Shown: piece after piece, positions 1-54,709 of the stretch
Layout of the letters: every line of letters starts with the position of its first letter
Position numbering within the stretch: the first letter of the stretch is position 1
Origin: Squalus acanthias
Lineage: Eukaryota
NCBI GenBank assembly: GCA_030390025.1
Contig: CM059426.1
Location: 215,636,001-215,690,709 of the forward strand
Direction: 5' to 3'
Length of the DNA stretch: 54,709 bases
Program-made: the position numbers and the translations under genes
The notes under the pieces: model-generated
Databases searched by the model: none
What the model saw: the letters and a program-made list of their open reading frames with translations, nothing else
Told to the model about the DNA's origin: nothing

Positions 1-1029
1 GCATAAAAATCTATGAATTTCTCACCTAAAGCTCCAACATTGAGAATTAAACACCCATCTATATTTAAAAAATCTTAAATATAAATGTGCATTTCATGTA
101 AGCATCATACTCGCATCCTGCCTCACTTCAACTATCATACGTAATATCTCACCTTGAGCAATTCCACAGGATATCTGCTAGTATATCAATATATTTATTC
201 GGGACAACGTAATTAGTCTAATATGAAAACACGTTATTCTTCCTGTCTTTTGCTTGTATTGTGTTCCCTCTCCTTTCCATTTCTGTCCTTGTTTGACATC
301 AGCAAACCTGATTCCTCTCCTGGCGTTGGTGATCACAATGAAACGACAGAGCTACAGGCATCAGGAGGAGTGTGACACATGTCTACCTGTCTTTAAACAG
401 TCTCACTCAGGTGAAGCTACCGCTAGTAACTTTACATTGTTACTGAGCAGAATTAGGTAGCTCAAGATTACTCTCAAAACGAAAAGCATCCAGCAACATT
501 TTTCAGATGATAATCTCTGCCATTTTGCATCAATAGTACAACTCTGATCAAGTTTTATTTTGACATCAATTAATTAAAAGATTTTATCAAATGATTTGCG
601 AAGAAGAGAACATCATGATTGTTCTCCAAGGGATTTGGATCAATGCTGATGTGTCACGGAAACCTCTGACTGCGGTGTAATTAATCTTCCCATAACCTGC
701 TCCCATCAGTGCAATAATGAGGCCAATATCAGAAACTACCATATTAACCAGTATATAGGACATCTTTTATTAAACTGGGGGTGTGACCTACATGCAAATG
801 AGTTAGTACCTGTGCGGAGTGCTCAAGTTTTGAGTCAGCCTATTACCAATATATGTCAATAACTAACGCAGTAATCAGGAGTAATCTGCGGGGGTCACAG
901 AAAGTCTTTCACGGTCCATTACTCCCTTGAGGAGAAAGCAATTAGGTTGTGAAAAAGCAGCAAGGTTACAACTACAGTTTGGGTTTGGAATCCAAGTTCC
1001 GAGAAGCAGACAGTTGTCACTTACTTAAA

Positions 1030-1205
1030 TTCATTAGGAGACCAAACTGCCAAAACTGAAGTAGTTGAAGAAGAGATGGCATCTTTTAAGGGAAGAGTAG
1101 ATAAGAATTTGAAGCGGAGGAACTTACAGGAGAGAACAGGTAGTGGATTACCCGAGCAAAGAGCTGGCACAGGCACAATGGACCCAATTCATTCCTTCTG
1201 TACAG
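1030..1205 (+). mobile_element. Old degenerate CR1-like LINE 3' end remnant
   Basis: Weak resemblance to CR1 3' ends seen elsewhere in the window (gtagttgaag...tttaagggaagagtagataag...ggcacaatggac). Confidence 0.4.
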
Positions 1206-2050
1206 TGGTTCCAACAGTATCAAAATCACGGCTAGATCTGATCCAACCGAGTCCCTTAGACCGTGTTCGCTCCAGCTGGGTAGCTAATCTAGAGTAAATT
1301 TGACACCTTTGGAGTGAAAATAACTAGCACAACTTTGCTTCTGGGGAAAAATCTGTGTTCCTGCCATCCATCGGGGTAAATTCTCCAACGGGCTCTTTAG
1401 TACAATTTTCTGATGCTGCGCCTGATTAAGAACACGGAAGGAAATGAGGGCAAACATTTTCAGAGCTCAAGTACAGAGCACTGCCAAATGATTCATAAAT
1501 AGCTCATGATTATATTTTTTTGTTTAAACAGGTCAGAAACATGATCCTGACAATTATAGACCTGTTGTGTTAATATTCAGAATCCAGTGGTTCTCAAACG
1601 TTTTTGGACAAAGCACCATTTCAATTTTATTTGGACTAGGCCCCACCAAAACATTGCCGTCACCATCTCATGTCCCTCGAGCTAAAGATATGAGCACTTG
1701 TAAATCAGCTGAAGAAAGCACGTGTCTCTCTCCTTTGACTATTTCTTTCTCTCTCTCATATACGCCACTCTACAAAACTCAGAAAAGCTGACAAACAGAT
1801 TCAAACAAGCTGGAGCTGCCCCCGAAACACAGACAATTCAGAACATGACATTCAACAGCAAAACTGGCCTTGAATAAAGACCCGTGTCCAAGAGCACTGC
1901 TTCACTGACTTACATTCCTTTATATTTCATTGGATTTCAGGATTGTTATTAATATTTTGGAATCACATTCCACAATTCAGGTTGTTTTCCTGTGAAAAGT
2001 AAAACACAATGGTGTCACGTATGACATACAGAATGTCTACACGTATGACA

Positions 2051-2781
2051 TACCGCCTTCAGTGGGCCAGTGCAGCCTTCGGTTGCCTGAGGAAGAGAGT
2101 GTTTGAAGACCAGGACCTCAAACCCGGCACTAAGCTCATGATCTACAGAGCAGCAGTGATACCTACCCTCCTGTATGCCTCAGAGACATGGACCATTTAC
2201 AGCAGGCACCTCAAAGCACTGGAGAGGTACCAACAACGCTGCCTCCGCAAGATCCTGCAAATCCATTGGCAGGATAGGCGCACCAACGTCAGTGTTCTCG
2301 CTCAGGCCAACATCCCCAGCATTGAAGCTTTGACCACGCTCGATCAGCTCCGATGGACGGGTCACATCGTCCGCATGCCCGATACGAGACTCCCAAAACA
2401 AGCGCTCTACTCAGAGCTCCGACAAGGCAAGAGAGCCCCAGGTGGGCAGAGGAAACGCTTCAAGGACACCCTCAAAGCCTCCTTGAAAAAGTGCAACATC
2501 CCCACCGACACCTGGGAATCCCTGACCCAAGACTGCACAAAGTGGAGGAGCAGCATCTGGGAAGGCGCCGAATACCTCGAGTCTCTTCGACGGGAGCAAG
2601 CGGAAGCCAAGCGCACGTCAACCCAAGCACCCCACCCACCCGCCCCTTCAACCACCGTCTGCCCCACCTGTGACAGAGACTGTAGGTCCCGCATTGGACT
2701 CATCAGTCACCTGAGAACTCATTTTTAATGTGGAAGCAAGTCATTCTCGGTTCCGAGGGACTGCCTAAGAAGAAGAAGAAG
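2051..2781 (+). mobile_element. 5'-truncated RTE-clade (BovB-like) LINE, C-terminal part of ORF plus 3' tail
   Basis: ORF 2009..2728 has RTE C-terminal motifs (ASAAFGxL, LLYASETW, QLRWTGH, GGQRKRFKD) and a terminal C2H2 finger CPTC...HLRTH; a (GAA)n tail follows at ~2767-2781. Confidence 0.9.
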
Positions 2782-3484
2782 TTACAACGGGAGTGCAGTA
2801 GAACATGAGCTTGTCATGACTTAAGCTGAAGCCAGATCCGACATTTCAGAAGCTGCACTAAAAACACTAAAGTGCAATTCTTACATTAATGAATTTAGAC
2901 ATTTTTATGGGGGGGGATAAGCTCTGATGTGGGAATGTTCAATGCCCATTGTCGCCATTCCTCACCTGGTTAAACACAAGAAGCAAAACTACACAAACAA
3001 ATATACGCATTAACACACACACATATTGGGCCAGATGGACAATGGTTCTTTCTGGTCCTGGACATTCCTAAATGTACACACACCTGCTTACAAAAATCCT
3101 AGTTATAAGGACACTTTAAAAAGCATTTAACCACACAAGGACTATGGTGTCCAATTGTAGGAACCATACTTATGAAAGGTGTACAGGCAATGGAACTGAC
3201 TCAGAGAAAGGCCAAGGGTTTTCAATCACTGAGTTGAAGGGAGGCTAAAGGTTAGACAATGTGTAAGGGGGAAATCAAGCTTGTACAATAAGGTAGAAAA
3301 TGAGTCACGGTGAATGTAGAGAGATGTTTGTATAAGCCAGAAAGACTAGAGGTCAGGAAAGAAATAGACAATGTAAACTGAGGAGCAGGAATGAGTTTTA
3401 AGGTCAGGGACTGAATGAATAATCTGCTAGCTGGTGCAGCTAGTACTGGCACAGTTCAAACATTCAAAAGAGAAGTAGATGACA

Positions 3485-4299
3485 TGTGAAGTTATCCACT
3501 TCGGTTGGAAAAATAGGAAAGCAGAATAGTTTTAAAAGGTGAGAGACTGGGAAATATTGGTATTCAGAGGGACCTGGGCGTCCTTGTACACGAATCAGAA
3601 AGTTAGCATGCAGTTACAGCAAGCAATTAGGAAAGCAAATGGTATGTTAGCCATTATTACAAAAAGATTGGAGTATAAGAGTAAAGAAGTCTTACTGCAA
3701 TTGTACAGGGCCTTGGTGAGACCACACTTGGAGTACTGTGTACAGTTTTGGTCTCCTTACCAATGTTCCCTTTAATTTTTTTTGGGTGTGTGGCCCCTTT
3801 AATGGGTTGCACAGCCCATTCAAAATACCGCGCATGTGCTGTTTTCCCTATTTAAAAACCGTGAGCCGGCTGCGCGGGAGCTGCAGAGCTAAAGAGAGGC
3901 ATGTATATCTTTCCCGGATAAACACAAAAAGCAAAACTGCACAAACAAATGTCTGCATTAACACACACATATTGGGCCAGAGGGGGTGCAACAAAGGTTC
4001 ACCAGACTGATTCCTGGGAGGATTGTCCTATAAGGAGAGATTGAGTAGACTAGGTCTATATTCTCGAGTTTAGAAGAATGAGAGGTGATCTAATTGAAAC
4101 ATATAAGATTCTGAGGGGGATTGACAGGGTAGATGCTGAGAGGTTGTTTCCCCCGGCTGGAGAGTCTAGAACTAGGGGGCATAGTCTCAGGATTAGGAAT
4201 CGGCCATTTAGGACTGAGATGAGGAAAAATTACTTCACTCAAAGGGTTGTGAATCTTTGGAATTCTCAGTCATTGAGTATATTCAAGGCTGAGATAGAT
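3485..4299 (+). mobile_element. CR1 LINE fragment 'O', 5' portion (outer host of the nested cluster), interrupted at ~3761-3981
   Basis: ORF2 C-terminal motifs LVRPHLEYCVQFWSP, RGDLIETYKI, RTRGH. It breaks at FKAEID and the continuation (FLDSRGIKGYG) is at ~18691. Confidence 0.8.
3761..3905. mobile_element. Degenerate MITE copy related to the element at 52435
   Basis: Starts caatgttccc(tttaa) and contains ataccgcgcatg, both shared with 52435-52601; right TIR decayed. Confidence 0.55.
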
Positions 4300-4397
4300 G
4301 TTTAAGGAGGGTTCAAGTGAAGGGGAATTTAGAAAGTCAAAGAGAAAAGAAAAGGTAATAGTGAAGGGTAACGATAGGGGTAATGAGAACCAGAGTG

Positions 4398-5365
4398 GTT
4401 CTAGACGAGGGAACTAGATGTAATATCTCCAAGTTTGCAGACGACACAAAGCTGGGTGGGCGTGTGTGCTGTGAGGAGGATGCAGAGAAACTCTAGTATG
4501 ATTTGGACAGGTTGGGTGATTGGGCAGATGCATGGCAAATGCAGTATAATGTGGATAAATGCGAGGTTATCCACTTCGGTGGCAAAAACAAGAAGACAGA
4601 TTTTTATCTGAACGGCAATAGATTGGGAAAAGGGGAAGTGCAACGAGACCTGGGTGTCCTTGTGCACCAGTCGCTGAAGGTAAGCATGCAGGTGCAGCAA
4701 GTGGTTAAGAAGGCAAATGGTATGTTGGCCTTCATAGCGAGAGGATTCGAGTACAGGAGCAAGGATGTCTTGCTGCAGTTGTACAGGGCCTTGGTGAGAC
4801 CATACCTTGAGTATTGTGTGCAGTTTTGGTCACCTTATCTGAGGAAGGATGTTCTTGCCATGGAGGGAGTGCAGCGAAGATTCACCAGACTGATACCTGG
4901 GATGGCAGGAATGACGTATAAGGAGAGATTGGGTCGATTAGGCTTATATTCGTTAGAGTTTAGAAGAATGAGAGGGGATCTCATTGAAACTTATAAAATT
5001 CTAACAGGACTAGACATACTAGAAGCATGAAGGATGTTCCCGATGGCGGGGGAGTCCAGAACCAGGGGTCACAGTCTAAGGATAAGGGGTAAGCCATTTA
5101 GGACTGAGATGAGGAGAAATTTCTTCACCCAGAGAGTGGTGAACCTGTGGAATTCTCTACCACAGAAGGCAGTTGAGGCCAACTCATTAAATATATTCAA
5201 GAAGGAGTTAGATATATTTCTTACGGCTAAAGGGATCAAGGGATATGGGGAGAAAGCAGGGACAGGGTACTGAATTTGGATGATCAGCCATGATCTCGTT
5301 AAATGGCGGAACAGGCTCGAGGGGCCGAATGGCCTACTCCTGCTCCTATCTTCTATGTTTCTATG
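4398..5365 (+). mobile_element. 5'-truncated CR1 LINE (E-like subfamily) inserted in CR1 'A'
   Basis: FADDTKLGG through EKAGTGY* with two nonsense changes; 3' tail ttctatgtttctatg; gagtg on both sides may be a TSD. Confidence 0.9.
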
Positions 5366-6675
5366 AGTGTGACAGGAAGAGACAGAGCATACAAACTTAA
5401 GAGTGCACCAGCAAATAGAGTCAGAGTAGAGAAAAATGGTAAAAAGACAAAATGAAAGGCTCTTTATCTGAATGCACGCAGCATTCGTAACAAGATAAAT
5501 GAGTTGAAGGCACAAATAGAAATAAATGGGTATGATCTGATAGCCATTACAGAGACGTGGTTGCAAGGTTACCAAGGCTGGGAACTGAATATTCAGGGGT
5601 ATTTGACATTTCGGAAGGATAGACAGAAAGGAAAAGGAGATGGGGTAGCTCTGTTAATAAAGGATGAGATCAGTGCAGTGGTGAGAATTGATATTGGCTC
5701 AGAAGATCAAGATGTAGAATCAGTTTGGGTGGAGATAAGAAATAGTATGGGAAAGAAGTCACTGGTGGGAGTAGTCTATAGACCCCCTAACAGTAGCTAC
5801 ACTGTAGGACAGAGTATAAATCAAGAAATAATGGGGCTTGTAAGAAAGGTACTGCAATAATTGTGGGCAATTTTAATCTTCATATAGATTGGACAAATCA
5901 AATTGGCAAGGGTAGCCTTGAGGACAAGTTCATAGAATGTATTCGGGATGGTTTCTTAGAACAATACGTTGTGGAACCAACCAGGGAGCAGGCTATTTTA
6001 GATCTGGTAATGTGTAATGAGACAGGATTAATTAACGATCTCATAGCAAAGGATCCTCTAGGGAAGAGTGATCATAGCATGATTGAGTTTCAAATTTAGT
6101 TTGAGGGTGAGAAACTTCTGTCTGAAACTAGTGTCCTAAACTTAAATAAAGGCAATTACAAGGGTATGAAGACAGAGTTGGCTAAAGTGGACTGGGAAAA
6201 TAGATGAAAGGGTAAGTCGGTAGATAAGCAGTGGCAGACATTTAAGGAGATATTTCATAACTCTCGGCAAAGGTTTATTCCAGTGAGAAGGAAAGACTGT
6301 ACGAGAAGGAAGAACCATCCGTGGCTAACTAAGGAAGTTAAGGAGGGTGTCAAATTGAAGGAAAAGGCATACAATGTTGCAAAGATTATTGGTAGGCCAG
6401 AAGATTGGGAAATTTTTAGAAACCAGCAACGGATGACTAAAAAAATAATAAAGAAGATGATAGATTATGAGAGTAAACTAGCTAAAAATATAAAAACTGA
6501 CAGTAAGAGCTTCTACAGGTATATAAAAAGGAAGAGAGTAGCTAAAGTAAATGTTGGCCCCATAGAGGATGAGACTGGGAATTAATAATGGGAAACAGGG
6601 AAATGGCAGAGACTTTGAACAAATACTTTGTATCAGTCTTCATGGTAGAAGACACTAAAAGCATTCCAATAATAA

Positions 6676-8742
6676 CATAGAAACATAGAAGATAGGAGCA
6701 GGAGTAGGCCATTCGGCCCCTCGAGCCTGCTCCGCCATTCGATGAGATCATGGCTGATCATCCAAACTCAGTACCCTGTCCCTGCCTTCTCTCCATATCC
6801 CTTGATATCTTTAGCCTTAAGAAATATATCTAACTCCTTCTTGAATATATTTACTGACTTGGCCTCAACTGCCTTCTGTGGTAGAGAATTCCACAGGTTC
6901 ACCACTCTCTGGGTGAAGAAATTCCTCCTCATCTCTGTCCTAAATGGCTTACTCCTTATCCTTAGACTGTGACCTCTTGTTCTAGACTCACCCGCCATCA
7001 GGAACATCCTTCCTGCATCCAGTCTGTCTAGCCCTGTTAGAATTTTATAAGTTTCAATGAGATCCCCTCTCATTCTTCTAAACTCCAGCGAGTATAAGCC
7101 CAATCGACCCAATCTCTCCTCGTACGTCATTCCTGCCATCCCAGGTATCAGTCTGGTGAATCTTCGTTGCACACCCTCCATGGCAAGAACATCCATCCTC
7201 AGATAAGGCGACCAAAACTGCACACAATACTCAAGGTGTGGTCTCACCAAGGCCCTGTACAGCTGCAGCAAGACGTCCTTGTTCCTGTACTCAAACCCTC
7301 TCGCTACGAAGGCCAACATACCATTTGCCTTCTTAACCGCCTGCTGTACCTGCATGCTTACCTTCAGCGACTGGTGCACAAGGACACCCAGGTCTCGTTG
7401 CACTTCCCCTTCTCCCAATCTATTGCTGTTCAGATAATAATCTGTCTTTCTGTTTTTGCCACCAAAGTGGATAACCTCGCATTTATCCACATTATACTGC
7501 ATCTGCCATGCTTCTGCCCAATCACCCAACCTGTCCAAATCATACTGGAATTTCTCGGCATCCTCCTCGCAGCACACACGCCCACCCAGCTTTGTGTCAT
7601 CTGCAAACTTAGAGATATTACATCTAGTTCCCTCGTCTAGATCATTAATATATATAGTGAATAGCTGGGGTCCTAGGACCGATCCCTGCTGAACCCCACT
7701 AGTCACTGCCTGCCACTCGGAAAAAGACCCGTTTATTCCAACTCTTTGCTTCCTGTCTGCCAACCAGTTCTCTATCCAAGTCAGTACCTTGCCCCCAATC
7801 CCACGTGCCTTAACTTTACACGCTAATCTCTTATGCGGGACCTTATCGAAAGCCTTCTGAAAGTCCAAATACACCACATCCACTGGTTCTCCCTTATCTA
7901 TTCTATCAGTTACATCCTCAAAAAATTCCAGTAGATTAGTCAAGCACGATTTACCTTTTGTAAATCCATGTTGACTTTGTCCAATCCTGTCACTGTTTTC
8001 CATCTTTTATAATGGACTCTAGCATTTTCCCCACAACCGATGTCAGGCTTACTGGTCTATAATTCCCCGTTTTTTCTTTACCACCTTTTTTGAACAGTGG
8101 GGTAACATTAGCTACCCTCCAATCCATGAGAACTGTTCCAGAGTCTATAGAATTTTGGAAGATGACCAGCAATGCATCTACTATTTCTAGGGCCACTTCC
8201 TTAAGTACCCTAGGATGTAGATTATCAGGCCCTGGGGATTTATCGGCCTTTAATGCCATCAATTTCCCTAACACCATTTCTCTACAAATACTGATTTCAT
8301 TCAGTTCCTCCCTCTCATTAGACCCTATGTTCCCTGACATCTCTGGGAGGTTATTTGTGTTCTCCTTTGTGAAGACAGAGCCAAAGTATGTATTTAATTG
8401 GTCTGCCATTTCTTTGTTCCCCATTATAAATTCCCCTGATTCTGACTGCAAGGGACCTACGCTTGACTTCACCAATCTTTTTCTCTTCACATATTTATAA
8501 AAGCTTTTACAGTCAGTTTTTATGTTCCCTGCAAGCTTACGCTCGTACTCTATTTCCCCCCTCTTAATTAATCCCTTTGTCCTCCTTTGCTGAATCCCAA
8601 ACTGCTCTCAATCCTCAGGTTTACTGCTTTTTCTGGCCAATTTATATGTCCTCTCCTTGGATCTTATGCTATCCCTGATTTCCCTTGTCAGCCATGGTTG
8701 AGTCACCTTTTTTGTTTTATTTTTATGCCAGACAGGGATGAA
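6676..8742 (-). mobile_element. 5'-truncated CR1 LINE (E-like subfamily) inserted antisense in CR1 'A'
   Basis: ORFs 7990..8490 and 6768..8003 encode CR1 RT (QGSVLGP, FADD) through EKAGTGY*; tail catagaaacatagaag at 6676. Confidence 0.95.
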
Positions 8743-9478
8743 CAAATTGATAATCAAGGGGCTAAAGGGAGGGAGGAACTTAAAACAATCACTATCACTG
8801 GAGAAAAAGTACTAGGCAAACTAATGGGACTAAATCCTGACAAGTCCCCTAGACCTGATGACCTGCATCCCAGGGTTTTAAAAGAAGTGGCTGCAGAGAT
8901 AGTGGATGCGTTGGTTGTAATCTACCAAAATTCCCTGGATTCTGGAGAGGTCCCAGCGAATTGGAAAACCGGAAATGTAACTCCCCTATTCAAGAAAGTA
9001 GGGAGACAGAAAGCAGGAAACTATAGGCCAGTTAGCCTAACATCTGTCATTGGGAAAATGCTGGAATCCATTATTAAGGAAGTAATAGCAGGACATTTAG
9101 AAAATCATAATACAATCAAGCAGAGTCAACATGATTTTATGAAAGGCAAATCGTGTTTGACAAATTTACTAGAGTTCTTTGAGGATGTAACGACCAGGGT
9201 GGATAAAGAGGAACCAGTAGATGTAGTATATTTGAATTTCCAGGAGGCATTCGATAAGGTGCCGTATAAAAGGTTACTGCACAAGATAAGAGCTCACGGT
9301 GTTGGGGGGAATATATTAGATTGGATAGAGGATTGGCTAACTGACAGAAAACAGAGAGTCGGAATAAATGGGTAATTTTCAGGTTGGCAAACTGTAACTA
9401 GTGGGGTGCCGCAGGGATCAGTGCTGGGGACTCAACTATTTACAATCTATATTAAAGACTTGGATGAAGGGACCAAGT

Positions 9479-10738
9479 GTACTGTGGGTTCCGCCAAGAA
9501 CACTTGGCTCCCAACCTCATTACAGCCTTGGTCCAAACATGGACAAAGGAGCTGAACTCCAGAGGTGAGGTGAGAGTGACTGCCCTTGACATCAAGGCAG
9601 TATTTGACCGAGTATGGCATCAAGGAGCCCTAGTAAAACTGAAGTCAATGGGAATCGGGGAAAACGCTCCACTGGCTGGAGTCATACCTAGCACAAAGGT
9701 AGATGGTTGTGGTGGTTGAAGATCAATCATCACAGCCTGAGGACATCGCTGCAGGAGTTCCTCAGGGCAGTGTCCTAGGCCCAACCATCTTCAGCTGCTT
9801 CATCAATGACCTTCCCTCCAACATAAGGTCAGAAATGGGGATGTTCGCCGATGACTGCACAGTGTTCAGCGCCATTCACAACTCCTCAGATAATGAAGCA
9901 GTCCATGCCCGCATGCAACAAGACCTGGACGACGTTCAGGCTTGGGCTGATAAGTGGCAGGTAACATTCGCGCCACAGAAGTGCCAGGCAATGACTATCT
10001 CCAACAAGCGAGAGTCTAACCACCTCCCCTTGACATTCAACAGCATTACCATTGCCGAATCCCCCACCATCAACATGCTGGGGGGTCACCATTGACCAGA
10101 AACTTGACCGGACCAGCTATGGCAACAAGAGCAGGTCAGAGGCTAGGTATTCTGCGGCGAGTGTCTCACCTCCTGACTCCCCAAAGCATTTCTACCATCT
10201 ACAAGCCACAGGTAAGGAGCGTGATGGAATACTCTCCACTTGCCCGGATGACTGCAGCTCCAACAACACTCAAGAAGCTCGACACCATCCAAGACAAAGC
10301 AGCCCACTTGATTGGCACCCCATCCACCACCTTAAACATTCACTCCCTCCACCACCGGTGTACCGTGGCTGCAGTATGTACCATCTACAAGATGCACTGC
10401 AGCAACTCGCCAAGGCTTCTTCGGCAGCACCTCCCAAACCCACGACCTCTTCCACCTAGAAGGACAAGGGCAGCAGGCGCATGGGAACACCATCACCTCC
10501 AAGTTCCCATCCAAGTTACACACCATCCTGACTTAGAAGTATATCGCCGATCCTTCATCGTTGCTGGGTCAAAATCCTGGAACTCCCTTCCTAACAGCAC
10601 TGTGGGAGTACCTTCACCACACGGGTTGCAGCAGTTCAAGAAGGCGGCTCACCACCACCTTCTCAAGGGCAATTAGGGATGGGCAATAAATGCTGGCCTT
10701 GCCAGCAACGCGCACATCCAATAACAAATAAAAAACAA
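9479..10738 (+). mobile_element. 5'-truncated LINE 'B' (CR1/L2-group, distinct family), RT and 3' end
   Basis: [34 protein letters not shown] motifs; 3' end with AATAAA and A-rich tail aataacaaataaaaaacaa. Confidence 0.85.
10519..10738 (+). repeat. 220-bp direct repeat, left copy (LINE B 3' end)
   Basis: Matches 18127-18346 with one visible mismatch (acgggttg vs acaggttg). Confidence 0.95.
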
Positions 10739-10892
10739 TTCGAAACTGAATTTTTGTTAGTTCGTTGATGACTGCCACCATGACTGACGTATTGTAATAA
10801 AGTTTACCTGAAGTTACCACCGGACTCAGAATCTTATTTGTAAGCGTCGACCTGGTGTATCACTTGGTCTGCAGAAACAATGAGGTCTTACA
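10738..10892 (+). repeat. Truncated 5' LTR (155 bp, roughly R-U5)
   Basis: Identical to 17972-18126 except ggtctgcag vs ggtccgcag; ends in ...CTTACA; contains AATAAA at 10796. Confidence 0.95.
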
Positions 10893-10895
10893 ATT

Positions 10896-10913
10896 TGGCG
10901 TAGTCGGCAGGAT
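10896..10913 (+). promoter_or_regulatory. Primer-binding site complementary to tRNA-Ser 3' end
   Basis: TGGCGTAGTCGGCAGGAT is the reverse complement of the vertebrate tRNA-Ser end ATCCTGCCGACTACG+CCA; it lies 3 nt after the LTR. Confidence 0.9.
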
Positions 10914-10966
10914 CGCTGAAGGAACAGAAGATTAAGCCCTGGACACCGGACCTACATCGGCCTACG

Positions 10967-10975
10967 GAGGTAAGG
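10967..10975 (+). promoter_or_regulatory. Candidate major splice donor of the ERV leader
   Basis: GAG|GTAAGG between PBS and gag, the usual position for the env mRNA donor. Confidence 0.55.
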
Positions 10976-11165
10976 ACTCCTCTCTTATAAAAAGTCCGCG
11001 GTCGGTTGTCTACGTTTGTCTTTCCTCCACGCGATTCCGAATCTCTCCGGTTGGTAGACGGCTCGAGGTCCCATATAGAGCTCTAACTTCGGCGGTATTA
11101 TTTAACTAATTACCGACCCGGCTGAAAAGCCTACGACTCGAGACCCCAGTAAAGAAATCGGTATT

Positions 11166-12717
11166 ATGGCAGAAGATAAGAGCAAAGAATTGCCTACAAC
11201 TGTTAAAGGCGGGCGGGCCCCACCTCCGATTTCGGAAGGCGAAATTCTCCGACAGTTGAAAGAATATATAGAGCAACAATTTGACTTACCCAAAGCCTGT
11301 GCTGAGATCGAACAAAAATATGGTACCTCCAAGGGACCGTGGTCCTTGGAAGATATAAAAAGGGTCTGGGGAAAAACGACCCGTATGAAGGATAAAAAAC
11401 GAACCCGCTGGTCCCTAGCAGTCATGGGCCAGATCCGACAGCGAAGTGAAACTATGATGCACTCCCAACATAACCGTGATTTGACTAGTGCAAAAGAACA
11501 AAAAGACGCGATTTATGAACGGTTGAAAAAGGAAAAAGTTAAATCGGAAAAGTTAGAAACTAAAATTAAGGAATTGAAAAAAACAACTGCATGAAAAACC
11601 GGTAGCACCGTCTGAAGAATCCAAAGGAAAATGTGCCGGGTCCTGGCTGGGGTATCCCAGTCTGAATCAGATAAAGGAGGAGCAGAGGCGCGAAGCTGAT
11701 TTAGAAACAGATTCTGAGCCCTCTAGCGACTCTAGTGGAGAAAGTGGTACTGATGCGGAACCTCCTCGGGCGCGGCTCGTCCCATTGAAGAGAAAACGAG
11801 TAAAGATTAAGTCTGAAGAGAATACCGCCGAGAATGGTGCAAAGACAAAAACGAACCAATACACCCAAAATTACTATCACGACCTGGCGGATCCAGAAAA
11901 AATTGATAAGTGGTCGAAAGAACTGCCACACCCCAAGAGAGGGGGAATGAAGACATGGGAACAACTGGAACGTCTAAAAGGCATTTACCATCTCCACCCA
12001 TGGGATGGGGTCCAAATTCTGACCGTGATGGTACCTAGACGAGAGGGAAAGAAACTGGATAGAAAGGTAAGAAGTGCCCTTGGCGAGGACGAACAAGGAT
12101 TAGATGCCGGATGGGACGCGATCAAACAATGGTTACAGGTATTCAGCCCTGCAAAAACGGATTGGGGAAAGATTACAGCCTGTCAGCAAAAAGGGACGGA
12201 AGAAGTGTTAGAGTACGACGAAAGATTTAAAACTGTCTGGTTGGAACACTCGGGAATAAACACCGAGGGTGGACATGAGGGAATAGATGATAGCGACCTT
12301 GGACCCTTGAAGGCTGCCTTTGTTGCCGGTCTAAAACTGGAATTGTCAAAGATGCTGAAAATGACTCTACCGGAGTGGGAGGGCCCAGGAACAAAATATG
12401 CAGTAATAGTAGATAAGTGCAATCAACTAGACAGGGACATGGGAGCTAAAGTCCGAGCCCTGCAGGCGACAGAATGGAAATCCAAGAATCCTGACAAGCA
12501 GTCATCAGGGAAACTACCTGGAAAATGCCACTACTGTGGAAAGGAAGGTCACTGGGCTAAAACGTGCAGGGCAAAACAAGGAAGAGGACGGGGAGGATAC
12601 CATCCAAACTGGAAACCCGGCCCATCATCAGAGGGTGACGACCTCTTGCAGAGATTTAAGCAGCTTACATATGAGCAACAAGAGGAGTTACTCAAATTAC
12701 CTGTAGCAAAAAACTAG
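11166..12717 (+). pseudogene. gag: Retroviral Gag, one frameshift (extra A in the A-run ~11577-11583)
   Basis: Removing one A joins ORFs 11166..11594 and 11785..12717 through an open linker containing YPSL; MHR-like QQKGTEEVLEYDERF; single CCHC knuckle CHYCGKEGHWAKTC. Confidence 0.9.
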
Positions 12718-15700
12718 GAGAGCCCGCCCTCGCCCTCTCGGCACCCCTCCTGGCATTGATACAACAAAGAGGAGATGGGTTATATATAACCATGAGGGTG
12801 GGCGATCAGGACATAGACTGTCTCCTGGATACCGGAGCAGAATTAACATGTTTTCCTCTATGCTACGAAACATCTTTACCCCTGGATGGAAGGACACAAA
12901 CAGCCCATGGGGCTGGGGGTCACGGTCTGGTAATCAGAAGAACTCGACCTGTGCTCATTGGACTTGGCCCACACGAATTAACTACATCGGTCTGGGTAGG
13001 CCCAGTGGACCAAGCCCTTTTGGGAATGGATGTTTTGACTCAACTGGATTCCTCGTTGCATTTTAAGGACGGTCGGGTGACATGGTCTATTAGACTTCTG
13101 AAGAAAGAGGAGTTGAAGGAACACCCAATATGGGCCAAAGATAAGAACAATTGTGGCCTACTCCAGATGGAACCCACCTCATTTACCGGGACCACCCCCC
13201 CGTGCACTAAACAATATCCCATTAATCACACCTCCATTGCAGGAATCTTACCGGTCATCCAAAAATTGGAAGAGCGAGGGGTGCTGGTCAAAACCCATAG
13301 TTCGTCCAATAGTCCGGTATGGCCAGTACGGAAACCCAACGGTACATGGCGCCTAACTGTTGATTATAGAAAAGCCAACCAGTGTATTGATCAGAAGGCC
13401 CCTTTGGTCGCGGATCCCTCCACCATTTTTAATGTTCTCATGCCGGAACATAAATGCTTCTCGGTTATAGATATGGCCAACGGATTTTGGTCGGTGCCAT
13501 TGGCACCTGAGGTCCGACCGTGGTTTGCCTTTACCGTCCAACAGCAACAGTACACCTGGACCCGGCTACCACAGGGTTTTCACAACAGCCCCACGGTATT
13601 TCACATGGCCTTACAAAGCCATTTGCGAGAATTACCTACCATGCCCTCCACGGTTATCTAGTACGTGGATGATATTCTGTTAGCCTCCAACACGGAAGAA
13701 CAGCACGAACAGGACCTACGTACCATGCTGGACCACCTTCACCTGAAAGGACATAGAGCCAGCATTGACAAAGCACAAATAGCCCAAGAAGAGGTTGTGT
13801 ACCTGGGGCAAAAGATTTCGAAAGGAAAGAGAGAACTTACCCAGGACAGGACCACAGCCATTCGGGCTGCCAAACAGTCCACTACTATCCAAGAACTCAG
13901 GTCCTTTTTGGGTTTGTGTAACTTTAATAGAAATTGGATCGACTCTTACACACAGCTTGCTCAGCCATTGAATGACCTCTTAAAGGGGAAGCGGACATCA
14001 AAGGAAGCCATCGCCCTCACGAAGGAACAGCAAGAGGCCTTCGCGAATCTAAAAAAGGTCTCTGGGGATCCCCGACAGTGGTAAGACATTTACCCTGTTT
14101 GTCCATGAGAAAGGAGGATACATGACAGCTATACTGACACAAGAACATGGGGATCGGCAAAGGCCTATTGGCTATTATTCGGCAAAACTGGATGCGGTAG
14201 CCCTCGGATGGGGAAGTTGCCTAAGGGCCATGGAAGCCACATGTCGAGCGGTAATGACCACTGCGAGTCTAGTCCTCGACCAAAAGCTGATTGTCAAGTG
14301 TCCCCACACCGTGCACACCTTGCTGTCTATGAATAGAGTGTCTCAGGTGACGGCAGCTAGATGGACCCGATGGACAGCAGTCTTGGAAGCTCCTAACCTC
14401 CATATCGTCCGGGCCAGCCCGGTTAATCCCGCAACTATGCTCCCGATGTCTGAGAAGCAAAAGGAGGGAGGAGAATACGGAGGAGAGCATGACTGTGTGG
14501 AGATTTTAAAAGAAACAGAAGAAGCAGCATTAGCAGCAGGAGAACCTTTGCAAAATCCGGACCTCATCCTTTTTACAGATGGTTCCTCCTTTGTTAGACA
14601 ATGGCACCAGAAAAGCAGGATGGGCAGTTACAACCTTACATGAGGTCGTGACAAGAGGGTGTCTACCCTCAGGAACGTCAGCCCAACAGGCCGAGTTGCG
14701 AGCCCTGTCAGAAGCATGCCGGATAGCGGAGGGACAAACGGCTAATATCTATACGGATTCACGCTATGCTTTTGGAGTCACTCACGACTTTGGCCAGTTA
14801 TGGCGGAAAAGAGGATTTCTTACTGCCGCTGGTACACCTATTAGAAATGGGAAAGAGGTCCAAGACTTACTAGAAGCCATACAATTACCCCGGGAAGCAT
14901 CCATTTTGAAGTGTAAGGCCCATACGAAGGAAAATACCACAGAAGCGAAAGGAAATGCCCTGGCCAACCAGGCAGCCAAAGAAGCTGCTTCACAATGCGC
15001 TTCCCCGGGAGGACCAACAAAGATGTGCAGACTGGAAGCACTCAGTCTGACTCGGGACCTACGGACAATGCAAGGCGATTGCTCTAAAGAGGAAAAATGG
15101 ACATGGATGGAGGCAGGAATTAAGCTATGTGAAGACGGCGTCTGGAGACAAAGAGATACCGACAAGCCAGTCGCGCCACAGGCACTGATGCCCTTTTTAG
15201 CCCAACAGATCCACTCATGGGGACACCTGGCCCCACAACAGATGGCAGCCAGGTTTCAGAAAAGTTGGTGGGGCCGGGGATTCAAAAAACATGCCCAGCT
15301 GGTAGCAGACTGCTGTGTGGTCTGTCAGAAAAATAATCCCGGACCCATCACGATAATGCCCCAACTGAAGCCCCCTGCCCCTGCCGGACCATTCCAGCAC
15401 TTGCAGGTGGATTATATATCTCTCCCCCCATGTCAAGGATACACTGAAGTCTTAGTCATTGTCGACAGATTCTCCAGATGGGTAGAAGCTGCCCCAACCA
15501 GAAGAGCCACAGCCAATCATACTGCTAAGGTCCTGTGCAAAGATTATATCCCCCGATGGGGAGTCCCGACCAGCATTGACTCTGACCAGGGAACCCACTT
15601 CACAGGGGCTGTCTGCCAAGAAGTCTGTAGGTTACTAAACATTACGTGGGACTTACACCCACAATCATCAGGCCAAGTGGAACGAATGAATCGAACTCTG

Positions 15701-16159
15701 AAACAACGGCTTGCCAAGTATCATCAGGAAGGGATACCGTGGCCTCAGGCACTACCAATGGTCCTATGTAGTATTAGGGCAACCCCAAACAGAACCACGG
15801 GCCTGAGTCCATTTGAAATTATAATGGGAAGACCCATGTCACTGCCAGGAACCATTGATTTGCGAAAAGCTGATTGTCACTTAATGAGTGACGCTTTATT
15901 AGAATACTGTCAGAACCTAACAAATGCTATTAGTTCTGCTTCCCGACAGGTATCGGCAGCTTGGGGAGATCCACCAGAAGGAGGACACGACATTATCCCA
16001 GGAGTTTGGGTTTACGTGAAAAAGATACATAAAGAACCTTTGGGCGCTAAGTGGGAAGGACCTTACCAAGTGTTGCTGACCACTCAAGCAGCTGTTAAAG
16101 TCCAAGGGAAGAAAGCTTGGATTCACGCATCTCACGTTAAGCGAGCCTCCAGTAACTGA
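12714..16159 (+). pseudogene. pol: Retroviral Pro-Pol (protease, RT, tether, RNase H, integrase), disrupted
   Basis: LLDTGA protease; LPQGFHNSP and YVDD RT; FTDGSS/AQQAEL/YTDSRY RNase H; HHCC, DDE (QVDY, SDQG, VERMNRTLK) and WEGPY integrase. Lesions: TAG at 13659-13661 and frameshifts near 14058 and 14594. Confidence 0.95.
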
Positions 16160-16189
16160 ACTTTAAGGACAATTGTTATCTTGCCAAAA

Positions 16190-17575
16190 ATGATTAAGTA
16201 TATTGTGTTATTGTTTGCATGTATTCTAGGCATCTGCTTACTTTTAACCAGCCGACCCTCCACACCTCAGGAGAATAATCGAGTACCTAGGGAATTACAT
16301 GTAAACACCCTGTTGTATATGTCATACACTTATGCCAAAAGGAGTAATATTTCCAGTTGTTGGGTATGTACGCATGTGCCTGTACATTCAATGGGAGGCA
16401 TTCCCCTGAGACCCATCCCCTTTAATGCCTCAGAAATAGCCGAATGGATAATTAGACAGAACACCTCCTGGCAGAATACTTCCCAAAGCGAAAACATCTC
16501 TTATGGAAGAAATACTTCCAATATGGAGGATTGGGAACCAGACTGGAAGTCAGCAGGCTATAATTTAACTACCTTCCAGGGGTGGTACCAACCCAATTAT
16601 AATCGGACCCGGCAACCCCCGTTTTTGGTCCTCACTAGTACCTCCGGGGTGGGAAGACAATTAGGAGAGTTATGTTTAGTTAGAAGTCAAGCGGGAGGAC
16701 AGAAGGTTGGTAACAGTAGCTGCTTTCAGAGTTACCATATAACTCCACCCCACAACTGGACCGATGTGAGTCAGTTTAACATGACAGGTGTCCGTAACAA
16801 GACAAGTGGGGACGCCTGGTCGGGCCCCAACCCTATGGTAACAAATAAGCAGTTGGACTTCACCTCGTATAATAATACTTACTTTATCTGTGGCCACAGG
16901 GCCTACCTCTGGTTACCGCAATCCTGGACAGGATCGTGTTATTTGGGTTATGTTACAACCTACACCCGTCATTTGACCTCCCTGCCTGAGCCGCCTCGCT
17001 GGCAAAGAGTGAGACGAGCAATTATAGAAACGGAGAGATTCTTCGCTATCTTGGTTCCCTGGTATGGGACCGCAAAGCTGGCGAGGGAGTCCATTAACAT
17101 GGCATCTGTCCTAGAAAAGGTGGCCAATGATACCTCTGAAGCACTGGTTGAGATTAGTGCAGAAATGGTAGCAACCCGCACGGTAGCCCTACAGAACAGA
17201 ATGGCCCTTGACTACCTTCTGGCTGAAAGGGGAGGCACTTGCGCCCTAATTGGAGCCGAATGTTGTACCTACATCCCAGATAGCTCCGAAGAGATCACTC
17301 GTCTGGCAGAGCGTATCCGAGAGGAGGTAAAAAAGCTAAAACAGCCTCCAGCCTCCACCTTGTGGGGTTGGGTGACTGGGTGGCTAGGCTCACTAGGAAC
17401 CTCATTGGTGCAAAGTCTAATTCTACTCTGTGTAATTATCTTACTTTTATATTGCTTGTATATGTTGATAAAATGCTGTTGCAACCAGGCGGCTGTAGCC
17501 GCTGCCCCGCAGGAGAGATGCCTGGAAGGTCCTCGCAAACCATTTCTACATTGCACAGGGGCATGTTATGTTTGA
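16190..17575 (+). CDS. env: Retroviral envelope glycoprotein, gamma-type, uninterrupted 461-aa ORF
   Basis: Signal-like MIKYIVLLFACILGICLLL, CWVC (CXXC), many N-x-S/T sites, furin site RVRR, ISD-like LQNRMALDYLLAERGG, CX6CC (CALIGAECC), TM helix. Confidence 0.92.
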   Translation: MIKYIVLLFACILGICLLLTSRPSTPQENNRVPRELHVNTLLYMSYTYAKRSNISSCWVCTHVPVHSMGGIPLRPIPFNASEIAEWIIRQNTSWQNTSQSENISYGRNTSNMEDWEPDWKSAGYNLTTFQGWYQPNYNRTRQPPFLVLTSTSGVGRQLGELCLVRSQAGGQKVGNSSCFQSYHITPPHNWTDVSQFNMTGVRNKTSGDAWSGPNPMVTNKQLDFTSYNNTYFICGHRAYLWLPQSWTGSCYLGYVTTYTRHLTSLPEPPRWQRVRRAIIETERFFAILVPWYGTAKLARESINMASVLEKVANDTSEALVEISAEMVATRTVALQNRMALDYLLAERGGTCALIGAECCTYIPDSSEEITRLAERIREEVKKLKQPPASTLWGWVTGWLGSLGTSLVQSLILLCVIILLLYCLYMLIKCCCNQAAVAAAPQERCLEGPRKPFLHCTGACYV

Positions 17576-17720
17576 GGGAAGGTTGTCTAAATAACAGGAG
17601 AAAAGGAAACGTTCGGTCCCCTTTTACCTGTATGTATGTTTCGAAGACATTAGTTTTTAGAATATTTGTAGTGGTATAACCAGTGTTGACTGATGTTTTA
17701 AACTTTTGTGATTCTGTATT

Positions 17721-17740
17721 AGGGAGAATCAAAGGGGGGA
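17721..17740 (+). promoter_or_regulatory. Polypurine tract
   Basis: agggagaatcaaagggggga immediately before c-TG of the 3' LTR. Confidence 0.85.
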
Positions 17741-17741
17741 C

Positions 17742-18126
17742 TGATGGAGAATTACTAGCTAAACTAGGATTGATAGAACGTGGTGTGCTAAGGAATTGTT
17801 GCTATGCCAGGTGTTAGGATATTGCGCAATAGGAGAAGTGCCATAAAAGGAGTTACGCCCTTCGCCCAATTAGGACGCGACCGCTGCACCAGGGGACCAA
17901 TCACAGCATGACAACTCAGAGTACCTGATGTTGCTAAACCAATGATATGTGAACTGTATAGAAAACACCATATTCGAAACTGAATTTTTGTTAGTTCGTT
18001 GATGACTGCCACCATGACTGACGTATTGTAATAAAGTTTACCTGAAGTTACCACCGGACTCAGAATCTTATTTGTAAGCGTCGACCTGGTGTATCACTTG
18101 GTCCGCAGAAACAATGAGGTCTTACA
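17742..18126 (+). repeat. Complete 3' LTR (385 bp, TG...CA)
   Basis: Starts TGATG after the PPT and ends CTTACA; three CCAAT motifs, TATA-like tatagaaaa at ~17957, AATAAA at 18030. Confidence 0.92.
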
Positions 18127-18346
18127 CACACCATCCTGACTTAGAAGTATATCGCCGATCCTTCATCGTTGCTGGGTCAAAATCCTGGAACTCCCTTCCT
18201 AACAGCACTGTGGGAGTACCTTCACCACACAGGTTGCAGCAGTTCAAGAAGGCGGCTCACCACCACCTTCTCAAGGGCAATTAGGGATGGGCAATAAATG
18301 CTGGCCTTGCCAGCAACGCGCACATCCAATAACAAATAAAAAACAA
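18127..18346 (+). repeat. 220-bp direct repeat, right copy (LINE B 3' end)
   Basis: Copy of 10519-10738 abutting the LTR terminal CA. Confidence 0.95.
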
Positions 18347-18690
18347 AGATGCAGGGAGGATGTTTCCCCTCGTGGGGGAATCTAGAACTAGGGAGCATAG
18401 TTTCAGAATATGGGGTCACCCATTTAAAACGGAGATGAGGAGGAATTTCTTCTCTCAGAGGGTCGTGAATCTTTGGAATTCTCTACCCCAGAGAACTGTG
18501 GAGGCTGAGTCATTGAATATATTCAAGGCGGAGATAGACAGATTTTTGAAAAACAGAGGAATCAAGGGTTATGGGGAGCGGGCAGGAAAGTGGAGTCGAG
18601 GCCAAGATCAGATCAGCCATGATCTTATTGAATGGCGGAGCAGGCTCAAGGGGCCGAATGGCCGACTCCTGCTCCTATTTCTTATGTTAT
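18347..18690 (+). mobile_element. 3' end of CR1 'A'
   Basis: DAGRMFPLVGESRTR...LWNSLP...GIKGYG, CR1 3' hairpin region and cttatgttatg tail. Confidence 0.8.
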
Positions 18691-18830
18691 GATTTTTGGA
18701 CTCTAGGGGAATCAAGGGATATGGGGAAAGGGCGGGAATGTGGCGTTGAGGTCGAAGATCAGCTATGATCTTATTGAATGGTGGAGCAGGCTCGAGGGGC
18801 TGTATGGTCTACTCCTGCTCCTTATGTTCC
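18691..18830 (+). mobile_element. 3' end of CR1 'O'
   Basis: gatttttggactctaggggaatcaagggatatgggg continues the element broken at 4299. Confidence 0.75.
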
Positions 18831-19004
18831 ATTTCAACAAAGAGTACAGGGATGGAACTCAGAGAAGAAAACGATTACAAATACTCTGATCGGATCCAAG
18901 AAAACGAGATCTAGGCCGCATGACTTTTGCCTGTTGTTAGTATTCTTCTCTTCTTCTTCCTCCTCATGTCACAAAAAACAAACTCAGCCTTATTCCAGAA
19001 ATGA

Positions 19005-19700
19005 GATGAGACCATTCAGCTCCTCGAGCCTGCTCCGCCATTCAATCAGATCATGGCTGATCTGAACCTCAACTCCATTTACCCGCCTTTGATCCATATC
19101 CCTTACCTAATAAAAATCTGTCCATCTCAGTCTTAAAAATTTCAACTGACCCACAGCCTTAGTGGGGAAGAGTTTTCTAGATTTCCACTGCCCTCACTCC
19201 TGAATGGCCTAGCTCTAATTTTACGATTGTGCCCTCTTGTTCTGGATTCCTCCACCTATCAAATCCTATCATTTTAAACACCTCAATTACATTACTCCTC
19301 AACCTTCTAAACTCAGAGGAATACAAGTTTATGCAACCTGTCCTAAGTTAACCCTTTAAGCCCCAGTATCTTTCTGGTGAATCTGTGTTGTACCCCATCC
19401 AAGGCCAATATATCCTTCCTGAGGTGCGATGCCCAAATTTGAACGGAGTGCTCCAGATGGAGTCTGACCAAGGCTCTGTACAACTGGAGCATCACTTCCT
19501 CCCCTTTGTATTCCAGCCCCCCTCGAGATAAAGGCCAACATTCCATCAGCCTTGTTGATTACTGTGCACTAGCTGTTAGTGATGTGTGATCCTGGACACC
19601 CAAATCTCTCGGCTCCTCCACAATTCCTAGTCTCTCGCCATTTAGAAAATATTTGATTTGCCTTTCCCAGATCCAAAGTGGATGGCCTCACTTACTAACA
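19005..19700 (-). mobile_element. Degenerate CR1 3' fragment
   Basis: ORF 19343..19546 with LQLYRALVRLHLEH...; CR1 3' UTR motif near 19010-19070. Confidence 0.8.
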
Positions 19701-19809
19701 CTGAACTTCACTGTAATTTTTTCCCCCATTTCATATATAGTTCCTTTAAATAAAATACAATACCCTATTAATCAAGCTGAGCAATGGCTGAGCAAGATCG
19801 TACAATTAC

Positions 19810-20335
19810 AGAGAATGTACAGTGTGAAACAGGCCATTCGGCCCTATTGGTCTATGCCAGTCTTTATGCTCCACATGAGCCTCCTCCCACCTTTCTTCAT
19901 TGCACCCTATCAACATAACCTTCTATTCCTTTCTCTATTCTTAAATGAGTACTTACCTAGATTCCTCTTAAATGCATCTACTCTCAGTAAAGATGTTTCT
20001 CCTGAATTCCCTATTGGATTTATTAGTGATTCTTATATTCATGGCCCTTAGTTTTGCACTCCCCCACAAGTGGAAACATCTTCTCTACGTCTATCAAACC
20101 CCTTCATAATTTTAAAGACCTCTATCAGGTCACCCCTCAGCCTTATCTCTTCTAGAGAAAAGAGCCCCAGCCCGTTCAGTCTTTCCTGATGGCTGTGCCC
20201 TCTCAGTTCTGCTATCATCCTTGTAAATTGTTTTTGTACTTTCTCAAGTTCTTCTATTCCTTTTTGTAATATGGAGACCAGAACTGTGCACAGTCCTACA
20301 AGTGTGGTCTAACCAAGGTTCGAGAAAAGGTTAAT
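19810..20335 (-). mobile_element. Degenerate CR1 3' fragment
   Basis: aggccattcggccc 3' UTR motif; reverse complements of RGDLIEVFKI and LVRPHL coding motifs. Confidence 0.7.
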
Positions 20336-21397
20336 GTCTTTGCTTTTGAAATCTATTCTAGTCTCTCCTCGTCACATATATACCATGTATCTAACCACTA
20401 AATCTATACAAGTGTATCCCTGAATCCCTGTTACTCACTGAAGCTCAGTCCTACATAGAACATATAAACTTTAGGTTTGGTTTTGTCAGAAAGAGAATTT
20501 TCAAAATAAACCTTGCGTATTAAATTTCCAATAACACAGTACCCAAGCTAATTATTTTATATACAAATTAGTCAAAACTATGACAGGCATGGACAAACCG
20601 TACTAAACTTATAAATGAAACTTAATTATTTTCACATCCATTTGTCTCACAGATATACAGGTTACAAACCCTGTTTCCTATTTATTTGTCCCCTCCTCCA
20701 GGTGTTAACTTGGGTAGTTTCACCATCACCCACTCACCCAAGTGGGAGCTTTGATGGGGAGTGTTGGCAGGCTATTTAACTAGTGGGCATCACCGCCAAT
20801 CCTGATTCCATTCTCGCCCAACATTCCCACACATGCATTTTCTGCAGCTGTTGTTGGATAGCTATCAGGAGCAGAAAATCCAGCTAATGTTTCCATCCTA
20901 ATCCAAGGCGATAAAGCCAAGTGTAATCCTGGATAATATCAGCTAATTTAGCACACTCCAGGGATTAAACATGGGACTGTCCTGGTCTGTATTGCTGTCC
21001 ATTACAAGTTTACAATACAATCAACAAGTTCCATCAAAATTAAATCAACTGGAAGGTGGCCTAATGAGAGAGAATGGTGTTCTCACAGGCTGGAGCAGGG
21101 TACATCTCAGCAGGTGTAGATCCCCTCGCAGTACGGATGGACAGACACTGTGTTGGTGTTATCATGCGTATTTCTGAAGCTTGCCCTTTTGGTTTAACTG
21201 CTCATTCATTCAGCTCTCCTCCTCCCACCCCGAAAACAAAACTTTGAATTAATTGTGAGAACAGGTACGCTGTTAGTCCACATCCTCTTTTATTTCAGCT
21301 TCTTTCTCAATGTACATGGGGCTGGCCAAAATATTTGAGTGCAATTTTTACTTTTGGCCGAACAAATAATCATAAGAACTGTCACTGCCCTGACTCA

Positions 21398-24300
21398 GAG
21401 TCATTACGGCACAGAAGGAGGCCATTCGGCCCATCGAGTCCGTGCCGGCTCTCTGTAGAGCAATGCAGTCAGTCCCATTCCCCCGCTCTATCCCCGTAGC
21501 CCTGCAAGTTTATTTCCCTCAAGTGCCTATCCAATTTCCTTTTGAAATCATTGAGTGTCTCCGCTTCCACCACCCTCGTTGGCAGCGAGTTCCAGGTCAT
21601 TACCACTCGCTGCGCAAAAAAGTTCTTCCTCACATCCCCCCTGTATCTCTTGCCCAAAATCTTCAATCTGTGTCCCCTAGTCCTTGTACCATCAGCTAAT
21701 GGGAACAGCCTTTCTCTGTCTACCTTATCCAAACACATCATAATCTTGTACACCTCTATCAAAACTCCCCTCAACCTCCTTTACTCCAAGGAGGACAACC
21801 CCAGCTTCTCCAACCTAACCTTGTAGCTGAAATCCCTCATCCCTGGAACCATTCTGGTAAATCTCCTCTGCACCCGCTCAAGGACCTTCACATCCCTCCC
21901 AAAGCATGGTGACCAGAACTGGACGCAATACTCTAGTTGTGGCCTAACCAGAGCTTTATGAAGGTTCAGCATAACTTCCCTGCTTTTCATAGAATCATAG
22001 AAAGTTACAGAATGGAAGGAGGCCATTTCGGCCCATCGTGTCTGCGCCGGTCAACAAAGAGCTATCCAGCCTAATCCCACTTCCCAGCTCTTGGTCCGTA
22101 GCCTTGCAGGTTAGAGCATCCCAAATGCACATCCAAGTACTTTTTAAATGTGGTTAGGGTTCCTGCCTCTACCACCCTTTCAGGCTGTGAGTTCCAGACC
22201 CCTCACAACCATCTGGGTGAAGACATTTCCCCTCAAATCCCCTCTAAACCTTCCACCAATTACTTTAAATCTGTGCCCCCTGGTTTTTGACCCCTCTGCT
22301 AAGGGAAATAGGTCCTTTCTATCCACTTTATCTATGCCCCTCATAATTTTATACACCTCAATAAGGTCTCCCCTCAGCCTCCTCTGTTCCAAGGAAAACA
22401 GACCCAACCTATCCAGTCTTTCCTCATAGCGAAGATTCTCTACTCCCAGCTACATCCTTGTAAATCTCCTCTGTACCCTCTCTAGTGCAATCACATCTTT
22501 CCTGTAATGTGGTGACCAGAACTGCACGCAGTACTCTAGCTGAGGCCTAACTAGTGTCTTATACAGTTGAAGCATAACCCCCCTGCTCTTGTATTCTATG
22601 CCACGGCTAATAAAGGCAAGCATTCCGTATGCCTTCTTAACCACCTTATCTACCTGGCCTGCTATCTTCAGGGATCTGTGGACATGCGCTCCAAGGTCCC
22701 TTTGTTCCTCTACACTACTCAGTGTCCTACCATTTAATATGTATTCTCTTTCATTGTTAGCCCTCCCCAAATGCATTACCTCACACTTCTCCGGATTGAA
22801 TTCCATTTGTCACTGTTCTGCCCACCTGACCAATTTATTGATATCTTCCTGCAGTCCACAGCTTCCTTCTTCAGTATCAACCACACAGCCGATTTTAGTA
22901 TCATCTGCAAACTTCTTAATCATACCCCCTATATTCAAGTCTAGATCATTGATATATACCACAAAAAGCAAGGGACCTAGTACTGAGCCCTGCGGAACCC
23001 CACTGGAAACAGCCTTCCAGTCACAAAAACACCCATCAACTATTACCCTCTGCTTCCTGTCTCCGAGCCAGTTTTGAATCCAACTTGACACTTTGCCCTG
23101 GATCCCATGGGCTTTTAACTTCGTGACCAGTCTGCCATGTGGAACCTTATCAAAAGCCTTGCTAAAGTCCACATACACTACATCAAACGCACTACCCTCA
23201 TCTACCCTCCTTGTTACCACCTCAAAAAATTCAATCAAGTTTGTCAGACACGACCTTCCCTTAACAAATCCGTGCTGACTATCCTTGAATCCGTGTCTTT
23301 CTAAATGAATACCTCCATTTATGAAGCCCAAGATCCCATATGCTTTGCTAACTACTCTCTCAATATGTCCTGCCACCTTCAAAGATCTATGCACATGAAC
23401 CTCCAGGTCCCTCCGTCCCTGCACATTCTTTAGAACTGTGCCATTAAGTCTATATTGTCTCTCCCTATCCCTTCTGCTAAAATGCATCACCTCACTTTTA
23501 TCTGTATTAAATTCCATCTGCCACTTGTCTGCCCATTCTGCTAGCCTATCTATGTCCTGTTGCAGTCGATTGGTATCATCAGCACTGTTTGCCACACCTC
23601 CAAGTTTGGTATCATCGACAAATTTTGAAATTTTACTCTGTATTCCGATATCCAAGTCATTTATATATATCAAAAAAAGCAGTGGTCCGAGCACTGACCC
23701 TTGGGGAACACCACTGTCTACCATCCTCCAGTCTGAAAAGCAACCATTTACCATGACTCGCTGTTTTCTGTCCTTAAGCCAATTTCTTATCCAAGCTGAC
23801 ACTGACTCTCCTATTCCATGAGCCTCAATTTTGTTAACAAGCCTTTTATGTGGTACTTTGTTAAACGCTTTCTTAAAATCCATATAGACAACACCCACTG
23901 CATTCCCTTCATCAATCATCTCTGTTACTTCATCAAAAAATTCAATTAGATTAGTCAAACACGATCTGCCTTTTACAAATCCGTGCTGGCTCTCCTCAAT
24001 TAACTTATACCTTTCCAAGTGCCTGTTAATTTATTCCCTGATTATTGTTTCTAAAACCTTACCTACCACTGATGTTAAACTGACCGGTCTGTAGTTACTA
24101 GGATTGTCCTTACACCGTTTCTTGAACAAGGGTGTCACATTTGCCACTTTCGATGCACCTCCCCCGCATCTAGGGAAGATTGGAAGATCATGGCAAGCCC
24201 TTCTGCTATCTCCCCCCCCCAACTTCCCTTAGTAGCCTGGGATGCAAGCCATCCGGACCAGGCGACTTATCCACTCTAAGCATATCCAGCCTTTTCAGTA

Positions 24301-24607
24301 CATCCTGCCTATCAATTTTCACCCCATCCATTCCTTCTACCATCTCCGCTTCTACCAATATTTTGTCAGCATCCTCTTCCTTAGTAAACACCGATACAAA
24401 GTACTCATTCTAGCCTTGCCCTGCGCCTCTGAGCATATATCACCTTCTTTGTCCCTAATAGGCCCCACCCTGCCTCTTACTACCCGCTTACTGTTTACAT
24501 GCCGATAGAAGATTTTTGGGTTCCCTTTTATGTTAACTGCCATTCTATTCTCATATTCTCTCTTTGCCAGTCTTATTTTCCTCTTCACATCCCCTCTCAA
24601 CTTATTG
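21398..24607 (-). mobile_element. 5'-truncated CR1 'C' (21398-21987 and 23309-24607)
   Basis: RT and C-terminal motifs very similar to the C copies at 27003 and 48435; split by the insertion at 21988. Confidence 0.9.
21988..23308 (-). mobile_element. 5'-truncated CR1 'D' nested in CR1 'C'
   Basis: Own tail catagaatcatagaaag at 21988; RT motifs SQHGF, AFDKVPH, KFADD with a distinct sequence. Confidence 0.88.
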
Positions 24608-25174
24608 TGGTGATGCCTTCTGACCGTTGATTGTTGAAGTGCTCACATCTCTTGTCAAAAGACAACACACACAGTTTAACTGTCTATTCCGTTCTTGGGT
24701 TGTGAGAAGTCCATTCCATGTCAGTCAATATATTCTGGCATCAGATGATGTCAAGGTTTGATCCCTCCCTGCCACCATTGCCCCAAATGAAATGACACAA
24801 CCTGCTAGTGTCGATGTAGTGACAGTCACTCCGGGCTGCAAATCAGTGGGGTCTCACTGAGGACAACAGGCTCTGGGAATAAAGTGTTTTCATATTTCTT
24901 CAGCTTTCGATCAAGTGATTCCCAGCTGACCCTCCGCAATGCCTGTGATGAGGAATCAGTGGAGAGCTGTGCTTTTTGTGGAGTGATAGCACTGTTTGAT
25001 CCTGGCTGCCTCACGCTGTATCAGATGCGGATTTCTTTTTCCGCAGCTCCTGTCGTTCTAGCTTGGCTTGTGTTGCCATTGCAGAGATTACAAGTGTTTT
25101 ATTACAGACATCACATAATATCCCATTTATATTTATAACGTGTCATTACCCTCCTGCCAAAGTGCCATACCGAG

Positions 25175-25270
25175 ATAGAAACATAGAAACTAGGAGCAGG
25201 AGTAGGCCATTTGGCCCGTCGAGCCTGCTCCACCATTCAATACGATCATGGCTGATCATCCAAATCCAGT
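25175..25270 (-). mobile_element. Short CR1 (E-like) 3' end
   Basis: atagaaacatagaaac tail plus EKAGTGY-coding end. Confidence 0.8.
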
Positions 25271-25528
25271 ACCCTGTCCCTGCTTTCTCACACAGAATCC
25301 CCACAGTACAGATAGAGGCCATCTCGGCCCATCGAGCCTGCACCGACACATATCCCACCCTATCCTCGTAACCCCACGTATTTAATTCCCCCCGACATAT
25401 CCCATCCTATCCCCGTAACCCCACATATTTAATCCCCCCCCTAACACTAAGGGTCAATTTATCATAGCCAAATCAACCTAACCCGCACATTTTTGGACTG
25501 TGGGAGGAAACCGGAGCACCCGGAGGAT
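25271..25528 (-). mobile_element. HE1-like V-SINE fragment
   Basis: V-domain motif gtgggaggaaaccggagcacccggagg joined to a CR1/HER1-type tail (ggccatctcggcccatcgag). Confidence 0.7.
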
Positions 25529-25575
25529 ACCTCTGTTCAAATGTCAATTTTAACACAAGTGCATCACTACAAACG

Positions 25576-25915
25576 GGAACAGGAGGAGGCCGTTCAGCCC
25601 CTCGAGCCTGTTACCACAGGAACAGCAGAAGGCCGTTTAGCCCCTCGAGCCTGTTACCACAGGAACAGCAGAAGGCCATTCAGCCCCTCGAGCCTGTTAC
25701 CACAGGAACAGCAGAAAGCCGTTTAGCCCCTCGAGCCTGTTACCACAGGAACAGCAGAAGGCCATTCAGCCCCTCGAGCCTGTTACCACAGGAACAGCAG
25801 AAGGCTGTTCAGCCCCTCGAGCCTGTTACCACAGGAACAGCAGAAGGCCGTTCAGCCCCTCGAGCCGGATACCACAGGCTCAGGAGGAGGCCATTCAGCC
25901 CCTCGAGCCTGTTCT
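25576..25915. repeat. 43-bp tandem repeat (~8 units) derived from a CR1 3' end
   Basis: Unit ggaacagcagaaggccgttcagcccctcgagcctgttaccaca; runs into a minus-strand CR1 3' UTR extending to ~26062. Confidence 0.9.
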
Positions 25916-27002
25916 GTCATTCAATGAGATCACAGTTGATCTGTATCTTAACTCCATTTACCTGCCTTAGATTTTTGTTAGACAAAGGGAACCATCAATC
26001 TCAGTTTTTAAATTTTCAATTAACCTCCAGCCTCAACAGCTTTTTGGGGAAGAGAGTTCCACAATGATGGCAGAGCCCAGCACGTGAGTGTAAAAGACAA
26101 GGCTGAAGCATTCGCAACCATCTTCAGCCAGAAGTGTCGAGTGGCTGATACATCTCTGCCTCCTCCTGAGGTCCCCACCATCACAGATGTCAGTCTTTAG
26201 CCAATTCGATTCACTCCACCTGATATCAAGAAACGGCTGAGCGCACTGGATACAGCAAAGGTTGTGGGCCCCAACAGCATCCTGGCTGTCGTGCTGAAGA
26301 CTTGTGCTCCAGAACTAACCGCGCCTCTAGCCAAGCTGTTCCAGTGTAATTGCAACACTGGCATCTACCTGACTAAGTGGAAAACTGCCCAGGTATGTCC
26401 TGTCCACAAAAAGCAGGACAAATCCAATCCGGCCAATTACCGCCCCACCAGTCTACTCTCAATCATCAGCAAAGTGATGGAAGGTGTCGTCGACAGTGCT
26501 ATCAAGCAGCACCTACTCACCAATAAACTGCTCACCAATGCTCAGTTTGGGTTCCGTTCGGCTCCAGACCTCATTACAACCTTGGTGCAAACATGGACAA
26601 AAGAGCTGAATTTCAGAGGGGAGGTGAGAGTGACTGCCCTTGACATCAAGGCAGCATTTGACCAAGTGTGGCATCAAGGAGTCCTAGTAAAATCGAAGTT
26701 AATGGGAATCGGGGGGAAACTCTCCACTGGCTGAAGTCATACCTAGCACAAAGGAAGATGGTTGTGGTTGTTGGAGGCAATCATCTCAGCCCCAGGACAT
26801 CGCTGCAGGAGTTCCTCAGGGCAGTGTCCTAGGCCCAAACATCTTCAGCTACTTCATCAATGATCCTCCCTCCATCATAAAGTCAGAAGTGGGGATGTTC
26901 GCTGATGATTGCATAGCGTTCAGTTCCATTCGCAACTCCTCAGGTAACAAAGCAGTCCATGCCCGAATGCAGCAAGACCTGGACAACATCCAGGCTTGGG
27001 CT

Positions 27003-27290
27003 GAGACCGAGAGGAGCGCACCTGGAGGGAGTACAGCGAGAGCAGAGCAGTTAAAAGCAGTCCCGAGCGGCAGGAGCCCGAGACCGGAAAGAGCGGACCT
27101 GGAGGGAGTACAGCGAGAGCGGAGCAGTTAAAAGCAGTCCCGAGCGGCAGGAGCCCGAGACCGGAAAGAGCGGACCTGGAGGGAGTACAGAGAGAGCGGA
27201 GCAGTTAAAAGCAGTCCCGAGCGGCAGGAGCCAGAGACCGGAAAGAGCGGACCTGGAGGGAGTACAGCGAGAGCAGAGCAGTTAAAAGTA
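27003..27290 (+). repeat. 77-bp tandem repeat (~3.7 units) at the CR1 'C' 5' end
   Basis: ctggagggagtacag recurs at 27022, 27099, 27176, 27253. Confidence 0.92.
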
Positions 27291-30200
27291 TCGGCAGCAA
27301 CTCAACACAGGCAGTTTTTGAAAAAGTGACGTCAGGGTAATAAAAATGTGACATTGGCACAAGGGAAGGAGCTGATTGGCGAGTAGCTGGTGAGTGTTTT
27401 TTTTACAGTTTATTTCTGCCAAGTTAGATAATAGCCTATAAAATAGATGGAAAGAGCTGATTGGTGAGTAGCTGGGGAGTGCTTTTTGTTAAGTTTTAAG
27501 TTTATTTCTGCTGGGTTAGTTCTCAGTGTATTAAATAGAGGCATGGCAGGGCAGCTCAGTCCCATGGAGTGCTCATCCTGTGCCATGTGGGAAGTCCTGG
27601 ACGCTTCGCGTAGCCTGGACGACCACACGTGCGGGAAGTGTCGCCAGCTACAGCAACTCGAGCTCCGGGTTTTGGAGCTTGAGCGGCGGCTGGAGTCACG
27701 GCGGTGCATCCGCGAGGCTGAGAGTTAGGTGGATAGCATGTTTCTAGAGGTGGTCATCCCGCAGCTTAAGAGTATGCAGGCAGAGAGGGAATGGGTGACC
27801 GCCAGACAGAAGAGGCCCACCAGGCAGGTAGCGCAGGAGTCCCTGGAGTGCATTGCGCTCTCCAACCAGTATTCTGTTCTGAGTACTGGTGAGGTCAATG
27901 GTTCCTCTGGGGAGTGCAACCAGAGTCAAGTCCACGGCAGCACGGGTGGCTCAGCTGCACAGGGGGTGGCGGAGGAACAAGAGTGGAAGAGCAATAGTGG
28001 TCGGGGATTCGACAGTTAGGGGAGCAGACAGGCATTTCTGCGGCCATAGACGTGACTCCAGGATGGTATGTTGCCTCCCTGGTGCCAGGGTCAAGGATGT
28101 CACTGAGCGGCTGCAGGACACTCTGAGGGAGGAGGGTGAACAGCCAGAGGTCGTTCTCCATATTGGTACCAATGACATAGGCAGAAAGAGGGATGAGGTC
28201 CTGCAGGCAGAGTTTAGGGAGCTAGGATAGAGATTAAAAAGCAGGACCTCAAAGGTAGTAATCTCCGGATTACTCCCGGTGCCACGTGCTAGTGAGTACA
28301 GGAATAGGAGGATAGAACAGATGAATGCTTGGCTCGAGAGATGGTGCAGGAGGGAGGGCTTTAGATTCCTGAGGCATTGGGACCGTTTCTGGGGAAAGTG
28401 GGACCTGTACAAGCCGGACGGGTTACACCTCAAAAGAGCCGGGACCAATATTCTCATGGGGAGGTTTGTTAGTGCTGTTGGGGAAGGTTTAAACTAACTT
28501 GGCAGGGGGGTGGGCACCAGCATATAGGAGTACAAAAGATGAATAAGGTGCATAAAAGAGTGAGTGTGTTGGATAGACTACGAAAAATTCAAAAATGGGT
28601 TTAGAATGCATGTACGTAAACGCACAAAGTGTGGTGAATAAGGTTGCTGAGCTGCAAGCACAATTAGCCATGTGGCAATATGATGTTGTGGCAATAACGG
28701 AAACGTGGCTTAAAAACGGTGAGGACTTGGCAATTAATATTCAAGGGTACAAGGTGTTCAGAAAAGATAGGGAAGGAAAAAAGGGAGGTGGGGTGGCAGT
28801 GCTGATTAAGGAAGACATTGTAGTGTTGGAAAGGGAGGATGTTCTTGAGGGGACAAGGACAGAATCCATTTGGTTAGAGTTGAGGAGCAAAAAGGGTATG
28901 ATCACGCTATTGGGGGTATTCCATAGGCCTCCAAATAGTGAGAGGGAGGTAGAGGAGGAAATCTGCAGGGAAATCGCAGAGATATGTAAGAGCTATAGAG
29001 TGGTGATATTGGGGGACTTTAATTACCCAAATATCAATTGGGATAATGATAGGGTAAAGGGAAAGGAGGGGGAGGAATTTCTGAAATGTATTCAGGAAAA
29101 TTTCCTTGACCAATATGTTCTTGGCCCAACGAAGAAGGAGGCATTGCTGGATCTGGTGCTGGGGAATGAGGTGGGCCAGGTCGAACAAGTGTCTGTGAGA
29201 GAACACTTGGGTACGAGTGATCATCGTATTATAAGATTTAGATTAGCAATGGAGAGGAGCAAGGAACAATCTAGAGTGGAACTTCTAAACTGGAATAGGG
29301 CTAACTTCAATGGGATGCGAAAGGATCTAGCCAGGGTAAAATGGAACCAAAGACTGACAGGAAAAACTGTAATGGAACAATGGGTGACCTTTAAGGAGGA
29401 AATGTTCCAAGTACAGGCTAGGTACATTCCAACAAGAGGGAAGGGTAAGGGAACCAAAGCAAGGGCTCCTTGGATGACGAGGGAGATAGAGAAGATGATG
29501 AAACAAAAAGAGAGTGTATGATGCATGTCAGATGAATTCTTCAAGGGAGAACCAGACCAAATACAAATACAATCAGTTGAGAGGGGATGTGAAGATGAAA
29601 ATAAGATTGGCAAAGAGAGAATATGGGAGTAGAATGGCGGTAGAAGCAATGGAAGGGGTGAAAATTGATAAACAGGATGTACTAGAACGGCTGGGTATGC
29701 TTAGAGTGGACAAGTCGCCTGGTCCAGATGGCTTGCATCCCAGGTTGCTAAGGGAATTGGGGGAGGAGATAGCGGAAGGGCTTGCCATAATTTTCTAATC
29801 TTCCCTAGATGCGGGGGAGGTGCCGGAGGATTGGAAAGTGGCAAATGTGACACCATTGTTCAGGAAAGGGTGTAAGGACAATCCTAGTAACTACAGGCCG
29901 GTCAGTTTAACATCAGTGGTGGGTAAAGTTTTAGAAACAATAATCAAGAAAAAAATTAACGTGCATTTGGAGAGGTTTAAGCTAATTGAGGAGAGCCAAC
30001 ACGGGTTTGTAAAAGGCAGATCGTGTTTGACTAATCTAACTGAATTTTTTGATTAAGTAACAGAGAGGATTGATGAAGGGAATGCAATGGATGTTGTCTA
30101 CATGGATTTTTCGGAAGGCGTTTGACAAAGTACCACATTTGAAGGCTTGTTAACAAAATTGAGGCTCATGGAATAGGTGGGTCAGTGGCAGCTTGGATAA

Positions 30201-31277
30201 GGAATTGGCTTAAGGACAGAAAACAGCAAGTTGTGCTAAATGGTTGTTTTTAAGACTGGAGGATGGTAGACAGTGGTGTTCCCCAAGGGTCAGTGCTGGG
30301 GCCACTGCTTTTTTTGACATATATAAATGACCTGGATATTGGAATACAGAGTAGAATTTCTAAATTTGCCAATGACACCAAACGTGGGGGTGTGGCAAAC
30401 AGTGCTGATGATACCAATCGACTGCAACAGGACATAGAAAGGCTAGCAGAATGGGCAGACAAATGGCAGATGGAATTCAATACAGAGAAGTGTGAGGTGA
30501 TGCATTTTGGCAGAAGGAACAGGGAGAGGCAATATACACTTAATGGCACAGTTTTAAAGAGTGTGCAGGGACAGAGACCTGGGAGTTAATGTGCATAGGT
30601 CCCTGAAGGTGGCAGGACATATTGAGAGTGGTTAGCAAAGCATATGGGATCTTGGGCTTCATAAATAGTGGTATTGAGTACAAAAGTAGAGAAGTTATGC
30701 TGAACCTTTACAAAGCGCTGGTTAGGCCACAACTGGAGTATTGCATCCAGTTCTGGTCATCACACTTTAGGAAGGATGTGAAGGCCCTTGAGAGGGTGCA
30801 GAGGAGATTTACCAGAATGGTTCCGGGGATGGGGGATCTTAGCTACAAGGAGAAGCTGGATTTGTTTTCATTAGAGCAAAGGAGGTTGAGGGGTGATATA
30901 ATAGAGGTGTACAAGATTATGACAGGTTTGGATAGACTAGACAGGGAAAGGCTGTTCCCACTAGTTGATGGTACAATGACTAGGGGACACAGATTTAAGG
31001 TTTTGGGCAAGAGATAAAGGGGGGGGGGGGGGGGGGGGCGTGAGGAAAAACGTTTTTACAGAGCGAGTGGTGAAGACCTGGAACTCGCTGCCGACGGAAG
31101 TGGTGGAAGCGGAGACACTCAATGTTTTCAAGGGGAGACTGGATAGGCACTTAAAGGAAATAAACTTGCAGGGCTATGGGGATAGAGCGGGGGAATGGGA
31201 CTGACTGGATTGCCCTACAGAGAGCCGGCACGGACTCGATGGGCCGAATGGCCTCCTTCTGTGCCGTTATGACTCTA
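27003..31277 (+). mobile_element. Near full-length CR1 'C' (5' UTR repeats, ORF1, ORF2; decayed)
   Basis: ORF1 from ATG ~27543 (CxxC...CxxC finger, zipper, SGNH esterase GDS/HIGTND/DGLH) to TAA 28497; ORF2 APE+RT with stops, frameshifts and an internal deletion near 29640; tail ttatgactctatga. Confidence 0.93.
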
Positions 31278-31471
31278 TGATAAGTGGCAAGTAACATTCA
31301 TGCCACACAAGTGCCAGGCAATGACCATCCCCAACAAGAGAGAGTCCAACCACCGCCCCATGACATTCAATGGCATTACCATCGCCGAATCCCCCACCAT
31401 CAATATCCTGGGGGTCACCATTGACAAGAAACTTAACTGCACTAGCCACATAAATATTGTGGCTACAATGT

Positions 31472-31633
31472 GACGGGGTAAAAAACCTCCAATGGGACGG
31501 GGGGGGGTAAAAACCTCCAATGGGACAGGGGGGGGGGGGGGTAAAAACCTCCAATGGGACGGGGTGGGGGGGGGGGTGGTAAAAACCTCCAATGGGACGG
31601 GGGGGTGGTGGTAAAAACCTCCAATGGGACGGG
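31472..31633. repeat. G-run minisatellite (G)n-TAAAAACCTCCAATGGGAC, ~5 units
   Basis: Directly visible; variable-length G runs. Confidence 0.9.
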
Positions 31634-31892
31634 AGAAGTATTTAATGCCCATGAAGCAAGCATCTTCCAGGCAGCAGAGGGCCTAGATTTTTCTGGTAAT
31701 GAGACCTGTAGGATACAGGAATATTACAACATACAACTTTAAGGTGTAGTATACCGAATGGTACTCAAAATGTGTATGCGTGTGTGCGCGCCTGTGGTTC
31801 GGTACGTCAGAGCGAGACAAGAGCTGCCTCAGCTGGGATGTCCTTCTTGGTAAAAAGGCTTCCAAAATGTGGGAGAACGACCGCAGTCCCAT

Positions 31893-32396
31893 AGGACCAC
31901 ACTCTGGCCCGCGGGTCGGTCAGGGAACCACACTCTGGCCCGCGGGTCGGTCAGGGGACCACACTCTGGCCCGCGGGTCGGTCAGGGGACCACACTCTGG
32001 CCCGCGGGTCGGTCAGGGGAACCACACTCTGGCCCGCGGGTCGGTCAGGGGACCACACTCTGGCCCGCGGGTCGGTCAGGGGAACCACACTCTGGCCCGC
32101 GGGTCGGTCAGGGGAACCACACTCTGGCCCGCGGGTCGGTCAGGGGACCACACTCTGGCCCGCGGGTCGGTCAGGGGACCACACTCTGGCCCGCGGGTCG
32201 GTCAGGGGACCACACTCTGGCCCGCGGGTCGGTCAGGGGAACCACACTCTGGCCCGCGGGTCGGTCAGGGGACCACACTCTGGCCCGCGGGACGGTCAGC
32301 GGACCACACTCTGGCCCGCGGGTCGGTCAGCGGACCACACTCTGGCCCGCGGGTCGGTCAGCGGACCACACTCTGGCCCGCGGGTCGGTCAGGACC
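31893..32396. repeat. 32-33-bp GC-rich minisatellite, ~15 units
   Basis: Unit ggaccacactctggcccgcgggtcggtcagg(g), almost invariant. Confidence 0.95.
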
Positions 32397-33157
32397 ATCA
32401 GAAGCAGAGAGCAGAAAGTTTGACAAAAACAAATAAACTTTAAAAAGAAAATTAGAAAGGAGTCACAAAATATGGTGATACTGGGTAGAAATTCGATATA
32501 AAACATTTAATAGCAGCAGATTGTGAACTGGAGAAGAGGAGTTCAATTTACAGCTTTTAATTCAAGTAGCTTTTCAAGTACACTGCAAAATGGTTAAAGG
32601 AATAATTTTGCCAAATTTTTTTTGTTTAACCGTTGTACTTTCTCTGTTTCAACTGTTGCATCAAGTTTGGCATAAGGCCAATAATGAAATGCAAACTGGG
32701 TTGCAATGACAGTACTGTAAAAACACTCAGTTATGGATAATTGAAAGTTTATTGATGTCATTTGCTTCATTACAATATACACATTACAGCACTGCACAAC
32801 TAACCTTTAAAAACAGGACTTAAAAATCTTGTTAAAAATCAGTGAAGTTCATCTAGCCACACCACACAGTATTTAATGGCTGATCATACTCGTGCATGAG
32901 CATCTGACGAAGTGGTTTCCACACCTTAACAAAAGTATTTGTCACACTGATTGCCCACAAAGTGCTCAAGTCCAGCACATGATGAGGTGAAAAAGACTTT
33001 GCAACATCGCTGAACTGGTTACTAGGCAATTTTCACACCTAGATAAAAACGCTTGTAAAAAATTTTTAACACATGGATCGGCAAAAAGACCTGAAACATC
33101 AGCTTTAGCGAGGCAGTACAAGGCTTAAATTAATAAATCCAGACTGTTGCAATTCAT

Positions 33158-33615
33158 TGAAAGAAAAGAAAAAAGACTTGCATTTCTACAGCGCCTTTCA
33201 CGACCACCGGACGTTTCAAAGCGCTTTACAGCCAATTAAATACTTTTTGGAGTGGAGTCACTGTTGTAATGTGGGGAACGCAGCAGCCAATTTGCGCACA
33301 GCGAGCTCCTCAAACAGCAATGTGATGATAACCAGATAATCTGTTTTTGTTATGTTGATTGAGGGATAAATATTGGCCAGAACACCAGGGATAACTCCCC
33401 TGCTCTTCTTCGAAATAGTGCCATGGGATCCTGAGAGAGCAGACGGGGCCTCGGTTTAGCGTCTCATCTGAAAGACGGCACCTCCGACAGTGCGGCGCTC
33501 CCTCAGTACTGCACTGGAGCGTCAGCCTAGGTTTATGTGCTCAAATCGCTGGAGCGGGACTTGAACCCACAACCTTCTGGCTCAGAGGCGAGTGTGCTAC
33601 CCACTGAGCCACAGC
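33158..33615 (-). mobile_element. tRNA-derived DeuSINE (SacSINE1-like)
   Basis: tRNA-like head (reverse complement gtggctcagtgggtagcac...ggttcaagtccc), Deu-domain-like gacggcacctccgacagtgc...ctccctcagtactgcactgg, L2-type tail. Confidence 0.8.
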
Positions 33616-34231
33616 AGACACTGCAATGTTTTATTCATTTAACAGGAAAAGCTATTAGAAAGGGGATTTTTGCATGGTTATTTTACTCTCCAAACGTTTT
33701 ATTCTTTTATCAGTTATTCATTTAAGTTAGCGCTCAACTGTACATTGATTTTATTTGTACAGGGCTAACTGTCAGAAAACATGAGCACAAACTGTATTAA
33801 GCAGTCCAACAATGACAGCACCTTTGCAGAACGTGGCTTTGAATATGTGATATTCAGCAACAGTGCAGGAACAAAGACATCCAAAGAAAATCTGGACAAT
33901 GGCCATTTGGGACATTGTTATTGGCTGCATTATCTATCCTGAAATGCCCTCAAACAAACCAATATATTCTAAATGCACTGCCCATTATGTTTTTCATGAT
34001 CACAGGCAAATTGGCAGGAGAATTGATAAAGTGGCATCCATCATCATTTATTAATGAATAAAAATCATTCAAATTCAGACCTTGTTTGAAGGAGTGATAT
34101 GCCTTAGGCAGGAATATTTAAGCAGCAAGATGCAGCGCTGGCTAACTGGAGCCCTTGTTTTTAAGGCTGAACTCCTTACCATTAAAACTAAAGAAGCATT
34201 GCTGCTGCTCCCTCTGCAGTTTGATGTTATT

Positions 34232-35161
34232 GCTCTACCTCACTACCTCTTCTCTCGACCTCGCCACAGTATCTAAATTGTCAGAATGCTTGGCCGACAT
34301 ACAGTTCTGGATGAGCAAAAATTTTCTCCAATTAAATATCGGGAAGACCGAAGCCATTGTTTTCGGTCCCCGCCACAAACTCCATTCCCTAGCCACTGAC
34401 TCCATCTCTCTCCCTAACATCTGTCTGAGGCTGAACCACACTGTTCGCAACCTTGGTGTCATATTTGACCCCGAAATGAGCTTCCGACCACATATCCACA
34501 GCATAACAAAGACCGCCTACTTCCACCTCCGTAACATCGCCCGTCTCTGCCCTTGTCTCAGCTCATCCGCTGCTGAAATCCTCATCCATGCCTTTGTTAC
34601 CTCTAGACTTGACTATTCCAACATACTCCTGGCTGGCCTCCCACATTCCACCCTATGTAAAGTTGAGGTCATCCAAAACTTGGCTGCCCGTGTCCTAACT
34701 CACACCAAGTCCCGTTCACCCATCACCCCTGTGCTCGCTGACCTACATTGGCTCCCAGTTAAGCAACGCCTCGATTTCAAAATTCTCATCCTTGTTTTCA
34801 AATCCCTCCATGGCCTCGCCCCTTCCTATCTCTGTAATCTCCTGAGATATCTGCGTTCCTCTAATTCTGCCCTCTTGAGCACCCCTGATTATAATCGCTC
34901 AACCTTTGGTAGCCGTGCCTTCTGTTGCCTAGGCCCGAAGCTCTGGAATTCCCTGCCTAAACCTCTCAGCCTCGCTACCTCTCTTTCCTCCTTTAAGACA
35001 CTCCTTAAAACCTACCTCTTTGACCAAGCTTTTGGTTACCTGCCCTAATTTCTCCTTATGTGGCTCGGTGTCAAATTTTTTGTCTTAAAATACTCCTGTG
35101 CAGCGCCTTGGGACGTTTTACTACGTTAAAGTCGCTATATAAATACAAGTTGTTGTTATTG
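34232..35161 (+). mobile_element. 5'-truncated L2-clade LINE
   Basis: ORF 34155..35048 has WMSKNFLQLNIGKTE, NLGVIFD, SRLDYSN, LHWLP, LWNSLP, LKTYLF; tail ...gctatataaatacaagttgttg. Confidence 0.92.
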
Positions 35162-35189
35162 CAGGATTCAGGCAGGCAGGGCGGCTGCT

Positions 35190-35385
35190 CAATTTTTTTT
35201 TTATTTGTTCCTGGGATGTGGGCGTTGCTGGCAAGGCCAGTTTTATTGCCCATCCCTAGTTGCCCTCGAGAAGGTGGTGGTGAGCCGCCATCTTGAACCG
35301 CTGCAGTCCGTGAGGTGAAGGTGCTCCCACAGTGCTGTTAGGGAGGGAGTTCCAGGATTTTGGCCCAGCGACGATGAAGGAATGG
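35190..35385 (-). mobile_element. LINE 'B' 3' end
   Basis: Reverse complement of the 10550-10738 tail sequence, with poly(T) at the left end. Confidence 0.85.
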
Positions 35386-35994
35386 CAATAGGAATCTCTG
35401 ACCCAGTTTCCCAGAAGTGCACTGTCCTGGGACAGATGTTATAGGCAGACGTTGAAAACATTTAAGACTTCAACAGAACAGTCTAATTCACGACATCCTG
35501 CAGATCTACAGGCTCGATCAAAGTAAGGACGTGGTGCCAAAATCACATTAAATTGGTACTACATGCCACACTACAGAAATACCCCCCCAGAGGTATGAAG
35601 GCAAGTGAGTTGTTCTATTAATTACACTAATTGTTTTAAAACCTGCTTTGTCAAAGGTATGAATTTCTTCAGTATCCATGTAAGTGCTCCATTTCTGCCA
35701 GAGAGATTTTCAATATTAATACATGTGCTAAGACAAAGGGACATGGATTCAAACAGATGAGAAAGTGGAATGTACAGTTATAGATAGAATTTCTTCACAC
35801 ATAGAGTGCTAAATATGTGAAACAGCCACTCAGGGAAGCAACAGAGCCGGAGCATGGGAGAAATTAAAAAAAAGATAATGGATAACTTATCTGCATAAAG
35901 GGCGATTGAAGGCTTTAAGAAAGAAAGTGGGTAGGAAACCCAATCACCAGTTTCTAAAATGAGGGGTTAATCCGGCAAAACGAACTCAAAAGTA

Positions 35995-36550
35995 CCCACA
36001 CATTCTGGCATTCCCAGGTCCATGGAGATGGAACCCTCATATCCCGGCGTTTCCAGGTCCATGGAGATGGAACCCTCACATCCCGGCGTTCCCAGGTCCA
36101 TGGAGATGGAACCCTCATATCCCGGCGTTTCCAGGTCCATGGAACCGGAACCCTCACATCCCGGCATTCCCAGGTCCATGGAGATGGTACTCGCCCCTTC
36201 CAGCGTTCCCAGGAGATGGAACCCTCACATTCCGGCATTCCCAGGTCCATGGAGATGGAACCCTCACATTCTGGCGGTCCCAGGTCCATGGAGATGGTAC
36301 TCGCCCCTTCCAGCGTTCCCAGGAAATGGAACCCTCACATTCTGGCGGTCCCAGGTTCATAGAGATGGAACCCTCACATTCTGGCGTTCCCAGGTCCATG
36401 GAGATGGAACCCTCACATTCTGGCGATGCCAGGTCCATGGAGATGGAACCTTCACATCCCGGCATTTCCAGGTCCATGGAGATGAAACGCTCATATCCCA
36501 GCGTTCCCAGGTCCATGAAGATGGAATCCTCACATTCCGGCGTTCCCGGA
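35995..36550. repeat. 39-bp minisatellite, ~14 diverged units
   Basis: Unit cccaggtccatggagatggaaccctcacatcccggcgtt with a variant unit (gtactcgccccttccagc). Confidence 0.92.
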
Positions 36551-37057
36551 GCTGGATCTGAATGAGACCACGCAACATGATGGAATAATGAACGGAGTAG
36601 TTTGAGCCAAAGACTAACGTTACAGTGCAAGTACAGTGAGCTAATGTACATGCAAGCTAAGCTCAAACAAGACAACACCCAGAGACACAACTCATCAAGG
36701 CCTCCCCAGAGGAGCCAATGCTACAGCAGCCAACCAACTGAAAGATTCATAGGTGATGAATAGCCAGTGACATATTGAATACTTAGTGAGCTTAATCTTC
36801 CTAAACCATACTGCCCACACTGGGCAGTGTTGGACTGCATGCCAGTTGTGACTGGCTTGGGTTTGCGTAACTTAATACAATTTAGACTGGGTAATGCAAG
36901 ACTATTCAAAGGCAATCTAGTTTGGTATCTTGTAGATGGTAGATCGCCAACCTAATTTCCTGATGTGATGGTGTAGAAAAAGGGAAAGACTCGTGTAACT
37001 CCTTTGATTAATAGTCCTTATGTATTTTACTGATTTACCATTTATTAATCTTACATT

Positions 37058-37385
37058 ACTTTCAAAAGGCATTTGACAAAGTACCAGATAATAGACTTGT
37101 TAGCAAAATTAAAGGCCATGGGATTGAAGGGACAGTGGCAGCGTGGATACAAAATTGGCTAAGGGACAGAAAGCAGAGAGAACGGTGAACGGTTGGGTTT
37201 CAGACTGGAGGGAAGTGTGCAGTGGTGTTCCCAAGGGATCGGTATTATGACCACAGCTATTTTTTATATATATTAATGACCTGGATTTGGGTATACAGGG
37301 CATAATTTTAAAAGTTTGCAGATGACATGAAACTCAGAAATGTAGTAAATAGCAAAGAGGATGGTAACAGACTTCAGGAGGACCT
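37058..37385 (+). mobile_element. CR1 RT fragment
   Basis: FQKAFDKV...GVPKGSVL...KFADD coding remnants. Confidence 0.8.
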
Positions 37386-37953
37386 ACAAAAGCAAAATAC
37401 TGCGGATGCTGGAAATCTGAAGTAAAAACAGAAAATGCTGGAAATACTCTGGTCAGGCAGTATCTGTGGAGAGAGAAACAGAGTTAATGTTTCAGGTCAA
37501 TGACCTTTCATCAGAACTGGGAAAGGTTAGAGATGTAACAGGTTTTAAGCAAGTGCAGAGGCAGGGAAAGGGGGGAGGGGAGGAAAGAACAAAAGAGGTC
37601 TGTGATCGGGTGGAAGGCAGGAGAGATTAAAAGACAAAAGGGATGATGGTGCAAAGCAAAAGGGGATGGTAATGGGACAAGAAAAGAAACAAAAGATGGG
37701 TCTAGAGGAGCTGAAAATGGGAATAGAAGATCATCAACAGCTCCTGTCTGAAAAAAATGGGGGCAGATCTGAAATTGTTGAACTCGATGTTGAGTCTGGA
37801 AAGGCTGTAATGTGCCTAAGCGAAAGATGAGGTGCTGTTCCTCAAGCTTACGTTGAGTTTCATTGGAACAGTGTAGGAGGCCGAGGACAGAGAGATCAGA
37901 GTGGGAGTGGAGCTGAGAATTAAACTGACAGGCTCGAGGAACAGCACCTCATC
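37385..37953 (-). mobile_element. Penelope-like element 3' end / pseudo-LTR
   Basis: Minus strand encodes QRKLEEQHLIFRLGTLQP...LNIEFN, resembling the C-terminus of Penelope GIY-YIG endonucleases; hammerhead motif downstream. Confidence 0.8.
37482..37518 (-). ncRNA. Minimal type I hammerhead ribozyme motif (probably mutated)
   Basis: Minus strand AGUU-CUGAUGA-A-AGGUC-AUU-GACCU-GAAA-CAUU-AACU: core boxes, 5-bp stem II and 4-bp stem I. Confidence 0.75.
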
Positions 37954-39855
37954 AGAGGAAGAGCTAGTAGGAGACCAGTAATTTAGTGATATACATGTTT
38001 TGTATGTGATTTCTAATAAATACAATGAGGGCTAATTGATCGCTGCACTCGCTAGATAATTTATGTGCAATGTGTTTAACATATATATGTAGGTGGATGT
38101 TGTACACTGACAAGATCAGTGGCTCATATTAATTTTTGCATACCACGGATTAAGTGGTAATAGGCAAGTGCACATTAGTTGAGAACCTCACAGCTAAGGG
38201 CCAATTACAGAAAAATAATAAATGCTGCAGATTTCTTTTCACATGTAAATCTCACCTTGGGGAGAACGAAAAAAACTTCTGGTAAGTTAGTTTTAATTAC
38301 AGGTTGTTAATCAACGTAGCACTCAACTCCAAGAATATTAAAACTTTATCTCTGGCTATCAACGTCCAGAAATGTGACCACACAAAGTCATTAAGCTCAT
38401 ATCTAATAAACTTGCAGAATATGACAACTTTTCAACAAACATTGCACGTATGATCTGAATTCTGTGAAGTAGAGATTTTAAGAATCATTTTACAATTTGT
38501 TGCCGTATATTAAGCCACAGTTCGAAAACTTCACCCGATCAAGATTTATTATGTTCTAGGCTAGTCTCAGAGCAACAGGGGAATGGAATTCTTTATTTCC
38601 ACTAACAGGATTTTAAAGTTCACCGTCACGCTTCTGAAAAGAGCCGAGAGGCAGTGCACATAACCTAATGAGCAATTAAATGGCCACAGACTTGTAATAA
38701 TCCCGATTAAAAATAATTCAAACACATTCATGCATGTTATGCTTTTTTGAATAAAAACCACACTATATAAAACAGAACATTTAATGAGGAAATGTGGAAA
38801 TTGTGATTTAAATATTAGTCGTGACTCCGTCACCTGTTTCCCCCGTCCATTGGCTTTGCAACACAGAACTATAGTCAAGGTATGTGGAAATCTAATCTGT
38901 AATAAAAGGAACCCATTTATACTTTTGCATCTAATAAGTGTTCCTAATCATGTTGTACCGTTAAAATGAAAAATAACCCTGTCCCACATGTAGAAACTTA
39001 CTCACTTCCATCACCACATCTCATTCAGCAGAATTGGTAATCACCCTTTTAAAACCAGAATTGGAACATAGGATCGGAAAGATTATTTCAATCCATCTGG
39101 TTCAACAACACAGCACACATTTCACTGCTTTTATCCCTCACTTGACTTTCTTGCCAAGTGCCTGTCCAACTCCTCCTTAAATTTACACATGTTAATAAGC
39201 TTAATCGGCTCCCTGGATCATCCATTTCCAACATTCACTGCCCTCTGTGTTAGTCGTGATATCTGATCTGTTTGTTCACCTTCCCTCTTTGGAGCTTCAT
39301 CCTTTTTTCAAGGACCACAGTGAATAGTCTCATAGGGTTTAACTTGTTGAGACTCTTAAGGTTCCTGAATATCTCGATAAAATCCACTCGAAGTCTTGCC
39401 TTCTCCAGCACCCAGCTTCTAGTGTTTCTATTTGGAGCTGAGATTTTGTGACTCCAATTTCATTCTCCTGGTTTTCTCCCCATTTGAGAATAAAAAGTAG
39501 CAATAATATTTAACTTTACAGGTCGTCATAAAAGCAATGCCAAGGAACCCAAGCCTCACCCCAGGTCAAGGTGGGTACAAGAGGTTCTCCTGCTTTAACA
39601 GAGTCTTGTATTTGTACAATGGATAGGTTAGCTCCCGACTCTAAACAACATACCGCCACTGGCTGTAGACTAATGTGATTCAACAAGATCTTGTTTTGTT
39701 GAGAATTTGCTGAGAGCCAGAAGCAAATTAAAACATTTGTTTTTTTTCACTGAAATGTAGCAGGTCTGCCGAGGGCCACAGTGAGGCGATGGTAAGCAAT
39801 GGTCCTCGCTGATCAAACTTCGCAATGAGGTGATGGTGGAGAAAGGTTCCTCGCT

Positions 39856-40606
39856 GATTTTTTATTTTTATTTATTCGTTCCTGGGATGTGGGCGTCGCT
39901 GGCGAGGCCAGCATTTATTGCCCATCCCTTGTTGCCCTTGAGAAGGTGGCAGTGAGCCGCCGCCTTGAACCGCTGCAGTCCGTGTGGTGAAGGTACTCCC
40001 ACAGTGCTGTTCGGGAGGGAGTTCCAGGATTTTGACCCAGAGACTATGAAGGAACAGCCGATATATTTCCAAGTCAAGATAGTGCGCGTAACTTGGAGGG
40101 GAACATGCAGGTGATGGTATTCCCATGTACTTGCTGCCCTTGTCCTTCTAGGTGGTCGAGGTCGCGGTTTTGGGAGGTGCTGCCGAAGAAGCCTTGGCGA
40201 GTTGCTGCAGTGCATCTTGTAGATGGTATACACTGCAGCCACGGTGCGCCGGTGGTGGAGGGAGTGAATGTTTAAGGTGGTGAATGTTTAAGGTGGTGGA
40301 TGGGGTGCCGATCAAGCAGGCTGCTTTGTCCTGGATGGTGTCCAGCTTCTTGAGTGTTGCTGGAGCTGCATTCATCCAGGCAAGTGGAGAGTATTCCATC
40401 ACACTCCTGACTTGTGCCTTGTGGGAGTCAGGAGGTGAGGCACTCTCCGGAGAATACCCAGCCTCTGACCTGCTCTCATAGCCACAGTATTTATGTGGCC
40501 GGTCCAGTTAAGTTTCTGGTCAATGGTGACCCCCCCAGGATGTTGATAGTGGGGGATTTGACGATGGTTGAATGTCAAGGGGCGGTGGTTAGACTTTCTC
40601 GTTGGA
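39856..40606 (-). mobile_element. 5'-truncated LINE 'B'
   Basis: ORFs 39868..40242 and 40148..40402 match 10092..10676; poly(T) at the left end. Confidence 0.9.
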
Positions 40607-40644
40607 GACCGGCACTGCTCTCGGCACTGGCCCAGATTCCAGAA

Positions 40645-41230
40645 CCCCCCTTCCCCCGCTCTCCATCCAGACCCATCCGCTGCTCTCTGTCCAGACCCCC
40701 TCCCCGCCCCCGCTCTCCATCCAGACCCATCCCCTGCTCTCCATCCAGACCCATCCCCTGCTCTCCATCCAGACCCCCTCCCCGCCCCCGCTCTCCATCC
40801 AGACCCATCCCCCTCCCCCCCGCTCTCCATCCAGACCCCCTTCCCCCCCGCTCTCCATCCAGACCCCCTTCCCCCCCCGCTCTCCATCCAGACCCCCTCC
40901 CCCCCCGCTCTCCATCCAGACCCCCTCCCCCGCTCTCCATCCAGACCCCCTCCCCCCCTCCCCCCCCGCTCTCCATCCAGACCCGTCCGCCGCTCTCCAT
41001 CCAGACCCCCTCCCCCCCCCGCTCTCCATCCAGACCCCCTCCCCCCCCGCGCTCCATCCAGACCCCCTCCCCCCCCGCTCTCCATCCAGACCCTCCCTCC
41101 CCGCTCTCCATCCAGACCCGTCCGCCGCTCTCCATCCAGACCCTCCCTCCCCGCTCTCCATCCAGACCCTCCCTCCCCGCTCTCCATCCAGACCCTCCCT
41201 CCCCGCTCTCCATCCAGACCCTCCCTCCAT
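40645..41230. repeat. C-rich minisatellite, core ccccgctctccatccagaccc, ~20 units of variable length
   Basis: Directly visible; G-rich on the minus strand. Confidence 0.95.
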
Positions 41231-42401
41231 TCAAAACGTGGTTGGCTGCTGGTTTCTCGTTGCCATGACGACCCAGTTGGAGCTGCTCATTATTGGTTCA
41301 GTTGCTTTCTTCCGCTGGCCTGGAGCAGTTATTCCAATTGGTAGAGGTGACCATGATCACAGCTCTCCTCTAAACACAGCACTGCTGGTGTTTCTATGGT
41401 GCTGAAATCCAGCGTCTTCACCCGTGTTACACAATGTTTCAGCAGATTACCAATGAGCAGTAACCAAAAGCGCACACGGGCAAAAACCTCGCACACTCGG
41501 CTTTCCATCTTACCGTTTTACCAACTAAAATGCAATTAATCATATCTGGGTTCCCAATTAGCCACATGTGGCTAGTGGCTAATGTCTGGGACAACACTGA
41601 TCCAGCTCACCGACCCACAGTACTCCTTTGCTGAATTTCTAATAACCCTGTGAAACCTGCCCTGATGCTATGCAAATCAGGGGGTAATGGAGTTGGTAAT
41701 TCAGATAGCACTTCTGAAAAATATGATTGAGTTTGAAGTCAGGCTTGCAATAGTGACAGGGAGGAATACAACAGGGACTCTCAATTTCAGGAAGGTGGGT
41801 CTTGAGGGGATGCAGAGAGAGAACTGAGTGAGCTGGACTGTGATATGTTGCACAAAACCCAAAGTAACCATGTGCCATCAAGAAAGAAGTGCAGCAGAGA
41901 AAGGGACAAGCTGACCTGGGCAACAAAAAGTTACTCTGGAGAGGAGGGTAAAAATATACACTTTGTTCAATTATCTACAGATGGGCGAAACAAAGATGAA
42001 TATAAAGCTATGGAAATTAAAAAACTGATTTGGAGAGCTAAAATAGAAACCACAATTAAGACTATGGAGAACATAAAGCACAATGTGACAGACTCTTGCA
42101 GATATATACGCTAAGAAAATAAGTGATTAAGGAAACAGCAAGAACCAAAGGGTGACGTGAAAGTGAGTGACCGAGGGACAGCAAATATTCTAAATTCAAG
42201 GCGGCGGATAACCACCACATTCAGGGCACCTCGGGAGGGGCAATAAAGGCGGCCTTGCTCGCATCCCTAGAATTAATTACCTGCCATGGCTATGCCACTG
42301 AATGTGAAGGATACACCAGTCACACAACACTACTGCCTATCCTCCAGCGAGCAGCCCAATTCAGCCATTCTGTGAACAACCTTCAATCGAGTTACGCTCA
42401 C

Positions 42402-43000
42402 CTGTACATTGCTAGATGCTAACCACGTGTTTGATCAAACCGAACTGCACACATACAGCCGCAAGAACTTTCTCCCATGGTTCTTGGGCTTTTTCGATTG
42501 TTCTGTCCTACCTTGCTGAGTACCTTGTACACTTTGCCTGTATGAAGTTCTCAAATTTTGACGGATCAAACGCCTGCCTACCTTTCAAAGCATCGGAGTT
42601 GCAAGAACTTTAAGAATTATTTAGAGGGCAGCCTGAATTGCTGACAAATCTGTTGAAATGAATTGAGAAACGCTACTTTATAAAAAAAATCCCTGTGGTG
42701 GCACATTACTGATCTGTTATCTTTGATAAAATGAGGATTCCACATAGGGCATCATTTGAATTCATTTTTAAGCCGATGCACAGAGGCATAAAATAAGTTC
42801 TGAGCAAATCCTCGCTCCTGCCAGCCTACGTCCTCCACTGGAAGTAAAGCCACTGCACCATGCAGCAAGTATGAATGTCCAATCACATAGTTCTGGATGC
42901 AGTAGGCCTTTGGATTCGTCCCTCTGCAGTTTGGTTCAGATTAATCTAAGAGGCTCAGGAACATCACTAAATCTTCCTGAATCACAGTGTGTCACCTCAC
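42402..43000 (-). pseudogene. Two exon-like segments (43000-42830 and 42649-42402) of an unidentified decayed gene
   Basis: Polypyrimidine-AG acceptors and GT donors (gtaggc, gtgagc); joined frame GEVTHCDSG...HPELCDWTFILAAW...ILKVLATPML has 4 stops in ~139 codons. No family recognised. Confidence 0.4.
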
Positions 43001-43585
43001 CTGTAAGAGGGAGAGAACCTGACAACTCCGGGTCTTGCTAATCCCTGCCAGTATGTTGGATATGTAATTAGCAATGCAGGCTTGTGAGAATAGTTACACC
43101 CACATTGACAGGAAACCAGATAAAGGTTATCCCAGTTTCACTGTGCAAGCACTTGGCATTTAACAGAAGAGCCTAGATCTTTGCCCAGATTGTACCCTCA
43201 GATCAGCCCTAATTAGAGGCAGCAGGTGGGCTCAACAGAATTGCATAGTAGAGTCATAACGGCACAAAAGGAGGCCATTCGGCCCATCGAGTCTATGCCG
43301 GCTCTCTGTAGAGCAATCCAGTCAGTCCCATTCCCCCGCTCTACCCCCGTAGCCCTGCAAGTTTACTTCCTTCAAGTGCCTATCCAGTCTCCCCTGGAAA
43401 ACATTGAGTGTCTCCACTTCCATCGGCAGCGAATTCCAAATCACCACTCGCTGCATAAAAAAGTTTTTCCTCACATCCCCCCTGTATCTCTTGCCCAATA
43501 ACTTAAATCTGTGTCCCCTAGTCCTTGTGCCATCAACTAGTGGGAACAGCCTTTCCCCGTCTAGCCTATCCAAATCCGTCATAAT

Positions 43586-43965
43586 CTTTCGCGGGCTTTT
43601 TTGCAGAGGCCAGTGTCGGGAGCGGAGAGAGCAGCAGCACAGTGAGTAGTTAAACTCACTTTCGCGGGCTTTTTTGCAGAGGCCAGTGTCAGGAGCGGAG
43701 AGAGCAGCAGCACAGTGAGTAGTTAAACTCACTTTCGCGGGCTTTTTTGCAGAGGCCAGTGTCGGGAGCGGAGAGAGCAGCAGCACAGTGAGTAGTTAAA
43801 CTCACTTTCGCGGGCTTTTTTGCAGAGGCCAGTGTCGGGAGCGGAGAGAGCAGCAGCACAGTGAGTAGTTAAACTCACTTTCGCGGGCTTTTTTGCAGAG
43901 GCCAGTGTCGGGAGCGGAGAGAGCAGCAGCACAGTGAGTAGTTAAACTCACTTTCGCGGGCTTTT
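43586..43965 (+). repeat. 73-bp tandem repeat (5 units plus a partial) in the CR1 'E' 5' UTR
   Basis: ctttcgcgggctttt recurs at 43586, 43659, 43732, 43805, 43878, 43951; units near-identical. Confidence 0.95.
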
Positions 43966-44441
43966 CTTTCACAGGCTGTTGTCGGGAGAGACGAGACCGG
44001 AAGCGGACCAGGTGGGAAGCACCCAGGTGAACGGCATTTAAGGAGGGTGGTGGCTTAAACCCGAGTTCCTACAGAGTAGGAACCCCCACCCGCCCTCCTC
44101 CTCTAACCTACTAGTCTTTTAGCAGTCTAAAAACAGAGGTCACAAATTTTTTGGTCTCAGTTTCTTTTCAGCAGGGCAGGAACCGGGAGGAGCGGGAAGT
44201 CGGTGTAGGACCAAGGGGACACAAGACCGGGAAGTCAGCGAAAGACCAGGGAGGTAAGACTAACTGGTAAGTACTTTCCTCAAACCTTCCTAGAAAGTAA
44301 AACTAAAACTAGTGGGATTTGGTTAGTTTAAAAAGGAATAAGACGAGTACAGTATACATTGGTCTAAGTAAGCTTCAGGAAAACAAAAGTCAATAAATAA
44401 ACTAAAACTAGAAAATTAAAAAGTAATATAAGGGTTAAGTC

Positions 44442-45389
44442 ATGGCAGTAGAGCTCGGACCTGTGTCATGCTCCTCCTGTAACATGTGGAAAATCAGGGA
44501 CGCTTCCTGTGTCCCTGACAACCATGTGTGCGGGAAGTGTGTCCAGCTGCAGCTCATGTGGGACCGCATGACGGCCCTTGAGCTGCGGATGGACTCACTT
44601 TGGAGCATCCACGATTCTGAGAGGGTTGTGGATAGCACATTTAGTGAGTTGGTCACACCGCAGGTTAAGGCCAGCGTAGATAGTACATGGGTGACCAAAA
44701 GGCAGAGCAAGGGCAGGAAGGTAGTGCAGAAATCCCCTGGGGTTGTCTCCCTTAGCAACAGGTTCACCGCCTTAGGTGCTGTTGTCGGGGGGGATGACTC
44801 ATCGGGGGAAGGCACCAGCAGCCAGGCTCATGGCACCATGACTGGCTCTGTTGCAAAGAAGGGAGGGAAAAAGAGTGGCAGGGCTATAGTAATAGGGGAT
44901 TCGATTGTAAGGGGAATAGATAGGGGTTTCTGTGGTCGCGACCGAGACTCCAGGATGGTATGTTGCCTCCCTGGTGCAAGGGTCAAGGATGTCTCGGCGC
45001 GGGTGCAGAACATTCTGGAGGGGGAGGGGGAACAGCCAGTTGTCGTGATACATGTTGGTACCAACGACGTAGCTAAAAAAAGGGAAGAGGTCCTACAAGT
45101 AGAATTTAGGGAGTTAGGAGCCAAGCTAAAAAGTAGGACCTCGAAGGTAGTAATCTCTGGATTACTACCAGTGCCACGTGCTAGTAAGAGTACAGAGAAC
45201 AGGATAGTTAGGCTAAATACGTGGCTTGAGCAGTGGTGTAAGAGGGAGGGTTTTAAATTTTTGAGGCATTGGAACCAGTTTTGTGGTAGGTGTGACCTAT
45301 ACAAAAGGGACGGTCTACACCTGTGCAAAGATGGAACTGATGTTCTCGGGGTAATTTTTGATAAAGCAGTTCGGGAGCATTTAAACTAG
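44442..45389 (+). CDS. CR1 ORF1 protein (zinc finger, leucine zipper, SGNH esterase), 315 aa
   Basis: CSSC...CGKC, heptad LMWDRMTALELRMDSL, SNRF, IGDSIVR, HVGTND, DGLHL. Confidence 0.93.
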   Translation: MAVELGPVSCSSCNMWKIRDASCVPDNHVCGKCVQLQLMWDRMTALELRMDSLWSIHDSERVVDSTFSELVTPQVKASVDSTWVTKRQSKGRKVVQKSPGVVSLSNRFTALGAVVGGDDSSGEGTSSQAHGTMTGSVAKKGGKKSGRAIVIGDSIVRGIDRGFCGRDRDSRMVCCLPGARVKDVSARVQNILEGEGEQPVVVIHVGTNDVAKKREEVLQVEFRELGAKLKSRTSKVVISGLLPVPRASKSTENRIVRLNTWLEQWCKREGFKFLRHWNQFCGRCDLYKRDGLHLCKDGTDVLGVIFDKAVREHLN

Positions 45390-48332
45390 TATGGCAGGGG
45401 GCTAGAAACCTATGTAGTGAAATAGAGGAAAGTGAAAGGCAGACAGAAATAAATGGTAAAAGGGTGAGGAACAAAAAACAAAGGGCCAAACTAATTCATA
45501 AAAAATGTGAGCATAAAAAAAGCCTGAGGGTTTTATACCTTAATGCGAGAAGCATCAGGAACAAGGTAGATGAATTAGCTGTGGAAATAGAGGTTAATAA
45601 TTATGATCTAATTGGGATTACGGAAACATGGTTGCAGGGTGAGCAGGGCTGGGAGCTTAACATACAGGGGTATTCAGTATTTAGGAAGGATCGACAAAAA
45701 AGAAAGGGAGGAGGGGTAGCATTGCTGGTAAAAGAGGGGATAAATGCAATTGAAAGGAAGGATATTAACTCAGTTAATACAGAATCTATATGGGTGGAGC
45801 TAAGAAATAGCGAGGGGCGAAAAACATTAATAGGAGTGGTATATAGGCCTCCAAATAGTAAAATAGAGGTTGGGGAGGGCATCACGAGGGAAATTAGAGA
45901 AGCGTGCAATAAGAGCACAGCTGTCATCATAGGTGACTTTAACTTACATATAGATTGGACTAGCCTAATCAGTAAAAATAATGAGGAGGAGGAATTCCTT
46001 GAGTGTTTAAGGGATGGTTATCTGGATCAATATGTCGAGGAACCAACTCGGGAACAGGCTATATTGGACTGGGTACTGTGCAATGAGAAGGGACTAATTA
46101 GTAATCTTGTTGTACGGGGACCCTTGGGTCAGAGCGATCATAACATGATCGATTTCTCACTCGAAATGGAGAGCGAAGAAATTGACTCAGAGACTAAGGT
46201 CCTGAATTTAAACAAGGGGAATTATGATGCCATTAGACGGGAACTGAGTAGGTCTGATTGGACAACGTTCCTGGGAGGACTGGAGGTAAATAAACAATGG
46301 CAAGCATTTATAGATAGAATGACAAAATTGCAAAAATTGTTTATACCAATCTGGCATAAAAGGAAATCTAAAAAGGTGACTCAACCGTGGATAACAGGGG
46401 AAATTAGAGACAGCATAAAATCCAAAGATAGGGCGTATAAAATAGCCAAAAAAAGCGCCAGAGCGGAGGATTGGGAACAGTTTAAGATAGAGCAAAGGAG
46501 GACAAAGGGCTTAATCAAGAGGGGCAAAATAGCTTACGAAAGCAAGCTGGCGGAAAATATAAAAACTAACTCCAAAAGCTTTTATAAGTATATCAAGAGG
46601 AAAAGACTGGTGAAAACCAAAGTTGGCCCATTGCAGTCAGATACGGGGGAATATATAACGGGAAATAAGGAAATGGCAGACCAACTAAATGCATACTTTG
46701 GGTCAGTCTTTACGAAGGAAGACACAAAAAACCTCCCTGGGATATCGGGAAAAATAGGGACATTGGCAAAGGAGGAACTGACGCAAATCAATATCTCTAA
46801 GGATATGGTGTTAAGGAAGCTAAAGGGATTGAAGGCGGACAAATCCCCAGGGCCTGATAACATGCATCCTAGGGCTACTGAAGGAGGTGGCCCTAGAGAT
46901 AGCGGATGCACTAAGTATGATTTTTCAGAATTCATTAGACTCGGGAACAGTGCCCATGGATTGGAGGGTAGCTAACGTTACCCCACTATTCAAAAAGGGG
47001 GGTAGGGAAAAAGCAGGTAATTACAGACCTGTAAGCCTTACATCAGTTGTGGGCAAAATGCTGGAGTCCATCATTAAGGATGAAATAGCGGAGCACTTAG
47101 CAAATGGGGACAGGATAGGACAGAGTCAACATGGATTTACAAAGGGTAAATCGTGCTTGACTAATCTATTGGAATTTTTTGAGGGAGTAACTGGTAAAAT
47201 AGATGGGGGAGAGCCAGTAGATGTGGTGTACCTGGACTTCCAAAAGGCCTTCGATAAGGTCCCACATAAAAGATTAGCATGGAAAATTGAAGCTCATGGG
47301 ATAAAGGGGAAAGTATTGACGTGGATAGAGAACTGGCTGTCAGATAGAAAACAGAGAGTTGGAATAAACGGCTCATTTTCTGAATGGCAGGCAGTAACAA
47401 GTGGGGTACCACAGGGATCTGTCCTGGGTCCCCAGCTGTTCACAATTTACATTAATGACCTGGATCAGGGAGTCGGATGCAGCATTTCCAAATTTGCAGA
47501 CGACACTAAACTAGGAGGGGGGGTGGGCTCAGAGGAGGAGACCAGGAAGCTCCAGAGCGATTTGGACAGACTGGGTGATTGGGCGGATAAATGGCAGATG
47601 CACTATAATGTGGACAAGTGCGAAGTTATCCACCTTGGGTGCAGGAACGGGAGGGCAAATTATTATTTAAATGGCAATAAATTGGGAGAGGGGGAAGTAC
47701 AGAGAGACCTGGGTGCTCTTGTACACCAGTCACTGAAGGCGAGCATGCAGGTGCAACAGGCGGTCAAGAAGGCAAACGGTATGCTGGCCTTCATAGCAAA
47801 AGGGTTGGAATACAGGAACAGGGATACCTTGCTGCAGCTGTACAGGGCACTGGTGAGACCACACCTCGAGTACTGTGTACAGTTTTGGTCGCCTCATCTG
47901 AGGAAAGATGTTCTTGCCATGGAGGGGGTGCAGCGGCGATTCACCAGGCTGATACCAGGAATGGCGGGATTGACCTATGAGGAGAGACTATGTAGTTTAG
48001 GGATGTACACACTGGAGTTTAGAAGATTGAGAGGGGACCTCATAGAAGTGTATAAAATTCTGACAGGTCTAGACAGACTAGATGCAGAAGGAATGTTTCC
48101 CTTGGCGGGTGAGAACAGAACTAGAGGACATAATTTAAGGATAAGGGCTAAACCATTTAGGACAGAAATGAGGGGGAATTTCTTCACTCAGAGGGTGGTG
48201 AACCTGTGGAACTCATTGCCACAGAGGGCAGTGTACGCCAGCTCATTAAATATATTTAAGAGGGAATTAGATATATTTCTACAGGCAAAAGGGGTTAAGG
48301 GTTACGGAGAGAAGGCGGGGACGGGATACTGA
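45383..48332 (+). pseudogene. CR1 ORF2 (APE endonuclease + reverse transcriptase), one +1 frameshift at ~46875
   Basis: ORFs 45464..46975 and 46887..48332 join as HPRVLKEVALE if one C in agggctactg is removed; no other stops seen. Confidence 0.92.
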
Positions 48333-51300
48333 ATTGGAGGATCAGCCATGATCTCATTAAATGGCGGAGCAGGCTCGAAGGGCCGGATGGCCTACTCCTG
48401 CTCCTATCTTCTATGTATCTATGTATGTATCTATGTACCTCTATCAAATCACCCCTCAACCTCCTTTGCTCTGATAAAAACAAATCCAGCTTCTCCAACC
48501 TGTCCTTGTAGCTAAGATCCCCGATCCCCAGAACCATTCTGGTAAATCTCCTCTGCACCCTCTCAAGGGCCTTCACATCCTTCCTAAAGTGTGGTGACCA
48601 GAACTGGACACAATACTCCAGTTGTGGCGTAACCAGCGCTTTATAAAGGTTCAGCATAACTTCTCTACTTTTGTACTCAATACCTCTATTTATGAAACCC
48701 AAGATCCCATATGCTTTGTTAACCACTCTCTCAATATGTGCTGCCACCTTCAGGGACATTAACTCCCAGGTCCCTCTGTCCCTGCACACTCTTTAAAACT
48801 GTGCCATTAAGTGTATATTGCCTCTCCCTGTTCCTTCTGCCAAAATGCATCACCTCACACTTCTCTGTATTAAATTCCATCTGCCACTTGTCTGCCCATT
48901 CTGCTAGCCTTTCTATGTCCTGTTGCAGTCGATTGGTATCATCAGCACTGTTTGTCCACACCCCCACGTTTGGTGTCATCGCAAATTTAGAAATTCTACT
49001 CTGTATTCCAATATCCAGGTCATTTATATATATATACCAACAAAAGCAGTGGCCCCAGCACTGACCCTTGAGGAACACCACTGTCCTACCATCCTCCAGT
49101 CTGAAAAACAGCCATTTACCACAACTTGCTGTTTTCTGTCCTTAAGCCAATTCCTTATCCAAGCTGCCACTGACCCACCTATTCCATGAGCCTCAATTTT
49201 GTTAACCAGCCTTCTATGTGGTACTTTGTCAAACGCCTTCCAAAATCCATGTAGACAACATCCACTGCATTCCCTTCATCAATCATCTGTTAATTCATCA
49301 AAAAATTCAGTTAGATTAGTCAAACACGATCTGCCTTTTACAAATCAGTGTTGGCTCTCCTTAATTAGCTTAAACCTCTAAAGTGCCCGTTAATTTTTTC
49401 CTTGATTATTGTTTCTAAAACTTTACCCACCACTGATGTTAAACTGACCAGGCTGTAGTTACTAGGATTGCCCTTACACCCTTTCTTGAACAATGGTGTC
49501 ACATTTGCCACTTTCCAATCCTCAGGCACCTCCCCCGCATCTAGGGAAGATTGGAAAATTATGGCAAGCCCTTCCGCTATCTCCTCCCCCACTTCCCTTA
49601 GCAACCTGGGATGCAAGCCATCTGGACCAGGCGACTTGTCCACTCTAAGCATACCCAGCCTTTCTATCAATTTTCACCCCTTCCATTGCTTCTGCCTTTT
49701 CCACTTTGATCGATATTTTGTCAGCATCCACCTCCTTAGTAAATACCGATACAAAGTACTCATTGAGTATTCTAGCCTTGCCCTGTGCCTCGAAGCATAT
49801 ATCACCTTCTTTGTTCCTAATAGGCCCCAATCCCGCCTCTTGCTACCAGCTTACTGTTTACATGCCGGTAGAAGATTTTTGGGTTCCCTTTTATGTTAAC
49901 CGCCATTCTACTCTCATATTCTCTCTTTGCCGATCTTATTTTCATCTTCACATCCCCTCTCAACTGATTGTATTTGGTCTGGTTCTCCCTTGAAGAATTC
50001 ACCTGACATGCATCATACACCCTTTCTTTGTTTCATCATCTTCTCTATCTCCCTCGTCATCTAAGGAGCCCTTGCTTTGGTTCCCTACCCTTCCCTCTTG
50101 TTGGAATGTACCTAGCCTGTACTTCGAACATCTCCTCCTTAAAGATCACCCATTGTTCCGTTACAGTTTTTCCTGTCAGTCTTTGGTTCCATTTTACCCT
50201 GGCTAGATCCTTTCGCATCCCATTGAAGTTAGCCCTATTCCAGTTTAGAAGTTCCACTCTAGATTGTTCCTTGCTCCTCTCCATTGCTAATCTAAATCTT
50301 ATGATACGATGATCACTCGTACCCAAGTGTTCTCCCACAGATACTTGGTCGACCTGGCCCACCTCATTCCCCAGCACCAGATTCAGCAATGCCTCCTTCC
50401 TAGTTGGGCCAAGAGCATATTGGTCAAGGAAATTCTCCTGAACACATTTCAGAAATTCCTCCCCCTCCTTTCCCTTTACCCCAGCATTATCCCAATCGAT
50501 ATTTGGGTAATTAAAGTCCCCAATATCACCACTCTATAGCTCTTGCATATCTCTGCGATTTCCTTGCAGATTTGCTCCTCTACCTCCCCTCTCACTATTT
50601 GGAGGCCTATAGAATACCCCCAATAGCGTGATCATACCCTTTTTGCTCCTCAACTCTAACCAAATGGATTCTGTCCTTGTCCCAAGAACATCCTCCCTTT
50701 CCAACACTACAATGTCTTCCTTAATCAGCACTGCCACCCCACCTCCCTTTTTACCTTCCCTATCTTTTCTGAACACCTTGTACCCTTGAATATTAAGTGC
50801 CCAGTCCTCACTGTTTTTAAGCCACGTTTCCGTTATTGCCACAACATCATATCGCCACACGGCTAATTGTGCTTGTAGCTCACCAACCGTATTCACCACA
50901 CTTTGTGCATTTACGTACATGCATTCTAAACCCATTTTTGAATTTTTCGTAGTCTTTCTTAGTCTGCTCCTATCTAATATGGTACTACTACCGCCTCTAG
51001 TACTATCTTCTCTAGTACTATCCAACACAATCACTCTTTTATGCACCTTATTCCTCTTTTCTACTCCTATATGCTGGTGCCCATCCCCCTGCCAAGCTAG
51101 TTTAAACCCTCCCGAACAGCACTAACAAACCTCCCCGCGAGAATATTAGTCCCGGCTCTGTTGCGGTGTAAACCGTCTGACTTGTACAGGTCCCACCTTC
51201 CCCAGAAACGGTCCCAATGCCTCAGGAATCTAAAGCCCTCCCTCCTGCACCATCTCTCGAGCCACGCATTCATCTGTTCTATCCTCCTATTCCTTTACTC

Positions 51301-52434
51301 ACTAGCACGTGGCACTGGGAGTAATCCGGAGATTACTACCTTTGAGGTCCTGCTTTTTAATCTCTCTCCTATCTCCCTAAACTCTGCCTGCAGGACCTCA
51401 TCCCTCTTTCTGCCTATGTCGTTGGCACCGATATGGACAACGACCTCTGGCTGTTCACCCTCCTCCCTCAGAGTGTCCTGCAGCCGCTCAGTGACATCCT
51501 TGACCCTGGCACCAGGGAGGCAACATACCATCCTGGAGTCACGTCTACGGCCGCATAAACGCCTGTCTGCTCCCCTAACTATCGAATCCCCTACCACTAT
51601 TGCTCTTCCTCTCTTTTTCCTCCCCCCCTGTGCAGCTGAGCCACCCGTGCTGCCGTGGACTTGACTCTGGCTGTACTGGTTGGAGAGCGCGATGCACTCC
51701 AGGGACTCCTGCACTACCTGCCTGGTGGTCCTCTTCTATCTGGCGGTCACCCATTCCCTCTCTGCCTGCATACTCTTAAGCTGCGGGGTGACCACCTCTA
51801 GAAACGTGCTATCCACCTAACTCTCAGCCTCGCGGATGCACCGCAGTGACTCCAGCCGCCGCTCAAGCTCTGAAACTCGGAGCTCGAGTTGCTGTAGCTG
51901 GCGACACTTCCCGCACATGTGGTTGTCCAGGCTACGCGAAGCGTCCAGGACTTCCCACATGGCACAGGATGTGCACTCCACGGGACTCAGCTGCCCTGCC
52001 ATGCCTCTACTTAATAGACGAAGAACTAATCCAGCAGAAATAAACTTAAAACTTAACAAAAAACACTCCCCAATCAGCTCTTTCCCTCTATTTAATAGGC
52101 TATTAACTAACTTAGCAGAAATAAACTTATAAACTAAAAATACTCACCAGCTACTCACCAATCAGCTCCTTCCCTTGTGCCGACGTCACATTTTTTACTC
52201 TGACGTCACTTTTTCCAAAAAAGTCACGTGATGTCTACACACAAGCACATCTTTGACCCTTAACCTTTGTGCCCTGAATACAAAGGTCAGTCCTTGTGGC
52301 AATTACCAATTGATTCTAAAGCTGTTACAAACATCTGGACATTCTCACCATGTGCCCCAACCCCAACACCCAGCCCAACCCCAACGGGAGACGGCACTGT
52401 TCAATGTAACTGAAGGGACAGACGCCCTCAGCAC

Positions 52435-52601
52435 CAATGTTCCCCTTAAGGTGTGCAGCCGCGCAGTAATCTCAAAGGTCCTGCGCAGGCCGCTCACCGG
52501 CTTTTACAATTTACATACCGCGCATGCGCAGATATTTAAAGGGACTGTACATTAAAAGAAACATGTCGCGCAGAACAAAGCGTTGCTTACAGGGAACATT
52601 G
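52435..52601. mobile_element. 167-bp hAT-type MITE
   Basis: TIRs caatgttccccttaag / cttacagggaacattg (14/16 match); 8-bp flanks ctcagcac / ctcaccac (7/8), the TSD length typical of hAT. Confidence 0.85.
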
Positions 52602-53124
52602 CTCACCACCCTGTATTTAGAAGCTAAGAGTCGGATTTTGGATCAGCTTGCTGTGTTGTGCTCACCAACATTTCAAATAGATGAGCAGTGAACGATCAAA
52701 GTCGCGTGTACTGAGGCTCAGTTGCGCATTTCATTCTCCTCGTGGAAATCAAGTCTCAGTATTTGAATGTTTAAATGAATCATTACAAATACAAAGAAGG
52801 CCAGAACGAACTAAGAAATGAATTTAGAATAATTTTCAACACAAACTATTCAAGGAAACAATGAAGACAATTTTTAAAATTTGAATTGCAGTTTACACTT
52901 TGTTTCCGATTTCAAAACTCAAGAGCTTGATTACATTCCTCGAGCAAACACTCGGGTTCCAATGCTAATGTTACAAAATTAGTCTTTCAAAATCAGGAAA
53001 TGGCCATGTCAGAGAATCAGGATCCACAAGTTCACTGCACTAAGATGCCCCACTCCCCACAGCTGCTTTCATGCCCTTGGCCCTCACTCAAGCAGTTAAG
53101 GAGTTCAAGAGGTGCAGAAGTCAG

Positions 53125-53205
53125 AAGGATTTCATTGTCTGTAAAGCGCTTTGGGACATCCTCAGGATTGAAAGGCACTATATAAATGAAAGTTCCTTGT
53201 TTATT
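53125..53205 (+). mobile_element. Old SINE/L2-type 3' tail
   Basis: tgtaaagcgctttgggacatcc...aaaggcactatataaatg resembles the tails at 33170-33230 and 35095-35160. Confidence 0.6.
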
Positions 53206-53454
53206 ATTGTAGGCAAGTCCTGACTGAGCAACTTCTGGTTCCTACAGAACAAACATACCCAGTGAATAAAAGTCATGTCATTAGCAGTTCTATCCGTTGT
53301 TATTTTTTTTTAATGGCAAGATAACCAAAAATAAGACACAGTCCAAACCTGAAAATCTAAGTTCACCATCCGGTTCATCGCTTACATGGTTACTAAGCAC
53401 CTTCTCTTTTCTGCCAATGCTCGAAATTATTGTTCGAGGGATAAAAATAGCGCA

Positions 53455-53612
53455 AGATCAATCTATAACTTACTAAAGATCACTCTATATCGTACTGAAG
53501 ATCTATCCATATCTCACTAAAGATCTATCTATATCTCACTAGAGATGAATAAATATCTTACTGAAGATCTATCTTTAACTCACTAAAGATCTATCTATAT
53601 CTTACTAAAGAC
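53455..53612. repeat. 22-bp AT-rich tandem repeat, ~7 diverged units
   Basis: Unit approximately ctcactaaagatctatctatat. Confidence 0.8.
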
Positions 53613-54244
53613 TTACATCTGCACAGACTTCCTGTCTGCATAACTTGACTTCCTGTTGTCATATTTTTGACACTCTTTTGGTCAACTTTTTCCCATTGTA
53701 AAATCTTATGCCCACATTTAGAACGGGTTTTATCAATTTAAACTTGCCAGCTGATTGCACAATCTGGCCACCAGCTTTCCACAAATCCTTCAACATGTTT
53801 TTCATCTGAAATTTCGAACATCCCAAACAAGGGTTCAAACAGAATTTTAAAAAACACATAATTGACAATAATATGATTAAATTATCCACCGAAATGTCTT
53901 GTGTATTTTAATGCCGTCATTGAAACTTTGCTCAAAGGCTTCACCATCTCCCTGAAGCCCGGACTTGGACTGGGACCTTTGGCCCAGAGCCGTCACCTTG
54001 TGAGCGGAACTTGGACTGCGCAGTTGGAGCAGGTGCAATGTACCCAGTGTCCCAGGACACATCAGTACAGATTCAGCTGCACTTGTGCTAGATTCTTCTT
54101 TAGCTTCTCGCAGTTTTTGCTCAAAAGTTTTTTTTTTTTACAAGTTATTTGAAGAAAATAAATTTCAAAATCTTTATTCTGGCAACATTTCCGTTGAGTT
54201 TTTATTGAAAGCTTCAGTTACCACCTGGGATTTGTTGATCGTAA

Positions 54245-54466
54245 TTAAGAACATAAGAAATAGGAGCAGGAGCAGGCCATTCAGCCCCTTGAGCCCGCTC
54301 CGCCATTCAATGAGATCATAGCTGATCTTCTGCCTCAACTCCATTCACCGGCCCTATCGCCATATCCCTTGATGCCCTTACTAGTCAGAAATCGATCGAC
54401 TTCTGTTTTGAATATACCCAATGACTGAGCCTCCACAGCCCTCTGGGGTTGAGAATTCCAAAGATT
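54245..54466 (-). mobile_element. CR1 3' end
   Basis: taagaacataagaaataggagcagg tail and 3' UTR motif. Confidence 0.85.
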
Positions 54467-54489
54467 AGAACGTTTACATTTTCTTTTAA

Positions 54490-54599
54490 TAGAGACAGAG
54501 GGGGGGGGAGGGGGGGAAGAGCGAGGACAGAGGACAGGGGGGGGGGGGGAGAGAGAGAGGGAGGACAGAAGAAGGGGGGGGACGACAGAGAGGGGGGGG

Positions 54600-54675
<76 letters not shown>

Positions 54676-54709
54676 ACAGAGGATGGGGGGGGAGGAGACG
54701 GGGGCGGAG
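54490..54709. repeat. (GA)n microsatellite with poly-G tracts
   Basis: Directly visible purine-rich tract. Confidence 0.95.

Follow-up and report, generated by a model that had tools for sequence, protein, structure and literature searches.

The DNA analysed here is a window of 54,709 nt from Squalus acanthias (GenBank assembly GCA_030390025.1, contig CM059426.1, positions 215,636,001 to 215,690,709 of the forward strand), and all coordinates below count from its first letter. It contains a full-length CR1-type LINE, together with the ORF1/ORF2 junctions of two further CR1 copies. The features discussed in this study are the following:

43586..48437, plus strand: full-length CR1-type LINE, made up of a 5′ repeat array, ORF1, ORF2 and a 3′ microsatellite tail
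43586..43988, plus strand: 5′ UTR array of 5.5 copies of a 73-nt unit (TRF)
44442..45389, plus strand: ORF1, 315 aa, with a Cys-rich N-terminus, an SGNH esterase domain (PF13472, E 4.5e-11) and an HLN-stop end
45365..45389, plus strand: overlap of ORF1 and ORF2, with ORF2 in the −1 frame, open after the TAA at 45362
45380..45386, plus strand: phased slippery heptamer T_TTA_AAC
45387..45389, plus strand: ORF1 stop codon, adjoining the heptamer; a stop stands at the same place in 13 of 18 junctions
45397..45401, plus strand: conserved run of five Gs starting 10 nt past the heptamer, a candidate stimulator
45365..46975, plus strand: 5′ part of ORF2, with a 50-codon linker after the heptamer and then the APE endonuclease from about 45539
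46833..48332, plus strand: 3′ part of ORF2, reverse transcriptase (PF00078, E 1.9e-31)
48412..48437, plus strand: 3′ microsatellite tail without poly(A)
28488..28509, plus strand: junction of a second, divergent CR1 copy, with the heptamer, TAA, 7 nt and five Gs; its linker frame is broken
51085..51106, minus strand: junction of a third CR1 copy, with the heptamer, TAG, 7 nt and five Gs

The order of domains in ORF2, an APE endonuclease and, after it, a reverse transcriptase, was established from matches to PF03372, PF14529 and PF00078. Three features of a canonical vertebrate CR1 element are present: an esterase ORF1, which is named as a CR1 feature in PMC13343379, an APE-RT ORF2 and a short-repeat 3′ tail lacking poly(A). 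Placement in CR1 is based on the tree of ORF1 esterase domains and on the likeness of the junction to CR1-labelled rows of a published table. The nearest named relatives of ORF1 came from sharks and rays, at no more than 69% identity. The ORF2 reading frame of the 43586-48437 copy is disrupted by a frameshift near 46870, and this copy is therefore unable to make a whole fusion of the two products. CR1-group elements are the dominant retrotransposons in most vertebrates (PMC13343379), and the translation of ORF2 in LINEs has been described as an open question (PMC3894237).

The original prediction for this locus, drawn from the letters alone, held that ORF2 is reached by −1 ribosomal frameshifting at T_TTA_AAC just before the ORF1 stop. 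Its description of the layout was accurate: positions 45378-45389 read CAT TTA AAC TAG in the ORF1 frame and place the correctly phased heptamer at 45380-45386, the ORF2 frame is −1 and open from 45365, and the first ATG in that frame occurs as late as 46145, at codon 261, inside the motif SDHNM. This ATG lies downstream of the endonuclease motifs LNARS, ITETW, YRPP, GDFN and LDWV, that is, of all motifs located but the last.

Across all six frames of the window, phased TTTAAAC precedes only 4 of 5045 stop codons, and three of these four sites are CR1 junctions (45380, 28488 and, on the minus strand, 51106). The phased heptamer before the ORF1 stop is not a product of chance. The more complex pattern of heptamer, stop, seven nucleotides and five Gs was matched three times in the window versus none in 100 shuffles, which serves as a background figure only, since the pattern was drawn from these very sites. 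In the third copy (51085..51106, minus strand) the −1 frame remains open for 61 codons, up to an endonuclease motif. As a minor feature of the 43586-48437 copy, an out-of-frame ATG at 45391 opens an ORF of 4 codons; it is absent from the two other copies in the window.

Two contigs from public sequencing runs matched the region 44961/44968-46300 with 1 and 3 differences and zero gaps; one of the two may be the very source of the window. A further contig, divergent at 68 differences, also spanned the junction, and both of its gaps fell upstream, at 45328-45331. The offset between ORF1 and ORF2 is not a mutation of a single copy. RNA reads from two runs covered the junction at depths of approximately 90 and 140 and revealed no splice joint or indel at a level of 8 reads in 100, rarer RNA-level events being such as would escape detection. 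These reads bear on the possibility that the frame is corrected in the RNA, either with the AG of the stop acting as a splice acceptor or with a polymerase slipping on the T/A run and adding a base. CTAG does resemble a 3′ splice site, and 45380-45385 is a short T3A3 run; however, besides the lack of any joint or insertion in the reads, no pyrimidine tract is present, and TAG is replaced by TAA or TGA in 3 of the 18 junctions compared below, all of which makes RNA-level correction extremely improbable.

For a comparison of junctions, metagenome loci were sought with peptide patterns situated well upstream of the junction; 164 were confirmed, and the best 80 of these were fetched. CR1 esterase clades were the best match for 25 of the 80, of which 15 reached the junction and 10 ended short of it; together with the three window copies, this gave a set of 18 CR1 junctions. 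A comparison of the kind called for in the original prediction supported it, with T_TTA_AAC kept in 15 of the 18, and T_TTA_AAT (locus L004), G_GGA_AAC (L002) and a degenerate heptamer (L006) found once each. A stop codon directly followed the heptamer in 13 junctions and was one substitution away in four more. When 12 copies carrying T_TTA_AAC were aligned on the heptamer, the 33 columns on its 5′ side included no invariant one (best column 10/12), and the upstream DGLHL motif varied synonymously in its Gly and Leu codons, while the Leu codon of the heptamer was always TTA and the base preceding it always T. Judged from this alignment, the heptamer is conserved beyond the need of the protein, at synonymous positions and across divergent CR1 lineages, albeit in counts that overstate independence since CR1 sequences are related.

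A published table of consensus sequences (PMC13343379 supplement) yielded 20 rows with the heptamer followed by TAG or TAA, of which 17 were junction-like; the supplement was searched by motif in cells of up to 400 letters, and these row counts therefore have no denominator. By their labels, the hosts of these 17 rows were sharks, rays, a chimaera, coelacanth, bowfin, a frog and crocodilians.

A similar picture was obtained at the level of the ORF1 protein. A total of 263 ORF1 homologues were pooled, and a filter blind to the last residues retained 147 in which the end of the esterase was complete. Seventy-eight of the 147 terminated in Leu-Asn, and the residue before Leu allowed a T-ending codon in 77 of these 78 versus 42 of 78 one position earlier; the counts are not independent trials, given that Leu-Asn also ended the queries and that the rows are related. 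Hosts of the Leu-Asn proteins included sharks, rays, alligator, turtles, a snake, lizards, an eel, a sturgeon and a frog. In a quick-search tree of 125 esterase domains, from which the last residues had been removed, a vertebrate fork (SH-aLRT 84) of 55 rows carried x-Leu-Asn-stop in 54. The nine Gly-Asn endings were all in its sister fork of 33 rows, with Gln as the preceding residue in eight cases and Ser in one. Locus L002, the best match of which is a Gly-Asn protein, has G_GGA_AAC, TAG and a G run in its DNA; it is the single DNA example of this group and ends before ORF2. The Gln-Gly-Asn endings of the sister clade are compatible with G_GGA_AAC. Slippage finds its strongest support in this exchange of one canonical slippery heptamer for another, in which the residue ahead of it changes accordingly. 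Both U_UUA_AAC and G_GGA_AAC rank with the heptamers on which mammalian ribosomes shift most readily (PMC5009743).

The original prediction had also proposed folding the stretch downstream of the heptamer as a check; in the window copy this stretch does not fold. Compared with shuffled sequences, the 11 junctions of sufficient length gave folding z-scores from −2.0 to +1.5, with no signal of a local hairpin and no shared structure; an RNAalifold consensus of 13 junctions had 0 pairs, and Rfam returned no match at the junction. Pseudoknots were judged through a shared first stem, of which there was none. A classical stimulator, meaning a stem-loop or pseudoknot 5-9 nt downstream, was thus not found at these junctions.

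A run of five Gs does recur: counted from the heptamer, it fills positions +11 to +15 in 14 of the 18 junctions. The exceptions were L002, where the run starts one base later, L042 and L006, which do not fit, and L010, which is too short. In the published consensus, five Gs could be placed by eye exactly at +11 in 6 of the 17 junction rows (PMC13343379), and the spacing may be looser than the 18 junctions suggest; the consensus rows look gapped. The run sets the third positions of codons in the −1 frame, and in this respect it resembles a nucleotide signal. Taken across the aligned and published junctions, a heptamer, a stop and five Gs at the end of ORF1 are common to CR1 elements from sharks to reptiles.

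Two ways in which the G run might act were tried and rejected. A G-quadruplex was predicted in just 4 of 14 junctions, the window copy at 45380 not among them, and it was dropped as a general stimulator. A C-rich stretch of ORF1 approximately 430 nt upstream, formed by Cys-Leu-Pro-Gly codons, was a candidate pairing partner in 8 of 11 copies; since the G runs paired no better with their own stretch than with swapped ones (p = 0.13), this partner was rejected, its recurrence being put down to conservation of the protein. Among the copies compared, no conserved partner at long range could be found for the G run.

Twelve copies reached the start of the endonuclease. The −1 frame ran uninterrupted from the heptamer in nine of them and was broken within the linker in three, the intact linkers measuring 34, 35, 40, 40, 49, 50, 59, 61 and 86 codons. 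AUG was absent from four of the nine intact linkers, and in the other five AUGs occurred at unmatched places; in L007 and L009 one such AUG is in frame and only two bases past the ORF1 stop, where it would permit reinitiation. A conserved AUG or near-cognate start at or after the ORF1 stop was not found in the nine intact linkers or the window copies. A finding named in the original prediction as counting against it, a conserved in-frame AUG or non-AUG start upstream of the APE domain, was missing from the copies compared.

These observations allow two further explanations to be weighed. According to the first, translation ends at the ORF1 stop and resumes close by on ORF2 without requiring an AUG, the heptamer and G run forming a restart signal and ORF2p being a separate protein. 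Mammalian L1 ORF2 is thought to be initiated in this manner (PMC5009743), the stop belongs to the conserved block in the 13 junctions noted above, a classical stimulator was not found, and the AUGs of L007 and L009 are suitably placed. Nevertheless, restarting leaves unexplained both the correct phasing of an X_XXY_YYZ heptamer and the switch to G_GGA_AAC with its change in the preceding residue, and the copies have no AUG or near-cognate codon in common; we consider it unlikely.

In the second explanation, the block is kept for a reason other than decoding, such as the Leu-Asn terminus of ORF1p, a Gly close to the start of ORF2p or a site in RNA or DNA, and ORF2p is made from downstream AUGs or from a shorter RNA. 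The near-fixed Leu-Asn ending of the vertebrate clade and the AUGs in some linkers are in line with this, as are TTTAAAC-stop-like words that two shark consensus rows carry in their 5′ UTR (PMC13343379). Yet the fixed TTA, the preceding T and the third positions set by the G run exceed the needs of protein selection, the −1 frame is maintained across linkers of many lengths, and a protein started at the first AUG of the window copy would lack the endonuclease motifs. We regard conservation for a non-decoding reason as very unlikely.

The conservation and exchange of the heptamer, the open linker and the lack of a shared start all support the fusion of ORF1 and ORF2 by a −1 frameshift that was originally predicted. 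We therefore favour programmed −1 frameshifting at U_UUA_AAC as the likely means by which CR1 elements produce an esterase-EN-RT fusion, a conclusion reached through comparison of sequences. A minority of ribosomes would slip one base back as the Leu and Asn tRNAs move in tandem on the heptamer, giving in the 43586-48437 copy a transframe junction of EHLN followed by LVWQG. Most ribosomes would stop one codon further on, releasing ORF1p, with a high ratio of ORF1p to ORF2p as the expected outcome. Those that had slipped would read through the linker into the endonuclease and, in an intact element, make a fusion of approximately 1300 residues. With less assurance, we suggest that the pause comes from the five Gs at +11 to +15, probably via a bound protein or partner RNA, and that slow termination at the adjacent stop perhaps aids it.

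If frameshifting is correct, the CR1 enzyme carries an esterase domain, and annotations of ORF2 that begin at a downstream Met are mistaken. Such a mechanism would also set a rule for the construction of active CR1 elements, and the known recoding sites would gain one that is deeply conserved and unusual in its stimulator.

The arrangement resembles the U_UUA_AAC site of coronaviruses and retroviral gag-pol in that the upstream ORF ends in a phased X_XXY_YYZ heptamer, the polymerase ORF lies in the −1 frame and a fusion at a low ratio is predicted (PMC5009743). Unlike these viruses, CR1 is a non-LTR retrotransposon, its stop adjoins the heptamer and it has no hairpin or pseudoknot 5-9 nt downstream. 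A closer parallel for the downstream element is the nsp2 frameshift of an arterivirus (PRRSV), which likewise involves no RNA structure and depends on a linear motif 10 nt to the 3′ side; that motif is the C-rich CCCANCUCC, to which nsp1 and poly(C)-binding proteins attach (PMC8310308), whereas CR1 has five Gs instead. The spacing is the same in CR1, where a protein that binds the G run might stimulate the frameshift. Our tentative proposal, which may well prove wrong, is that vertebrate CR1 elements use a structure-free, protein-stimulated −1 frameshift in which a protein bound to the five Gs stalls the ribosome and sets the output of ORF2. Candidates for this protein would be a host G-run binder or, as a form of feedback, ORF1p itself.

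Among LINEs, a −1 frameshift for ORF2 has been stated for TRE5-A and TRE3-A of Dictyostelium (PMC5911963), which are APE-type non-LTR elements like CR1 but belong to a different lineage and host; the kind is therefore already known in this group. Mammalian L1 and silkworm SART1 share with CR1 a bicistronic LINE RNA and a low output of ORF2. SART1 employs termination-reinitiation through an overlapping UAAUG (PMC3894237) and mammalian L1 a spacer with AUG-independent restart (PMC5009743), layouts that were not seen in the CR1 copies. The 2016 review of frameshifting (PMC5009743) treats LINE ORF2 as a matter of initiation. No report of a CR1 frameshift signal was found in the literature searched, and early CR1 papers, which lie outside its coverage, may have proposed one; a CR1 frameshift is not stated in the available parts of PMC11835228, PMC5009743, PMC13343379, PMC3905857, PMC2734521, PMC8310308, PMC5911963, PMC4255032, PMC4176376, PMC4120745, PMC7140322, PMC13708176 and PMC3894237.

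Searches of viral and prokaryotic collections found no CR1 relatives, and 62 motif matches in viral contigs had no similarity to CR1. Naturally fused lineages were considered as well: P0298 (one member) and P0035 run the esterase into the endonuclease in one frame and are likely to be mutated copies. The P0298 fusion came from a longer-protein search that gave 12 matches; both fusions are single records and were not used as support.

The esterase-type ORF1 is shared by zebrafish ZfL2-1, an element of the L2 clade. Kajikawa et al. are said to have concluded in 2012 that its ORF2 probably arises when the stop of ORF1 is suppressed, which would likewise result in a fusion; this would reportedly be an in-frame readthrough, unlike the −1 shift of CR1. 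If the protein-stimulated frameshift holds for CR1, the CR1/L2 group would mirror the retroviruses, with a −1 shift or stop readthrough depending on the clade. From the best 80 of the 164 confirmed metagenome loci, 27 with an apparently intact TGA at the end of ORF1 were picked by hand. In 17 of these the endonuclease followed in the same frame without stops, in five the frame was broken and in five the endonuclease was not reached. Should such loci, whose layout agrees with the proposal for ZfL2-1, use readthrough, an ORF1-ORF2 fusion would be the common product of esterase LINEs, arrived at by two routes. The base after TGA was C in 25 of the 27 loci, mostly as CTA or CCA, a context that fits stop readthrough.

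A layout with ORF1 and ORF2 in the same frame, separated by the ORF1 TGA, was seen in esterase LINEs lying outside the CR1-type clade, among 27 metagenome loci (L008, L011, L022-L073) hand-picked for an apparently intact TGA at this position. CTA or CCA directly followed the stop in 22 of these 27 hand-picked loci, and in 17 of them the endonuclease could be reached in frame without encountering a further stop. On sequence grounds, the TGA junction of this other clade is a candidate conserved stop-readthrough site.

Different ORF1 endings were displayed by a sister clade, the second fork of the ORF1 esterase tree beside the vertebrate Leu-Asn clade (protein homologues P0174, P0175, P0179, P0190, P0197, P0200, P0223, P0233, P0234, P0198 and P0249). 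Their protein rows terminate in Gln-Gly-Asn or Ser-Lys-Asn, which are compatible with heptamers G_GGA_AAC and A_AAA_AAC. A single DNA example of such a junction was seen (metagenome locus L002:1486-1509).

The 5' UTR of the CR1 copy at 43586-48437 (+) consists of 5.5 copies of a 73-nt unit (43586-43988, 97% identity), similar to the monomer arrays of some LINE promoters. Among the motif matches in the PMC13343379 supplement, two shark CR1 consensus sequences, SquAca_CR1-3 and SquAca_CR1-18, carry a TTTAAAC-stop word in the 5' UTR, with a G-rich stretch 3' of it. A four-codon +1-frame ORF (45391-45405), beginning just past the ORF1 stop, was limited to this copy among the three window copies compared.

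Retroelement density was high across the window, which additionally contained:
11106-17575 (+), an endogenous retrovirus whose coding regions (gag, protease/RT, RNase H/integrase and env) are broken up over several frames
2003-2728, 6768-8006, 8572-9375, 10020-10676, 22810-24030 and 34146-35048, pieces of other LINEs belonging to several types

In public records, four CR1 ORF1 homologues (P0009, P0024, P0058 and P0298) were filed under a bacterial species name or within host gene models, likely reflecting contamination or mis-annotation.
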